Virus record (IMG/VR): IMGVR_UViG_3300009130_000014
Span: 25,607-89,606 of that record
Length of the DNA: 64,000 nucleotides
From: a virus
Reading direction: 5' to 3' (one strand)
The notes beneath the pieces are model-generated. The model saw only the letters and a list, made by a program, of their open reading frames with translations, ran no database searches and had not been told where the DNA came from. A program made the position numbers and the translations under genes. Numbering within the stretch: position 1 is the stretch's first letter; each line of letters opens with the position of its first letter. Of this stretch, positions 1 through 64,000 are shown one piece after another.

Positions 1-1
1 T

Positions 2-973
2 GTTCAAATAGCTTTAGATGCTAATAGTGACATTGTTAATCAATATGGTGAAGAGGATGCACCTAGTTGGGCGGTATTGAATCAAGCTACAGGTGTATTT
101 AATGGTACAGCACCTTCTTATAATGGTTCTAATGATTCTTACGTGATTAACTGCAAAGCCGCTAATGCTATAGGTGGTATAACAAATTTTCAAATTACTT
201 TAAATGTTCAAGAGGTTGTTTATACTAATACTAAATCTTTGTTTTTTGAAGATGGTGTAAGTAGCTACTTAGGAGGTAATGCTGCATTAATTACTTCTTT
301 AGAAAGGTCGGGCAATGGTAGTGGAAGTGCAGATGCATATAGCATTAGTTTATGGTGGAAAGGATCTACAGCTAATAGTGGGCAAACAGTAGTCTACTTT
401 GGTAATAATGATGTTGTTAATAATGGCTATATTGAACTTAGACAAACTAATCATAATGGCTTAAAGCGTTTAAGACTGAGGGTAGGTTCTAATAATAATT
501 ATATACAATGGACTACACCGAGCGGTTCAATAGATCCTACTAAATTTCAACATATACTTATTACAAGTAATGGAGGTCAAACTGGGGCAAGTTCAGGTTC
601 TATGTCAACTTATTATGCTACTCACAGTATTGCGATAGATGGTGTAGTACAAACAACAAGTAACACTCATTCTAACTTTGGATATACTGGTTCTATAGTA
701 GGTCAAAACTTTAGGTTTGGAAGATTCTCAAGCGGAACTTACGCTAAGGATATGACTTATAACCAAATGGCTATATGGGATAGTGACCAAAGCTCTAATT
801 TATCAGATATTTACAAAGTAGGAAATACACAGGATTTGCGTTTATTAGCTGAACCTCCTGTTAATTATTACGAGATTGAAACTAGCGTTTCAACTATCCA
901 AGATTTAATAGGTAATGCACATTTAGTCGGTTATAATTTTAATAGTTCTGACTTAGTAAATGATGCACCATAA
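2..973 (+). CDS. Virion/tail protein with Ig-like and LamG (concanavalin-like) domains; 5'-truncated by window edge
   Basis: Frame is open from position 2, upstream of the listed start at 77. 'SWAVLNQATGVFNGTAP' resembles a He_PIG Ig-like repeat; 'SLFFEDG..SYL', 'YSISLWWK', 'FQHILIT' and 'NQMAIWD' resemble LamG_3. Confidence 0.6.
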   Translation, partial: VQIALDANSDIVNQYGEEDAPSWAVLNQATGVFNGTAPSYNGSNDSYVINCKAANAIGGITNFQITLNVQEVVYTNTKSLFFEDGVSSYLGGNAALITSLERSGNGSGSADAYSISLWWKGSTANSGQTVVYFGNNDVVNNGYIELRQTNHNGLKRLRLRVGSNNNYIQWTTPSGSIDPTKFQHILITSNGGQTGASSGSMSTYYATHSIAIDGVVQTTSNTHSNFGYTGSIVGQNFRFGRFSSGTYAKDMTYNQMAIWDSDQSSNLSDIYKVGNTQDLRLLAEPPVNYYEIETSVSTIQDLIGNAHLVGYNFNSSDLVNDAP

Positions 974-1025
974 AGTAATTAAGGATAGCGTTTGAATAAT
1001 AAAATATAATTAACTAATTTTAATA

Positions 1026-1721
1026 ATGCTTTTATCAGAAATAGTATATAACATTAAAAACTTAATAGCCGGGGGTATAGAATCCGATGATGAAAATCTA
1101 TCTGACTTACAAGTGGCTTTTATAATCGGCTATTATAGAGCTAAGTTAGTCAAACAAGATAAAGAAAAAGGTAGGTTTAATAAAGACACTTTAATACAAA
1201 ATTTAGGAAGAGTACCTTTAATCAGAGCAGATAAAAACGAATGCTGTGATATAGAAGATTGTATTCTTCGTACTCAATTTAAAATACCTACTCCTATGGA
1301 AATTCCAGGTACTTTAAATTTAACTTTTGTAGGAAATACTGATGGTACTCCTTATCAAATGAAAACGCATAATTCTGCATTTTGGAGCAAACATTCAAAG
1401 TATGATAAAAGTACAAAATGGTATTACCAGAATGGATATTTATATATTATGAATCCTCCAAGTTTACTCTTAGATGCTATTAATATACAAGGTATTTTCT
1501 CAGATCCTTCTATTGCTGAATCTTTTAGGACATGTGATTGTGACAATAACACTACCTGTTTAGATACAGAAGAATTAGACTTTGAATATCCTATGCCTGT
1601 ACATTACGTAGATTTAATAGTAAAAATGGTGGCGGAAACAGAATTAAGGATTCTTAATGCAATGCCTTCTGATATAAGTAATGATAGTTTAGATCAAGTT
1701 AATCAAGTAGTAAATGGCTAA
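1026..1721 (+). CDS. crAss-like tail ring/adaptor protein
   Basis: Sits before the IHF-like, tubular and muzzle genes; size and 'YYRA', 'YYQNGYLYI..P', 'FEYPMP' segments resemble crAss-like ring proteins; 6 Cys. Confidence 0.55.
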   Translation: MLLSEIVYNIKNLIAGGIESDDENLSDLQVAFIIGYYRAKLVKQDKEKGRFNKDTLIQNLGRVPLIRADKNECCDIEDCILRTQFKIPTPMEIPGTLNLTFVGNTDGTPYQMKTHNSAFWSKHSKYDKSTKWYYQNGYLYIMNPPSLLLDAINIQGIFSDPSIAESFRTCDCDNNTTCLDTEELDFEYPMPVHYVDLIVKMVAETELRILNAMPSDISNDSLDQVNQVVNG

Positions 1722-2133
1722 AGGATACACATTAAGCGACGCATATAAGTTTTATAAAAATAAAACACAGTCAAGTATAGATAAAGATACATATAGAAAT
1801 ATATGCTATGATTATAATAAGAACTTAACAGCTTCTATATTAGAAGGTAAGTTTATGAAATTACCTCATCGTTTAGGGGATTTATGGATTAAAAAATACA
1901 AAATAGATCCTGAAAAACCTCCTGTAGATTTGAATGAAAGTAGAAAAGCAGGTAAGACTGTATATCATTTGAATTTTCATAGTGACGGTTATATGGCTAG
2001 ATGGAGTTGGAGCAAGAAAAATAATTTAGTAACTAATTTAATATACTACTCTTTTCACGCAACAAGAGCTAATTCAAGAGCTTTATCTGCTATAATGAAA
2101 AAGGAAAATGGACATAAAAAATATTTCTCATGA
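1714..2133 (+). CDS. IHF/HU-like protein of the crAss-like tail module
   Basis: 'ILEGKFMKLPHRLGDLWIKK' resembles the IHF/HU beta-arm; conserved position before the tail tubular gene in crAss-like phages. Confidence 0.6.
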   Translation: MAKGYTLSDAYKFYKNKTQSSIDKDTYRNICYDYNKNLTASILEGKFMKLPHRLGDLWIKKYKIDPEKPPVDLNESRKAGKTVYHLNFHSDGYMARWSWSKKNNLVTNLIYYSFHATRANSRALSAIMKKENGHKKYFS

Positions 2134-2975
2134 TTTATAAAATGGAAACTCTGGACAGAGTTATAGATAAAATAGTTAGAGATTTAGGTTTACAAGATGA
2201 CATACCTTTTGGAGATTTTGTAGAATGGTTTGCAGACGCACTTCTTCATATAGGTTCATATCCTCAATTTGAAGAGAAAAGCTGTGCTATTATAATAGAT
2301 GATTATGAAGGAATGTTGCCAAGTGATCTTTATAAAGTGATAAGAGTATTAAAAGGTTCTTCTTTTTCTCAGAGTGTGTCCGGAGGATTTTATGATGGTA
2401 CTTTCATGAAAGCGTTAACTCCCGAACAAATAAAATCTTTAGATCCTTATGATAAATATAAGAATTTAGTTGCTGGAATTTCTAAAATAGATAATAATTT
2501 AAACTATAGAGATCTGTTAAATATACTTTCTTATAATGGAAATTTGATAGGTAATCCTGAAAATACAAAATTTACAGAAGGAGATTATAATATAAACTTT
2601 AATAAAGTTACTACAGGTTTCAGGTATGGAATTATAGAATTACAATATCTTGCTTTTCCTGTAGACGAAAGAGGGTGGCCGTTAGTACCCGATGATGTTA
2701 GTTTCAGAGACGCTCTTTTCTGGAAAGTAGCATATCATATGAGCATGAGAGATCCTTCTAAGCTTAAAAATCCTAGGATGCAGGATATGGAATACTGTCG
2801 TCAAATGTGGAATAAATACTGCACTCAAGCGAGAACTTCTGCTATTATGCCTGATATGGCTCAAATAGAAAGATTAAAAAATAACTGGCTAAGACTACAT
2901 AATACATTAGACGATAATGTTAATCAATATAGAGACTTAGGAAAACAACAAAGAATTAACCTTGACGGAAGATAA
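2130..2975 (+). CDS. Tail tubular / ring protein (Ttub)
   Basis: 'ELQYLAFPVDERGWPLVPDD', 'ALFWKV'; located directly before the muzzle gene. Confidence 0.65.
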   Translation: MIYKMETLDRVIDKIVRDLGLQDDIPFGDFVEWFADALLHIGSYPQFEEKSCAIIIDDYEGMLPSDLYKVIRVLKGSSFSQSVSGGFYDGTFMKALTPEQIKSLDPYDKYKNLVAGISKIDNNLNYRDLLNILSYNGNLIGNPENTKFTEGDYNINFNKVTTGFRYGIIELQYLAFPVDERGWPLVPDDVSFRDALFWKVAYHMSMRDPSKLKNPRMQDMEYCRQMWNKYCTQARTSAIMPDMAQIERLKNNWLRLHNTLDDNVNQYRDLGKQQRINLDGR

Positions 2976-5900
2976 TGGAAAATTTAAACAGATTAAAAAA
3001 GGGCATAAATCAAGATGTTCATCCTTCTGAGCAACCAGAAGAAACATATAGAAATGCTGTAAACTTTGTAAGTTTAAGCATGGACGGTAATGCGTATTCT
3101 TTAGTCAATGAAGATGGGACATTATTATTAGAAACTGTAAAGTTTCCTATAGGGAAACAAGTAATAGGTCATTGTGTATTAAACAATGATATCATTGTAG
3201 TATTAGCAGGAGAAGACGGAACAAGTCAAATAGGTTATATTAGAGAAGATTCTTCTAATATAGATCCTGACTATGGCTATTATCATCCTGTTGCTCCGTA
3301 TAATCCTTCAGGGGCTACTATACGAGATCAATATCCGGAAAATAATTCTGAATTTGGTTTTAAACTAACTCATGGGGTAGACTGTCAAGCTAGAAAATTA
3401 ATTAACGGGAATAGGGTTTTGTATTATACAGATAACTTAAATCCTTTCGGTAGAATTGAGTTAGAAAATCCTCCTGAAGTAGGAAATGTTTCAGAGCAAT
3501 CACAGTTAATATTTAATCAGCAAGTTCCTACTATTTCATTAAAAGAAATTAGAGAAGATGTCCCTAGTAATATACAGCCTGGGGTATATCAATTTGTACC
3601 TAGATATGTAACAGAAAATGGAGGTACTACTACATTCGGAATACCTTCTAATTTAATAAGCATGGTTCCTGCAAATAAGGACCTGGGTGTAAATCAATAT
3701 AGCGGAGAGTTTTTTGAAAACGGGACTATATCTAAAAACATAATAATAGATATAGAAAACATTGATCAGAACTACCAAGAACTTGAACTGATAGTAGCTT
3801 ATTATCAGGAATCAGGAGTTTTTCAGGCAAAGTCTTTAGGTCGTTTTCCTATTACAGGAGAAACTTTAGAGTATACATTTACAGGACCTGTTACCGGAGA
3901 GGAGATAGGAATAACTAGAGAAGAGCTACAACAAACTCCCATAACCTATAAAAGAGCAAAAGCTATTGAGCAAAAAGATAATACTTTATTTCTAAGTAAT
4001 TTATCAGATGATACAATAGATGATGCTGCCATGCAAGAAGTAGCTAATCATATTTCTGTTCAATATCAAATAGAGGAAATACCTTATTCAGGAAGAGAGG
4101 GTACTTTAGATACTTCTATAAATACAAATATATTTACTGAAACAGCTATTGAAATAACCGGGTTAAACACCATAGAAGTTACTTTTTCAGACGAAATAGA
4201 TTTGGACGGAAGTGCGTCAGGTAATAATAACATAGTATTTGATCCGATAAGTCAAACCACTTCTGCAAATTATGGATTTAATGATCACTTTATAACTAGA
4301 TCAGGAGAATCCAGTTTTGCTAATATAAATACATCTACTGTCACGTTAGGCGATACAATGTTAGTAGACTCTATCACTTTCACTGCTGTAGCCACAGTAG
4401 CAAATACGTCTACAGAATATCTTATAGGAGGCGATCAAGAAGAAACTACAGAGAACTTAGCAAGGGCTATTAATACAGATCCAGGAGGAACTCGTAATTT
4501 TATAGCAGTTCCTTTTTTAGATGGTAGCATTTTAAAAATTAAATTAATATGGAAAGGAAACGATAACACAAAAGTTATTGCATATACCGGAACAATTACA
4601 GGAGATCTTATATTTTCAGGAGGAACTTCTGCATCGGATATTATTAATGTCACTAATATAGAAAAAGTATCAGATAATATATTAGAGTATACTTTTGGCT
4701 CTATAGACAGGATAAGTTTAATAGATCAATTTACATCTATAGATGCTACAAAGTTTATAGTAGGCCCTCAAGAAAGTATAACCGTTACAGGAACTCCTAC
4801 TTTAACAGAAGACACAACTACTGCTACTATAGATGCAACTCAAGAAGGATTTACTGATTTCTTATCAGAAAAGGTAGGATTTGAGAAAAAAGGTTACCGC
4901 AGAGGCGAGGTTTATTCATTAGGCATTATGTTATTGTTCAAAGATGGGAGCACCAGCCTTGTTTATCATATACCGGGTAACGATAAACTTACTACGACAC
5001 TAGGTAAAAATTACCCTAGTGTAGCTAATTATAGAGTAGGTAATACTTTCGGTAATACAGGTACTTATCTATCTAATTTAGAATATCCTTTGGATCAATT
5101 TTTCCCAGGGAATGACACAGGTGATGATGATTTTGGAAATACTTCAAGTACTTCTCGTAATATTAGACATCATGTTATGCCTAATTTAACTCAAGAACCT
5201 CATTTTAGAAAGCTAAATGATGGTACTACAGTTATAAGAAATATAGGTTTAAAGTTCACACTAAATTCTTCGTTTGATATTCCTGCTGATATACTAACTA
5301 ATGTACAAGAAATAATATTAGTTCGAGAAAGACGTAACATAAGAATAAACAGATCTGTATTAGCTCAGGGTTTAATTAACAGACTTGTTGAAACAGCAGA
5401 TACGTATACCCTTGATGGTCAAGTAGATGGCTCTGTGTCTAATGGGGTTCGGTCTAATTACCATCTTCAAGAAATACCGTTCTTTAATAATTTAGAAAGC
5501 ATTGATATAAGGGGAGATGAATATAGAGAAAAAAGAGGTCATTCAAGAAGAGGTGTATGTTATCCCGGAGCATCTGCGGCAGAATCTACATTCGGAGCAG
5601 GAGCGGGTACCTTTTCTAATGGAGAAAAAATGAACACTCTAATACGAGGTAATAGAGCATTTTTTCATTGTCCTGAATCTATTCTTGCATATGATTCCAA
5701 GATAGATCCTGATAATTTACAAGGACTTAAAATGAGACCTTGGATGTTAATGGAAGGCGAATCCTTTACTACAAGTGCTGAACCTAATGCGTACAGAGGT
5801 ACTAAAGGAAATGACTATGCTGATTGGTATGGATACCATGATGCTATAGGAAATTATCAAGATTATGATAACACTTATTTACCAGATTCTACTCCTGTAG

Positions 5901-8068
5901 GTACTACAAGAACTATAGGAGATTCAAAAGATCAATCGGCAGGAGTAACTAGAAATAAAGAAGTAGGCTTTGATACAGCATCGAGACCTAACATAACTAG
6001 TACGAGATGGACTCAAGGAGGTTGGGAAATCATAGTAACAAATACTGACGGTACAGGAGTCACAGCTTACGATCCGGCAAATCCCACTTCTGATTCAGAT
6101 CATTATTTCCCAGATCCCGGAGGAACTAAGTTTAAAGTGGATCATGAAGTTCATGTATTCGATAAAGCAGTTACGTGTACAGGATTAAATGGGTCATGTT
6201 ATAATTCCGCTAAAGGAGGTTATGTGGAAACTACTTCAGGTGCACGACAAACACCTGGGTCTAAGTCTGTTATAAAAAATCATTTATATAACTTAGAAGA
6301 AGATAACCCTTCTCAATATGGAAATTTAGCTCAATCTTCATTTATCATAGCAGGAAGATTTGTACCCAAAACTGCAGGATCTTCCTATTCGGCTTACGGA
6401 GGAGATACTTATATTACTAAGTTTAGTTTTAATACAGGAGGTATATTAACGTATTATCCTTATGACAGATACAAAGATAGCTCTCAGCAGAAAGTAGCTG
6501 ATACTAATTCTAGGAGAGGATATGGTCATATTAAAAGCGGACCAGGAGGAACTAAAGCTGTAGGGTATGATTTTAGAGCGTGTCACTATTACTTTGTAGA
6601 ATCTAATATAAATACATATTACAGACATACTCCAGAAGAAGAGACAAAACAGGATTATTTTCCTAACCAGGCTAACCCTTCTTCATTATTATCAAATTTC
6701 TTTGCGTATTTAGGAAACGTAAGATCTTATAATGGATTATATAGTTATGAAAATAACTTAAAAGAATATTTCATGAAAGGGTCTACTCAGCAAATAGTAT
6801 CTTCTTTTGAAAACAGAACTATTTATTCAGAACAGGCAAGTTCAGATAGCGTTGTAGATTCTTATAGAAACTTTTTAGTTAGTAATTATCATGACATACC
6901 TAGTCACACAGGTCCTATATGGGATTCTTTTGTTCATGCTAATAATTTATATTTACATACACCTAAGAGTTGCTGGAAAACTTTTGCAGAACCTGCTGCT
7001 ACTTTATCTGCTCAAAATATAACGGATGTGGTATTAGGTACTGGATCTTTATTTGCTAGACCAAGTTATGAAGTGTTAACTACAGACGGAGGTTTTGCAG
7101 GTAGTATATCCCAATTTGGAGGAATAGATACTCAGATGGGCTATATGTTCCCTGATGTTTTACAAGGTAAAATCTTCTTACTAGGCGCAGGAGGAAGTGG
7201 GCCTCTTCTAAAGGAACTTTCCTTAGAGGGTCTACATACATTTTCTCATAAAAATATGGGCACCGGAATTATAAAAACTGGTAATTCTATAGATTTAAAA
7301 AATGTTACTACTTCTAATGCTCACTTAATAGATAATCCTTATTCAGGGATAGGTTATACTGGAGGGTATGATTATAAATTAAAAAGAGCATGGATATGCA
7401 AACAAGGAAGTCTGGGCTTTACTCTAAGTTATTCAGGTTTAATGCAATCGTGGAATAGCTTTCATTCATATTCTCCGAATACTATTATCCCTTTTGATAA
7501 TAGAGTGTTCTTTATTAACAATAATGAAGTAAGCGATACTACATCGTTGAATTTTTGGGAAATGAACAAAGGAGCGAAAGGAAGTTATTTTGGAACCGTA
7601 TATGATTCTGAATTAGAACTTTCAGTTCCTACTAGAGATTCGGTTGTATTTAATAATCAAATGATGTATTTGGATATTTATAATTCTGCTAATTTAAAAA
7701 TAAGAGATGACTTCTTTAGTAAAATTCAAGTAACTTCCGATAATCAAAATACAGGATTATTAAATTTTGTACAAGGTAATACATTTGCCCCTACCAAAAC
7801 AGATTCTGATATCTTTTATAAATTTAGAAATGATGAATATCAATTAGCAATACCTAGGGATTCTGTATTTGATAATTCTAAAGATATATTTGATCTAGAT
7901 AATATATATCAACCACAAGGAGGTACAGTCCCTACCGATACTGCGTATATAACAAGAAAGAGAATAAAAGGAGATTACGCCACATTTAAGTATAACTACG
8001 ATAACACAAAAGATAACAGCTTTGTTTTGAGAGAAATAAAGACTATATTTGATAAGAACTATAGGTAA
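2975..8068 (+). CDS. Tail stabilization / muzzle protein (Tstab)
   Basis: N-terminal 'KGINQD..P..QPE.TYR.A.N', 'LYYTDNLNP', 'KDNTLFLSN', 'KGYRRGEVYSLGI', 'GGDTYI', C-terminal 'RIKGDY'; 1697 aa. Confidence 0.75.
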   Translation: MENLNRLKKGINQDVHPSEQPEETYRNAVNFVSLSMDGNAYSLVNEDGTLLLETVKFPIGKQVIGHCVLNNDIIVVLAGEDGTSQIGYIREDSSNIDPDYGYYHPVAPYNPSGATIRDQYPENNSEFGFKLTHGVDCQARKLINGNRVLYYTDNLNPFGRIELENPPEVGNVSEQSQLIFNQQVPTISLKEIREDVPSNIQPGVYQFVPRYVTENGGTTTFGIPSNLISMVPANKDLGVNQYSGEFFENGTISKNIIIDIENIDQNYQELELIVAYYQESGVFQAKSLGRFPITGETLEYTFTGPVTGEEIGITREELQQTPITYKRAKAIEQKDNTLFLSNLSDDTIDDAAMQEVANHISVQYQIEEIPYSGREGTLDTSINTNIFTETAIEITGLNTIEVTFSDEIDLDGSASGNNNIVFDPISQTTSANYGFNDHFITRSGESSFANINTSTVTLGDTMLVDSITFTAVATVANTSTEYLIGGDQEETTENLARAINTDPGGTRNFIAVPFLDGSILKIKLIWKGNDNTKVIAYTGTITGDLIFSGGTSASDIINVTNIEKVSDNILEYTFGSIDRISLIDQFTSIDATKFIVGPQESITVTGTPTLTEDTTTATIDATQEGFTDFLSEKVGFEKKGYRRGEVYSLGIMLLFKDGSTSLVYHIPGNDKLTTTLGKNYPSVANYRVGNTFGNTGTYLSNLEYPLDQFFPGNDTGDDDFGNTSSTSRNIRHHVMPNLTQEPHFRKLNDGTTVIRNIGLKFTLNSSFDIPADILTNVQEIILVRERRNIRINRSVLAQGLINRLVETADTYTLDGQVDGSVSNGVRSNYHLQEIPFFNNLESIDIRGDEYREKRGHSRRGVCYPGASAAESTFGAGAGTFSNGEKMNTLIRGNRAFFHCPESILAYDSKIDPDNLQGLKMRPWMLMEGESFTTSAEPNAYRGTKGNDYADWYGYHDAIGNYQDYDNTYLPDSTPVGTTRTIGDSKDQSAGVTRNKEVGFDTASRPNITSTRWTQGGWEIIVTNTDGTGVTAYDPANPTSDSDHYFPDPGGTKFKVDHEVHVFDKAVTCTGLNGSCYNSAKGGYVETTSGARQTPGSKSVIKNHLYNLEEDNPSQYGNLAQSSFIIAGRFVPKTAGSSYSAYGGDTYITKFSFNTGGILTYYPYDRYKDSSQQKVADTNSRRGYGHIKSGPGGTKAVGYDFRACHYYFVESNINTYYRHTPEEETKQDYFPNQANPSSLLSNFFAYLGNVRSYNGLYSYENNLKEYFMKGSTQQIVSSFENRTIYSEQASSDSVVDSYRNFLVSNYHDIPSHTGPIWDSFVHANNLYLHTPKSCWKTFAEPAATLSAQNITDVVLGTGSLFARPSYEVLTTDGGFAGSISQFGGIDTQMGYMFPDVLQGKIFLLGAGGSGPLLKELSLEGLHTFSHKNMGTGIIKTGNSIDLKNVTTSNAHLIDNPYSGIGYTGGYDYKLKRAWICKQGSLGFTLSYSGLMQSWNSFHSYSPNTIIPFDNRVFFINNNEVSDTTSLNFWEMNKGAKGSYFGTVYDSELELSVPTRDSVVFNNQMMYLDIYNSANLKIRDDFFSKIQVTSDNQNTGLLNFVQGNTFAPTKTDSDIFYKFRNDEYQLAIPRDSVFDNSKDIFDLDNIYQPQGGTVPTDTAYITRKRIKGDYATFKYNYDNTKDNSFVLREIKTIFDKNYR

Positions 8069-10071
8069 TGAGAGATAATATATATGGTATACAGAAAGTA
8101 GAACCTACTGAGGTTCGAAATAATAAGCAAATTGCAAGTGCTACAGGAACGAGTGCTTTGCAAGGAGTTCAGGCAGGGTCAAAGTATGGTAAGGCAGGAG
8201 CTATAGCAGGAGGGGTATTATATGGAGGGGCTGCATTATTAGGTCAAAAAGGAGCTCAGCAAGATGAAAAGAAAATGAGATTGAACGATGAATCTTATAA
8301 TAAGTTCATTGATAACCTAGAAGGTAGAACCATGAGGAATGATAGATATGTAATGGGGCAGGCTAAAAACGGAAGAGGTTCTGGTAGTAGTCCTGATAAA
8401 TCAGTAGAGCTAGAAGGAGGTCCTGGAGGAGGTGAGATTTATGGTACACCTAAATATAGAGATGGCAAGCTTTATGCTTTTCATATTAAAGGTGATACTG
8501 CAGGCGAACCTTCACACGAAGAAGGGGGAGTAGATATACCTACTACAAGATCTAAGAAATCTAATTCTAAATATGATTCTATTAATCTAGAAAAAGATGT
8601 GATAATAGATACTCAAAAAGATCCTGAATATAATGCTAAAGTGAAAAAATTAATTTCTAGTGCTAATATGGGAAATTCTATTGATGCTAAAAAGCTAGAT
8701 AAAATAATAAAAGCCTTACCCACAGAAGAAGATTATACTGATATGAAAGCAGAAGATGGATTGAATAATACAGATGCTAAGACATTCTTAAAGAATAATT
8801 ATAAATCTCTGGGCATTAGTAAGTATAAAATAAATAAAATGACACCTGAGTCTGCAAAGGCTTATTTAGAAACTAGGAAGAACGAAGCGTTTATAAAGGA
8901 GAATTATAAAAGTCCTATTGAAGAAGTCACGGAAGGAGTTGAGGGAATAGATGATTTTAGTAATGTAGAAGCACCCGAAGAAAAAACTTTACATGAGGTG
9001 GTTCAAGATATAAGACAAAGTAACGGAGAAAAAAATCCTTCAAAATCCGAATGGAACGCTCTTTTAGATAAAGGCTTGAAAGATACAGGGTATAGTAAGA
9101 AGGACGTATATAACTATATGAAATCTACAGGTTTCGATGTAGGATCTGATTATACTCCTGACTTCTTTGGTAAACTCAGTACTGAAGCAGCTAACAGTAT
9201 ATGGAAATATACTCCTGAGCAAGCGGCACGTCCCGAAAATACAGTATTACCTGACTTCACAAAAGATGAAATTATATCTAACGATAATAAAGTATCTACT
9301 GATACACCGATAACAGAAAGTAATTTACCTCCTAGCACACAAAGTTTTATTATACAAAGTAATGCAGAAAATAATCCTAATTATGTAAATCCTTTAAAGT
9401 ATGCCTCTGTTTATAATAACTTACAGGCTGCTAATAGTCCTATAGATAGGGTAGAAAGAAATTATTTTATTCCTGACACATTAGAATATCAAGATAGAAG
9501 TGATTCTTTAAGAGAAGCCAATTTGGAAAATAGAAACTTCATGTCCAGGGCTTCTCAAAATACTACTAACAGAACAGGGTTTACCGGACAGCAACGTCAA
9601 ATAGGTGCAGGTTATATGAGACAGGCCGAAACTATAAATGAAAGAGAAGCCGCAAGAGCTGATCAAATAGATCAATATAACACTACTGCAATGAATGAAG
9701 CTCGTAGATATAATATTGATAAAGCAGATATGTATAATTCTCAAGACGATCAAGCTGAAGCAGTAAGAAGAGGATATAGAGATATTGCATATTCGGAAAT
9801 TTCTCAGTTAGCTCAATTAAATGAACAAGCTAAGTATATGAGAAATAGAAATGCTAAACAAGACGCTATGCAAAAAGCAACATTACCTTTAATAGGCACT
9901 TCGGATATGAATGCAGAACAAAGACCTGATGGTTCTCTTGAGGTAAAGCATAGAGGGAATCAACAAATAGATTCCAAAATAGAAAGAGGTTACTCCGATT
10001 ATGAAGATCGCGGATTTCAAGGTTATTCGGGTAAAAGATATAAACACAGAAACACAAGATATAGATCATGA
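8068..10071 (+). CDS. Ejected cargo protein 1
   Basis: Gly/Ala hydrophobic N-terminal segment (GAIAGGVLYGGAALLG), 'ELEGG...PSHEEGGV' motif, Q/N/R-rich helical C-terminus; no Cys; follows the muzzle gene as in crAss-like phages. Confidence 0.6.
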   Translation: MRDNIYGIQKVEPTEVRNNKQIASATGTSALQGVQAGSKYGKAGAIAGGVLYGGAALLGQKGAQQDEKKMRLNDESYNKFIDNLEGRTMRNDRYVMGQAKNGRGSGSSPDKSVELEGGPGGGEIYGTPKYRDGKLYAFHIKGDTAGEPSHEEGGVDIPTTRSKKSNSKYDSINLEKDVIIDTQKDPEYNAKVKKLISSANMGNSIDAKKLDKIIKALPTEEDYTDMKAEDGLNNTDAKTFLKNNYKSLGISKYKINKMTPESAKAYLETRKNEAFIKENYKSPIEEVTEGVEGIDDFSNVEAPEEKTLHEVVQDIRQSNGEKNPSKSEWNALLDKGLKDTGYSKKDVYNYMKSTGFDVGSDYTPDFFGKLSTEAANSIWKYTPEQAARPENTVLPDFTKDEIISNDNKVSTDTPITESNLPPSTQSFIIQSNAENNPNYVNPLKYASVYNNLQAANSPIDRVERNYFIPDTLEYQDRSDSLREANLENRNFMSRASQNTTNRTGFTGQQRQIGAGYMRQAETINEREAARADQIDQYNTTAMNEARRYNIDKADMYNSQDDQAEAVRRGYRDIAYSEISQLAQLNEQAKYMRNRNAKQDAMQKATLPLIGTSDMNAEQRPDGSLEVKHRGNQQIDSKIERGYSDYEDRGFQGYSGKRYKHRNTRYRS

Positions 10072-12617
10072 GTGGTATAAATAGATTTATGAGTCCTGTA
10101 AAGACTCAGTATCAGCAAACATATGTAGATCAATTCGTTCCTATGCCTTTTGAGCTTATGCAAAGAAGAGCTGAGACAGAACAAAAAAGATTTGATGAAG
10201 TAAGTGATTACTGGGATAAATTACAATCTCAGTTAAAGGCTAAAGTAGACGCTATAGATGATCCTATGAATCAAGAACAGATTCATGCATTACAATCTCA
10301 AGTAGAAGATGCTCTAGGTACAGCTAATGGAGATTGGAGAAAACTAGATAATGTAGTAAAGAATGCATCAAAGTCATGGAATAACTATATAAATTCAGAA
10401 CACGGAGCCTTAGCTACATCTAACAAAACGGCTATGGATGCTAATTCTAAACGTATTATAGATAGCAAGATGTCAGGAGAAATGAAAGATTTATATTCTC
10501 AAGCAGCATTAATAAATTACAGAAGAACAGGAGGAGCCTTGACTGGAGCCACTTATGAAAACTTTGAACCTTCTAAAGATATAGATCATCTATTTCAAAA
10601 AGTTGCAGATAATTTATACAAGCTTACTCCTGATAAAATTGCAGCGGCCAACTATGCTTATGAAGATAAAGGAAAGACTTTATTGAACTTTAAAACTATC
10701 AATGAGAATCTATCAGTATCAGATATAAGAAAAATGTCTGAATCTACTGTATATGCAGATGAAGCATGGAGGGATAAAACTACTAAAGATTTAAAAGTAT
10801 TAAAAACATTAGGGTATATTCCTGAAATGACTTTAGATGAATATAGAAAAGCTGTATACGAAAGAGACTTTTTAGGAAAATTTGATGCCATAGCCTTTAA
10901 CAAACATGATGAAACTCTTAATGCTAAACAAACTAAAGCAGGAGAGTTAAGTGATGAAGAAAACTTTAGATCACCTATTGTTGATTTTTCATTTAAAAAT
11001 AGATTTAATACAGGTGATAAAGGACTAAGTGAATTATCCAATGCAGGCAATGACGGTAATAAAGTTTTAGAATCTCAATCTCAAGCTATAGTAGGTTCTA
11101 CTTTAAATACTGTTATGGGGAAACTTAACTTAAAACCTCAGCAGTTCAATGAATTAATGAGAGACAAAGGATATGGAACTATAAAGGATGGCATCTTTGA
11201 ATCTTCTTTAGCTCAACAAAAAGATTTCTTAAATGCTCTTATTTCTAACCCAGAATCAATAGGATTGGATTTAAGTAAATCTATGTATAAAGAACTTAGC
11301 AATACCGCTAGACTTACTAGAAAGCAGCTAAACGATAATGAAAATTTACAGTTAGAGATACTTGAAGAAATAGTAGAAATAGGTGATGCTGTAGACGGGG
11401 TAACACTTTCTAAAGAAGAATTTGAAGCATATGAAAAATCTGTTAAAGATAGACAAAAGGGTATCGAAGAACTATCTAATATAATAGCAGATCCGGAAAG
11501 GTCTAAGGAAGAAATAGATGCTGCAAAAGCCCTTTTAAATTATGATGATTTAGGATCAACGAGCCCTAAAGAAACGGACAAGTTACTTAATATTCTAAAA
11601 GGTAATAATCCAACATTTTATAATATAGTGAAAGCTGGATTCTTAGGAACTTCCAATACCTCTGCGGCTGCCATTCATAGTGCGAATAACTATGATCCTT
11701 CTGATATAGAAAATTTAACACCTGCTCAGAAAATAGCATACAAGGCTAACAAGATTAAAAATTCAAATAAGTTTGGTAAAACATTATCTAATAGGGCAGA
11801 AGACGTAAAAAATGCTCAATCCATGAGACAGTTTAGAGGCAAGTTTTATATATATGATCAACAGGGCAAAATAGATGAAACTGCTACTAATAGATTAACT
11901 AAAGATATCAATCAAGCATTTAAAGATAAAAGAGAAAATTTCTTAAATGTGAATGTAACTCGTAAAGAGGGTAAAGAGAATGTTACTATGCCTTTACGTG
12001 AAGCTATAAAAACAGATGTTTCATTAGACTATCCTGACATACAACCTGATGAATTAGCGAAAAGAGTAGAGAAAAGAATAGATGAGATTTTTGATTCAAA
12101 ACAACCTTTGTCTTTTGGAAGCACAGATTTTAATGAAATGAGCATAGGAGGGAAATATCTTCTTAAGTCAGGAAAAAACGAAGACTTTCAATCTACCATG
12201 GATGAATTAATTCCTTCGGAGACCAAGGCCATCATACATAAAAATAGTATTATATCAAGAGCAGTTGAAAGTATACATGGCAAATCCTATATTACACCTG
12301 AAGTAACATTAAGGACTAATAAATTAGGAGTTGGAGAAAAACCCGGAAGTGTATCGGATCAAGTTGCTAGTGGAGGTAATTATGAAATAGTTATTGATTA
12401 TTCAGCTTTACCTGAAGGTCACTCATATAAAAAATTAGGTAGAGATTTAGTTCTTGGTAAAGAAGAAAGTAATAAACTCCTTAATAAAATATCTACTATG
12501 AAAGCTGATGCTGATTCTATGAAAGGTTATTATAAAACACCTTCAGGAGATTATATTCCTGTAGAAGATGCTATAAAAGAGTATGTTAAATTATATACTG
12601 AAGATATTACAAAATAA
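10068..12617 (+). CDS. Ejected cargo protein 2
   Basis: N-terminal 'NRF...YVDQFVPMPFE', helical composition, no Cys; position in the cargo cluster. Confidence 0.55.
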   Translation: MSGINRFMSPVKTQYQQTYVDQFVPMPFELMQRRAETEQKRFDEVSDYWDKLQSQLKAKVDAIDDPMNQEQIHALQSQVEDALGTANGDWRKLDNVVKNASKSWNNYINSEHGALATSNKTAMDANSKRIIDSKMSGEMKDLYSQAALINYRRTGGALTGATYENFEPSKDIDHLFQKVADNLYKLTPDKIAAANYAYEDKGKTLLNFKTINENLSVSDIRKMSESTVYADEAWRDKTTKDLKVLKTLGYIPEMTLDEYRKAVYERDFLGKFDAIAFNKHDETLNAKQTKAGELSDEENFRSPIVDFSFKNRFNTGDKGLSELSNAGNDGNKVLESQSQAIVGSTLNTVMGKLNLKPQQFNELMRDKGYGTIKDGIFESSLAQQKDFLNALISNPESIGLDLSKSMYKELSNTARLTRKQLNDNENLQLEILEEIVEIGDAVDGVTLSKEEFEAYEKSVKDRQKGIEELSNIIADPERSKEEIDAAKALLNYDDLGSTSPKETDKLLNILKGNNPTFYNIVKAGFLGTSNTSAAAIHSANNYDPSDIENLTPAQKIAYKANKIKNSNKFGKTLSNRAEDVKNAQSMRQFRGKFYIYDQQGKIDETATNRLTKDINQAFKDKRENFLNVNVTRKEGKENVTMPLREAIKTDVSLDYPDIQPDELAKRVEKRIDEIFDSKQPLSFGSTDFNEMSIGGKYLLKSGKNEDFQSTMDELIPSETKAIIHKNSIISRAVESIHGKSYITPEVTLRTNKLGVGEKPGSVSDQVASGGNYEIVIDYSALPEGHSYKKLGRDLVLGKEESNKLLNKISTMKADADSMKGYYKTPSGDYIPVEDAIKEYVKLYTEDITK

Positions 12618-12622
12618 TAATT

Positions 12623-15600
12623 ATGCCGGGAGATAATAATTTAGAAGCATGGGATTCACATATACAATCTCAGCATGCAAATACTAAAAATACTAGTAAT
12701 GAAGAAGCTGTCGCGTCCATTATGGACCAAAAAGATTTTTCTAGAGTATCCTATTCAGATAATCAATTAAGTGAAATAGCAGATAAGGGAATAGATCCTT
12801 TTGATGCTTACCAAAATAACTTTGATTTAAACAAAGAACTGTATGAAAGACAATCTGGACGTGAAGCTTTAACCAGAGCAGTAACTAACGGATTACATAA
12901 AGGATTATACTCTGTTGCTGAAAATACAGGTTATATGTTAGATATACCTCAATGGTTTCAGAACTTTGATAAATTCGACAACGATACTTCAAATTGGCTA
13001 TCGGAATGGGCTGCAGAACAAAAGCAAGAAATATCAGATGAAGCTCCTATATATTCCGAGGATATGTGGGATTTTGGATTTTGGGCTCAGATGACAGAAT
13101 CTACAGTAGATAGCGGATTAGGATTTGCACTGCCTGGAGCAGGAGCTGGTAAGCTTATAGGGACTGCAGGTAAAGCTGTCGCTAAAATACTACAAGCCAA
13201 AAAGGGAATAGATGCAGCTAGAGCTATGAATATAACTTCTAGGGTAGCTACTTCCATGCTTACTAATTACGCAGAATCTCAAATGATGGGGCAGGAATTA
13301 TATAAGAATATATATAATGAGGCCATAAAAAAAGGAGTAGATGCTGAAGAGGCTAAAAGAGTAGCTAATGAAGAAAAGCATAACTTTAGAATGTCTAATC
13401 TTTTTAATGTTGCTACAGATTATATTACATTAGGTAGAGCATTGGGGCCTAAAGCGGCTCTTACAGGAGGTGCTCAGAAAGGTAAGCTTGGTCTAGGTAA
13501 AGAGTTAGCTAAGCAAATGTCCGGAGAAGCTTTTGAAGAAGTTACAGGAGATTTCTTACAAAAAGAAGCTGAAAGAAGAGGGGGTATTAAATTAGGAACT
13601 AAAAAGAAAGACGATAGTTCTTTTTTAGGAAGAGCTTTTCAATTTGCAGTTTCAGATGAAGGTATTACTTCTGCAGTAGGAGGTTTAATGGGAGGCCCTG
13701 CTCAATCTTTAATGACAGGGGGTGCTTCTAAATTAGCCAAAGCTAGTTATGATAAAATGGGCTGGTCCGAATTAGAAAAGGAATTAGGTGAATATAAAGG
13801 TAATGCTCCCACTTTAGATGAACATGGATTAACGTCTGAAGATTTACAAACAATGGATCCTAAATTAACACTAAAGGATCATCTATTAACTATTAAACCT
13901 GAATTAAAAAATGACCCTGTTAAATTAAGTAAGGCGCTAGACGATCACAAAACAGCTTATGCTAAATATTCTCAGGATTATGATAAATTAAAATCAGAAA
14001 GGGAAGGTAAATCTCACCAAGTAAAGAAGTACAAAGAAGCTTTAAAACGTCATGAGGGGAATAAAAAAGCTCATGATGATGAAAGAGACCGTATAAAAAA
14101 AGATAACGAAAAAAGATTACAGGCTCGTAATACAGGTAAGATAGAGCAGACAAAAAGAGATGTCTCTAATTTCATTTCTCAGGATGTAGCATTTGAAGCA
14201 GAATATCTTGATGCATTAGAAAATGCGGATGTAGAAAAGATGAAAGCGGTAGAAAGTGAAAGATTCGAAAATATGTTTATAAGATATGCTAACAAACAAG
14301 CTGTCTTTCAGGAACATAAAGGAGATGGTTCTCTAGAAACTAGATTATTAGCGTATGCGGAGGACGAAAATGCCACAGAAGAGCAAAGAAAAAATGCAAC
14401 AAAAGCTTTATCCAAGCTAGAAGATTTAAGTGATCAGTATTATGATTTATTTAAAAGACATTCAGATAAGCCTCAAACAATGCAAAGAGCTTGGGAAACA
14501 AGATCTAGAATTAACGCATTAGAAGAAGTTTCTGAACAAATTAATAACAAAGAAGAAAAAATCACTTCTGATATAATTAAAAGTATTGAAAAAACTGGTG
14601 GTGAAATTTCAACTTCTGATATGGAAGCTGTAAAATTAACTAGAGAAATAAAAGGTCTTAGTAAAGCATTAGAGGTTGAATCCAGGTTAGAAGGTGTTAA
14701 AAATAGATTAAACAATAGAAAAAAAGAACTAGAGTCTAAACTATCTAAAATAGAAACCCCTAATACTAAATTAATATTACAATCAGAGAAGTTGGATTCT
14801 TTATATGATCTTTTATCTAAGAAACAAGATGTATTAAACACTAAAGATTTTTATTCTGAGTACTATAAAAGGTTTACTAAAGAAGGTTCAAAAGAACTAT
14901 TAAAAGAAAATAAAAATTTAATTCAGAATACCATATTAAAAACTTCTTTGGAGCATATGGATATAATCCCTACTATCATAAGCAGTAGAGATTTAAATCC
15001 AAAAGATAGAGAATTTCTATTAGATGTTTATAGTAAAAGAAAGGAGTTTCTAGAAAGGCAAGAAGTTAAAAATAAAGAAACATTAGAAAGAGCTAAGATT
15101 AGAAGAAAAGCCGCTTCTCAGTTAAAACAACAACTTGTTTCTCTTCGAGATATAGAGAATAAAGGAGAAGATAACAGAAAGGCTGACATAGAACAACAAG
15201 AAGCGATTATCCAAGAACAGGACGAAATCATAAAAGAACTAGATTCTGAATTTAATATTGAAAGTGAGATAGTAGATGATGCTATATTAGAATTTGATAG
15301 GAAATTAGAGGAAGGGCTTACTCCTACAGTATCAGATACATCTGAGTTATCCAAAGAGACTGACAATGAAGAAGTTAGAAATGCGGCATTGAATGCAGTA
15401 GCGGATAATAATGTAAACGAGCCTATAAAAGAGCCTTCTATCGCTCCTCGTCATTTACCTGATGGAGATAATCAACTTTCTATATCCCCTACTATTAATG
15501 ATGCAAATGACAGCAACAAAGAGGCTAGCGATTTATCATTGGCTTATATATCCGGAACTGATAACGATCCTTATTGGATTAACAATAGCGATTCTGCTAT

Positions 15601-16936
15601 AGCAGATTGGGTAGAAAATCCTGCCGTCAATGGAGTAGGACATTCTATGAGTATAGAAGTTGATCCAGAGTTTGATAGCAAAGATCCTAACCAAAGAGGT
15701 TACCGTTATTATGTTTTAAATAAAGAAGGAAATAAAATAAAATTAGGAGGTAAATATGTGTATGGATGGCTCCGAGTACCTAAAGGAGATTCCCCTTCCG
15801 ATAAAGCATTAAAATCATATAGGTCTAAATTAGATAAAGAATTGAAACAAGGGACTTTAGATAAAAATAGACCTAAGATTGATTATATAAGTAATGGGGT
15901 TTTAATGCAAGAAAAAGGTCTTAGAAATAATATTCTTGAAAAACTAAATAAAGAAGGAAAAGATCTTACTCTTACTATAAAGCAAGGTGTAGAATACATA
16001 GAAAGCCTTTCAGACGAAGGAGGTGTTTCTTTTACTAAAGAAGACGGTAAAACATTAACATCTAAAAATGAAAAAGGAGAAGGGTTTCTTCATGCTATGA
16101 TTAAAACTGCAAGCGGAAAAGATTTCCCTTTAAGAATGAACTCTAGAAAGTTAAATGAATCTGAAGTAGACGCTATTTATAATATATATAAAGATTTCTT
16201 TAAAGGAGCTTCATCTAAAAGTCGAATTAACAGTAAACATATAAAAGGTAATATATCATATAAAGAAGCTTTAGATTTATTGATATTTGAAGGACCTAAA
16301 TCAATAGCTACAGACTATCCTATTTTCTTTGAGTTTAAGGATAAAAAAGCAAAAACCCCGTCTAGATTAATATTAGGAGATAATCTAGATTCTCCAATAA
16401 CAGATATTGTAGCAGAGGAACAACGTGTTAAGGACTATTTATCTAAGATGTGGAGAACTCATCAGATGGATATGATCAACAAGGACATGCAAGTTAAAGG
16501 TGAGATAGAATGGTTCGATTCTAAAATTAACTCCTCTACTCATTATAATGAATTTCTATTTAACGAAGGAGCCGCTTCTACTAATGCTGTTATCCCACAA
16601 GGTATATTCTTTACGAGACCTATAATAAGATTAAATGATTCAAGTGAATGGGGATTTAGCAAAGGTTCTAAAAGCAAAGTTAAAGTGACAGTCCCTTCTG
16701 AGAATGCAGCATTTACTGAATCAGACGGAGGTCCTGTCCTAGATTTTAATAAGATAGTAAAAAGTAAATCTGAAACACAGCAACCTTCATCTAGTGTTGA
16801 AGTTAAAAAAGTAGATTCTTTTAAAGAACAACAACCTGAAAGCGAACCTGCCAGAAGGAGGAGGTCTCCAGGATTAAAAAAGACATTTAATTCTGATAGT
16901 ACAGAGGAAGCAATGACAGAAGAAAATTGCGAATAA
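12623..16936 (+). CDS. Large cargo protein upstream of virion RNAP (phi14:2 gp65-like position)
   Basis: 1437 aa; Gly/Ala-rich membrane-insertion-like segments near the N-terminus, long coiled coil; a single Cys at the penultimate residue. Confidence 0.55.
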   Translation: MPGDNNLEAWDSHIQSQHANTKNTSNEEAVASIMDQKDFSRVSYSDNQLSEIADKGIDPFDAYQNNFDLNKELYERQSGREALTRAVTNGLHKGLYSVAENTGYMLDIPQWFQNFDKFDNDTSNWLSEWAAEQKQEISDEAPIYSEDMWDFGFWAQMTESTVDSGLGFALPGAGAGKLIGTAGKAVAKILQAKKGIDAARAMNITSRVATSMLTNYAESQMMGQELYKNIYNEAIKKGVDAEEAKRVANEEKHNFRMSNLFNVATDYITLGRALGPKAALTGGAQKGKLGLGKELAKQMSGEAFEEVTGDFLQKEAERRGGIKLGTKKKDDSSFLGRAFQFAVSDEGITSAVGGLMGGPAQSLMTGGASKLAKASYDKMGWSELEKELGEYKGNAPTLDEHGLTSEDLQTMDPKLTLKDHLLTIKPELKNDPVKLSKALDDHKTAYAKYSQDYDKLKSEREGKSHQVKKYKEALKRHEGNKKAHDDERDRIKKDNEKRLQARNTGKIEQTKRDVSNFISQDVAFEAEYLDALENADVEKMKAVESERFENMFIRYANKQAVFQEHKGDGSLETRLLAYAEDENATEEQRKNATKALSKLEDLSDQYYDLFKRHSDKPQTMQRAWETRSRINALEEVSEQINNKEEKITSDIIKSIEKTGGEISTSDMEAVKLTREIKGLSKALEVESRLEGVKNRLNNRKKELESKLSKIETPNTKLILQSEKLDSLYDLLSKKQDVLNTKDFYSEYYKRFTKEGSKELLKENKNLIQNTILKTSLEHMDIIPTIISSRDLNPKDREFLLDVYSKRKEFLERQEVKNKETLERAKIRRKAASQLKQQLVSLRDIENKGEDNRKADIEQQEAIIQEQDEIIKELDSEFNIESEIVDDAILEFDRKLEEGLTPTVSDTSELSKETDNEEVRNAALNAVADNNVNEPIKEPSIAPRHLPDGDNQLSISPTINDANDSNKEASDLSLAYISGTDNDPYWINNSDSAIADWVENPAVNGVGHSMSIEVDPEFDSKDPNQRGYRYYVLNKEGNKIKLGGKYVYGWLRVPKGDSPSDKALKSYRSKLDKELKQGTLDKNRPKIDYISNGVLMQEKGLRNNILEKLNKEGKDLTLTIKQGVEYIESLSDEGGVSFTKEDGKTLTSKNEKGEGFLHAMIKTASGKDFPLRMNSRKLNESEVDAIYNIYKDFFKGASSKSRINSKHIKGNISYKEALDLLIFEGPKSIATDYPIFFEFKDKKAKTPSRLILGDNLDSPITDIVAEEQRVKDYLSKMWRTHQMDMINKDMQVKGEIEWFDSKINSSTHYNEFLFNEGAASTNAVIPQGIFFTRPIIRLNDSSEWGFSKGSKSKVKVTVPSENAAFTESDGGPVLDFNKIVKSKSETQQPSSSVEVKKVDSFKEQQPESEPARRRRSPGLKKTFNSDSTEEAMTEENCE

Positions 16937-16971
16937 CTTTAATTTTACTTAATTTTATAAAAAGATAAAGA

Positions 16972-19900
16972 ATGGCTTGTACATATAATTATAAAGGAAC
17001 TCAGTATACTCAAGAAGAATATATCGAACTACTAAAAGAAAGTAATAAAACTTTAAATGATGAAATTTCTCATATAAAAGAATTACTACCGAATGCCCCT
17101 GTTAATATCGTTAACGGATTGTTACAAATCCCAGGTGGTTTTGCAGAAGGAGTGTTTGATAAAAACATGATTATACTAAGTGATGAGGCAGAAAGTGGAA
17201 CTGCTTATCATGAAGCGTTCCATTATGTTTCTCAACTTTATTTAAGCCCAGAAGGAAGAAGAAAGCTATATGATTCTTTTAAAGGATCTGTTAATATATC
17301 AGATGCTCAAGTAGAAGAATTACTTGCTGATCAATTTTCAGATTATATGAAAGGTAGAGTAAGCACTAAGCTTCATCCTGTAGTAGAATATTTCTATAAC
17401 CTGTTACAAGATTTCCTTAACTTATTTAGAAATGAAAAAAATAAAATATTTAATAACATATCTAGAGGGAAATATTCATATAAACCTACAAGTCATTCAG
17501 AATCAGTTCTTTATAAAAAATCAGAAAATTTAAAAGGTTTATCTGAAGAATGGGTAAATGACATGGTTCAGTATATGAGTATGTCTATGGTAGAATATTC
17601 AGGGATCATAGCCGATGCAAGTGAAGGGGTAAATGATTTAGAAATAATATCCGATCAAATATATAATGATATATTTGACGCATATGAAAAGGCAAAAGCC
17701 GACGGTAATTCTGATATAGCAGGTCACTTATACATAGCCACACAAGAAGGTAAATTTGAAGATTTAATAGATTTAGCTAAAAAAAGATTATCTCAGTTTA
17801 AGATAGCAGAGGAAATTAAAAAGAAAGAATCACTAAACGAAGAGGCAAAAGAAGAAAACCTTTCTGGAGATCTTGGTTTAACTAGTTCTTTGAATATATC
17901 CGCAAAAAATAATGCAAGGGCGGAGACAAGAATGATGTTAACATTCTTACAAGATTCTAGCTATGATTCTAAATTCTTTGGAGATTATATAAAAGCACCT
18001 TTAGATTTTTCTAAAAACTGGAACATATTAAGCAAGGAGTTATCAGGAATAGTAAGTACTAATGAAGAGACAGAAGGTCAGTTAATGTTAAAAAAGGTTA
18101 AGTCTTTATCAAAAACTCACCCTCAGTTTAAAACATTATATTCTATGTTAACTAGTGATGAGGTATTAGATTCTACTAAAACTAAATTCTATTCTTCTTT
18201 CTCTAATGGTAGGATAGATTATATAGGAGGTATTATACAACATCATAAGTCTAAAGCAGGTAAGGACACTAGTATTTATAAGCAGACTACAGGAGATGAA
18301 CAAAGTGTTTCTAAAACGTTGATAAAAGAAGGCGTTAGTTCTTTTATAGATATATATGGAGAGAAACCTGATTTGGAAAGAATGACTGCTGCAGCAAAAG
18401 CTTTACACCAAATATCAAAAGCGGTAGATGATTCTTTTAATACTAACGATAAAGAAATACCTAACGAGTTAATAGATCAGATTATATATAAAACATTGCC
18501 TAGTTTTTTCAATAGGCTAGGTCTAAACATATCAGGGAATGCTATAGCAGATTATGCAAATACTAAAAGTTCAGATAAAAGCATCCAATTAAAGAAGCTT
18601 ATGAAAGAGCTTTCTTATGCTATATATCCTAAAACAGGACATAAGGATTTTTCTAAATTAAGAACTACTAAGTACGACGGAGAAACATTATATGGATCTC
18701 ATGTTAAAGGATTTGATGCGGATAAGAATTTCATTAATAATACTTCAATAATGAAAAACTTATTTAAACATCAAGCTACTTATAGTGATTTACCAGGAGA
18801 CAATTCTGTTTTAGGTCCTGACGGGAATATGTATTATAAGGAAACGCAAAATAGTATGGCTGTTAAAACTCTTCAGCGTTTTAAAAACGGAGAGCTTTTT
18901 GATCAAATGTTAAACAGCAGATACCATAGATATTCTGAACTACTTAAAAAGGTAGCAAAAGATTATGAAGCTTCTAAAAATAACCCAAATGCCTTTTCTT
19001 TAAACTTAAGAACTTTCTTATTTAATAAGACAGAAGGAGAGGCTGGATCGGAAGCTACAGGAAAGGATATATTAAGTTTGGACGAACAGCTTGATAGAAT
19101 GAATAAAGTACTAAGAGGATCTGTCGCTAAGGGTAAGTCTATATACACTATCCTTACCATGGCTGATAAAAGTACTATACATCATTTAGCAGGAGCAGGG
19201 TTTGAGCGTTTTTCATATAATGAAGATAATACAACAGCGGTTGATAAATTTTATAATTATGCTCTTGCTGAGATAGAACGAATATCAATGAGTCTCAGAG
19301 ATGACTCTGTTTCCACCATAGATTTTTATGGCACAAAAGATAATAATTTAAAATCTTTCTGGTTTCCAGAACTTTCTAAAGATGGAAATTTAGCAAAAGA
19401 AATAAACTTATATAACGAAGACGGTACCGCTAATACTCTAGCGTCAGCAGAACGTATAAAAGACTATATAGAGTCAGTATTAGATGAAAGAATTAAAGCA
19501 GAAGAGTCTTACATATCAGACGCATTACGTGATGAAGATGGATATATTAAAGGTATAGACAGAGACATACAAAATGAATATAGGATACTAGAAGGCGATA
19601 AACTTGTAAAAGACTCTGAGGATGGTTATACATATAAAGACGGTATGTCGGATCTTATTTCAGATTACGCACTTAATTCAATAATTAAAAATATTGAGTT
19701 TACTATGTTATTTACAGGAGACCCTGCATTTTATAAAGATTTATCAAAACGTACCCCTGCTACTATCGCTACAGGGTATGATTTAATATTGGATAATATA
19801 AGAAGAAAGTTCAAAGTAGCAGTAGGGTCTGATATAGAACTACAATCATCTTTGTATGACGAATATAAAAAATACTTTGAAGATAATAACTTAGACCCTG

Positions 19901-22900
19901 ATGTATTAGCTCCTTATGATAAAAATGAGGATCTTGGTAGAGACGGAGTAAATCAAGCAGATGCTCAAGGATATATAACACCTGAAAGGTTTAAAGAAAT
20001 AGCCATCGGATTAGGGAAATGGGAAAAGACTAAGCATGATAAAATATTCAAAGCTTTAAACGAAGGAAGTACTGATCGAGATTACCTTCTTGAAATTCAA
20101 AAACTAATAACTGAAATGGGAGTTCCTGAAGGTCAACCTCTTAAAGGAATGCATTTTGAATTAGTTAAAGACGGAGATGTTATGAGACCTGTTTATTTAA
20201 AATACTCTCAGGCAGTATTATGGCCGGGTGTTATAAAAGGTACTAAACTAGTAAAGTTAGCTTCTGCTATGAAATCTAGTAAGACTGACGAATTTGTATT
20301 TAAAAGTGGAGTTAAGGTAGGTTCAAAAGATGTTTCAACTATAGATTTTAATAATATAAAACTATCTCCTTTTGAACTAGATAATTTTTATTGGAAACTT
20401 CAACAAGATCTCCCTTCTAAATATCATAAAAAAGGAAGAGCTCTTGTAGGTTCACAGCCTAAAAAAAATATCATAGCTAATATAACAGATAGGATGATTG
20501 GAGACAGAGAAGGTCGTGAGGTAGCGCAAGATGTACATAGAATAGAAGGAATGCTTTCTGATATAGAAAAGGATATTCTAGATTCTAAATGGGGAGTAAG
20601 GAATAATAAAGCAAACAAAGATTATATCTTAAAAGATTTAATAGAAGGGTTTAGAGAAGAAGATATCCCTGAAAATATTATAGAAATGGCTGAGGCAGGT
20701 GTTCCTTTAGACATGATCTTACAGAGATCTACTCAGATTGATTCCATGCTTCATTCTAAAATAACTAAAGCAGTAGTTAAGTTAAAGAGTCCGGGAGGAG
20801 CTTTTGTCCAAATGTCTAATGCAGGTTTTTCTAAAATGACAGGAATCTCAGATCTTACCGACTTACCTTTAGATGATTTAAATGGGGTAATTCACTTAAA
20901 GAATGTAGACGAATTAAAAGGTCCTAGAAAAGTAAATGGAGTTACGGTTCCGGGAGATGTTTATCTGCCCCATAGTGTTATTTCTGATTTATTTGAAGCA
21001 AAGCCCGAGTTAAACGATAAGCTAAAAGCAGGAACTTTAAAAGGTAGTGATGTAGCTGAATATTTAGGCGATACCATAGAGAATCTTATAGGATATCGTA
21101 TTCCTAACCAAGGGATGTCGTCTATTGATGTATTAAATATTGCAGGTATACTACCTCCTCATATGGGCGATACTATAGTAACCTATACAGAAATTACAGC
21201 TAAAACAGGTTCCGATTTTGATATTGATAAAATGTATGTAATGATGCCACATACAAAATATAATAAAAAAACCGGATTGATGGAAGTTATAGATATGGAT
21301 TCAGATGAACTATATTTTCAGATACACGATTTAAAAAAGAAATTAAAAGAAGGTAGGGGCGAAGTAGGAAATAAAAAACTTCAACAAGCTATATCTTCTA
21401 AAACAGAACTATTAAAAAAGGCTTTAGAGAACGAAAGAATCAAAATATGGGGAGAAATTCTATTAGCAGACGCTACATATGGAGATTTAGTTACCCCTCT
21501 TGATTCAGAGTTTTTAAAAGACGATGCATATTATATCTCATTCTTAGAAGAAATAAGAAAAAACCCAGGAGAAGTTTCTGGTATATTAGATATGAGAATC
21601 GAAGATGTATTAAAGAGTTCTAATAGAATGGAACTTTCTAAAAAATATTTTAAGAATAAACCTGTTAAGGCTTTAGAATTTGCAAGTCCTTCTTATCAAT
21701 TAGAGGTTAAGAAAAGAAACATGGCAGGTAAAGCAGGTGTAGGTCAAACAGCCAATCACCTTACTCATCATGCACTAGCTCAAGAAGCAGAACTTTACTT
21801 GAAGTATAGTTTAGGGGTAGGTAACCAAGTGAGTAACCAAGATGGTAACCTAGTGGATTTGAGCGGTACCGATGTAGAAGAAAATGCTAATACTCAACCA
21901 AAAAGAACTATAACAGGAGTTATATCGGCTTGGTTAAATGCCTATGTAGATAATGCAAAAGATCCTTATATCAGTTTAATTAATAATAATACAAAGACTG
22001 CCAATACTGTATTTCTTATGTTACGTGCAGGAGTTAGTCCTGAATTTGTTAATAGATTTATAAGCCAGCCTCTTATTAAAGAATATATTGAAACTGAATT
22101 TGAATCAGATAATAATGCGGTAGATACTATTTTTAAAGTAGGTAAAACTAATAAGGTTGTTGAAGGAGTTGTATCTTCTGTAGATAGCGGTACAGAAACA
22201 TCTTTTCAAAAAGTTACTAATAATTCTGAAGATACAAGTGTAGCAGATTTAAGATCTTTTGATATAATAAGCTTAGAGGATCAAATTTTAAACTACGATG
22301 AAGCAAGTCCTACTCAAATTAGTCTATTAAATAAATTCTTAGAAATTCAAGATGCTGCAAATAAACTTAACGAAGCAGTAAAAGCTAGTAAAGCAGATAC
22401 AGAGGGAACTTACGGGAACAGTGCCGGTAACTTTATAGCACGTCAGAGAAAGAAATCAGTTGAATCAGAAGGGTTTGTAGGAAACTTTAGTAAATTATTT
22501 GATGGGACTATGTTAGGTGTATTTCATGATAATAGTGTAGAAAATGCTAAAAATGTATTAAGTGGACTCACTATATTAAAAACACCTTTTGCAGAAAAAT
22601 CAGTAAAAGATATTGCTTATATAACAGGTTTAAATAAAGATGGATTTGTAACTAATGAGAAATTAGTCAATAAAGTATATTCGGGGTTGAAAACTTACAT
22701 GTACGGTAAGTATGCGGGTTTTGATATTAACGATGCTACAAGAAGGGTTATATTAAAGCGAACTCCTGAATTTTTAATGCAGTTAAAACAATCACATCCT
22801 AATAATCCTCTTGTGAAAGCACTGACTCCTGTTCAAACTAAAGAAGGACTTAAGATATCTCTTCGATCTAAAGTTAAATCAGGATATGAATCTGATGTAT

Positions 22901-23745
22901 TATCGGGAGCATGGTTAGATTTACTTTTACATGAAGATCCTTCTATTAAAGGATGGGCTGAAACTTTAATTAAATATTCATTTTTAACTTCAGGATTCTC
23001 CAAAGGACTAAATACATTTTTTGATATAATCCCTTCAGATTATTTATTAAAAAGTGATATGAAATCACACATTAATGAATTTATAAGAGGGTCTGAAGTT
23101 AGAGAAAATACAGAATTTGTTGATCAGTTTATGAGAAATAACTGGGATGATACAAGTCTTGTTCCAAGATTTAAAAAATTAGAAGATATGGGAGCTAAGA
23201 TAATATCTGTTAAAACTAATGCGGCTCATGGATTTTACATTGAAAAGGATGATGTGTCTTCACGTATGATGAAAAACGACATAATGCACTCTTATGTAAC
23301 ATATGATACAGGATCTGAAATTAGAATGTATCAATATATGGGAAGGCAAGATGATCGTCATATTTATAATAGGGTTTCTAAATTATCTAAATCAGATAAA
23401 GGATTCAAAGAAATAAATTATGGTAATACATTAAATCCTTTGAATGAAGATCTTAAAACATTATCTTTAAATGATTTAAAAGGATCTAATCGTATAAATG
23501 ATTTAAGAGTATCTAAACATATACATAAGAAGGATATTGGAACAATGGATATTAAAGGAGACACTTTTACATTTTCTGATATTCCTGGAAAGTTTAATAT
23601 AAAGGGGAATACTCTTAATTATAATAATAAACCCGTGATGGATCTGTATTCAGATACACAAGAAGAGTTAATTAAAGAAGCAGAATTTTCCTTAAGGTCT
23701 ATAGGATTAGATATAATTCAAACTTATATAAATAATAATTGTTAA
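16972..23745 (+). CDS. Virion-packaged double-psi-barrel RNA polymerase (crAss-like, phi14:2 gp66-like) with N-terminal zincin-like domain
   Basis: Catalytic 'GSDFDIDK' (DFDID at ~21214-21228), plus 'YRIPNQ', 'ADAQGY', 'KSGVKVG', 'VDNAKDP'; HEAFH at ~17209-17223 followed by 'EELLADQF'; 2257 aa. Confidence 0.9.
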   Translation: MACTYNYKGTQYTQEEYIELLKESNKTLNDEISHIKELLPNAPVNIVNGLLQIPGGFAEGVFDKNMIILSDEAESGTAYHEAFHYVSQLYLSPEGRRKLYDSFKGSVNISDAQVEELLADQFSDYMKGRVSTKLHPVVEYFYNLLQDFLNLFRNEKNKIFNNISRGKYSYKPTSHSESVLYKKSENLKGLSEEWVNDMVQYMSMSMVEYSGIIADASEGVNDLEIISDQIYNDIFDAYEKAKADGNSDIAGHLYIATQEGKFEDLIDLAKKRLSQFKIAEEIKKKESLNEEAKEENLSGDLGLTSSLNISAKNNARAETRMMLTFLQDSSYDSKFFGDYIKAPLDFSKNWNILSKELSGIVSTNEETEGQLMLKKVKSLSKTHPQFKTLYSMLTSDEVLDSTKTKFYSSFSNGRIDYIGGIIQHHKSKAGKDTSIYKQTTGDEQSVSKTLIKEGVSSFIDIYGEKPDLERMTAAAKALHQISKAVDDSFNTNDKEIPNELIDQIIYKTLPSFFNRLGLNISGNAIADYANTKSSDKSIQLKKLMKELSYAIYPKTGHKDFSKLRTTKYDGETLYGSHVKGFDADKNFINNTSIMKNLFKHQATYSDLPGDNSVLGPDGNMYYKETQNSMAVKTLQRFKNGELFDQMLNSRYHRYSELLKKVAKDYEASKNNPNAFSLNLRTFLFNKTEGEAGSEATGKDILSLDEQLDRMNKVLRGSVAKGKSIYTILTMADKSTIHHLAGAGFERFSYNEDNTTAVDKFYNYALAEIERISMSLRDDSVSTIDFYGTKDNNLKSFWFPELSKDGNLAKEINLYNEDGTANTLASAERIKDYIESVLDERIKAEESYISDALRDEDGYIKGIDRDIQNEYRILEGDKLVKDSEDGYTYKDGMSDLISDYALNSIIKNIEFTMLFTGDPAFYKDLSKRTPATIATGYDLILDNIRRKFKVAVGSDIELQSSLYDEYKKYFEDNNLDPDVLAPYDKNEDLGRDGVNQADAQGYITPERFKEIAIGLGKWEKTKHDKIFKALNEGSTDRDYLLEIQKLITEMGVPEGQPLKGMHFELVKDGDVMRPVYLKYSQAVLWPGVIKGTKLVKLASAMKSSKTDEFVFKSGVKVGSKDVSTIDFNNIKLSPFELDNFYWKLQQDLPSKYHKKGRALVGSQPKKNIIANITDRMIGDREGREVAQDVHRIEGMLSDIEKDILDSKWGVRNNKANKDYILKDLIEGFREEDIPENIIEMAEAGVPLDMILQRSTQIDSMLHSKITKAVVKLKSPGGAFVQMSNAGFSKMTGISDLTDLPLDDLNGVIHLKNVDELKGPRKVNGVTVPGDVYLPHSVISDLFEAKPELNDKLKAGTLKGSDVAEYLGDTIENLIGYRIPNQGMSSIDVLNIAGILPPHMGDTIVTYTEITAKTGSDFDIDKMYVMMPHTKYNKKTGLMEVIDMDSDELYFQIHDLKKKLKEGRGEVGNKKLQQAISSKTELLKKALENERIKIWGEILLADATYGDLVTPLDSEFLKDDAYYISFLEEIRKNPGEVSGILDMRIEDVLKSSNRMELSKKYFKNKPVKALEFASPSYQLEVKKRNMAGKAGVGQTANHLTHHALAQEAELYLKYSLGVGNQVSNQDGNLVDLSGTDVEENANTQPKRTITGVISAWLNAYVDNAKDPYISLINNNTKTANTVFLMLRAGVSPEFVNRFISQPLIKEYIETEFESDNNAVDTIFKVGKTNKVVEGVVSSVDSGTETSFQKVTNNSEDTSVADLRSFDIISLEDQILNYDEASPTQISLLNKFLEIQDAANKLNEAVKASKADTEGTYGNSAGNFIARQRKKSVESEGFVGNFSKLFDGTMLGVFHDNSVENAKNVLSGLTILKTPFAEKSVKDIAYITGLNKDGFVTNEKLVNKVYSGLKTYMYGKYAGFDINDATRRVILKRTPEFLMQLKQSHPNNPLVKALTPVQTKEGLKISLRSKVKSGYESDVLSGAWLDLLLHEDPSIKGWAETLIKYSFLTSGFSKGLNTFFDIIPSDYLLKSDMKSHINEFIRGSEVRENTEFVDQFMRNNWDDTSLVPRFKKLEDMGAKIISVKTNAAHGFYIEKDDVSSRMMKNDIMHSYVTYDTGSEIRMYQYMGRQDDRHIYNRVSKLSKSDKGFKEINYGNTLNPLNEDLKTLSLNDLKGSNRINDLRVSKHIHKKDIGTMDIKGDTFTFSDIPGKFNIKGNTLNYNNKPVMDLYSDTQEELIKEAEFSLRSIGLDIIQTYINNNC

Positions 23746-23746
23746 T

Positions 23747-26700
23747 ATGGCTGCATGTCCTAATAAAAATAGTGAAGAGTGGAAAGAATTAGTAGATAAA
23801 GTAGGTAGTGAAATAGAAGCTACTTACTTATTTATTAAAAATAATTACGAAATACCTTCAGATCCTGATGAGGTAAGAACGACAGAAGGATATGATTTTT
23901 CATCTTCTGCAAGAGAAGAAGTCTTTGAATTTAATAAGATAGTGAATGTTAGAGATCAGCTTCTTCAAGCATTGGGTGCAAAATATAATGCACATAAAGG
24001 AACAGATAATAAGCAATACCTGACAGATTTAAAGAAACTTATTGAAGATTTTAAGAAAGCAGATATTGAAGCAGGTATGCATATATTTTTAAATAATGCT
24101 CATTCTAAATTAGAATCGTTAGATAAGAAAATGTCTGCTCAAAACAATGACTTAGGAGTTCTGCATACTATGAATAGCTTTGCGGGAACTTTTGGATTAA
24201 TAGATCAAATAACCCCGTATTTAGATAATCCTATATTAGAGTTTGATGAAGAAACTAAAAAGAGTATTACAAGCATTAATGGTAAAGTAAAAAGATTACA
24301 TTCTAAATATATAGGATATGCTAGAAAAACATTAGTTCATAGGTTAGCAGCAGAAAGTACTATTGAAAGAACTAAGAGAAAAGAAAAATTAAAAAAAGAT
24401 TTTGTTAAAAATAACCCTAGAAAAGATTCAGGGTTAAATGAATCAGATTACATAAAAGCTCAAACTGATTATGTAGAAAAGGCATTAAATGATCTAGCTA
24501 ATGATATACGACAGGCTGAAATAGAGCGTATTAGAGAATTACTTGTTTTGGCTCCAGATGATATTGATACTATTACAAAGAATATAATGGATCCGAGAGG
24601 AGTAAATGAATCTATTATACAGTTAACTGTAAAAATGTTAGATAAAGCAGACTTTGATGCCAAAGAATCTTTTATAAACAGCAGAAGATCAGCATTATCT
24701 GTATGGGAAAAGTTCAAGGATTCTAGAAATGCAGGAGGGGTTATTACAGATCAAAAGAAATTATACGAAGATATAATAGAAAAGATCGACGGAAAAGAAA
24801 CTCAATATTATACAAGACCTTTATTTTCAACTTATTATATAGCAAAAGATGAGATGTGGGAAGAATATAATAAATTGAAAGATGAAGGTAAGAAGAAAGA
24901 AGCTAAAAAGGTTTTAAAAGATTGGAAAAATAAATATCTTATTGACAAGAAAGGGAAGTTCATACCTTCTAATACAAAACCTGAATTTCATAATCCTCAG
25001 TATAAAACTATATATTCAGACTCTACTAAAAAGGAAATGTATAATTTTTTAGTAGCATTTAATAACGAATCTGATTCTATGGTTAGAGGGAAAAATAAAT
25101 TAGAATATAAATTACCTTCTATCTCACAAAGAACAGCAGAGAAAATAATAGACTCCGAAGGAGGTATTATTGAAGTAGGAAAAGAATGGTGGAAAGATTC
25201 TGTTCAAGGGAGAATAGATGATGAACAATTCGGTAATATAGAACAGAATGAAGACGGCACTATTAAAGTATTAACTGATCAATTTGGAAAACCTCTTAAG
25301 AGAATAGCAGTTCCTTTTAGAGGTGATATTGAAATAACAAATCAATCTTATGATTTAATGGGAATGAGTCTTACTAATAGATATGCTTCTTTAAATTTTA
25401 AAGAAAAAGATGCTATTAAGAAAGACCTAGAAGTGCTTTCTGATGTGGTTTCAGAAAGAGATGTTCGAAAGACATCTGGTGATAAAGTCATAATGAAAAC
25501 ACTTAGCTCGATACCGGGAATATCAACAGAAGAAATAAACGACGTGGTAGATACTATTCCCGGAAGAGATTCTAACACTTTTGAATTACTTACTAGCTTG
25601 TTGGAAGATCGTTTATATGGAAAACATCGAGCAGCTATATCTGAAATGGATATTAAATTAGATAAACTTTCAGATAAAGCAATACAAGCTTCTTCTCATA
25701 TGATGCTGATAGCCAATCTGTTAGGAGGAACTTCCAATTTAATTGCAGGTAAAACTATGAACTTTCTGGAATCTACCAGATCTATTCATTTTAATACTAA
25801 GAATTTAGCTAAGGCTGAGGAATTATATTGGGGTGATATAGGAGGAATAGTGAGGGATATGGGAAGCCTTGCTCCTTCTTCTATGACAGGAATGTTAATA
25901 GAAAAATTTATAGATACCTCTATGGACTTCAGCCCTCTCTCTAATCATCTGACTAAAGATACAAAATTCAAAAGGCTTTTTAATATGGGAACCTTGCATG
26001 GAATTAATAGCAGTGCTGAGCATTATATTCAAGGTTCTTTAATGTTTAGTGCCTTAGATAATATTAAGGTAGTAGATAAAGAGACTGGTAAGTATGTAAC
26101 CTCTAAAGGTCAACTTACTGATAATAGAGACGAAGCTGCGGGAATGTATTACGGATACACTTCTGAAAACGGATTAAAATGGAATCACTCATATACTATC
26201 GAAGGTCAGAAAGAAGTAACTCCAGAAGTAGAGCAATATGTCAATTCTAAAACAAAAGATATAATTGCGGATTTACAAGGTATGTACGACGGTACTAATA
26301 AATCTATGATAGAAAGAGAATGGTATGGAAAACTAGCATTCTATTTACGAAAATGGATGGTTCGAGGTACGTTAAGAAGATGGAGGGGGATACAGCACGC
26401 TTCTAAAGAATTAGATGAATTAGAAGATCATCAAAGATTTTACTCTGAGTCTACTCAGGATTTTAAAGAAGGAACGTATACTAGTTTAGCTAGATTCTTT
26501 ATAAACACTCAGTCTAGAATTAGAAAGATGCAGTGGGAATTAATGAGGCAGGATTGGGATTCTCTTTCTGATATGGAAAAGGGTAATATCAAAGCAGCAG
26601 CTACAGAAATAGCTGTCATGGTAGGCTCTCTCATAGCCTCTAACTTTCTAGCAGGTTTAGCTAAAAAAGAGCCAGATGAAGAGGATAAGGAATTACTGTA

Positions 26701-27025
26701 TACATATGCATATCTTTTACTTAGAACTTCAGATGAATTAAGAATGTACACAGGTACTGACATTCCTGAAATGTCAAGAGTTATGAGATCGCCTACTGCT
26801 ACATTAAATACACTTGAACAAAGTTGGAGATCCCTTAGTCAAATATCCGAAGACTTTTTCTATAGAATACCTACAGGAGAAGGGCTAGAAGAATATGAAG
26901 GAGGACGTCATAAAGGAGAGTCAAAAAGCTGGGTTCAAGTTAATAGGATGATTAATCCTTTCTATAAAAATTGGTACGATAAAAACGCTCAGAAGTCATA
27001 TGACTTTCTTAAAAACCCTAGATAA
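23747..27025 (+). CDS. Large cargo protein downstream of virion RNAP (gp67-like position)
   Basis: 1092 aa, starts MAACPN; helical; C-terminal 'LQGMYD', 'FYLRKWM', 'EGTYTS' region and a hydrophobic helix; single Cys at residue 4. Confidence 0.55.
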   Translation: MAACPNKNSEEWKELVDKVGSEIEATYLFIKNNYEIPSDPDEVRTTEGYDFSSSAREEVFEFNKIVNVRDQLLQALGAKYNAHKGTDNKQYLTDLKKLIEDFKKADIEAGMHIFLNNAHSKLESLDKKMSAQNNDLGVLHTMNSFAGTFGLIDQITPYLDNPILEFDEETKKSITSINGKVKRLHSKYIGYARKTLVHRLAAESTIERTKRKEKLKKDFVKNNPRKDSGLNESDYIKAQTDYVEKALNDLANDIRQAEIERIRELLVLAPDDIDTITKNIMDPRGVNESIIQLTVKMLDKADFDAKESFINSRRSALSVWEKFKDSRNAGGVITDQKKLYEDIIEKIDGKETQYYTRPLFSTYYIAKDEMWEEYNKLKDEGKKKEAKKVLKDWKNKYLIDKKGKFIPSNTKPEFHNPQYKTIYSDSTKKEMYNFLVAFNNESDSMVRGKNKLEYKLPSISQRTAEKIIDSEGGIIEVGKEWWKDSVQGRIDDEQFGNIEQNEDGTIKVLTDQFGKPLKRIAVPFRGDIEITNQSYDLMGMSLTNRYASLNFKEKDAIKKDLEVLSDVVSERDVRKTSGDKVIMKTLSSIPGISTEEINDVVDTIPGRDSNTFELLTSLLEDRLYGKHRAAISEMDIKLDKLSDKAIQASSHMMLIANLLGGTSNLIAGKTMNFLESTRSIHFNTKNLAKAEELYWGDIGGIVRDMGSLAPSSMTGMLIEKFIDTSMDFSPLSNHLTKDTKFKRLFNMGTLHGINSSAEHYIQGSLMFSALDNIKVVDKETGKYVTSKGQLTDNRDEAAGMYYGYTSENGLKWNHSYTIEGQKEVTPEVEQYVNSKTKDIIADLQGMYDGTNKSMIEREWYGKLAFYLRKWMVRGTLRRWRGIQHASKELDELEDHQRFYSESTQDFKEGTYTSLARFFINTQSRIRKMQWELMRQDWDSLSDMEKGNIKAAATEIAVMVGSLIASNFLAGLAKKEPDEEDKELLYTYAYLLLRTSDELRMYTGTDIPEMSRVMRSPTATLNTLEQSWRSLSQISEDFFYRIPTGEGLEEYEGGRHKGESKSWVQVNRMINPFYKNWYDKNAQKSYDFLKNPR

Positions 27026-27051
27026 CTAATCGGGATCTTGTATATTAATTA

Positions 27052-27059
27052 TATATTTG
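27052..27059 (+). promoter_or_regulatory. Possible Bacteroidota-type -7 promoter box (TAnnTTTG)
   Basis: TATATTTG at the end of the gap between cargo and fibre genes, 4 nt before ATG 27063; no correctly spaced -33 box seen. Confidence 0.25.
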
Positions 27060-28196
27060 TATATGAAATTCCCGAAATTGACAAATTTAGAATTAATAAA
27101 AGTATTAGAAAGTGCTACTGAACTTTTTAGGAATAAAATCTATTACAATAGAGATTATGTAGAAAAGTACATAGGACTTAATATACATTCTTCTGGATTT
27201 TATGGTCAAAAAATAGGCGACGAGCTTGTAGCTCTTTCTAGAAATAAGACTACTTTCGATGATGATAAGGATATAAATATATTTATTCAAGGTCAAGTAG
27301 ATTTAATAAGAGAGCCTATAAATAGCGGAACAGGAGAGATTACTTACTCAGGTTATGGTTATTTAATAGTCGATGATGTTATAATTTTTGATGGGAGAAC
27401 AGGAAAAGGAAAGGGAAGGTCTGATATATATGTAGAATCTCTTACCGGGGAATTTGTAGAACAGTCAGTAGAAGGAATTTCTGTAGGTAACTCAATTGAT
27501 CATAGGATTGAAATGAGAAGCGGGAAGCCTCATCTTATTATAGGAGATCCTTATCAAGTTCCTTCATTTACTTCCTTCTTTATAACTTCTCAACCTACTC
27601 TTATCGAAGCGGGAGATTTTATAGTAGGAGGGCCACGGACCTTTACTTGGACTACTAATAATAGTTCTAATGTAACGTCTGATGATATTACCATAACAGA
27701 CGTGGATGCAGCTACTGATTTAATTACAGGATCATCTAATGACGGTACTGAAACAATTGATATAGGAGGTACTATTCAATTATTAGCTGGAGATACACAA
27801 ACATATAGAATTACTTCAAGTCAATTGCAAGGAGCAGATATATCAAGAGTATTTACAGTAGTAGCTAATTGGGCTGTTTTCTCAGGAAATAATTCATTAA
27901 CGAGCCTTACAGAAGCTGATGTAGAAGCATTGGCTAATAAAGAATTAAGAAGTAATTTCATTAAAACGTTTAATCTTTCAGCAGGAGGGTATAAATGGAT
28001 ATGTTATCCTACAGATTTTGGGACAGCTACTTCATTTACAGACACAGCTACTAATTTTCCTGTAGCCATGGAACCTTTCGGGGGATTAAATTATGAATTA
28101 ATAAGTATAACAAATGCTTTCGGTCAAACAATAGATTATAAATGTCATAGGACTTTAAATCAATTAGGAAGTAATATAAACATTGCAGTATCATGA
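27057..28196 (+). CDS. Tail-associated structural protein (beta-rich); ATG start probably 27063
   Basis: Thr/Ser/Gly-rich Ig-like C-terminal half ('FTWTTNN', 'GYKWICYP..FG'); lies in the fibre cluster. Confidence 0.5.
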   Translation: MYMKFPKLTNLELIKVLESATELFRNKIYYNRDYVEKYIGLNIHSSGFYGQKIGDELVALSRNKTTFDDDKDINIFIQGQVDLIREPINSGTGEITYSGYGYLIVDDVIIFDGRTGKGKGRSDIYVESLTGEFVEQSVEGISVGNSIDHRIEMRSGKPHLIIGDPYQVPSFTSFFITSQPTLIEAGDFIVGGPRTFTWTTNNSSNVTSDDITITDVDAATDLITGSSNDGTETIDIGGTIQLLAGDTQTYRITSSQLQGADISRVFTVVANWAVFSGNNSLTSLTEADVEALANKELRSNFIKTFNLSAGGYKWICYPTDFGTATSFTDTATNFPVAMEPFGGLNYELISITNAFGQTIDYKCHRTLNQLGSNINIAVS

Positions 28197-28450
28197 TAAA
28201 AAAACAATTATTAAAATTAATAGCTAAATACACTTTATCTATGTTAAAGTCTTTAAATGACAAAACAGAGGATGAGAAAAAAGAAATACTAGATACTTGT
28301 AATAAAATCTCAGAAGTGTCTTGGATTCTAGCAAGTCATGTTAAAGGTAAAGAGTTTTCCGATTATAATAAAAAAATTATAGCAGATCAGCTAAAGAGAT
28401 GGTCAAAAGGAGAACCAACACTTAAGGACTTTAAAAGCTTATATAGATAA
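28193..28450 (+). CDS. Hypothetical small helical protein
   Basis: Overlaps neighbours through ATGA and TAATG junctions, consistent with translational coupling. Confidence 0.5.
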   Translation: MIKKQLLKLIAKYTLSMLKSLNDKTEDEKKEILDTCNKISEVSWILASHVKGKEFSDYNKKIIADQLKRWSKGEPTLKDFKSLYR

Positions 28451-29877
28451 TGAGTAGTTTTAATAAACCAATACCGGAAATACAAGTCGGTGTTACGGGG
28501 TTTATAACTACTACAGATAGTAGTGATACATTCGCTGTAACGCACCCTTTTTATTCAGCAGGAGGCTTTAAATATTCTGATGATATAGTAGAAAGGGACG
28601 CTATATTACCTAGTCGTCGTATACCTGAAATTACAGTAGTGTATGTGGACTCTGTAGATACGTGGTTTCAGTTACAAGGAGGGATTACTAATACAGATTG
28701 GGTTAGTTTAGGGTCAGAGCCTTTTAATGAAACCCTTACAGGATCCGAAATTAAATCCTTATATGAAGCAGAACTTGATACTAATGCTTTTACAGATGCT
28801 GAAAAATCTAAGTTATCAGGATTGGAATCTTCTAAGTTTCTAGGATCATATATCTCTTTAGCGGCATTACAAGGAGCACATACTACTGCTTCTCCTGGTA
28901 ATTATGCAGATGTTGATACAGGAGTAGGAAATGATGTACTTAGATATATTTGGGATGATGATGATAGCGAATGGGTAGAGCAAGGAGCCGGGACAACTCT
29001 CACGGCTGCTCAAGTAAAAGTTCTATACGAAAGTAATTCAGACACTAACGCATTTACTGATTCGGACGAGACTAAGTTAAATGGGATAGAAGCAGGAGCA
29101 GAGGTTAATGTTCAGGCAGATTGGAATGAAACGGATAACACAAGTGATTCTTTCATTAAAAACAAGCCTGCTATTTCAGTTACAGATCAAGGATATACAC
29201 CTGTAACCGATATAACAGAATTAAATGCTGCTATCGTAGATACATCTATAACTAATGTAGTTGTACAAAATATTATAACAGGATCTCTTGTAGCGAACAC
29301 TTCATCTACTACTAAAGTAGTAGGTCTTCCTTTAAACTTGACATCTAGTCAAATATCAGGTACAGGTACTGTAGAGTTTTATAATGATGTAACGGCTGCT
29401 ACTATGACTCTGTCTACTCCGGCTAGCGCAAAGTATAGAAATATTATAGGGGCAGTAGCGTTAACAAATACAGGAACTTTTTTATATGAGTATGCAGATT
29501 CTACTATAACTACTTCGGGTGTAGCACCTATACAGACTTATTGGGATAATACCATTAAATCAGTAGTCCCTACATTAACCGAATATGTTAGTTTATCTGC
29601 TTCAACTGATTCTCCTGTAAGTAAGTTTAGTAGAGTATTTAAAGGTCCTGTTACAGTAGATACAGTATCTTTATCATTTAATGCAGATATATCCTCAGTT
29701 TCATTTGAAGCAAGAGAAGGTAATGGATCAGTTATAGGTTTAGCAGATCTTGCTGACTTAAGTACTTGGATAGGAGGTAACATAGCAACTAATGATATTT
29801 GGCAAATAAGAGCGATAATAGTATTTAACGCATCCTATGTAGGTGATGGCGAATGCACATTTAAAATAGATTTATAA
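28450..29877 (+). CDS. Tail fibre protein with internal repeats
   Basis: Two copies of LT..(E/Q)(I/V)K.LYE...DTNAFTD.(E/D)..KL.G(L/I)E, plus 'GAEVNVQADWNETD...FIKNKP', typical of fibre shaft motifs. Confidence 0.65.
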   Translation: MSSFNKPIPEIQVGVTGFITTTDSSDTFAVTHPFYSAGGFKYSDDIVERDAILPSRRIPEITVVYVDSVDTWFQLQGGITNTDWVSLGSEPFNETLTGSEIKSLYEAELDTNAFTDAEKSKLSGLESSKFLGSYISLAALQGAHTTASPGNYADVDTGVGNDVLRYIWDDDDSEWVEQGAGTTLTAAQVKVLYESNSDTNAFTDSDETKLNGIEAGAEVNVQADWNETDNTSDSFIKNKPAISVTDQGYTPVTDITELNAAIVDTSITNVVVQNIITGSLVANTSSTTKVVGLPLNLTSSQISGTGTVEFYNDVTAATMTLSTPASAKYRNIIGAVALTNTGTFLYEYADSTITTSGVAPIQTYWDNTIKSVVPTLTEYVSLSASTDSPVSKFSRVFKGPVTVDTVSLSFNADISSVSFEAREGNGSVIGLADLADLSTWIGGNIATNDIWQIRAIIVFNASYVGDGECTFKIDL

Positions 29878-30500
29878 TGAGTAAGATTACAGTCAGAGGA
29901 ATAGAGTATACAGCTACTTTTGGACTAGAAGAAAATAAAATAGAGTTTACAGAAAATAATGTAAACAAAGTATATAATTTAGAATTTATAGGGATAAGTA
30001 TCCCCCGTAAAAGTAAGGATTCTAATGGAAGTACAGGTAATGTTAAGCCTGGTTCTATAACAGCAGAATATAATTTAGAAACTTATTTTGAAGATCAATA
30101 TAACGTTCCTAAAAAAGGTGTTGTAAAATCAGATTCGGGAAGTTATGAAAAATATTATAACTCATTTAAAGGAGAAACTGGACCTAACATTCATAAAGCA
30201 GGAATTAATTCTGTAGCTAGAGCAGAGATAGGAAAAACAGATGACCAAGCTATGTTCTTTAATCCAATTAAAGGATTTGATCCTGTACAGCCTATTATAT
30301 ATGATTTAGATATCAGAGTAAACACAGTAACTATTAATGTTATCGACAAGCCTGAAGGAGATTTAAAGTATTCATTAGATGGCTTTATTACCTCTTTTGA
30401 TCTTCCTCAATCTTTAAATTTACCTTCAGGGACTTATACCATGGGCATTATGCATCCGGATGACGAATTACCTTTTTATAAAGCCATAACTATACTATAA
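29877..30500 (+). CDS. Hypothetical tail-associated protein
   Basis: TAATG-coupled; C-terminal 'YSLDG...LPSGTYT' resembles an SprB/Ig-like repeat. Confidence 0.45.
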   Translation: MSKITVRGIEYTATFGLEENKIEFTENNVNKVYNLEFIGISIPRKSKDSNGSTGNVKPGSITAEYNLETYFEDQYNVPKKGVVKSDSGSYEKYYNSFKGETGPNIHKAGINSVARAEIGKTDDQAMFFNPIKGFDPVQPIIYDLDIRVNTVTINVIDKPEGDLKYSLDGFITSFDLPQSLNLPSGTYTMGIMHPDDELPFYKAITIL

Positions 30501-32728
30501 TGGAAAGAAAGTCTATCGATAGATACAATGATGATTTTTATTTAGACTTCGACGGGTCAAATTATCTTCAGGGATCAACTGACGTTAGTGGGTCGTTAGA
30601 CGGAAGTAATAGTTGGTCTGTATCTTGGTTAGACTTATTAGATAGATCTGCTTCTGTAGGTGTTACTTCATTAGATCAATCTTCTCATACAGTATTTACT
30701 AATGTAGCAGGTACTAATGGTATTAGTATTACTCATAGGGTAATAACAATAACTAGAGCTGATATTCTTGTTGTAATGATAAATAATGGATCGGCAGTCA
30801 TAAGGTTTTTTAATGATGTAAGATTAAGAACAGATAATGTAACAGTCGAACATTTAGTATTAAATTATGACCACACTACAAATACAGGATCATTATATGT
30901 AGATGGAAGATTACATCAAAGCTTATCTAATTTTGCTCCATCAAACTTTGCATCTACTCAAGGAATTAGATTAGGTGCTGACTTTACACCTAACAGGTTA
31001 AGAGTAGGTAGTTTAAGAGATGTTATGATATTTGATAAAGCATTATCAGAAAATGAGATTGAATATATTTATACCACTGCAACACCTCCAAATACGGCTT
31101 ATTCTAATTTACAACATTATTACCCATTAAATCAAATGCCGTATGAAAATGGAGGTAATTATTTTGTAGACGGTGTTGCTCATTTATATAATCAATCAGC
31201 ATCAGTAGAATCTTTAGAATTAAATGGATGGGCTTCTGATGAAATAGGTGTTTCTAATGTGACTCAAATTAGTGCATTTAGGGACTTTAAAACTAAAGGG
31301 AGATATTTTGGAATAGGGCTAGATTATAAAGAAAACGCACAATATGGAGCAACTTATAATACAGTAAACGGTTCTGATTTTAATAACGGATATACTGTAA
31401 TTATTAAATGTATTCCTGACACTCTGGGAAGTCCAAAGGGAGATATTATGTTTATGGATTCAACCATAGGTACAGGACAAAATAACTACTTTTTTATTGA
31501 TAGTGCTGGCTTTAATGCTAAATTTGACGATCCTCAACCAGGACCTCCTACAGGAAATGAGATGATCTCAAGTAATTACAATCCTACAAAAGATAATGTT
31601 TTTGTGGTAACGGCATCTCCTACTTCATCGGGAACATTTGAACTATTTATAAATGGAAGAAAAGATCAAAGCTCAGACGATGGGTGGGTTTATAATGCTC
31701 CTGATACATCTCTTTATATAGGGTCTAATCCTCCTAGTAGTATTAAAGGAATTTTTTATGTAGCAGTTTTTAATTCCGTACTCACAGATAATCAAATTTC
31801 TACTTATAGCGAATCTGATAATTGGTTAGAATTAAACCCTTATATGATGTGGTGTAGTGAAAATGATGGGACTAAATTGATAGATATAAGCGGAAACGGA
31901 AGAGATGCTATAATACAAAATTCTACAGCGTTTAACAATAATCAAACTTACATAAGTTATAAAGGAGGTAATTCTAATTATAAAAAAGGTTTGAATTTTG
32001 ATAGTGCTAAGGGGCAGTATCTAGAAGTAACAGGCTTAGAAGCATTTGGAAACTCTGGAGGATATACTTTTCTTGTAGGAGTAGAATCTGATGCTATCAG
32101 TAATCAACAAAACGTCTTTGGATTTTTCGGAGATGAAGGAGTTTTTAGAGGATTTGAGATCATTAAACCTTCTAGTACTACAACTAGATATGATTTTATA
32201 TCTCCTAATATAACCGGACGTTCTTTACTTTCTCTTAATGGAGTAGATGTTTCTAAAGATAATTTTCTATCTTACTATACAGGAGACAACAGCTATATAA
32301 GTCCTTATAGTTCATCACCTTTAAGCAAAATAGCAGATGTAAATGTATCTCAAAATTACTCTTCAGGTATAGATAGTAATCCTTTAGGACTAGGTTTTGA
32401 TGAAATAACCAATCCTATATTTAATATAGGGGCTAGATCATCTAGTCAACACTATCTTAATGGAAAAATTACTTTCTTTTGTATTATTAAAGAGTCTATA
32501 ACAAAGGAACAAGAAAAAACAATATTTAATAATGGCAATTATAGATCACCATACGAAGTAATAGAAGATAGATCTAGGATTATCCTAGATGTAGATTTTC
32601 AAAATCCATTTGATGTTGGAGGTACTATAAAGTTTAAAGATAGGAGTGGTAATTGTGAAATAATAGCTAACCAAAATACAGGTACAGATTGGGATACATT
32701 AGCAGGAGTACAAGCAAGTATAGATTAA
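30500..32728 (+). CDS. Multi-LamG receptor-binding / tail spike protein
   Basis: About three LamG-like units ('LDFDGSNYL', 'LYVDG', 'DVMIFDKALS', 'LFING', 'LNFDS..QYL', 'YLNGKI'). Confidence 0.65.
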   Translation: MERKSIDRYNDDFYLDFDGSNYLQGSTDVSGSLDGSNSWSVSWLDLLDRSASVGVTSLDQSSHTVFTNVAGTNGISITHRVITITRADILVVMINNGSAVIRFFNDVRLRTDNVTVEHLVLNYDHTTNTGSLYVDGRLHQSLSNFAPSNFASTQGIRLGADFTPNRLRVGSLRDVMIFDKALSENEIEYIYTTATPPNTAYSNLQHYYPLNQMPYENGGNYFVDGVAHLYNQSASVESLELNGWASDEIGVSNVTQISAFRDFKTKGRYFGIGLDYKENAQYGATYNTVNGSDFNNGYTVIIKCIPDTLGSPKGDIMFMDSTIGTGQNNYFFIDSAGFNAKFDDPQPGPPTGNEMISSNYNPTKDNVFVVTASPTSSGTFELFINGRKDQSSDDGWVYNAPDTSLYIGSNPPSSIKGIFYVAVFNSVLTDNQISTYSESDNWLELNPYMMWCSENDGTKLIDISGNGRDAIIQNSTAFNNNQTYISYKGGNSNYKKGLNFDSAKGQYLEVTGLEAFGNSGGYTFLVGVESDAISNQQNVFGFFGDEGVFRGFEIIKPSSTTTRYDFISPNITGRSLLSLNGVDVSKDNFLSYYTGDNSYISPYSSSPLSKIADVNVSQNYSSGIDSNPLGLGFDEITNPIFNIGARSSSQHYLNGKITFFCIIKESITKEQEKTIFNNGNYRSPYEVIEDRSRIILDVDFQNPFDVGGTIKFKDRSGNCEIIANQNTGTDWDTLAGVQASID

Positions 32729-32729
32729 A

Positions 32730-33083
32730 ATGAGAAGAAATATTTACATAAGATATGTAGGTGGCCATAACAATAAATATTGGGTTACTACAAAAAATAC
32801 AGAAGTTACTTTAAGTAATGGAGACAATATAGTCATCCCTAAAGGATTTTTATGGGATTTATCTTCAGTACCTAAGTTTTTATGGGGTATTTTTCCTCCT
32901 TTTGGGGATTTTCTTATAGCCTCTTTAGTACATGATTATTTATATGTAAACAAGCAATATTCAAGAGCTTTTGCGGATAAAGAAATGTTATACTTTAGCA
33001 ATAAATATAATTCTAATAAGATAGATAATTATCTTAGATATGTAGCAGTTAGATTATTTGGTTTTACTTATTGGAATAAATAA
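32730..33083 (+). CDS. DUF1353-family protein
   Basis: 'IPKGFLWDLSSVP', 'ASLVHDYLY', 'ADKEM', 'AVRLFG'. Confidence 0.8.
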   Translation: MRRNIYIRYVGGHNNKYWVTTKNTEVTLSNGDNIVIPKGFLWDLSSVPKFLWGIFPPFGDFLIASLVHDYLYVNKQYSRAFADKEMLYFSNKYNSNKIDNYLRYVAVRLFGFTYWNK

Positions 33084-33095
33084 TAAATAAAAGAT

Positions 33096-33725
33096 ATGAA
33101 ATATACAATATTATTAGATAATGGACATGGAGGTATGGTAGATGGTAAGTATTCCACTTGTCCAGACTGGACAGATAACCCTAAAACATGGCATAAAATG
33201 CATGTCCATGAAGGTGTGCCTTTATACGAAGGTGTTTTTAACAGAGACGTAGTAGACGAAATTGCTGCTGAATTATGGAAAAGGGACATTAAATATGTAT
33301 TAATAAATCCGGAAAGTAAAGATATCAGTTTAAAGGAAAGGGTGAAAAGAGCTAACGATTTCTATAAAGATAATAAAAATTGTATATTTGTTAGTATACA
33401 TGGTAATGCATTTAACACCTCGGCTAAAGGGTTTGAAATCTTTACAAGTAAAGGAGATACTCCTGCTGATCCTATAGCAGAATCTATATCTATTGAAATG
33501 AGCAAGGCATTTCCTAGTAGAGTAATGAGATGGGATTTATCAGACGGAGATAGAGATAAAGAGGCTAATTTTTATGTTTTAAAACATACAGACATGCCTG
33601 CAATACTATCTGAGAATTTCTTTTTTGATAATCCTAGCGATGCGAAGTTAATGATGTCGGAAAGAGGGATAGAAAAAATCGCATTAGCTCATGTAGAAGG
33701 AATAATTAAAGCTTTAAAAAACTAA
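33096..33725 (+). CDS. N-acetylmuramoyl-L-alanine amidase (Amidase_3) endolysin
   Basis: 'LDNGHGG', 'FVSIHGNA', 'GFEIF', 'ANFYVL', 'PAILSENFFFDN'. Confidence 0.9.
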   Translation: MKYTILLDNGHGGMVDGKYSTCPDWTDNPKTWHKMHVHEGVPLYEGVFNRDVVDEIAAELWKRDIKYVLINPESKDISLKERVKRANDFYKDNKNCIFVSIHGNAFNTSAKGFEIFTSKGDTPADPIAESISIEMSKAFPSRVMRWDLSDGDRDKEANFYVLKHTDMPAILSENFFFDNPSDAKLMMSERGIEKIALAHVEGIIKALKN

Positions 33726-33729
33726 TGAA

Positions 33730-33963
33730 ATGGAAGAAGGTCTGATTAAAAATCTCATAACATATTTGATAGTAGGGGCAACTATGCTATTAGAAGAGTT
33801 TATAAAACATCCTATAGGTAGCATTGCTGCCATATTAGGTATATTATATACATATGAAAGAATAAAGACTCAGCGTTTAATTAGTAAAAGAGAGAAAATA
33901 GGTTTAGAAAACGATAAAAAAAGATATAATGGAAGCACTATTAAAGGTACTAAAAAGGGTTAA
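33730..33963 (+). CDS. Putative holin/antiholin
   Basis: Small protein with hydrophobic segments and a basic tail, directly after the endolysin. Confidence 0.45.
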   Translation: MEEGLIKNLITYLIVGATMLLEEFIKHPIGSIAAILGILYTYERIKTQRLISKREKIGLENDKKRYNGSTIKGTKKG

Positions 33964-34156
33964 ATCAGGACCTAAGACCACATTTGGAGGAGCGGCATTA
34001 ACTTTATTTGCTCTATATTTAATATACTCTTCTGAAGCCACTTTAACATGGGTTTCTTTAGAAGCAGGATTATTTATAATAGGAATAATTTTATTTTTCA
34101 GTAACGATATAACACCTTCTAAAGAAGAAAACGATGAAGAAACTACTAATAAGTAA
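33929..34156 (+). CDS. Putative holin (two TM helices)
   Basis: 'KTTFGG' followed by two hydrophobic helices and a charged C-terminal tail. Confidence 0.55.
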   Translation: MEALLKVLKRVKSGPKTTFGGAALTLFALYLIYSSEATLTWVSLEAGLFIIGIILFFSNDITPSKEENDEETTNK

Positions 34157-34445
34157 TCTTATAATTTTATTTATAACTATATTTTTTGTAATATTAAACT
34201 TTAAAGATTCATCTTATATGGAAAAAAGTAAAGTTAATATAGATTCCTTAATTTTAGCACATGATGCCGCATTAAAAGATATGTTAAAAACTACAGATTC
34301 CTTAAAAAGAAAAAAGAAGTTAAATGACATAGAAATAGATTCGACATTATCTGATCTTATTAACAATACTAATATTCAAGTAACAGATGGTACAATAACA
34401 GAAGCATTATTATGGATAGAAGATTACAACGATTCTTTGCAGTAG
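34134..34445 (+). CDS. Putative i-spanin-like membrane protein
   Basis: N-terminal TM segment then coiled coil; overlaps the next gene. Confidence 0.45.
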   Translation: MKKLLISNLIILFITIFFVILNFKDSSYMEKSKVNIDSLILAHDAALKDMLKTTDSLKRKKKLNDIEIDSTLSDLINNTNIQVTDGTITEALLWIEDYNDSLQ

Positions 34446-34879
34446 CATTATTATTAATAGTAAACATAACATATTCTCAATGTAAGGATGGAATAAAAAT
34501 TGTTAATGATACTATAAAAACTAAAAGGCAAGTTTATATATGCAAGAATGTGAAAATGAGCCCTGCTAAATTTAGTTATTACTACCAAGTAGATAAGCAA
34601 TTTAAAATTTTAAAAGATTCGTTGCCTGAATTAGAAAAGTTAATACATAAAAATAGACAAACTAATGATTCGCTTATATCTAATTTAGAGTTACATATAA
34701 AAACTATAAAAGAACAAAAGGGTGAAACTATAGAGTCTCTTAAAGAAATTGAAGATTTAAATACACTATTAGAAGTAGAAAATCTTCAATTAACTTTATC
34801 CAATAAATCAAATAAAAAGATTTATGGAATAGGAGGTATTATAATAGGGACTTTAATAGCAATAATAATAAGGAGATAA
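34412..34879 (+). CDS. Putative spanin-like protein (signal peptide, coiled coil, C-terminal TM)
   Basis: 'FFAVALLLIVNITYSQC', heptad-like middle, 'IYGIGGIIIGTLIAIIIRR'. Confidence 0.45.
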   Translation: MDRRLQRFFAVALLLIVNITYSQCKDGIKIVNDTIKTKRQVYICKNVKMSPAKFSYYYQVDKQFKILKDSLPELEKLIHKNRQTNDSLISNLELHIKTIKEQKGETIESLKEIEDLNTLLEVENLQLTLSNKSNKKIYGIGGIIIGTLIAIIIRR

Positions 34880-36345
34880 TGGAGTTAACAATAAATACAC
34901 TAGATGCTTTAACGGGAAATGCTTTAACTGTAGATGCTATAGTAATAGGAGTTAATATTTTCTCTAATACAAATACAGCTACAGCTACTGTCGAGGACAA
35001 TAATGCAGAATCTATTACAGTAGGTTTGGCAGGCTACCATACATATAATATGGACATATCTAATGTTTATATAGACGATAAGACTATATATATTAATATG
35101 GTTCCTGATGTAACAAATATCAATGATCCTAATTATAATAAACCTTTTCCGATGCACTTCTTTTTTCAAGATCCGTGCAGCTTTAATGTAGATTATTATA
35201 ACGCATCAAATTATCCTGGAGAAATAACATGGTACATTAACAATCAAGAATTAAGTACAAGTAATACTAAAGGTGTAGCAGAATTTTGTTCTCCGGGAAA
35301 TTATCAATTAAAAGTTAGAGGTACTGTAAGTTTAACTTTAGGTGATGTGTGTCCTGTGACATCTAATACTTGGGATAGACAATGGGCTACTACAAGTAAT
35401 GCGGCTTTCTTACTTCCGGGTCAAGAAGTAGGGGCAGGAGAAACAGGTAATATTGTAGCAGGGCATATTGCTCCTATAGATACTTATTTGGCAATAGATG
35501 TTATAACAAACTTAAAAGAAGATGAATTTAGACCTGAGTTGGTTATTAATACAAATTCTATCTCGCAATTAGATGAATGCTGTTTTGTTAAAGATGAAGA
35601 AATAACAATAACGCCAAGCGTAACTATAAATAAAGGTACTGCAGATGATTATAATGTTATTTGGGAAATAGTTAATCCATTAGGGTTAGTTATTTTATCT
35701 CAGACTACTAGTATTGCTACTTCGTCTGCTATCAACTTAACCGAACTAGGATCTTATATTTTAAATTTAAAAGTTCGTCAGTTAAGTACCGGTATAGAAG
35801 TATCTCAAACTAAGATGATAGAAACTTGTAACTTTATTACATTTGATTATGTAAGTTGCAATAATTATAAAATACATAATAGAAGTTTAGATAATACAGT
35901 TACTGTGAATATACAAAGTATTGATAGTCAACAGTTTGATGATTTCGATCTTGAACCTCAGACTAGTAAAGATATAACTTTCACAGAATCTAATCTTTAT
36001 AAAGTAGATATTTTAAATGATTCAGTAACAGAGACATATATTATATCAAATTACTGTAATATTGAAAAGTGCTTATCTGATTATATATTAAATATCCTAT
36101 GTCCAGGTGATACTTCAGGTATATGTCCTGATACCGTAGAATTAAACCAACTATTAATGTTACATTATAGTTATTTTATGGAATTACATAAAGAGTATGG
36201 TATAAATAATTTCTACACAGGATTAGATGATAGTCAACTTGAAAGACTTGGAAATATAAAACAAATAATGGATAGAATATTAATGGTCTGCGAAAGAAAA
36301 TCATGTAATACTTTATTTAATTCGAATTGTCCTACTTGTAAATAA
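34879..36345 (+). CDS. Cys-rich tail hub / PKD-like structural protein
   Basis: PKD/Ig-like segments ('ITWYIN', 'PGNYQLKV', 'GSYILNL') and C-terminal 'CERKSC...CPTCK'; 15 Cys. Confidence 0.5.
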   Translation: MELTINTLDALTGNALTVDAIVIGVNIFSNTNTATATVEDNNAESITVGLAGYHTYNMDISNVYIDDKTIYINMVPDVTNINDPNYNKPFPMHFFFQDPCSFNVDYYNASNYPGEITWYINNQELSTSNTKGVAEFCSPGNYQLKVRGTVSLTLGDVCPVTSNTWDRQWATTSNAAFLLPGQEVGAGETGNIVAGHIAPIDTYLAIDVITNLKEDEFRPELVINTNSISQLDECCFVKDEEITITPSVTINKGTADDYNVIWEIVNPLGLVILSQTTSIATSSAINLTELGSYILNLKVRQLSTGIEVSQTKMIETCNFITFDYVSCNNYKIHNRSLDNTVTVNIQSIDSQQFDDFDLEPQTSKDITFTESNLYKVDILNDSVTETYIISNYCNIEKCLSDYILNILCPGDTSGICPDTVELNQLLMLHYSYFMELHKEYGINNFYTGLDDSQLERLGNIKQIMDRILMVCERKSCNTLFNSNCPTCK

Positions 36346-36947
36346 TGAGTGTCTTAAATACATATCTTGAAGGATTGAGATATCCTACTAAATTTAAAGC
36401 TCAATATAATGAGCAAGAAGAATTGTACGCTCTCGCTTGGGATATAGTGAGAGATGAAGTATTTCGTCTTCAGGAATTAGGAATATCTTATGATAAAAGG
36501 GGTAAAAAAGAATTAGCAGGGAAATATTATAAAGCAGCTAATATATATGTTTATATAATTCACTATGCTTTAATAATAAGAAATGAATTTGAAAGACAGA
36601 ATAAAATAAATACATGTTTTACTTATTCTGATTTTTCTATAGACTGTGTAATAGGTAATCTACCTTGTCTTTCTAAAGAATATGGGACAGATTATGTAAA
36701 TACATTTTCGCAAATATTAACTTTATTTGGAATAGATAGACAGCTATCTGAATGTTCAGATTGTTGTTTAGGAATATCTCAAATGATAATAAATGATTCA
36801 GACGACTGTTCTGGATTTATAATAGGAGATTGTGGTGAAAATACCGAAATTACGTTAACATCTTCGGGAGAATTTGAACTTTGCGAATTTGCAGTAAACG
36901 AATTTACACAAGCTACAGGTAATAACTTATACGATAATTGTAATTAA
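36345..36947 (+). CDS. Cys-rich tail-associated structural protein
   Basis: 10 Cys in 200 aa; 'GISQMII' motif; coupled to the previous gene. Confidence 0.45.
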   Translation: MSVLNTYLEGLRYPTKFKAQYNEQEELYALAWDIVRDEVFRLQELGISYDKRGKKELAGKYYKAANIYVYIIHYALIIRNEFERQNKINTCFTYSDFSIDCVIGNLPCLSKEYGTDYVNTFSQILTLFGIDRQLSECSDCCLGISQMIINDSDDCSGFIIGDCGENTEITLTSSGEFELCEFAVNEFTQATGNNLYDNCN

Positions 36948-36949
36948 AA

Positions 36950-37657
36950 ATGGGAAATATATTTACAGATAAAGAAAGCTTAATTGCTAAAATAAAAGAA
37001 AGAGTTTTTAAAAATGATACTTTTTCTACTACATCATTAGATATCCAGTCTAACGATGTAGATATAGTAGAATCTTTATGGGACAGAGGATGTTCGGAAA
37101 AAGAATTTACAGCAACGGGGACCTTTTTAAACGGAACTGTAAAACGTACTATATGTGGTCCTAATGTGACTATAGTGGCTAAAATTAACTTCTTAAGTAA
37201 CTTTAACGGAGTAGACTTTACAGGAGAATCTATTTCATTTAATGAAATCATACCTCTCAATCAAAGCGGTGCTCAATGGTTTAAATTAGAAACTATAGGG
37301 ACTGTTATAAATGATATTACTACAGGAGGAGGGGATTTTGGATTTTTTAAATTAAATGACCTTTCTACCTATACAGGAGCTACAGTAAATTCTGGAGATG
37401 AAACTAAGTTATTTATTCCGGGAGTTAGTAAAGGAACCAATCATTCTTGGTCCAGTGAGCTAGGAGATGTTTTCGCAGGAGGTTATGATAATGATTTTGG
37501 AACAAGTACTAATAATTATGAGATAGATTCTCCTAAAGACATAACAGTCTCTCCTTTGAATCTCATAGTAGAAAATAATACTCTAGGAACAGGTAATTCT
37601 AATTTTTCTACTAATCAGGGTTCTGTTACTATTTATATGAAAGGGACTTTATTATAA
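36950..37657 (+). CDS. Hypothetical virion protein
   Basis: Beta-rich, Gly/Thr/Asn-rich; within the tail cluster. Confidence 0.4.
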   Translation: MGNIFTDKESLIAKIKERVFKNDTFSTTSLDIQSNDVDIVESLWDRGCSEKEFTATGTFLNGTVKRTICGPNVTIVAKINFLSNFNGVDFTGESISFNEIIPLNQSGAQWFKLETIGTVINDITTGGGDFGFFKLNDLSTYTGATVNSGDETKLFIPGVSKGTNHSWSSELGDVFAGGYDNDFGTSTNNYEIDSPKDITVSPLNLIVENNTLGTGNSNFSTNQGSVTIYMKGTLL

Positions 37658-38238
37658 TGAAAGTATATGTAATAAATTTACCCGAAGCTGAGGAAAGAAG
37701 AAATTCTATCATAAAAGAAATGAAAAAAACTAACCTTAGCTATGAATTTATTATACCCGAACCTTCTGAAAACATAGAATCTGATAATCCGGGATGGACA
37801 AAAGGTGCTAATTCCTTACGTTTAACTACTATCAAGTTAATAGAACAAGCAATTAAAAATAACGAAGATAGTATATGGATATGGGAAGATGATAGTATTA
37901 TCAATAAAGATCACTTTTATACATTTGTTGAAGATTTATCATTAATTGATGATTTTGATTTCATTCATTTAAATTGGAAAATAGGAGGGGTTAGTAGTAT
38001 CAGATCAATAGGGTGTATGAGAAAAACACTAAGTGGGACTTTTTGTTGTCAGTCATACATTATAAATAAAAATATATTCGAGGAATATTTAAAAGAACTT
38101 AAAGTAGAACGTCCTATAGATGCGACTACAAAGTTATTACATAAAAAGAATAAAAATTCGTATCTTGTAGAACCTCCTGTAGTATCACATATTCCAGGAA
38201 ATTATTCATATATACGAAAAGAAAAAGTAACATATTAA
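37657..38238 (+). CDS. Glycosyltransferase family 25
   Basis: 'VYVINL...ERR', 'IWIWEDD', 'FDFIHL', 'SYII', 'PID'. Confidence 0.8.
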   Translation: MKVYVINLPEAEERRNSIIKEMKKTNLSYEFIIPEPSENIESDNPGWTKGANSLRLTTIKLIEQAIKNNEDSIWIWEDDSIINKDHFYTFVEDLSLIDDFDFIHLNWKIGGVSSIRSIGCMRKTLSGTFCCQSYIINKNIFEEYLKELKVERPIDATTKLLHKKNKNSYLVEPPVVSHIPGNYSYIRKEKVTY

Positions 38239-38239
38239 A

Positions 38240-39403
38240 ATGGGAAATTTAAGATCAAAAAGCTGGTTTTTCACCATAACAGAAACAGCTACTAAAAGAG
38301 GAACTAGGTTTAGAAATGGTGATAGGCCTACTCAAAGTACATTTGATGATTTGATTACATCTTCTGTTTTTAAGTCGGACGTAAACGATAGGGCAAAAGA
38401 AGATACAGGGTCATTTAACCCAGAAACTACAGGTCATGTTGTTATGGCTACTGATAGTCAAGCTAAGTCTAATTATCCGAAGCCTGAAAACAGAACACTT
38501 GCAGTTCAGCCTAGTCAGTTACCTACTATAGATAGTACGGATACTATAACCACCACTAGTTCAGAATCTACTTTAGCCTTAACAGATGAGTCAATATTTA
38601 ATATACAACAAGACGATGATGTAACGACGAGAAATAGTAATTTAATAAATTTAACAGATTCTGTAAAAACCTTATTTCAATCTATCATTACCTATGCTGA
38701 AAATGGAATCAATAATTTAAATACCTTAACTACTACACATACTTCAAGCATAGCTCAAAATGAACAGAATATAACATTAAATACCCAAGCCATTGCAGCA
38801 CTATCTCCTGGAGGAGTTCCTTCTATAGTTCCGGTAGGAGCTGTATTTCAATGGATGGCTCAGACGGTACCTACAGGTTATTTAGTATTAGACGGAAGTG
38901 AAGTATCTCAAACAACATATCCTTTATTGTTTGCAGTATTAGGTACAACTTATAATAATGGAACCGAAACATCTGGTAAATTCAGATTACCTAATATGAA
39001 AAACTATAGTCCTAGAGGATTTGCCACAGAAGAAAGTATTGTAGATACTACAACTACTACCACACAACAAGTATTCGGTAAAACTTATGGTAAAGATGCA
39101 TGGAATTTAGATGCAAACACTCTTCCATATCACACTCATAGTTTCTCCGCTACTACAGATGAAAAAGGAGAACATCGTCACGGAATGTTTGACAGATCTA
39201 ATAGAGGAGGACACGATTGGAGAGTAAGAAGATCAGATGCTAGAGGAGAGGATTTTGATGATACCTATGATGATACCACTACGTATGCAGGGAAACATAC
39301 TCATACTGTATCGGGAACTACAGGGAATAATATTTCCGAGCAATTGGCTCAACCTACGTTATCTCCGGTATTATTATGTCATTTTATTATAAAAGTAGAT
39401 TAA
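38240..39403 (+). CDS. Tail fibre with collar domain and HxH metal-binding tip
   Basis: 'VPVGAVFQW...VPTGYLVLDGS.VS.TTYP.LFAVLG...FRLPNM' collar domain; HTH, HRH and HTH motifs; C-terminal 'FIIK'. Confidence 0.85.
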   Translation: MGNLRSKSWFFTITETATKRGTRFRNGDRPTQSTFDDLITSSVFKSDVNDRAKEDTGSFNPETTGHVVMATDSQAKSNYPKPENRTLAVQPSQLPTIDSTDTITTTSSESTLALTDESIFNIQQDDDVTTRNSNLINLTDSVKTLFQSIITYAENGINNLNTLTTTHTSSIAQNEQNITLNTQAIAALSPGGVPSIVPVGAVFQWMAQTVPTGYLVLDGSEVSQTTYPLLFAVLGTTYNNGTETSGKFRLPNMKNYSPRGFATEESIVDTTTTTTQQVFGKTYGKDAWNLDANTLPYHTHSFSATTDEKGEHRHGMFDRSNRGGHDWRVRRSDARGEDFDDTYDDTTTYAGKHTHTVSGTTGNNISEQLAQPTLSPVLLCHFIIKVD

Positions 39404-39420
39404 TATCGGTAGTAAGGAAT

Positions 39421-39455
39421 AAAAAAAAGAAGGGGCGTAAGCCCCTTTTCTTTTA
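39421..39455. terminator. Bidirectional intrinsic terminator between convergent blocks
   Basis: A-tract, then GAAGGGGC-GTAA-GCCCCTTT hairpin, then T-tract, exactly between the last + gene and the last - gene. Confidence 0.85.
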
Positions 39456-39803
39456 TTTTTTTAAAAAACTAACTGTATTTTCTGATTTATAATCAGGTAT
39501 ATCTTTTTCAACTAAATCTAATTCTTTAGCTAACTCTTTTGGTATAGTCGTACCTTTTAATGCAAGTCCTATATTTCCAGAATAAGATTTTCTTTCTTCT
39601 GCTTCTAATTTTACAATACTCCCGTCTTCTAATTTTAACCATCCTACATAAGTAGCCGGGTTATTTTTATCGGGATACCCGTTTTCTATTAAATTACCAA
39701 AAGAGCTATATAATTCTTTTACATGCTTTTTATCCCCTTTACTCAATGCATAAGGTAATGTTTCTAATATTTCAGATTTTTTTCTAAGTTGTTTCTTCTC
39801 CAT
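39453..39803 (-). CDS. Hypothetical protein
   Basis: 116 aa ORF; last gene of the - block. Confidence 0.5.
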   Translation of the reverse strand: MEKKQLRKKSEILETLPYALSKGDKKHVKELYSSFGNLIENGYPDKNNPATYVGWLKLEDGSIVKLEAEERKSYSGNIGLALKGTTIPKELAKELDLVEKDIPDYKSENTVSFLKK

Positions 39804-39854
39804 TGTACTTTTCTAATTTATTAAGCAATAGCTTCAATTTTTCATATATTTAAA

Positions 39855-39940
39855 TAAATAAGCCCCTCTGTTCGATAGTCTCACTCGTTTTCGGGCCCAT
39901 CTAACTTTATTGACTTTTTGTACTAGGAGGGACTTATTTA
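39855..39940 (-). ncRNA. Putative structured RNA element
   Basis: 14-bp closing stem TAAATAAGTCCCTC/GAGGGGCTTATTTA (one G-U on the - strand) enclosing an AGTC/GACT stem and a CCG-AAAA-CG hairpin. Confidence 0.35.
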
Positions 39941-39942
39941 AA

Positions 39943-40500
39943 TTAATTCCATTTAATTTCTTCTTTATAATGCTCTTTAACCCAAGCATCTATCTTAGAC
40001 CACATTCCGATTTTTCCTTTAATTGTGGTAAAAGGTCTAAATTCTGATAATAATTCTATTACAGATACTTGATTTGTTATAACAAGTATTTTATTATTTT
40101 CTGTAATTTTTAATAATAAATTATCAGTAAAAGGTTCCCATTCTTTATGAGAATCAAAATCATTCCAAGTTAAGTACCTAGGAAAGAACATTATACCTTG
40201 TTCTACAAGCCAATCGTAGTTATTTTTACATATTAAATTTAAATCTAATCCATCACATACTTGACGTTCAATGTAACTCAAGTGGATAGGATCAAACTGT
40301 ATAGTATCTACTATAATCAAAACCTTAATATCTGATATATTTGATTTTTTATAAACATCAAAGTAATTAGGAGGATAAAATCCTCCTATGATACTTTTCT
40401 TATATTCATTTATATTTTTAGATATATCTTTAATATAAGGTTTTTTAAATTCCTCTTCTAAAATAGAAGCCCAAGAACCTGCTATCTTATCTAGTTTCAT
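39943..40500 (-). CDS. Degenerate family-1 uracil-DNA glycosylase-like protein
   Basis: UNG landmarks 'SW..ILEEEF.KPY', 'YPP', 'DIKVLII', 'W..QG', 'SH..WEPFTD' are present; GQDPY and HPSP are absent. Confidence 0.65.
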   Translation of the reverse strand: MKLDKIAGSWASILEEEFKKPYIKDISKNINEYKKSIIGGFYPPNYFDVYKKSNISDIKVLIIVDTIQFDPIHLSYIERQVCDGLDLNLICKNNYDWLVEQGIMFFPRYLTWNDFDSHKEWEPFTDNLLLKITENNKILVITNQVSVIELLSEFRPFTTIKGKIGMWSKIDAWVKEHYKEEIKWN

Positions 40501-40754
40501 TTACTATTAATAACTCTATAGACAGTCCTTTGAGATACTCCATATTTATCAATTAATTGACTAATATTTAATTTAGCAGAATCTTTCTTTAATGCTTTCT
40601 TTTGATCGTCTGAAAGAAAGACTTTCCCTGCAACTGTATTAGCTTTAATCTTTTTATCTTTTTTAGGACTTTTATTTAATAGTTCAATAACAGTGTCTAA
40701 TTTTTCATGCAATTCTTTTACACGTTCTTCTAACGATTTGATTTTCTTTTTCAT
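40497..40754 (-). CDS. Small coiled-coil + HTH DNA-binding protein
   Basis: 'NISQLIDKYGVSQRTVYRVI'. Confidence 0.65.
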   Translation of the reverse strand: MKKKIKSLEERVKELHEKLDTVIELLNKSPKKDKKIKANTVAGKVFLSDDQKKALKKDSAKLNISQLIDKYGVSQRTVYRVINSK

Positions 40755-40779
40755 TATACTAAATATTTTAATTCTTATG

Positions 40780-41862
40780 TTACTCTATCTCTTTACGTAA
40801 TTGAACAAACCCTCTGAAGTTACCTGACCAGCCTTTACTATTATCACTTATCATCAAATCAAAGTCTTCACAAGAAAAAGGCACATAGCCTTGTATACTC
40901 GTTTCAAACTCATCTTCAGTCATTGCACGACTTACATGCTCAAACGGACTGTAGTGACCTTCTTTAAGCAATCTATCATAAAGCTTAATATCAGCTTCAT
41001 AATCATCTTTACCTTCAAAGTTTAGATAAGATACTCTAGCACATCTAGCTGTGGCTATTTTTACTTTGGCTTTCTCTACCCACTCTTGTTTAGGTTGTCC
41101 TATCATTTTAGATTGAGAAGTTAAAGCGATATACCTAACTTTTTCTTCATCAAACCTATCCCCAAAAGGAATATGCCACTCACCTGCTTTCAACTGTTTA
41201 GGAGTAGATTCATTCATAGCATCCCACATAGCTTCAGCTAGTAGAGAGATATGGATTTCTCCTTGTCCTTTGTTAACTTTGAGCCAGTCTAAGTCAGTCC
41301 AATCCTTGTAGTTATCAGCACTATCTGGCAACGGTACAAGCTTCAAGAAGTCTTTTCTTGACTTATACACATGAGGGTCTGGATAACCAGACTCAAACGT
41401 ATACTGAGGACATCTCAACTCAAACCAATTGGAATATTCGGTGGCAGTTACAATAGATGTATACCATTGATAAGGTTCTAGGATACGGTTAACTAATTGT
41501 TTAGTAAGAGCAGGTTCTTTAAGCATAGCTTTTGCGTTAACAATAGTATCTCTTATAGAATCTTTCCAAGCACACTCAAAACCATAAATATCTTCTTTGT
41601 CTGTAAAATACTCTGTACCCTGCATACCACTATGAGCTTTCTGCCATGCTACTGGAATAAAAGGATCTTCTTCTATGTTTTTAATCATCTTAGAAGCAGG
41701 TATAGCTCTACTACTAGCTGCATTTCTAGAAAACATTCTATGAGTAAGTAACTCAGCATGAATGAATCTAGGATATGTAAGCACAAAAGATGTAATTCTA
41801 TTTCCGTTTTCATTAATACTGTCGGCAATAATGCGAGCAGCTATTTTCTTTTTCTCATCCAT
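40780..41862 (-). CDS. thyX: Flavin-dependent thymidylate synthase
   Basis: 'RFIHAELLTHRMFSRNAASSRAIP', 'KQLVNRILEP', 'ARCARVSY', 'GHYSPFEH'. Confidence 0.9.
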   Translation of the reverse strand: MDEKKKIAARIIADSINENGNRITSFVLTYPRFIHAELLTHRMFSRNAASSRAIPASKMIKNIEEDPFIPVAWQKAHSGMQGTEYFTDKEDIYGFECAWKDSIRDTIVNAKAMLKEPALTKQLVNRILEPYQWYTSIVTATEYSNWFELRCPQYTFESGYPDPHVYKSRKDFLKLVPLPDSADNYKDWTDLDWLKVNKGQGEIHISLLAEAMWDAMNESTPKQLKAGEWHIPFGDRFDEEKVRYIALTSQSKMIGQPKQEWVEKAKVKIATARCARVSYLNFEGKDDYEADIKLYDRLLKEGHYSPFEHVSRAMTEDEFETSIQGYVPFSCEDFDLMISDNSKGWSGNFRGFVQLRKEIE

Positions 41863-41864
41863 AA

Positions 41865-42047
41865 TTATTTATCTTTAATGTTAATATAACCTATAACAAC
41901 TCCTGTTCCTGTGAATGCTCCTACTGTATAGACTATTTCAGCTTTTCCTATAGGTTCCCAGTTACAAGTACACATCTTATATATACACCTACATTCTCCG
42001 AAAATACAAAGTGCCCATATTATAGCTACTATTATTCCTAATTTCAT
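41865..42047 (-). CDS. Small membrane protein
   Basis: Two hydrophobic segments; 60 aa. Confidence 0.5.
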   Translation of the reverse strand: MKLGIIVAIIWALCIFGECRCIYKMCTCNWEPIGKAEIVYTVGAFTGTGVVIGYINIKDK

Positions 42048-42454
42048 TCTTCTGTTTTATTTATAAATTGAACTCCACATTTAGTACACGTGCATTCTTT
42101 TTCTAAAACTAACTCTCCTGTATGGAGGAGTTTAGCATTTTGAGTAACCTCGTTACTACCACATGCTTTGCACACTACGTCTTTCTCGTTAAAAGACTTA
42201 GAATACCCTCTATATACAGATTCTATAGCATCTTCCAATGCATCTCCTAGTTTCTGAGCTTCTGTTAATTCTTCACCTTGTAAAGGACCAAACAATATCC
42301 TGAGTCTTTCGTCTAAAAACTCTGTAAAGTTATTTGTATATCTTTTTATTGCACTTTTATAGACATCCGGGTACTCCTTAGTCTCCTCAACTCTATTGGT
42401 AAGAGCTGCTATAACTAAAGAGTTAAACCTTAGTCTTATTTTATTTTCTTTCAT
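42044..42454 (-). CDS. Hypothetical protein with C-terminal Zn ribbon
   Basis: CKAC...CTKC. Confidence 0.5.
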   Translation of the reverse strand: MKENKIRLRFNSLVIAALTNRVEETKEYPDVYKSAIKRYTNNFTEFLDERLRILFGPLQGEELTEAQKLGDALEDAIESVYRGYSKSFNEKDVVCKACGSNEVTQNAKLLHTGELVLEKECTCTKCGVQFINKTEE

Positions 42455-42472
42455 TATACTAATTTTAATTCT

Positions 42473-42706
42473 TTAACTTTTTTCTATTTCTTTTAACAAA
42501 GTCTTTCCAGTGATATTTAAAGAATGTCTTTTAATATTCCAACCTTCAAATGATACATTTACTAAAGGAGACCACCTACTTGACCAAACACGCCCTTCTT
42601 TATCAGTGTCTTTTATCCAATTGTAAATATTTATACACTCTTGAGCATCTTTTTTGTACTCAGGCTCTTTTAATTGTCTTTTTAAATGATTCATTAATTT
42701 GCCCAT
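42473..42706 (-). CDS. Hypothetical protein
   Basis: 77 aa; coupled to the kinase gene. Confidence 0.45.
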   Translation of the reverse strand: MGKLMNHLKRQLKEPEYKKDAQECINIYNWIKDTDKEGRVWSSRWSPLVNVSFEGWNIKRHSLNITGKTLLKEIEKS

Positions 42707-43977
42707 TACACTAAATTTAATTGTTTAACTTTTTCTACTAAAGAAGGTATGTCTGAATTATTATCAATAACATAATCAAATTTATAATCGTCTAAAGCTG
42801 TTTCTGAAGCATGTTGAGGATCTTTAAACAAAGATAATTCAGAAGGTAATACTTGTGCTTCTGCCATACAATCTTGTTGTATTATCCATGCTTCTTCATT
42901 GTTTATACTTCTTATTTTGTATACTCCAGAAGAAAATCCTTCAGGATCATCCCAATAAACTATATCATCTATTTTGAGTCTATTAACCCTAATAACAATA
43001 CCACCTCTATCTTTAATAGCTTTAGCTTCATTATGGAATCTGACATCTGTCACCAGCCAAGATGGATATACTATATTAGTTTCATTTTCTTTTAGATATA
43101 AATTTTCTCTTTCTAAATAAGCTTCTTCATAAGCTTCAGACGCTTGTTCAGCAGTATCAAAATAACCTAAAAACTTTCTTTTTTTATTAATTTGAATACT
43201 AGCTCTCCACCCATGTTTATCTTTAGAAACTCCTCTATATCCAGAACTATTATCTTTTCTAGTTTTAGTATTAATGCTTTGTACGGAGTATGTAACTACT
43301 CTACAATTATTTGGAGAATAAATACCATCATTATTAATTCTATCAATAGTTAAATTATCATTATATCCTTTAGACTTTGCCCAACTAATAAAACTTTCAA
43401 TAGAATTACTCCACTCATCACACATTTTAATACCTCTTCCTCCATAATCATTATATCTAGGATGCTTTGGATTATTACATCTTTGTTTAATATTATGGTA
43501 AGCTCTCCATATTTTAGTGTTTTTATAACCATGTTGCAATCTATTGTCTTTATAAATATTGCTTGTAGTTATATCAGTTAAAGGTTTATAATCAGCAAAT
43601 AAAGCATTTACCCAAACATCTTCACCAAAAATCTCTTTTTGTTTTTCAGCAAACTCTACGTATTGGGGTCTTATCTTTTCTTTATCTTCTCTAGATAATT
43701 TATGATAATTAATACCTGTAATTAACTCAAAAGCTTTAGTAGTTTTATCTGCATATTTTTTTATTTGGTAAGATTGATTATTTAACCATTCTGAATCCCC
43801 AAATCCTTCAATATGGTTGTTTTTTAAAAAATATTCACAAGTTTGTCTTTCATTTAAATCTTTAAATTTTAAGTAGTCTAAATACTGCAATATCTTACCT
43901 ACAGTATCTTTACCTGAACCTATCTTCCCACTGATTCCAATGAGATTGATAGGGTGCTTTTTATTTGTTTTTGTCAT
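42706..43977 (-). CDS. Deoxynucleoside monophosphate kinase with in-frame HNH-AP2 insertion
   Basis: Kinase motifs 'IGISGKIGSGKDT', 'YAD', 'VWVNALF', 'VTDVRF.NE', 'VIRVNR', 'HASETALD..FDYVIDN'; insert contains 'RC.NP...YGGRGI.MC.EW', 'TIDRINND..Y.P.NCR', 'NSSGYRGV', 'FLGYFDT.EQA..AY'. Confidence 0.85.
   Translation of the reverse strand: MTKTNKKHPINLIGISGKIGSGKDTVGKILQYLDYLKFKDLNERQTCEYFLKNNHIEGFGDSEWLNNQSYQIKKYADKTTKAFELITGINYHKLSREDKEKIRPQYVEFAEKQKEIFGEDVWVNALFADYKPLTDITTSNIYKDNRLQHGYKNTKIWRAYHNIKQRCNNPKHPRYNDYGGRGIKMCDEWSNSIESFISWAKSKGYNDNLTIDRINNDGIYSPNNCRVVTYSVQSINTKTRKDNSSGYRGVSKDKHGWRASIQINKKRKFLGYFDTAEQASEAYEEAYLERENLYLKENETNIVYPSWLVTDVRFHNEAKAIKDRGGIVIRVNRLKIDDIVYWDDPEGFSSGVYKIRSINNEEAWIIQQDCMAEAQVLPSELSLFKDPQHASETALDDYKFDYVIDNNSDIPSLVEKVKQLNLV
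43069..43581 (-). mobile_element. HNH-AP2 homing-endonuclease-like domain inserted in frame in the dNMP kinase (approximate limits)
   Basis: About aa 133-303 of the kinase ORF; no intein or intron signatures. Confidence 0.6.
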
Positions 43978-44005
43978 GTTTATATTTTTCCTTTATTCGA
44001 AAGGG

Positions 44006-44257
44006 TTATTCGTTACTCTCGGGTTTTACATATATCATCTTATCTGCATTTTCAGGCATTATGTATCTAAGCCAGCTTACTCCCTCAAGAGCTATTTTAA
44101 TTCTACAATCAGTAAAAGCTACTACTACACCATTATACAATTTATTAGCGTAGGATTCAATGCATACAACCTTTTGTCCTAATTCAATAATAACTCCGTT
44201 CATGTCTTTGGGAGTAATTGATTCACCACGTACTTTAAATACTTTAGTCTTTTTCAT
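44006..44257 (-). CDS. Hypothetical SH3-like small protein
   Basis: 'KDMNG..IELGQKVV...GVVVAF' YorP/KOW-like pattern. Confidence 0.5.
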   Translation of the reverse strand: MKKTKVFKVRGESITPKDMNGVIIELGQKVVCIESYANKLYNGVVVAFTDCRIKIALEGVSWLRYIMPENADKMIYVKPESNE

Positions 44258-45233
44258 ATTCTAATTCGATTATATTATTCTTTTCTTCTTTCCACGTAAC
44301 CCAGTCGTTAGACCTTGTACATATCTTTATTCTATTGAATAAGTCATTTGCTTCTAAACTACCTTTTTCTAACCATTCTTCAGATACACTAAACACCTTA
44401 GTTTCGAATAGACCTGTGGTCTCTACTACTACCATGTAGATATTTATATCCCATCCCACAAGACTTTGATCTTGTTCTTTGTTCATATACTCTATAATAG
44501 CACTTTTATACCAAGCCATTTGTCTATAATATCTCCAATACTCAAAAGAGCCAGGGAATTTAGAAACGGGCTTACTTGTAGTCTTAAGATCAATAATCTC
44601 TACTGCTTTCTTTTCAGGTAATACTCTAACTCTATCTAGTAGTGCTTTACATAATAAGTCATCGTTCTTCCAAGTTATAGCCAATTCGTTATAAGCTAAA
44701 TCCCCAAAATCTTCTCCTACTGTAAATAACAATTTATAAGCTACAGGGTTAGATCTTAAACTAGATATGCAATTTTCAACTATTTCTTTTTGACTAGAAG
44801 TAAGAACTAATTTATCTCCATTGGATATAATAAGATAAATAAAGTAATCTACAGCGTCATTAAATTTAGCTAGTACTTTTTCTTCATCTTTAATATTTTT
44901 ATATCTATCTCCTCTTAGAGAAAGAACCTTACTATTAAAGAACTCGCTTCCTATGTTATATTCTTCCCATTCGTGTGAGTCAAATACTTCTTCGGCCCAG
45001 CTTGCTAACATATCTGCAGGTTTATTCACATCTGCTACTATAAAGTCTTCAGGACTTTCGACGTACAAATGTACTAACTTACCATTTTCTAAAGAAGGAG
45101 TACTTTCTTCCTCTCCTTCTCTGTCAATAATAAACTTCTTATATCTAGCCGGACTCCCACCTTGTTCGGGATTTATATGACTCATTCCCGAGTTTGATAT
45201 AGCAGGAACGCTATAATAATCTTTTGTTTTCAT
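44244..45233 (-). CDS. PD-(D/E)XK exonuclease (RecE/DUF3799-like)
   Basis: 'AISNS', 'G.LVH', 'KALLDR', 'IIDLKTT', 'YYRQMAWY'. Confidence 0.8.
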   Translation of the reverse strand: MKTKDYYSVPAISNSGMSHINPEQGGSPARYKKFIIDREGEEESTPSLENGKLVHLYVESPEDFIVADVNKPADMLASWAEEVFDSHEWEEYNIGSEFFNSKVLSLRGDRYKNIKDEEKVLAKFNDAVDYFIYLIISNGDKLVLTSSQKEIVENCISSLRSNPVAYKLLFTVGEDFGDLAYNELAITWKNDDLLCKALLDRVRVLPEKKAVEIIDLKTTSKPVSKFPGSFEYWRYYRQMAWYKSAIIEYMNKEQDQSLVGWDINIYMVVVETTGLFETKVFSVSEEWLEKGSLEANDLFNRIKICTRSNDWVTWKEEKNNIIELEYEKD

Positions 45234-45438
45234 TTATTTTTTCTTTTAGTTTTGTACATGATTTACATTCAGGGTCTTTACAGATTAATAAATCTGTAGA
45301 AGTCCTTACTATAAATCCGTTTGTTTTACATTTAGAATAAAATGTATATTCATTTAAAGACATTTCGGAAAACATTGACTTTATGTCTTTTTCTCGCATT
45401 GCTTTAACATTATATTTATTAATTGATAAATCTAACAT
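45211..45438 (-). CDS. Hypothetical Cys-containing protein
   Basis: 75 aa; C..., CKDPECKSC. Confidence 0.4.
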   Translation of the reverse strand: MLDLSINKYNVKAMREKDIKSMFSEMSLNEYTFYSKCKTNGFIVRTSTDLLICKDPECKSCTKLKEKINENKRLL

Positions 45439-45455
45439 TTTTCTCCTGATTGAAT

Positions 45456-45490
45456 AAAAAGGCCTGATTCCTTATTGAAACCAGACCTTT
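45456..45490 (-). terminator. Intrinsic terminator-like hairpin
   Basis: - strand AAAGGTCTGGTTTC-AATAAG-GAATCAGGCCTTTTTATT. Confidence 0.55.
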
Positions 45491-45503
45491 CTGAACATTA
45501 TAC

Positions 45504-45536
45504 AAAAGCGTCATATCCCCCCCACGGATATCGCCT
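45504..45536 (-). terminator. Second hairpin upstream (tandem terminator-like)
   Basis: - strand AGGCG-ATATCC-(GTGGGGG)-GGATAT-GA-CGCTTTTG. Confidence 0.4.
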
Positions 45537-45549
45537 GTTATAAATGTTT

Positions 45550-45729
45550 TTATAACCTTACTAATGATTTTACATTATCCCAAAGTATAGTTTCATATTT
45601 ATTATCACCATATAATTGAATATAACTTGGAGTTAAAATAGAAACTACACCTATTTTAACAGAATCTTCACCGATACTGTTTGTAAAATGTATTTTTACT
45701 TTCTTATTAATTATTGTTGATTGCGACAT
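45550..45729 (-). CDS. Small beta-barrel-like hypothetical protein (start probably MSQST at 45729)
   Basis: ATG after an A-rich stretch near the end of the MazG gene; the listed longer start would overlap MazG by 83 nt. Confidence 0.45.
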   Translation of the reverse strand: MSQSTIINKKVKIHFTNSIGEDSVKIGVVSILTPSYIQLYGDNKYETILWDNVKSLVRL

Positions 45730-46264
45730 TTTCTTTTTCTTTATTTCTGTTACTTGGAAGAGCTTGATTATTATCAAAACTATTCCCATGTCTTATTTCT
45801 AGCTTTTTTATATTAGATGTAATAATATCCTGGATTAACCATCCTTCACTATTTATAAGTTTAGAAAGTGACTTGAGGAGAAATTCAATACTCATCTCAA
45901 ATTCATAAGAATCTAATGAGCTCGAAAGAATGACAGGTAATGTTTTAGTCATTTCTTTGATTTCTCTAAGTTCGTTAGCAAAAGTTTCATCTGGATCTTC
46001 GTCTATTTCATGAAGTCTTACATTAAATCCTCCATTATAAGAAGCTGCTTTTGTTAAATAATAGAGCAAATCTCCAAATTCTTCTTTAAGCCCTGTTTTT
46101 ATCTCACCTTCTTTAGGTCTTCCATATCCAAAATGCTTTTTATACCATCCGGCTATTTCTCCTATTTCTTCTACAATAGCAAATCGTATATGGGTAAGCT
46201 CCCAAGCACTATCGTCATCTTTCCAGGTTTTATTTACTTCCTTGAGATATTCTTTGAAATTCAT
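45707..46264 (-). CDS. MazG-like NTP pyrophosphohydrolase
   Basis: 'EEIGEIAG..KK', 'EEFGDLLYYL', 'NIKKL..R'. Confidence 0.8.
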   Translation of the reverse strand: MNFKEYLKEVNKTWKDDDSAWELTHIRFAIVEEIGEIAGWYKKHFGYGRPKEGEIKTGLKEEFGDLLYYLTKAASYNGGFNVRLHEIDEDPDETFANELREIKEMTKTLPVILSSSLDSYEFEMSIEFLLKSLSKLINSEGWLIQDIITSNIKKLEIRHGNSFDNNQALPSNRNKEKENVAINNN

Positions 46265-46949
46265 ATTTACACTTTTTTAATTCTTCTTTAAATTCTTTAT
46301 TATCTAATATTCTTTTATCTGTTTCGCTCTCTATAGTAAATATTAATTTCCTATCTTCATCATTTTCAACAGGTATAAACTTAGGAACAGGTGCCTGAGT
46401 AACAAAAATAATGTTATCATCAGGTATTATTTTCTTACATCTTTCATTTCCTTGTTTATCAGAATTACCTGTTAAACAATCTTGAAATGCTTTTATATAA
46501 GGCCAGGCCCTATTGTCTATATCCCATAAAGACTTACTACTAACTTCTTTTATTGTATCATGAATTTCCATATTTATTTTTATAGGAAACTTAGATAAAT
46601 CAATAGGGTCTAATTTATTAATGTATTCTTTAAATTGATTTTTAATTTCAGTAAGAACTTTATTCCTTACATGAGAACTGACTTCTCCATTATAAATCTT
46701 TTGCCCATTAATAGTAACGAATTTAGGTGTTCCTGCTGCTTTAGGATTAGCTATAACTACTTCATTCTTTTCAATATCTACTAATAAGGTTTTCCCTTTA
46801 ATTACTTGCCATTTATATTTAGAAGGATCTGCATACTTCTTTGCTATTGGCTCTTTTTTACCTTTTTCGTAGTATTTTTTATTTCTAGAATTACTTAGTT
46901 TAACTTTTCTAATATATTTTGGTATTTCTATAGTTATGAGTTTTTCCAT
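46230..46949 (-). CDS. RusA-like Holliday junction resolvase
   Basis: 'DIDN....IKAFQDCL...IIPDDN' RusA catalytic pattern. Confidence 0.6.
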   Translation of the reverse strand: MEKLITIEIPKYIRKVKLSNSRNKKYYEKGKKEPIAKKYADPSKYKWQVIKGKTLLVDIEKNEVVIANPKAAGTPKFVTINGQKIYNGEVSSHVRNKVLTEIKNQFKEYINKLDPIDLSKFPIKINMEIHDTIKEVSSKSLWDIDNRAWPYIKAFQDCLTGNSDKQGNERCKKIIPDDNIIFVTQAPVPKFIPVENDEDRKLIFTIESETDKRILDNKEFKEELKKCKYEFQRISQGSK

Positions 46950-46954
46950 AATAA

Positions 46955-46980
46955 ATGAAAGAAGGGGTCCTAGACCCCTA
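46955..46980 (-). terminator. Intrinsic terminator after rIIB
   Basis: - strand AGGGGTC-TAG-GACCCCT followed by TCTTTCATTT. Confidence 0.6.
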
Positions 46981-46985
46981 TCTCC

Positions 46986-48179
46986 CTAAAGTGATTTTAA
47001 TTCGTTAATTTCTTTAGTTCTTTCGTCATTATCTTTTTCATAACCTTCAAGAATTTCTTTTGTAATCTTAGCCCAAGCTTTGTCTCCTTGCTTAGCGTAA
47101 TCGCTAGAATGATAGATATTATGATCCAAAGCTACCAAGCTACCATATACATAGTATTCTAATACTCTAATAGCCTTATCTCCTGCATAATCAGGAATAG
47201 CTCCTATATTCATAGGATTAACAAAACAAGTATGGATATCAGATCCTCCCCAGTTAGCTATATAGCTTAAACCTCCTAAATGCAATCCTTTCTCACATGA
47301 AGCATGATCGTTTATATTCACATAAGACCAATCCGGTAATCTATGAGTACATCCTATTTTAATAAAATGTCCTGGCTCTGTATAACCATTTGGACCTTCA
47401 CAATAGAAAGCATCTCCGTTAAATCCTTGTATGTAAGGTATAAAGATTCTATCTTCGGCCTTAGTAGCCTCTCTCTCATCTGTTTCAGATAATATAGTTC
47501 CTGTGTCAGGACAGAAAGTTTTCTTAGTTTTATACCTAGGAACTTTTACAATATTACCGTCTTCGCCTTCTTCATATTTATCTAAATATTCATTAGAGGT
47601 TTTATAACAAGCAAGTAAGCCTTCTTGTGTAATCTTAACTTCATAAGTTTTAGATTTTTCAGTAGCTTGTTCTTCTCCTAGACCTTGCTCCATATATTCT
47701 TCAACTTTTTTAGGATCAACGTAAGTCATAGTAATATACTCACAGTATCTTCTGAAGAATTCTTGAGCTACTGGTCCCCCCATCATCATCTTAGGATTCT
47801 TTAATAGCCATTTAAGATTTTTAATCAGTGGATCTACAGAAATTCCTTTATCCATAGATTGTTTCATATAATCTACAATAATACTAGGTAAAGGAAGACT
47901 ATAAAGAGTTGTATCATTTAACTTTAAATAGTACTCTTTAGTATAAATTTCGTAAGTTAATTCAGGATGAAAAGCTTCTACCTTTTCTTTTAAATTTTCT
48001 TTACTTAACTCTTCTACTTTTTCTAAAAGATCATTTAATTCTTCCATTGTAGAAACTTGCATAGATTCTTCTGAAATTTTAATTAAATTTTCAAATTTCT
48101 CTTTAGAATATAACAAGTTATACTCTTTGTCTCTACACGATACAGAGATATTATCTCCAATTTGATTTACGATTATCAT
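46986..48179 (-). CDS. rIIB: rIIB-like protein
   Basis: 'ITQEG...CYK', 'SCEKGLH', 'VNP.NIGAIPDY', 'RVLEY.V'; directly downstream of rIIA. Confidence 0.75.
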   Translation of the reverse strand: MIIVNQIGDNISVSCRDKEYNLLYSKEKFENLIKISEESMQVSTMEELNDLLEKVEELSKENLKEKVEAFHPELTYEIYTKEYYLKLNDTTLYSLPLPSIIVDYMKQSMDKGISVDPLIKNLKWLLKNPKMMMGGPVAQEFFRRYCEYITMTYVDPKKVEEYMEQGLGEEQATEKSKTYEVKITQEGLLACYKTSNEYLDKYEEGEDGNIVKVPRYKTKKTFCPDTGTILSETDEREATKAEDRIFIPYIQGFNGDAFYCEGPNGYTEPGHFIKIGCTHRLPDWSYVNINDHASCEKGLHLGGLSYIANWGGSDIHTCFVNPMNIGAIPDYAGDKAIRVLEYYVYGSLVALDHNIYHSSDYAKQGDKAWAKITKEILEGYEKDNDERTKEINELKSL

Positions 48180-48198
48180 ATTTATTAGTTATTGTTTA

Positions 48199-50772
48199 TT
48201 ATTTTACATATTTAAGTTCTTTCCAAGATATAATCTCTTTTAATAACATGAGCAATTCTGGATCTATATTGGATTCAGGTTTAGTTAACGCAGGAATGTT
48301 ATTAAATAAGACCTTAATAGGACTGCTATAACCTTCTAGTTTATTGCAAATATCGGTAATATCCTTGTTTATTGCAAGGCCCTTTTTGAATCCTTCGAGC
48401 TCTGTGTCTGTTAAATCAGAGTTCATATTTTCTTGAACTTTTTCTACTAAATCCAAGAATTTTACAAATTCTTCATAATGCTCACTTATTCCAAATCTTC
48501 CATAATAACCCTTAAGACTTACATGATACTTACGCATATAATTACATAAAAGAGTATAATCTTCATATACTGAATTATCTAAAGCATTGTAATTTTGCAT
48601 AAAGCTTAATTCGTTAAACGACGATTCTAATTTTCTTGCGGTGTTCCAATGTACTACTGCATTATCCATAACAATTTCTTTTTCTCCGTTTTCTTCTTTA
48701 ATGACTCCAAAAAAGTCATTAATATGACTGTGCATCTTGAAATGCTTTTTGTTACTTTTTGAAATAAAAACTAACTTATATTCATTATTATAAAACTCAT
48801 CATATTTGCTTTGTTTATATAATAAATGAGCAGCAAAGTGCAATTTAGATTCGTCTTCTTTAAATCCATAATACAACTTACCTTCATATTTAGCTACTTC
48901 TCCTATTTTAGGTTCTTTCTTAGATTTAGTAAAAGTTTTATAATCTGATACTTCATGCCACTGAGGACGTATCTGTAAAGTATTACAAACTACTCTATTT
49001 TCTAGTTCACGTTTTTCAGCAGGAGTTAATTCAGCTTCTACTTTTTGCTCTTCAGCCTTAACCTCTTTTTGTTTTAAAGTATCAATCCATTCTTGAGGAA
49101 CATCTACTTCCTCATAAGAATTATACAATTCAGAAGATTTGATAAGAGCTAAAACAGAATCTCTGTTTTTAATAGTAGAGTAAACTCTTTTATTATTTTC
49201 AGACTTATCCTGGTAGGAAGCTATTATTTTATCATCCGATAATGGTCGTATGTTATAAAAACAATCTCCTTCGTATTGATCTGCAATATATAGATCTCTA
49301 TACTTAGAAACAGTGTCTGTTCTAACATAAACTTTATTTACATCAATAGAGCCTATGCTGACATCTTCCCTTTTAACTTTATGCTTATAATCTTTTTTAT
49401 CAAAATACTTAACACATCTTTGAACAGAAAAACCATCAAATAATATAGTTTGATATTTCAGCTTAGTACCATTATACTTTGGAGTAAGGTTAGATATTTC
49501 AAGTATATTAGATAGTCTAGAAATAACGTTATTACCAGAACTTCTTAACATTGATCTACATGCGTCTAACCATTTCAGAAAATCAGTTTCCTTTAACTCT
49601 TCTTCTAAAATAGAAGTAGCTTCTTCTTGAGCATCTTGGAATCTCTTTTTAAGAAAGTCTCTAGTGGCAGGAGTCCATCGAACTGATTCTCTAGACGGAA
49701 CTACGTCTATTCCTTCGTTTATGACTACTTCATTACCTTCTTCATCCTCAGTTACTTGACGAATAGGACATTTAATACCTATATCACCATACATATCCTG
49801 AAGCTCCATTTCTTTAAAATCTATAAAGCCATAACACACACCTGATTGAGTATCAACGTTTTTACCCCCTTTTACAATTACTACATGAGGCTTACTATAC
49901 GGTGAGCTTTTGGCTAATATGATATTTTCAGAATTATGAATAACATCTGCTTTAAAATGATGTTGATGTCTATGCCCACTTACCGACTCTATAAAGAACT
50001 CAACATTATTAAAATATAATAACTGATTTTTTACAGCTCTTATATAATCATGCTTGTGATGTTGCATACAAGGAACTTCTATGGTAGTATAATTTTTACA
50101 ATCTACCTTTTCTCCAAATATTACATATCCGTCACTGAATGTATGAGGCACATTAGACTCTCCTGTTTCTAAATTCAAGCTTCCAATTAAAGAATTAATT
50201 TTTCTATTAAATACTTTAATCTTATACTTAACTTTATTATATACTGTTGTTAATATATAATATTCAGAACCTGTTGCTAAGCCTACCTTGGCCCCTAGAC
50301 CGTATGCCCCAAGACTATCCGTTCTACATCTTTTGGTAGAATAACCTAATTGAAGTACACCTTCAAGTCTAGATTGACCTATCCCTACTCCGTGATCAGT
50401 AACTGTAAATAAATCACATCTTCCTGTTCCTTCTCCTTCTTTATAAACAATTTCTACTTTGTTAATTTTACTAAAATTATCTAAATTATAGTATCCAGGA
50501 TTCCATTTTGAATCTTCATATAAATCCCCTTCTCTATTAATAAAATAATCTTCGGGCTTAGAATCACCTGATAATATTTGTATTGCTTTTTCTTTTTCTA
50601 TTTGAGAATCTACTGCATTTGCAGTAAGTTCTCTAACTGTACTATCTATAGGTTTAGTATATTGTTGAGCTTGAACGATATCCATGATCATTCCTGTAGC
50701 TGCTGTATTAATACCTCTTTTATTACCTTTAGTACCTTTTATTTCTTTAGTTTCTATATCTTGTATTGCCAT
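48199..50772 (-). CDS. rIIA: rIIA-like protein (GHKL ATPase N-terminus)
   Basis: 'VRELTANAVDS', 'DHGVGI', 'STKR', 'GAYGLGAK', 'VVPSRESV'. Confidence 0.8.
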   Translation of the reverse strand: MAIQDIETKEIKGTKGNKRGINTAATGMIMDIVQAQQYTKPIDSTVRELTANAVDSQIEKEKAIQILSGDSKPEDYFINREGDLYEDSKWNPGYYNLDNFSKINKVEIVYKEGEGTGRCDLFTVTDHGVGIGQSRLEGVLQLGYSTKRCRTDSLGAYGLGAKVGLATGSEYYILTTVYNKVKYKIKVFNRKINSLIGSLNLETGESNVPHTFSDGYVIFGEKVDCKNYTTIEVPCMQHHKHDYIRAVKNQLLYFNNVEFFIESVSGHRHQHHFKADVIHNSENIILAKSSPYSKPHVVIVKGGKNVDTQSGVCYGFIDFKEMELQDMYGDIGIKCPIRQVTEDEEGNEVVINEGIDVVPSRESVRWTPATRDFLKKRFQDAQEEATSILEEELKETDFLKWLDACRSMLRSSGNNVISRLSNILEISNLTPKYNGTKLKYQTILFDGFSVQRCVKYFDKKDYKHKVKREDVSIGSIDVNKVYVRTDTVSKYRDLYIADQYEGDCFYNIRPLSDDKIIASYQDKSENNKRVYSTIKNRDSVLALIKSSELYNSYEEVDVPQEWIDTLKQKEVKAEEQKVEAELTPAEKRELENRVVCNTLQIRPQWHEVSDYKTFTKSKKEPKIGEVAKYEGKLYYGFKEDESKLHFAAHLLYKQSKYDEFYNNEYKLVFISKSNKKHFKMHSHINDFFGVIKEENGEKEIVMDNAVVHWNTARKLESSFNELSFMQNYNALDNSVYEDYTLLCNYMRKYHVSLKGYYGRFGISEHYEEFVKFLDLVEKVQENMNSDLTDTELEGFKKGLAINKDITDICNKLEGYSSPIKVLFNNIPALTKPESNIDPELLMLLKEIISWKELKYVK

Positions 50773-50773
50773 T

Positions 50774-51019
50774 TCAATCTTTCCATTCGTGTTTTATAAA
50801 CGCTTTACTTTTATGCCAAGTATGTTGTACAGTATATTCTTTGACAGTAAAAGGTTTTACAGGAGAGAACGCAGGTTCTCCGTCTACTACCCCGCAAAAG
50901 TATCCTTTCTTAAATACTGCTATATCTTTTTTACCATATTGTTTTAACATACGACTGTATAAAACCTTATCCCCTATTTTACATTCATTTAAATCAAAAT
51001 CTAATATTGTTTTTCGCAT
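50774..51019 (-). CDS. Hypothetical protein
   Basis: 81 aa, 'KIGDKVLY'; fills the gap between primase and rIIA. Confidence 0.5.
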   Translation of the reverse strand: MRKTILDFDLNECKIGDKVLYSRMLKQYGKKDIAVFKKGYFCGVVDGEPAFSPVKPFTVKEYTVQHTWHKSKAFIKHEWKD

Positions 51020-51972
51020 AATTCCATAATTATTTTTTTGCTTTTTATTCCTATGTTTTTATACAAATCTGTACAATCCTTGCCTCCGTAATCTTTAGTT
51101 TTAAATCTACCATTAGTTAAGAATATGTAAGGTAAATTGTATAACTTTTTCATTTTATTAACTGATCTAACTCCTGTTAAATCAAAATCATAAAACAAAA
51201 GTATTTTATCGAATCTAGAAGATAACTCTTCATATTGAGATTGAGATAAAATACTAGATTCGCTTGCAGGAGCTACAGCCCAGATATCTAATTGATATAA
51301 AAACATGACATCTTTTAAAGATTTAGTAATGATTAACAAATCACCTGTTTTAGGTAATTGAAAATATCCTTGAAGTCCTTTAAAATTACCTAAGAATCTA
51401 TAATCTTCTCTTAAAGGAAAATATAATTTATGAAAACCGTTAAAATAATAACCGTAGCCAGGATCTTTTTCAGAATAAGTATAGATTAGTTTATCATTTA
51501 CCCACCCGTATTCAATAGGAGATGATTGATAAAAATCTAAAGTTGTTTTTGTTATTCCATAAGAATCCCAGTATCTTATATCATATAAGGTAAAATCTTT
51601 CCATTTTACTTTTATATCAGATATGATAGGTCTTTTCTTTTTAGGTTTTATTATAGGTAGTTTATTGATATTGGAATCTTTAAGATTAAAATCATTTGCT
51701 ATAATCTTACAAGCATCCCAAAAAGAACAAGAATACATTTTCATTACTATATCAAAGCAATTACCTGAAAAATGTCCTGCCCAATCTTTAAATATGATTA
51801 TCCCTTGAGGTGTTTCTCGAAAAGTACAAGTAGGATTAGAGTCCTCACGAAGAGGACTTCTAAACCTATCATTGTAATCTACTTCAAATCCTAAATATCT
51901 ATAGAATATTTCCTCTTGAGATAATCTACTTAAGATGAACTCTTTGTTTAGCTCAAAAGAAAAGTCAAACAT
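51001..51972 (-). CDS. dnaG: DnaG-family primase (crAss-like)
   Basis: N-terminal 'SPLRED.NPTC...FKDW.G...GNCF'; TOPRIM 'IITKSLKDVM', 'YDFD.TG', 'KDCTD'. Confidence 0.8.
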   Translation of the reverse strand: MFDFSFELNKEFILSRLSQEEIFYRYLGFEVDYNDRFRSPLREDSNPTCTFRETPQGIIIFKDWAGHFSGNCFDIVMKMYSCSFWDACKIIANDFNLKDSNINKLPIIKPKKKRPIISDIKVKWKDFTLYDIRYWDSYGITKTTLDFYQSSPIEYGWVNDKLIYTYSEKDPGYGYYFNGFHKLYFPLREDYRFLGNFKGLQGYFQLPKTGDLLIITKSLKDVMFLYQLDIWAVAPASESSILSQSQYEELSSRFDKILLFYDFDLTGVRSVNKMKKLYNLPYIFLTNGRFKTKDYGGKDCTDLYKNIGIKSKKIIMELCEKQY

Positions 51973-51973
51973 T

Positions 51974-52567
51974 CTATAAGTCGAAAGGAGTTTCGTCAGT
52001 AATATCTTCTAAACCTGATTCCTCAGATAACCCATCATTAGATGGAGCTCCAGAATCAGGAACGGCTCCATATTCACTCATAGGCTTAACTCTATCTCTA
52101 GGAACTCTATTGTTATCTAATGCCGTTCTAAGATACAAACTAGCAGGCCTTAAATCTGAAGAAATAACATCTGTAAAAATAGGAAATTCACAATATGTAT
52201 CATTGTTGTATTTATATACAATTTTTAACTTACATTCTGCTCCTATATTTTGAGAAAGTAATCTAGCAGCATTTTCATATAATTTTTCTATTGTATTACC
52301 TTTTAGCCCAGCCATTTGATCTTTAGGTACTAATGCTGCAATAACATGCTTGAACCTACCTTCTTTCCCTTCTTTAACAGGACCTTCATCAAATTCATTA
52401 GGCCAATATTGTTGCTTAAAAGAACCAGTATCGTCACCTGTACCTTTAAAGGTAACTTCTAATCTCCCATCGTTAATTTCTACTTTTTCTAATTTTGCAG
52501 GAATATTAACTCCTGGTTGCATTGCTACAAATGATTTAGATTCTTCTACTTCGCTAAAATCGAACAT
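51974..52567 (-). CDS. Putative ssDNA-binding protein
   Basis: DUF669-like N-terminus 'MFDFSEVE...QPG'; acidic tail ending DETPFDL; between the AAA ATPase and primase. Confidence 0.5.
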   Translation of the reverse strand: MFDFSEVEESKSFVAMQPGVNIPAKLEKVEINDGRLEVTFKGTGDDTGSFKQQYWPNEFDEGPVKEGKEGRFKHVIAALVPKDQMAGLKGNTIEKLYENAARLLSQNIGAECKLKIVYKYNNDTYCEFPIFTDVISSDLRPASLYLRTALDNNRVPRDRVKPMSEYGAVPDSGAPSNDGLSEESGLEDITDETPFDL

Positions 52568-52612
52568 ATTATTTTTATTTTATTAGTTATTATGAATTAT
52601 TATTTAATTAAA

Positions 52613-52638
52613 CATGGTTGTTTTACAGCACAACCATG
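52613..52638 (-). terminator. Hairpin, possible terminator
   Basis: Perfect 9-bp stem CATGGTTGT/ACAACCATG followed by TTTAA on the - strand. Confidence 0.45.
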
Positions 52639-52673
52639 AAAGCCTTTGTAAATTTCAACCCAGAGGGAGAAAA

Positions 52674-53168
52674 TTAGTTTTGATGACCGAAATTCTCTTT
52701 TTCTTGTGCTTCAGAAATGGCTTCTAACACAGAATAAACTTCTTCTACTTCTTCGTCTTTTACTATATCTTCAAGCTCTTCTTCTATCCCTAAGTCGTCT
52801 TTTGTATCTGCTCCATTTTTAGTCTGAGATAACTCAAACCACACATCATTAGTCATAGGATTAACTACACCCTCGCCTGTAACAGCCCATTCGGAATTTT
52901 TACCTCCTAAAATAGTAGCAATATTTTGATGAGTAAATTCTCTTTTTGAATTTAATGAGCGACCAAGACCTTCTTGTTTGGTAGCATAAATAGCTACTTG
53001 TCCATCTTCAGGATTTCTGCTAATCATTAAAGTATGATCCGAAGTCATTTTAAGTTTAGCATAAGCTTCGCCTGAAATTCTAATTTTGTTATTAGAGAAG
53101 ATTTTTAAATCAGCTAATTCTACAGATGATTTATTAGTTTCGTTTTGGAATTTGTTAAAATTAAACAT
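52674..53168 (-). CDS. Hypothetical protein with acidic C-terminus
   Basis: 164 aa ORF in the replication cluster. Confidence 0.5.
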   Translation of the reverse strand: MFNFNKFQNETNKSSVELADLKIFSNNKIRISGEAYAKLKMTSDHTLMISRNPEDGQVAIYATKQEGLGRSLNSKREFTHQNIATILGGKNSEWAVTGEGVVNPMTNDVWFELSQTKNGADTKDDLGIEEELEDIVKDEEVEEVYSVLEAISEAQEKENFGHQN

Positions 53169-53219
53169 GTTTATTTTATTTATTTAGTTTGTTGTTAAAT
53201 TAATTAATTTTTTTTTGTA

Positions 53220-53897
53220 TTACTCGTAGTAAGCGTCTATTTTCTCTACTACATACCCTAAATCATTAGGTATGAAATCTTCAAACATCCCTTCAGGAGA
53301 TTTAGCTGTAGTACTTCCATCACTGTTTGTAACAAAGCCATATTTGCGAAATCCATCTTTATCTGATTTAATTTCGGTAAATAATACTATGGTAAATAAA
53401 CCTTCCATAGTCAGAGTGTTATCGACTAATTTACCAATTGTTTTCATCTTACGGAAAGGTTTAAAATCTTCCGTGATAGTTTCATCGTGATTAATGACAA
53501 AGATTTTTAAATCATCACGTAATCCCGCGGCTTCAATTAAAGGATTAGCTATATGCTGACCTATCTCGGCAAACTTATTAAATCCACTCTCGTTAGCTCT
53601 TTTAAAGTATTCAAATGCACCTAAATAGTTATAGTCGTCAATAACTACATTTTTAATTTCAGGTCTGTCTTTGCTTACTTTTTTGAGCATTCCAATAACT
53701 TTACTGTACTCTTTAGTTTGATAATAATTACCCGAATTACCTCCATCTGCTAAAGGTTTATACTTAGAAGAGAAGCCTTTCATCGGAATCTTCTTTCCAG
53801 TAAGAGATATTATACAACTTTCTTTTGGATCCAGACCCATTAAAGATCTAGTTTTTCCTGATCCGCTCGGACCTACAATAGCTACTAATTCTGCCAT
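53220..53897 (-). CDS. AAA_24 / Sak4-like ATPase
   Basis: 'GPSGSGKT', 'VVIDD', 'KTIGKLVD', 'EGLFTIVL', 'TAKSP.GMF', 'IPNDL'. Confidence 0.8.
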   Translation of the reverse strand: MAELVAIVGPSGSGKTRSLMGLDPKESCIISLTGKKIPMKGFSSKYKPLADGGNSGNYYQTKEYSKVIGMLKKVSKDRPEIKNVVIDDYNYLGAFEYFKRANESGFNKFAEIGQHIANPLIEAAGLRDDLKIFVINHDETITEDFKPFRKMKTIGKLVDNTLTMEGLFTIVLFTEIKSDKDGFRKYGFVTNSDGSTTAKSPEGMFEDFIPNDLGYVVEKIDAYYE

Positions 53898-53915
53898 TTT
53901 GTTTTTTTATTTTAT

Positions 53916-55845
53916 TTAATTATTAATTACAGGTATTCCTTCTTCTTGAGATAATATATGCTTGAATACTTCAGGTTCCATTTCCTCAAAGTCAAACGTA
54001 TTTAATTTATTATAAACAGGTATAGTTAAATCAGTGGCTCCTGATCTTTGCTTTACTAGTTCAAAATATACCATTTGATATACATCTCCGTCATTTTCAA
54101 TTTTATATCTAGTAGGTAAACTATTAGAAGTATATTTATGAAGTCCTAATCTTGCAGGAATATGACTAAATAATATATAATCAGAGCATTGTTCTATTGA
54201 ACTAGCTCCAAATAAACAACTAGTATCAGGTCTGTGCATATCACTATTTTGTATTCTAGGTACGGATTTTATTTCCCTGTTCATCTGACTTAATACAATA
54301 CCTACTGAATGCCCTCCATTAGCTGCTATATATTTCTTAGCGTCTACTAATAGTAGCATTAGTGCATCTATTCTTTCTTTTTCAGATTGTCCATCTTTAC
54401 CTTTCACTAATAATGCATGATCAATTTCATAAATAATAGTTTTATTCTCAGGTTTACATTCATTTTCCCAATAATATACTATTGAATCTGCTATCTTTTC
54501 AGGAGTAGCAGACACGTCTATGAAATCAATATCACGTTCACTCATACTTGTATAAAGCTCTTTTAAAGCTTTAAATGTCTCTTCTTCTAACGGCTCATCT
54601 ACTGAATATAATTTCTTTAAAGACATTCCTGTATCTGAAACAACACTTCTTGCTATTTGCTGATGGCTGACCCAGTTTTGTTACCGTAAAAGCTCTTTAT
54701 CTTTTACTTCTGTATTTTTTGTCTTAAATTATATACAGCTCAGACTATCTCTTCATAAAGATTGATGTTGGCATCTCTTTATGTTCCGCACTCTTGGTAC
54801 TTCATTCTCTTCAGCTCCACCTGTTAAGACAGTATGTACTAGTCGTTGTTCCTTTATTATATTTCTATAATACTTGGATAAGGGTTGTCCTTTTCAGGAG
54901 TTTCCCAGATTCACGAAATTACGAGACTAATTTGTATTTCATAGATTCAAGTGTTATGTATGGAGCTATAAGATTCTTAAAGTCTTCTTGTGATTTTTTT
55001 CTAATAGTCAGTCTATTATCATGAGTATGGTTAGTATCCAAATCATATTTCTTTAATAAGAATATACGAAGTGTTTTCACACATTCTCTACTAAATCCAC
55101 AAGTAGCTATACTAAATGTTCCTCTTTCTTTAACTACATGTCCATCATCCATATAATGAACAGCCATTGCAAGAGGTGTGTAGTATTTTTCTAATAAACT
55201 TTCTTTTATAACTTTTACATTATTGACATAAAACATGTTTCTAAATTCATCAAGTAATATATTGTTGCAGATTCTCATCGCTACAATAGAATAAAACTTT
55301 CCTGTTTTTTTATTAGGAGTTTTTCTTTTATAGCTTTTCACTGTAGTAGTTAAAGCTCCATTTCCTAATATTTCAGCTTTCCATTCTGCATACTCTTTTT
55401 GTTTAGGTCCATGTTGACAAGTCATAAAATTATACTTGTCTGTTTTACCTTTACGTATAGATGAGTCACCTAAGACTGTACCCACTATAATCTGTTTTTC
55501 AATATCTGTTAACATATTATAAAGTTAATAAACACTGAAAACATATACAAATTGCTTTATCTCAAAGTTAAAGATATATTGTTTAAATTTTTGATCCTTG
55601 TTTAAATCAGATATAGAATCTCTTACACATTTAGATAAAGTACTTTTACCAGCACCCGACATTGCAGATATGCATAATATTGTATCTAATTCTATACCTC
55701 CTAATAAACAAGAATCTAATCTAGGGAATTTTGTTTTTAATGAAGAGATATTCCCCATCATTCTATCATAAACATATTTGTAGTTTTCTTTAGCTACATG
55801 TTTAGAAGAAGTCTTCTTCATTACTTTAGACGATCTTGATGTCAT
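53916..55845 (-). CDS. dnaB: Replicative DnaB-like helicase, spliced: join(55845..55559, 54672..53916), 347 aa
   Basis: Exon 1 has Walker A 'AMSGAGKS' and FNFE-AT; exon 2 begins G-VSHQQIAR and has 'IDH', 'LSQMNR', 'SIEQCSD', 'KQRSG'. Splicing restores FNFEM in frame. Confidence 0.85.
54673..55558 (-). mobile_element. Group I intron (IA-like) in dnaB, 886 nt
   Basis: Exon ends in U and intron ends in G (...GGTAACAAAACTG); P-like TTTCGTGAATCTGGGAAACTCC, R AACGACTAG, S AAGAGATAGTCT (P7 GACTA/TAGTC), P3 TTTCGT/GCGGAA. Confidence 0.85.
54919..55515 (-). CDS. Intron-encoded LAGLIDADG homing endonuclease (LAGLIDADG_2 type)
   Basis: 'IIVGTVLGDSSI' and 'LAMAVHYMDDG', 'IATCGF', 'SMKYKL'. Confidence 0.9.
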   Translation of the reverse strand: MLTDIEKQIIVGTVLGDSSIRKGKTDKYNFMTCQHGPKQKEYAEWKAEILGNGALTTTVKSYKRKTPNKKTGKFYSIVAMRICNNILLDEFRNMFYVNNVKVIKESLLEKYYTPLAMAVHYMDDGHVVKERGTFSIATCGFSRECVKTLRIFLLKKYDLDTNHTHDNRLTIRKKSQEDFKNLIAPYITLESMKYKLVS

Positions 55846-56422
55846 TATGCTCTTGGTTATCGTTATTCTTTAATCTTAACTCCCTTAATTCTATCCAGAA
55901 TCTTGAAAGAACAAATTTCTTAAGTCCCATTTTAATAGCTTCTTTTTCTTTAGCCCATTCTAAATCTTTTAACACCTCTTGGTGTTCATCTTCATTATTT
56001 TTTATGGCTCTAAGATATTCCTTAGCTATTTCTTCTTGTGATACATTTCTTCCAGTATATCTTTGTCCATTAATAAAGATAAATCCCGGATATGCATCAA
56101 AGAGTTGGGCCGGCATAGGATATATTGCTAATTCAAAATGCTTAGAAAAACTTTTATTAATTTCATAATACTCGTGTTTCATTTGTCCTATAGTATTATA
56201 ATCAATAATTATTTCTCTAGAAATTAAATCAGCAAGTGCTAAAGGAGTAATTCCTTTAATCACCTTTTCATATCTCATGCATAACTCGTGAGCTTTGATC
56301 CTTCTTGTTTTTTCGTCCTCATAAGACAGATCAGGAACAAGAGTCTTCACAAACATTAATTGCGAAGGTGATAACTCAAATTTATTACATAATTCAATAT
56401 CGTCTTCTACTGTGTACAGCAT
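55826..56422 (-). CDS. Hypothetical replication protein upstream of dnaB
   Basis: 'LFDAYP.F..ING', 'MGLKKFV..RFW'; overlaps the dnaB start. Confidence 0.45.
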   Translation of the reverse strand: MLYTVEDDIELCNKFELSPSQLMFVKTLVPDLSYEDEKTRRIKAHELCMRYEKVIKGITPLALADLISREIIIDYNTIGQMKHEYYEINKSFSKHFELAIYPMPAQLFDAYPGFIFINGQRYTGRNVSQEEIAKEYLRAIKNNEDEHQEVLKDLEWAKEKEAIKMGLKKFVLSRFWIELRELRLKNNDNQEHNDIKIV

Positions 56423-56431
56423 ACTTCTCTT

Positions 56432-56692
56432 TTAGTATCCCTGGAAGAAATCTTCAATTATTCTAGGTGTACGATTTTCATATTCCATCACCTGTAGTTC
56501 ATCTTCAATTTCTTCTAAGGATGGTTCAACATTATATTTACTTTTAAATAATTGTTGAACCTTATCACTTGGAGTTTGATATCCTATTTCACATTTAGAT
56601 ATCATCACAGATAACCTGAATGTTAACTTAACTTCATCGTTTAATTCAGAGAACTCCTTTTCTATATAAGTATCATATTTTTCCCATGTCAT
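56432..56692 (-). CDS. Hypothetical protein
   Basis: 86 aa; ATGA-coupled to the helicase. Confidence 0.5.
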   Translation of the reverse strand: MTWEKYDTYIEKEFSELNDEVKLTFRLSVMISKCEIGYQTPSDKVQQLFKSKYNVEPSLEEIEDELQVMEYENRTPRIIEDFFQGY

Positions 56693-58110
56693 TTTTTTAA
56701 TAAAGTTTTAATTAAATTAATACATTCATTTATATCATCTAACCATAATACATTATTATTCTTTTGGCATTTTCTTAGCCATTTTTCATCAGTAGAATTA
56801 GGAACATAGAGATTTATATAAATTCCTTGTTTTTTAGTTCCATCTTCGTAAGTATAATTTCTAGCTATACGACCTGTACGCTGAGTATGCTGAGTAGGAT
56901 TACTAGTTCTACTTGCATCAATTCCTAACTGCACATCAGGGACATCAAATCCTTGATCTAATGCTTTGGCCGTACATATAGTTTTTATACCATGACTTGA
57001 ATTAGAAAATCTTTCTAGACTTTCTTTCTTTAATGTATTTTTTCCTATTTTTTTAACTACTTTCCAAGAAACTTCATAACCGTCTTTTACTTTTTTGTAC
57101 TCTCCTTTGTTTAATTTAGCTGAGGATCGAGCACCTTTTTCTGATTTATAAAGTTTCTTTTTAGTAACCTTTCTTGAAATAGAATCAAGGTTAGAATGAT
57201 ATACTACTGCAGTTTTACCTAAACTTTTCTTTACTTCATCAGCAAAGGATGTACTTTGTGAAAACGTGATGGCTTTTAAACCAAACTCATTGATAAGATC
57301 AACAGTTGCCTCCACCTTATGATATGTTTTATATAAGAACTCTTGTCTTTTTCTAACACATCTTTGAGCATTTACCGCATCTCTCACTAAAGAAGTAGTC
57401 ATTTCTTTTAAGTCTTCATGAGGATACCATAATGCCGCATAGGCTTTAGCGTTTTCACTATTCATACAATTTCGCATAGTATCAAAATCTCCAAATTTAG
57501 AGGTATACATTCGTATTTGTTTAGACAGGTTTGCTAAACCTACTTTTTCATCTCGTGTGAGATACACAGGAATGTTAATTTCAAAAAAGTCATTTATCCA
57601 TCCTTTTTCTATTGCTTCTTTTTGAGTAACAGTCATTACTACAGGAGCATATTTAGATAATAAATAATCTCTTCCGTCTAACCTTTCTAATGTTGCTGTT
57701 AAACCTAATACCCATTTATATTTAATATTTTCAAATACTAATTTAAATTTATCAGCAGCATACATATGTATTTCATCTAATATTAATAAATCAGTGTTGT
57801 AAATATCATTTTTTAAAGCTATTGTGTTAATCACATAAACATCAACTCCCTTGAGATCAAAACTTTTTATTAGGATTTCCCATTGAGATTTTAACTGTAA
57901 AGTAGGAACAATAACTATAGATTTAGATTCAGGTTTTATATTAGTTAGCTTTTTAATAGTTAAACATGCTATGATACTTTTACCAAAACCGGTAGCACAT
58001 TCCATAGTACCTCTACCTTTATTTTGCTTCCATAGATTAATTCCTCTTAATTGTTTGATATACTTTATAGTATCTAATTTTTCTAATGGTATTCCTAATA
58101 ATGTTTTCAT
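56689..58110 (-). CDS. Superfamily 2 (DEAH-type) helicase
   Basis: 'ATGFGKS', 'IVPT', 'DEIH', 'GLTAT', 'ALDQGFDVP', 'QRTGRIAR'. Confidence 0.9.
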   Translation of the reverse strand: MKTLLGIPLEKLDTIKYIKQLRGINLWKQNKGRGTMECATGFGKSIIACLTIKKLTNIKPESKSIVIVPTLQLKSQWEILIKSFDLKGVDVYVINTIALKNDIYNTDLLILDEIHMYAADKFKLVFENIKYKWVLGLTATLERLDGRDYLLSKYAPVVMTVTQKEAIEKGWINDFFEINIPVYLTRDEKVGLANLSKQIRMYTSKFGDFDTMRNCMNSENAKAYAALWYPHEDLKEMTTSLVRDAVNAQRCVRKRQEFLYKTYHKVEATVDLINEFGLKAITFSQSTSFADEVKKSLGKTAVVYHSNLDSISRKVTKKKLYKSEKGARSSAKLNKGEYKKVKDGYEVSWKVVKKIGKNTLKKESLERFSNSSHGIKTICTAKALDQGFDVPDVQLGIDASRTSNPTQHTQRTGRIARNYTYEDGTKKQGIYINLYVPNSTDEKWLRKCQKNNNVLWLDDINECINLIKTLLKK

Positions 58111-58373
58111 TCTTGTGGTTCTTTTAATTTTTCTAATAAAGCTTCAATACCTTCTTTTTCATATATATCAAAGTATATATTAGTAAAATGATTAGAAGCA
58201 TCTCTGATCCTGTATACATAAAATTCAATATCATCTGGATATTCGTTTTTTTCTTTTAGGTAAGACTGAACGTTTTTTTCCATTTTATTGATTTTTATAA
58301 AAGCTTGCATATTACAAACTTTTCTAGGATCATTGTATGTTGTTGCTTTTAATTTTTCGTGATCATTTCTCAT
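58107..58373 (-). CDS. Hypothetical protein
   Basis: 88 aa; between PolB and the helicase. Confidence 0.45.
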   Translation of the reverse strand: MRNDHEKLKATTYNDPRKVCNMQAFIKINKMEKNVQSYLKEKNEYPDDIEFYVYRIRDASNHFTNIYFDIYEKEGIEALLEKLKEPQE

Positions 58374-60189
58374 TAAAATATAAAGTTAATTGTTGTGGTT
58401 CTATGTCATTAATTATTTTTTGAGCTGCATTTATGTAGAAAGAATAATTAATATCATAATCTTCCATATTTTTCTTTTCGTATTTATTCAGAATAGTCAC
58501 TCCTGAATCTTTTAATACATGTTCGTGAGTAGCCCCGTCAAACTTATATAGATAAGCTCCTGTATTAGATGCATAATATCTATTAGTTCTTTGTAATTGC
58601 TTTCCATTATGAACTGCTTCAAAAGGTTTTCCTGTAGCTTTCGAATACCCCATTCTTGTACTCATACAGAAATCATATATATCATTATGTTCTATTATAG
58701 TCTTTCTTATAGGGATTTTATTAACAAAATATTCTTTTAAAGCAATTTTAGTTATTGGATGAGAATAACCTTTTAAGAAATCTAATTCAGTTACAAAGAA
58801 ACCTTTTTCTTTTATATAACCTCCTTCCATTATTCCTATATAATTATTACAGCTATGTTCATATATAACTTCAAATATATCTTGGTCTAACCCCATTTTA
58901 GTATTAGATTCCCAATTACTACAAATTTTGATATAATCATCCCATCTTTTATCAGGTACAATAACATTTACTGCATCTGTATTAGATCCTACAACTTTAA
59001 AATTGTTTTCTGTTAAATCTTCTATTAACATAGCCAACATTAATTGACCGTTAATAGTAGTCCCATAAGCAGTTTCTGGAGAATAAAAAGGGCTATAAAT
59101 AGAATTGTATAATCCAAAAGAAGAATTTAATTTAAGCTTGGCGTAAGCTTCCATCATTTTATTTTTTTGTGCTTTAGCTTCTTTTTTTTCTTGATAAGAT
59201 TCTTTATACACATCTAAAAACACAGGATCAAATCTATGTTTTAAATGCTCTATTCTTATAGAAGGATAAAATGAAGATACATCTGCTTGAACTAGTTTTT
59301 CATTTTTTCCAGGTTTAATGACTAAGCTTCTTTTATAATCATGATGTAATCCACCTAAACCGAAATTATAACATACTCCTTCATGGATCAATGGAAACTG
59401 TATTTTTTTAGAAGTGCCGGGATATAAAATTAAGTCTTCGTATTTCTTTTTTAATCCTTTAAACTTATCAGTTTTAAATTTTATTAAAGGTAATATCAAA
59501 TCTTTAACTTTAATAGATGTTATTTCCTCATTAGAATTTATTGTTTCTCTAATAAAATAATCAACATCTTTACCTTGACTTTCTCCTATAACTTTACTCA
59601 TAGTGTATTCTGCTATCTTAACAGGATCTCTACTATAACAATCTAATCCTGTAGTTTCATATACATAGTCTCGTAATTCAAATCCGCTTTTTAAATTATC
59701 ACAAACAGCTTTCAAGCTAAGAACATCATTTATACAATATTCTATACATTCATCAAATAAAGATTCATCTAATTCTTTATTCCAGTCTACCTCAAATTCT
59801 AATACGTTATCCCATTTAATAATAACCTGAAGATGTTTTAAACTAACTCTAAGTTTAGAGCTAGCTAACATAGTCATGATATCAATACTTTCTATAACCC
59901 TGTTATATTTATAATTATGTTTTTCATTATCTATTATCTTTTTAGACATTAAATAAAGTTCATAATTAGTACATTTAGGGGTTTTTAATAAATATTCAAG
60001 TAAAATATCATCATAATGATTACTATTATAACCTATAAGTTTAAATTTCTTAATTATGCTGATTATAACATTACGTTGATCTATTCTGGAGCTTATTTCA
60101 AACGATAATGTTTTATCTCCTTCAAGCTCACTAAATACTACACAAAAGAAATTAGGTAAACATTCGATATCATAAACTAATTTATTCAT
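58363..60189 (-). CDS. Family B DNA polymerase (crAss-like) with 3'-5' exonuclease
   Basis: 'YDIE', 'GYNS.HYDD', 'YCINDV', 'DVSSFYPS', 'KLKLNS.FG', 'TINGQL', 'NTDA', 'NNYI', 'KG'. Confidence 0.9.
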   Translation of the reverse strand: MNKLVYDIECLPNFFCVVFSELEGDKTLSFEISSRIDQRNVIISIIKKFKLIGYNSNHYDDILLEYLLKTPKCTNYELYLMSKKIIDNEKHNYKYNRVIESIDIMTMLASSKLRVSLKHLQVIIKWDNVLEFEVDWNKELDESLFDECIEYCINDVLSLKAVCDNLKSGFELRDYVYETTGLDCYSRDPVKIAEYTMSKVIGESQGKDVDYFIRETINSNEEITSIKVKDLILPLIKFKTDKFKGLKKKYEDLILYPGTSKKIQFPLIHEGVCYNFGLGGLHHDYKRSLVIKPGKNEKLVQADVSSFYPSIRIEHLKHRFDPVFLDVYKESYQEKKEAKAQKNKMMEAYAKLKLNSSFGLYNSIYSPFYSPETAYGTTINGQLMLAMLIEDLTENNFKVVGSNTDAVNVIVPDKRWDDYIKICSNWESNTKMGLDQDIFEVIYEHSCNNYIGIMEGGYIKEKGFFVTELDFLKGYSHPITKIALKEYFVNKIPIRKTIIEHNDIYDFCMSTRMGYSKATGKPFEAVHNGKQLQRTNRYYASNTGAYLYKFDGATHEHVLKDSGVTILNKYEKKNMEDYDINYSFYINAAQKIINDIEPQQLTLYFNEK

Positions 60190-60604
60190 CTAAATGTAAC
60201 CTTAAAGTATTTCGATATCCTTTTAAATAGTCAATTATTAATGGATTATATACAGGATATCTATGAGTATAATATTCTACAGCAGAAAACCACTCAGTTT
60301 GATAATCAGTAGCTACAAGCATATCACCTTTAATCACAGAAGTAAATTCAGAAGGTCTTTTTTCTTTTTTAGCTAGTTTATTTAAATCTTCATCTATATT
60401 ACTGGCAATCGGCTTAGCACATTTCTTTAAAAGTTCTAATGATCTATCGGAATTACAATTACCTGTCATTAGTCCATATATACACTTATTTCTAGTTTCT
60501 GGATTTATGCTATAATTTAATCTGTCTAATTCCTTTCGAGTTGCGTATTTTTTAATGTTATAAAGTTCTATTATAACTTTTTTTTCTAATTTCTTTAATT
60601 TCAT
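60182..60604 (-). CDS. Hypothetical phage protein
   Basis: 140 aa, 'CIYGLMTGNC'; coupled to neighbours. Confidence 0.5.
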   Translation of the reverse strand: MKLKKLEKKVIIELYNIKKYATRKELDRLNYSINPETRNKCIYGLMTGNCNSDRSLELLKKCAKPIASNIDEDLNKLAKKEKRPSEFTSVIKGDMLVATDYQTEWFSAVEYYTHRYPVYNPLIIDYLKGYRNTLRLHLDE

Positions 60605-60930
60605 ATTTTTATTATTTGATTAATTTTATCATTTAATATTAAATGATCGTTATTAAATGCATGATATACAGTTTTATGGTTTACTTTTTCCATAATAGAT
60701 ATCATAAAATAACTATAGCCTAAATTTCTAAGATAGTACCACCAGGTCCATCTAGCTTCTACTATTTCTCTTTTTCTACTTTTAGCTTTATAACTTATTT
60801 GTTTAGTTATATCTAATACAGAAACTTTAAAGTAAAGTGCTATTTCATATAAAATATCTCCATTAACATAATAGGGGGACAATGCCCCCTGATTATTAAA
60901 TACCTTAGTCATGTTCGAAAGGTATTTCAT
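60601..60930 (-). CDS. DnaA domain IV-like HTH protein
   Basis: 'KSRKREIVEAR...YYLR..GYS...I....NHKTVYHA' matches the Bac_DnaA_C pattern. Confidence 0.65.
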   Translation of the reverse strand: MKYLSNMTKVFNNQGALSPYYVNGDILYEIALYFKVSVLDITKQISYKAKSRKREIVEARWTWWYYLRNLGYSYFMISIMEKVNHKTVYHAFNNDHLILNDKINQIIKI

Positions 60931-61381
60931 CTACTATAACTTCTTGTTCTTGTTTAGCATCAAGATATGCTCTTTCTAATTCAGCCATAGATACTTTTCT
61001 AGGTTGAATGACAGGTGCTGCAGTACAAGATTGTGCAAATAATCCTGTAATACCTTTTGATGTTGTAACTTCGTCTATAACAAGGTCTACATATTGCCCT
61101 TTTAAAGGAATTTGTTGACCTTCTAGTATAGGTAAAGAAAATGCATTATTTGCAGCAGCATCATATTGACCTTGAGCAAATAATTCCATTGCATTTTTTT
61201 CATGATAATCTGACTTAAGATTAAAATTCGCAATAGCTACTTGTTGAACTCCATTATTCAACGCTCTGCTATACGGAGTAACATTAGTTACTTTTGCTCT
61301 GTAAACTCCTGGCACTGACACAGTACCTTTAGATGCGATAATTCTTAACGATTCTTCTCTTGATAATTTGTTAGTTTTCAT
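60905..61381 (-). CDS. Hypothetical (possible OB-fold) protein with acidic 'DEIPF' tail
   Basis: 158 aa; beta-rich; SSB-like C-terminus. Confidence 0.45.
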   Translation of the reverse strand: MKTNKLSREESLRIIASKGTVSVPGVYRAKVTNVTPYSRALNNGVQQVAIANFNLKSDYHEKNAMELFAQGQYDAAANNAFSLPILEGQQIPLKGQYVDLVIDEVTTSKGITGLFAQSCTAAPVIQPRKVSMAELERAYLDAKQEQEVIVDEIPFEHD

Positions 61382-61431
61382 AATTATTATAATTTATATT
61401 ATCTCCTCTCTTTTAATAAAGGCGAGAGGAT

Positions 61432-61848
61432 TTACCTTTGTCTCATTCTAGTAGTATCATCTAAGTACACTCTATAAGTAACTGTATCAAATACTAATCT
61501 TCTATTCTCGTCATAATAAGTTTTTCTAACAGGAACATCTCTGTAACCTGGATCTGTATAAACACAATATGTTATAATAACCGTATCGTTTTGTGGAAAT
61601 CCATAAGGAACTCCTGTATCTCCAAAATGATCTGTATGTCTTCCTGAATTAGGTAAATATCTTACATAAGTACTATAATTCGTATCACTCTTAGATAATT
61701 CTTCATGAGTAGGAAAGAATCCTAAATGACCTACCCCAAACTTATCTTCTTGACTTACTTCTTCTTTAAAAGATACTTTAATATCTTTATCTTTTTTACA
61801 TGATACAAGCGCACCTAGCACACTTGCTATCAATATTGATCTTACCAT
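61432..61848 (-). CDS. Lipoprotein
   Basis: Signal 'ILIASVLGALVSC' followed by 'KKDKD'. Confidence 0.7.
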   Translation of the reverse strand: MVRSILIASVLGALVSCKKDKDIKVSFKEEVSQEDKFGVGHLGFFPTHEELSKSDTNYSTYVRYLPNSGRHTDHFGDTGVPYGFPQNDTVIITYCVYTDPGYRDVPVRKTYYDENRRLVFDTVTYRVYLDDTTRMRQR

Positions 61849-62018
61849 TCTATTTCTTTATCTAAATTTTCAGGAGGTTCTATTATATCATCTGGATCTC
61901 TGTGATCTTCAGTTTTTTCTTTTTCAATACCTCCTTTACAGTTAGGGCAAGGATCGTCCATTTTTCCATAAGGATTAATCCCTGAGCCCCAACAAGTTGC
62001 ACATAATATTTTATCCAT
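61842..62018 (-). CDS. 58-aa DnaJ-type zinc-finger protein (not in ORF track)
   Basis: MDKILCATCWGSGINPYGKMDDPCPNCKGG...EIEW*; fills an otherwise empty gap. Confidence 0.7.
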   Translation of the reverse strand: MDKILCATCWGSGINPYGKMDDPCPNCKGGIEKEKTEDHRDPDDIIEPPENLDKEIEW

Positions 62019-62033
62019 AAATTTATTTTAATA

Positions 62034-62489
62034 CTATAATGTCATTAGTATATAAATTGTAATTCCGATTAGCAATCCTATACTAATTTTAGTTTTCATA
62101 TATAACTTACCATCTTGACCCATAGCATTATAAGCCCATTTATCAGTTATAGCTCCGTGTACAGGATCAGGTTCATGTATCACCCACATTCTATCTTTTC
62201 CGTGTTTGAATAAATTGAAGAAAGGATCGAATGGGATCCAGTAAGCAATCAATAATAATATAAAATATAATATTTTAATTGCTATTTTAAACGAAGCAGG
62301 GTGTACTGTGACTTCTAAAAAGAATATAGTAAATATTCCTGCTGCAACTATTCTCATTGCTGTAGAAAATGCATGATCTACAGCTCCTTTTTTCTTTGAC
62401 GCTTGAGCATCAAGATAGGCTTCTATGATTGCTATAATCATAGAAGCCAATAAAGGCATTCCTAAATGTAAAATTTCTATTTTTTCCAT
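62034..62489 (-). CDS. Multi-pass membrane protein
   Basis: About four hydrophobic helices. Confidence 0.6.
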   Translation of the reverse strand: MEKIEILHLGMPLLASMIIAIIEAYLDAQASKKKGAVDHAFSTAMRIVAAGIFTIFFLEVTVHPASFKIAIKILYFILLLIAYWIPFDPFFNLFKHGKDRMWVIHEPDPVHGAITDKWAYNAMGQDGKLYMKTKISIGLLIGITIYILMTL

Positions 62490-62495
62490 ATGATA

Positions 62496-62762
62496 TTATT
62501 TAAATTCCCTATTAAACTCAGCTTTCATTTCCTTAGAAACTGCTTTTAATTCTTTAATAATTAATAAAGCTTCACCTATTTTAGTCAAAGAATATTCTTC
62601 TACCTTCAACCTCAATTTTTCTAATTTTGCTTCTTCGTCTAAGACCTGTTGATCTACTGCCAATAGGTCTGCTTCCGCTTTTAACTTGGATGTTCTCCCT
62701 ATTAATTCTAATTCCTTTTGACTCTGTTCTTCCACATTGTTCAGTCTTTCTAAATACTTCAT
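62496..62762 (-). CDS. Coiled-coil protein overlapped by the upstream gene
   Basis: Heptad-like pattern; ATG after an A-rich stretch inside the 213-aa ORF. Confidence 0.55.
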   Translation of the reverse strand: MKYLERLNNVEEQSQKELELIGRTSKLKAEADLLAVDQQVLDEEAKLEKLRLKVEEYSLTKIGEALLIIKELKAVSKEMKAEFNREFK

Positions 62763-63222
62763 CTTTTTCTTCTTTTTTATTTGTTTTATATAAATTAATT
62801 GCTTCTTTTGCGTCTACTATTTGTACATTAGTATTTACATACCAATGTATATCAGAATATCTTCCTTTTTCTAAATATTGACATGTATTATATTTATGCC
62901 ACTCATATTCATTTCGATCTAAATAACTCTTATTTGTAGACCATTTCAATCCATGTTCATGAGCTATTTTCAATAGTTCAATATTATCTTCTTTTGTTTT
63001 AGTATGGAACGCTTTCCCTTTAATGTATTCCAGAAAAGGTTCAGGTTCTACTAATTCTAAATAGTCTTCGGATACACTATTACCTCTGGGTGAGATATAG
63101 AAATTTCCAGAGTTAGTTATAATAATCTCTTTAATTATAAATTCTTTACCAAACTCCCCTCCTGCTCCTCCAATAGGAGGGAGTATATACTTAACTCTAT
63201 CTCCTGCTTTAAACTTTGTCAA
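62581..63222 (-). CDS. Hypothetical protein, N-terminal SH3-like domain and basic overprinted C-terminus
   Basis: 'KFKAGDRVKY...LELV'; Arg/Gly/Ser-rich tail overlaps the next ORF. Confidence 0.55.
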   Translation of the reverse strand: MTKFKAGDRVKYILPPIGGAGGEFGKEFIIKEIIITNSGNFYISPRGNSVSEDYLELVEPEPFLEYIKGKAFHTKTKEDNIELLKIAHEHGLKWSTNKSYLDRNEYEWHKYNTCQYLEKGRYSDIHWYVNTNVQIVDAKEAINLYKTNKKEEKDEVFRKTEQCGRTESKGIRINRENIQVKSGSRPIGSRSTGLRRRSKIRKIEVEGRRIFFD

Positions 63223-63415
63223 TAAAACCTCCTTTCACTGTTAATCCTGCTTTTATCGCTTTATCAATTTCTGACTTGGCCATCTGAGATTGATTTCTTC
63301 CCATTCCAGACCATGCTTGATCTGTATATCTTTTATTTTTATTCAGATTTAATCTTTTCCAGATAGATTTTGCTATTTTCATCCTAGTAGGATAAGGCAT
63401 TTCATTTTTACTCAT
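63209..63415 (-). CDS. Hypothetical basic protein
   Basis: 68 aa. Confidence 0.45.
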   Translation of the reverse strand: MSKNEMPYPTRMKIAKSIWKRLNLNKNKRYTDQAWSGMGRNQSQMAKSEIDKAIKAGLTVKGGFIDKV

Positions 63416-63525
63416 ATTTTTTTTTAAAATTTAATTTATACATCTATTAGTTTAAAGCTGAAACAGCTTCTAGATCACTTAATGTGATAGCTTGAGGATC
63501 ATTCTGAGTCTCAAGTCTGATTAAT

Positions 63526-63768
63526 TTAGATAGATTTAAATTTTTCATCTTTTAATAATAATTTAAGTGTTAATTTAGCCATTTTAGTATTATCATTTAA
63601 TAATCCTTTAATAGCCTTTTCTTTTGATATTTTTCTTTTAGTGATAAACTGATTACTGCAATAACTTATTATATCTTTAGCCAATTCACTTGCTATGTAA
63701 TAAGTCATCGCTTTGCACAAAAAGAATAATATAAAGATCATAATTACTGTTAATAATATTTCGTTCAT
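63526..63768 (-). CDS. Small membrane protein (start probably MNEIL at 63768)
   Basis: N-terminal TM helix, basic tail. Confidence 0.45.
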   Translation of the reverse strand: MNEILLTVIMIFILFFLCKAMTYYIASELAKDIISYCSNQFITKRKISKEKAIKGLLNDNTKMAKLTLKLLLKDEKFKSI

Positions 63769-63882
63769 ATTGTTTTTAATAATTTTTGTGTTAATTACTT
63801 GCAATACTAACTTCTGTACTGGAGGGCAACAAAGTATATCATCAACCCTAACGGGTAGCTCAAGCTTAATTATATACGGGTG

Positions 63883-63999
63883 TTAGCAAACATTTATAGA
63901 ATACAGACTGTAATATGATTCTTCCCCTGTTTCATCTATGATAAAGCACCCTTTATATTCTTGCTCAATCAACTCATATTTTTTACCTTTTACTATGTT
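63883..63999 (-). CDS. C-terminal part of an SH3-like small protein (truncated by window)
   Basis: NIVKGKKYELIEQEYKGCFIIDETGEESYYSLYSINVC*. Confidence 0.45.
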   Translation of the reverse strand, partial: NIVKGKKYELIEQEYKGCFIIDETGEESYYSLYSINVC

Positions 64000-64000
64000 T

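Follow-up and report, generated by a model that had tools for sequence, protein, structure and literature searches.

Three consecutive giant genes in a 64-kb window of viral DNA, the window being the whole stretch analysed here, encode protein A, a virion RNA polymerase (RNAP) and protein C, and the only four cysteines of these proteins lie at the ends where neighbours face each other. The same terminal cysteines occur across the order Crassvirales at the corresponding gene breaks, and they disappear in pairs when the genes are fused. The layout is real and very probably functional. By analogy with a cyanophage structure, the three proteins are probably packed in the virion as one thread, with an intermolecular disulfide at each of the two head-to-tail junctions.

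The cargo block of the window

The start of the cargo block is marked by the muzzle gene. Downstream of it are five large co-directional open reading frames (ORFs), including that of the RNAP. The features are as follows.

2975..8068, + strand: muzzle (tail gatekeeper) protein, 1697 aa, 9 Cys; Pfam PF25731 crAss_MUZ, E = 8.7e-51; PHROG virion structural protein
8068..10071, + strand: cargo protein, 667 aa, no Cys, outside the proposed chain (ORF translation)
10068..12617, + strand: cargo protein, 849 aa, no Cys, outside the proposed chain (ORF translation)
12623..16936, + strand: protein A, counterpart of phi14:2 gp67, 1437 aa, single Cys at residue 1436 (...TEENCE) (translation)
16928..16930, + strand: codon TGC of Cys1436 of protein A, tail side of junction 1
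16972..23745, + strand: virion RNAP by sequence, counterpart of phi14:2 gp66, 2257 aa, with only Cys3 (MACTYNYKG) and the last residue Cys2257 (...YINNNC)
16978..16980, + strand: codon TGT of Cys3 of the RNAP, head side of junction 1
21199..21234, + strand: RNAP catalytic motif TGSDFDIDKMY (two-barrel), residues 1410-1421
23740..23742, + strand: codon TGT of Cys2257 of the RNAP, tail side of junction 2
23747..27025, + strand: protein C, counterpart of phi14:2 gp65, 1092 aa, single Cys4, head motif CPNKNSEEWKELVDKVG (translation)
23756..23758, + strand: codon TGT of Cys4 of protein C, head side of junction 2

The N-terminus of protein C that carries Cys4 reads MAACPNKNSEEWKEL in the ORF translation. 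The 667-aa ORF is placed between the muzzle gene and the RNAP block, as are gp45/gp46 of crAss001 (PMC10172136). The counterpart of the 849-aa protein is likewise Cys-free in relatives in which A and the RNAP are fused. Searches of the five cargo proteins against PHROGs and Pfam assigned no family to any of them, and comparison of proteins A and C with PDB sequences gave chance-level matches only.

The five cargo ORFs, 6,302 aa together, translate with four Cys in total, exactly in the layout described by the first-pass annotation and with no further internal Cys. At the rate of the other window ORFs (1.16% Cys) about 73 would be expected (Poisson P ~3e-26). If four Cys were scattered at random over the 4,786 aa of A, RNAP and C, the chance that each of the four facing ends would have one of them within 4 residues is ~1e-11. 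The two outer ends, namely the N-end of protein A and the C-end of protein C, carry no Cys, and the remaining gene boundaries of the same operon contain no such pairs. Counting also agreed with the earlier description of Cys-rich ORFs nearby: 6 Cys in 231 aa (1026-1721), 15 in 488 aa (34879-36345) and 10 in 200 aa (36345-36947). A CxxC scan for a phage-encoded thiol oxidoreductase found the motif in only four window ORFs, none of them thioredoxin-like by eye.

The 2257-aa protein matches phi14:2 gp66 (PDB 6VR4, entry 6vr4_A) with phmmer E = 5.7e-115; in tblastn it shows 28% identity over 69% of the query (E = 1e-121). Residues D1415, D1417 and D1419 of the DFDxD motif are invariant among 30 RNAP homologues, and in the 30-sequence alignment C3 and C2257 are invariant columns beside these catalytic Asp residues. 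Judged by its sequence, the protein is a Crassvirales virion RNAP of the two-barrel, phi14:2 gp66 type.

In protein C, Cys4 forms one of the four invariant columns of a 26-sequence family alignment. The AF2 model of this protein (pLDDT 78.8, pTM 0.80) places residues 1-9 in a low-confidence coil before two short helices. Foldseek found no match of the model in PDB at E <= 0.001, and VIA-align returned only generic helical bundles (Z <= 9, residues 54-198). An HExxH zincin motif is present in relatives of protein C and absent from the protein C of the window.

Cysteines at gene breaks and in fusions

Members of the A and C families were collected by phmmer with several queries and by an HMM built from alignment A2; genome L029, for which the TAG=Q code reading is wrong, was left out of the tallies. 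The A-type N-extensions of fused relatives align to protein A of the window (phmmer). Among non-redundant relatives, both Cys are present at 21/21 breaks between A and the RNAP and at 42/42 breaks between the RNAP and C, so that the terminal Cys, whose conservation in orthologues had been put forward on the basis of the window, are indeed conserved order-wide.

The 113 non-redundant RNAP proteins can be divided by the state of their ends. A free N-end goes with an N-terminal Cys in 69/71 proteins, and an N-extension of more than 1,150 aa goes with its absence in 39/42. The C-terminal Cys occurs in none of the five C-fused RNAPs and in 107 of the 108 others. All 66 long A+RNAP fusions retain only the C-terminal junction Cys. 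Seven triple fusions A+RNAP+C of 4,585-4,814 aa are entirely free of Cys, and the terminal Cys are absent from an additional triple fusion of 5,002 aa (L042). In two genomes with an RNAP+C fusion (L089, L091), protein A has one Cys at position -3 and the fusion (3,516-3,525 aa) one at residue 7, that is, two Cys per ~5,300 aa, both at the sole remaining break. The loss of terminal Cys from fused genes, predicted in the first-pass annotation, is thus observed, and the two members of a pair vanish together.

A quick FastTree tree, which allows only an approximate count of independent events, shows 12 changes in the state of the N-extension. Comparison of independent pairs gives 8-9 cases in which the N-terminal Cys and the N-extension change in opposite directions and none in which they change the same way (sign test, p ~0.004). 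For the C-fusion and the C-terminal Cys, the change is opposite in 5/5 independent pairs (p = 0.06).

The terminal-Cys pattern is kept at 16-45% protein identity, with the Cys at residues 2-7 from the N-end and at -1 to -9 from the C-end, rarely at -18 or -32; the last two positions are those of the sole Cys of protein A in L013 and L028, respectively. The fused protein P0020, compared with the split relatives L016 and L021, lacks ~43 residues at the end of the RNAP part and ~26 residues at the beginning of the C part. Thus these tail and head segments are dispensable once the peptide bond is present.

Additional real gene breaks, accompanied by additional Cys pairs, were found in L012, L055, L063 and L086; in L063 this results in a 190-aa protein with a Cys at each end. 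In L046 and L080 the apparent break is due to a group I intron carrying a LAGLIDADG gene and has no Cys pair. In L022, L031 and L045 the partner genes are separated by unrelated genes and the Cys pairs are kept. There are exceptions: the last 35 residues of P0039 contain no Cys, the N-terminal Cys is absent from P0057 and P0072, and in some gut lineages there are many internal Cys, up to 29. For annotation, a tail Cys paired with a head Cys can be taken to mark a genuine break between proteins; where the pair is missing, an intron, a frameshift or a recoded stop should be suspected.

Two cultured crassviruses relevant here are phi14:2, grown on Cellulophaga, and crAss001, grown on Bacteroides intestinalis. 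In phi14:2 the sole Cys of gp67 ends the chain, gp66 carries C3 and, one residue before its end, C2179, and gp65 contains C3 alone. These three proteins add up to 5,398 aa. In PhiCrAssBcn1 (crAss001-like) the A-like protein has its sole Cys at -3, the C-like protein has the sole C5, and the RNAP has C5, a Cys at -9 and one internal Cys at 1530. The A gene of the latter phage is on the opposite strand, and the Cys pairs are still present. The record of phi14:2 lists gp67, gp66 and gp65 as virion proteins by MS/MS, and the crAss001 counterparts were detected among virion proteins by mass spectrometry (PMC10172136). Intermolecular disulfides are present in the tail and portal vertex of crAss001 virions, and the cargo is without resolved density in the reconstruction (PMC10172136).

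Alternative explanations

It could be suspected that the pattern arose by chance, from faulty annotation or from a signal in the DNA at gene boundaries, such as translational coupling, as the genes usually abut and the terminal Cys codons are mostly TGT (70/76), as is expected in AT-rich genomes. This reading is refuted by the comparative data, which leave it with virtually no probability: besides the value of P ~1e-11 in the window, the pattern is conserved at the low identities given above, the position of the Cys varies, the pairs are kept when the partner genes are apart or on opposite strands, and they are absent at the other boundaries of the operon. It is also very unlikely that the Cys are paired otherwise, be it the N-end of the RNAP with its own C-end (cyclisation), A with C, or like with like in dimers. 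Four Cys allow three perfect matchings, which are indistinguishable from the window alone. However, the Cys left in A+RNAP fusions are those of the RNAP tail and the C head, and those left in RNAP+C fusions belong to the A tail and the RNAP head; only the junction-by-junction matching keeps the original partner for each remaining Cys. Besides, each extra break adds exactly one tail Cys and one head Cys. These sequence comparisons identify the facing ends of neighbouring proteins as the partners. The mutual bonding of the two RNAP Cys, named in the first-pass annotation as an outcome opposed to a chain, is rejected, as the pairing runs junction by junction across the relatives.

If the facing ends are partners, their thiols might share a metal ion (for example Zn, Cu(I) or Fe), for which the first-pass annotation left room, or make some other reversible contact that is not a disulfide. 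Gain and loss in pairs is compatible with any contact of two thiols, and the HExxH zincin in relatives of protein C places metal chemistry nearby in some lineages. Still, we consider such contacts unlikely: each end offers a single Cys, and conserved His, Asp or further Cys residues are lacking from the tails and heads, so that a usual Zn site would be short of ligands; the window protein C lacks HExxH; the sole solved analogue, from cyanophage A4, has a disulfide; and the purge of all other Cys is what would be expected if stray disulfides are the hazard. Just as improbable is a transient role, or an action on a third party, with no stable chain in the mature virion. Examples of this would be a checkpoint during assembly, a mixed disulfide formed with a protein of the portal or tail, a cysteine switch for the protease domain of protein C, or redox sensing at entry. 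The cytoplasm is reducing during assembly, and in the zincin-like domain near the N-end of protein C relatives a Cys ligand could hold the protease latent. However, a cysteine switch or a third party leaves unexplained the joint loss of both facing Cys upon fusion, the gain of pairs at new breaks within A, RNAP and C, and the Cys-free triple fusions, and there is no protease domain near junction 1.

Two other identities were considered and rejected. A split intein acting by trans-splicing would have halves of ~100 aa and ~35 aa (HINT fold) on either side of the break, with its catalytic Cys as the first intein residue and Cys, Ser or Thr at +1. The Cys are too near the ends to fit such halves, being 0-8 residues away from the C-end and at residues 2-7 of the following protein, and the Pfam search of A, RNAP and C gave no domain. 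A bacterial lipoprotein lipobox does not apply, as the Cys at residue 3-4 is right behind the Met and the hydrophobic leader (~20 residues) is absent.

Proposed disulfide chain

In the disulfide chain that we favour, Cys1436 of protein A would be bonded to Cys3 of the RNAP at junction 1, and Cys2257 of the RNAP to Cys4 of protein C at junction 2. With each link a few residues from a chain end, the result would be a near-linear thread of ~4,800 residues, functionally equivalent to the one polyprotein encoded by related phages. The purge of other Cys would mean that only the intended pairs form and that the chains can still unfold for passage through the tail.

We infer that the links in crassviruses would be disulfides, that ejection would follow gene order and that the proteins would be released by reduction in the cytoplasm. 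Presumably the short conserved tail and head segments first dock non-covalently, and the bond would close when the particle encounters an oxidising environment; the phage of the window is from seawater. Covalent continuity would then make the RNAP and protein C follow protein A through the tail, with a fixed 1:1:1 stoichiometry, and the links would be reduced in the host cytoplasm. The reducing cytoplasm of the host restricts bond formation to the time of assembly or later, which counts against this scheme. Gut crassviruses keep the Cys pairs despite their anoxic habitat, and this counts against it as well.

No phages are more abundant in the human gut than the crassviruses, which are also common in the sea. 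Their cargo amounts to several megadaltons, including a 250-kDa RNA polymerase, and has to pass through a narrow tail. A covalent chain, if true, would be a simple physical answer to the question of how order, stoichiometry and completeness of delivery are ensured. It would also account for the differing number of genes, from one to four, over which the module is spread in different lineages, and would be a rare use of disulfides as programmed reversible joints between separate gene products.

Comparison with known systems

The gene blocks gp67-gp66-gp65 of phi14:2 and gp47/gp49/gp50 of crAss001 contain a homologous RNAP and have a like arrangement after the muzzle and cargo genes, and the terminal-Cys layout of phi14:2 and crAss001-like phages is that of the window. 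Cysteines go unmentioned in the literature on these RNAP blocks accessible to our search. Fused "polyprotein" forms of the crassvirus RNAP block are already known (bioRxiv 10.1101/2020.03.07.982082). In that preprint the fused forms were proposed to be cleaved into their components, whereas the present data suggest that the split forms are re-joined. Both viral polyproteins and the fused crassvirus A+RNAP+C resemble the window block in having modules in fixed order and stoichiometry in one covalent chain. However, polyprotein joins are peptide bonds opened by a protease, whereas those in the window would be post-translational disulfides opened by reduction.

Literature searches found no description of the terminal-Cys rule in crassviruses, nor of a disulfide chain carrying an RNAP. 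The earlier remark that no such description was known has to be qualified, since both a disulfide between a C-terminus and an N-terminus in phage A4 (PMC12002296) and suppression of Cys in ejected proteins of N4-like phages (PMC11445570) are known. In the latter, the Schitoviridae proteins N4 gp50 and DEV gp71/gp72/gp73, which exit through the tail and include the giant virion RNAP, are free of Cys, a strong suppression similar to that in the window proteins (PMC11445570). The N4-like RNAP is one chain without Cys, whereas the window block is equally depleted but keeps one Cys per facing end.

The strongest indication that the links would be disulfides comes from the analogous proteins gp27 and gp26 of A4 (Anabaena phage A-4L). 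In the cryo-EM structure of its pre-ejectosome, the C-terminal helix of gp27 docks into gp26 and is locked by the disulfide Cys1715-Cys5 (PNAS 2025, PMC12002296). The sole Cys of gp27 (1717 aa) is Cys1715 (NPCQF), that of gp26 (1114 aa) is Cys5 (MSKHCG), and the same pair is retained in Pf-WMP3, a distant relative of A4. As in the window, these are consecutive giant internal or ejected proteins with sole Cys near the C-end of the upstream protein and at about residue 5 of the downstream one. Unlike the window, A4 has a single link and lacks an RNA polymerase. The A4 bond was presented as a stabilising detail of a pentameric ring and was not interpreted as forming a chain or replacing a peptide bond (PMC12002296), and covariation with gene fusion and fission is unreported for A4, unlike in crassviruses. 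A4 gp26-gp29 gave no phmmer match at E <= 10 to any of the collected crassvirus A, RNAP and C sequences; thus, judged by sequence, the relation of the window proteins to gp26 and gp27 is that of analogy, not family membership.

There is perhaps an even chance that terminal disulfide "staples" serve as reversible replacements of the peptide bond in crassviruses and, independently, in Saffermanviridae cyanophages. A tail Cys and a head Cys would re-join the pieces wherever a giant ejected polyprotein was cut into genes, head motifs that differ between the two junctions would keep the pairing specific, and the RNAP would be delivered in one covalent, redox-cleavable thread of fixed order and stoichiometry.

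The cargo block and its cysteines

The window comes from the genome of a marine crAss-like phage; the one sequencing run found to contain its whole RNAP gene is a seawater metagenome, possibly the sample of origin. The muzzle gene is followed by five large co-directional ORFs, and these by genes for tail-fibre-like proteins and an endolysin.

2975-8068, + strand, crassvirus muzzle protein (Pfam PF25731, E = 8.7e-51)
12623-16936, + strand, protein A, 1437 aa, counterpart of phi14:2 gp67
16972-23745, + strand, virion RNA polymerase (RNAP), 2257 aa, matching PDB 6VR4 (phi14:2 gp66), E = 5.7e-115
23747-27025, + strand, protein C, 1092 aa, counterpart of phi14:2 gp65

The RNAP is 28% identical to phi14:2 gp66 (tblastn) and contains the catalytic motif TGSDFDIDKMY. 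Translation reproduced every cysteine count given for the five cargo ORFs in the first-pass annotation. The 667-aa and 849-aa proteins contain no cysteine. Residue 1436 of 1437 is the single cysteine of protein A, residues 3 and 2257 (the last) are the two of the RNAP, and residue 4 is the only one of protein C. Cysteine makes up 1.16% of the other ORFs in the window on average, and therefore about 73 cysteines are expected in the 6,302 cargo residues, compared with the four observed (P ~3e-26). The probability that four cysteines fall by chance at the four facing ends is ~1e-11.

Two neighbouring cysteine-rich ORFs at 34879-36947 (488 aa with 15 cysteines and 200 aa with 10), set among the tail-fibre-like genes, match no PHROG family and probably encode external virion proteins. 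Near 40 kb (39400-40500) both the coding strand and the GC skew change sign: structural and late genes lie on the + strand before this point, and other genes on the - strand after it. No tRNA genes were found in the window by ARAGORN.

Conservation in Crassvirales

The first-pass annotation had proposed that facing terminal cysteines of consecutive cargo proteins are joined by disulfides or shared metal sites, and had named lack of conservation of these cysteines in orthologues as a refuting outcome. They are kept across the whole order, with few departures. The comparison covered 84 + 76 database homologues and about 90 IMG/VR loci (L-numbers; P-numbers denote non-redundant RNAP proteins of relatives), with TAG translated as glutamine where reading frames demanded. 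In the gut-derived loci L061, L064, L066-L068, L070-L073, L077-L079, L082 and L083 the RNAP block is open only with TAG as a sense codon, the longest frame being below 1,100 aa with table 11 and 3,100-4,500 aa with TAG=Q.

In phi14:2, gp67 ends with its sole cysteine, gp66 carries C3 and, second to last, C2179, and gp65 has C3 only. In PhiCrAssBcn1, a crAss001-like gut phage, the A-like protein has its sole cysteine at -3 (negative positions are counted from the C-terminus), the RNAP has C5, a cysteine at -9 and one further internal cysteine, and the C-like protein has only C5. In an alignment of 30 stand-alone RNAPs (18-44% identity) the positions of C3 and C2257 are invariant, as are the catalytic aspartates, and among 26 aligned sequences of protein C only four columns are invariant, C4 being one of them. 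Both facing cysteines are present at 21 of 21 breaks between A and RNAP and at 42 of 42 between RNAP and C (non-redundant loci). RNAP-containing proteins of related loci have 0.28 internal cysteines per 1,000 residues; some gut lineages have many. Departures from the strict layout are L013 (cysteine at -18), L028 (at -32), P0039, P0057 and P0072.

Gene fusions

Terminal cysteines had been predicted to vanish where the genes are fused, and in fused relatives they do so, each fused junction losing its own pair. In a set of 113 non-redundant RNAP proteins, a cysteine occurs within the first ten residues in 69 of 71 with a free N-terminus, and the N-terminal cysteine is absent from 39 of 42 with an N-extension longer than 1,150 aa. 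The extensions of the three exceptions have no match to protein A: those of P0009 and P0082 have helicase Pfam domains on record, and that of P0045 has a protein C-like domain. As this domain precedes the RNAP core in P0045 (3369 aa), the module order is not fixed. A C-terminal cysteine is found in none of five RNAP+C fusions, versus 107 of 108 other RNAP proteins. In the fusions checked, the internal junction has no cysteine within 150 residues, except for one in L061, 28 residues off. The longer A+RNAP fusions retain only the C-terminal junction cysteine (66/66). Seven triple fusions of 4,585-4,814 aa have no cysteine at all, and the ends of the eighth, L042 (5,002 aa), are free of cysteine. 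In genomes with RNAP+C fusions protein A has a single cysteine at -3 and the 3,516-3,525-aa fusion a single cysteine at residue 7.

On a FastTree phylogeny of the RNAP core, a quick tree whose event counts are therefore approximate, there are 12 changes in N-extension state. Among independent pairs, the N-terminal cysteine and the extension change in opposite directions in 8-9 cases and in the same direction in none (p ~0.004); for C-fusion and the C-terminal cysteine the count is 5/5 (p = 0.06, limited by number). In the fused P0020, the last ~43 RNAP residues and the first ~26 protein C residues of its split relatives L016 and L021 (54-56% and 44-45% identity) are missing. Thus the tail and head can be dispensed with when a peptide bond connects the two chains.

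Pairing of the cysteines and alternative explanations

Four cysteines may be matched in three ways. Fusion of A with RNAP leaves the RNAP tail and C head cysteines, and fusion of RNAP with C leaves those of the A tail and RNAP head, so that only junction-by-junction matching fits both; this is the predicted pairing. Cyclisation of the RNAP through its own terminal cysteines, named in the first-pass annotation as a refuting outcome, is rejected by the same survivors. An explanation on the DNA level is ruled out as well, since pairs are kept with unrelated genes between the partners (L022, L031, L045) and with partners on opposite strands (PhiCrAssBcn1, by its A gene), and the cysteine position varies.

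Additional real breaks bring additional cysteine pairs, with protein C in two parts in L012, protein A in two in L055, an additional protein in L063, and a break inside the RNAP in L086. A 190-aa protein in L063 (7703-8275) with cysteines at residue 3 and -2, located between the RNAP (cysteine at -7) and a C-like protein (cysteine at 3), matches no Pfam family and looks like a minimal additional link of the chain. The apparent RNAP breaks within the catalytic motif in L046 and L080 have no pair. In L046 (11548-12491) about 0.9 kb cuts the gene exactly within the catalytic motif (TGSD/FDVDKMY). Within the insert are an ORF for a LAGLIDADG homing endonuclease (Pfam E = 6.7e-25) and two matches to group I introns below threshold (RF00028, 33.5 and 25.2 bits versus a gathering score of 50), and therefore the RNAP is continuous after splicing. 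The insert of L080 (11968-12915) has the same layout, the Pfam and intron matches coming from L046 alone.

In L053 (13197-16682) a 1161-aa ORF lies between the two parts of the RNAP; the downstream part begins with MGC and the upstream part has no tail cysteine. A 164-aa ORF with 3-4 cysteines separates the RNAP gene from the protein C gene in marine crAss-like L046 (15475-15969), L045 (8327-8821) and L080 (15611-16105), and is found just before the RNAP gene in L013 (8664-9158). Its product in L046 is ferritin-like (PF00210, E = 1.7e-19); the other copies are matched by size and position only.

The first-pass annotation had also suggested that the different sequences of the two junctions would allow orthogonal pairing. 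Heads of the window RNAP and protein C and of L014, L016, L021, L024, L036 and L045 can be sorted into at least three conserved motif types by the 20-25 residues after the cysteine. Conserved head motifs at the cysteine are CPNxNSxEWKxLV, CxYxYKGxxYT and Cx6NGxxSxL[YF]. One type may serve the first junction in one phage and the second in another, and the RNAP and C heads are of the same type in none of seven genomes with both classifiable. This is weakly suggestive of orthogonality.

Candidate disulfide link and comparison with known systems

The facing cysteines of crassvirus cargo proteins may be joined by disulfides. The tails resemble a helix ending in cysteine plus 0-8 residues (ELLKKICK, IIEDYKIPCK). 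In the AF2 model of protein C (pLDDT 78.8), Cys4 lies in a low-confidence N-terminal coil before two short helices. Because the cytoplasm is a reducing environment, such a bond could form only while the virion is assembled or later. A caveat for the disulfide reading is that the pairs are kept even in gut lineages, whose habitat is anoxic. The tail and portal vertex of crAss001 virions contain intermolecular disulfides (PMC10172136), and cysteine suppression in the ejected proteins of N4-like phages was explained by passage through the oxidising periplasm (PMC11445570). Terminal cysteines are not mentioned in the crassvirus papers PMC10172136, bioRxiv 10.1101/2020.03.07.982082 and PMC7886860, and full-text literature searches found no description of the pattern.

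The strongest support for the disulfide link comes by analogy, from gp27-gp26 of cyanophage A4, a precedent with one link, where the cryo-EM structure has a disulfide between Cys1715 of gp27 and Cys5 of gp26 (PMC12002296). In the A-4L genome gp27 (1717 aa) has its sole cysteine three residues from the end, and Cys5 is the only cysteine of gp26 (1114 aa); the window proteins have the same layout. No sequence similarity was found between the A4 and crAss proteins, and therefore the relation is one of analogy. The pair is kept in a distant relative of A4, Phormidium phage Pf-WMP3 (L094, 5665-13752), where ORF26 (1495 aa) has its sole cysteine at -2 and ORF25 (1153 aa) at 5; their annotations as 'ParB-like partition nuclease' and 'tail fiber' are probably wrong. 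Compared with A4, the new features would be a putative multi-link chain carrying the RNAP and an order-wide rule tying cysteine pairs to gene breaks.
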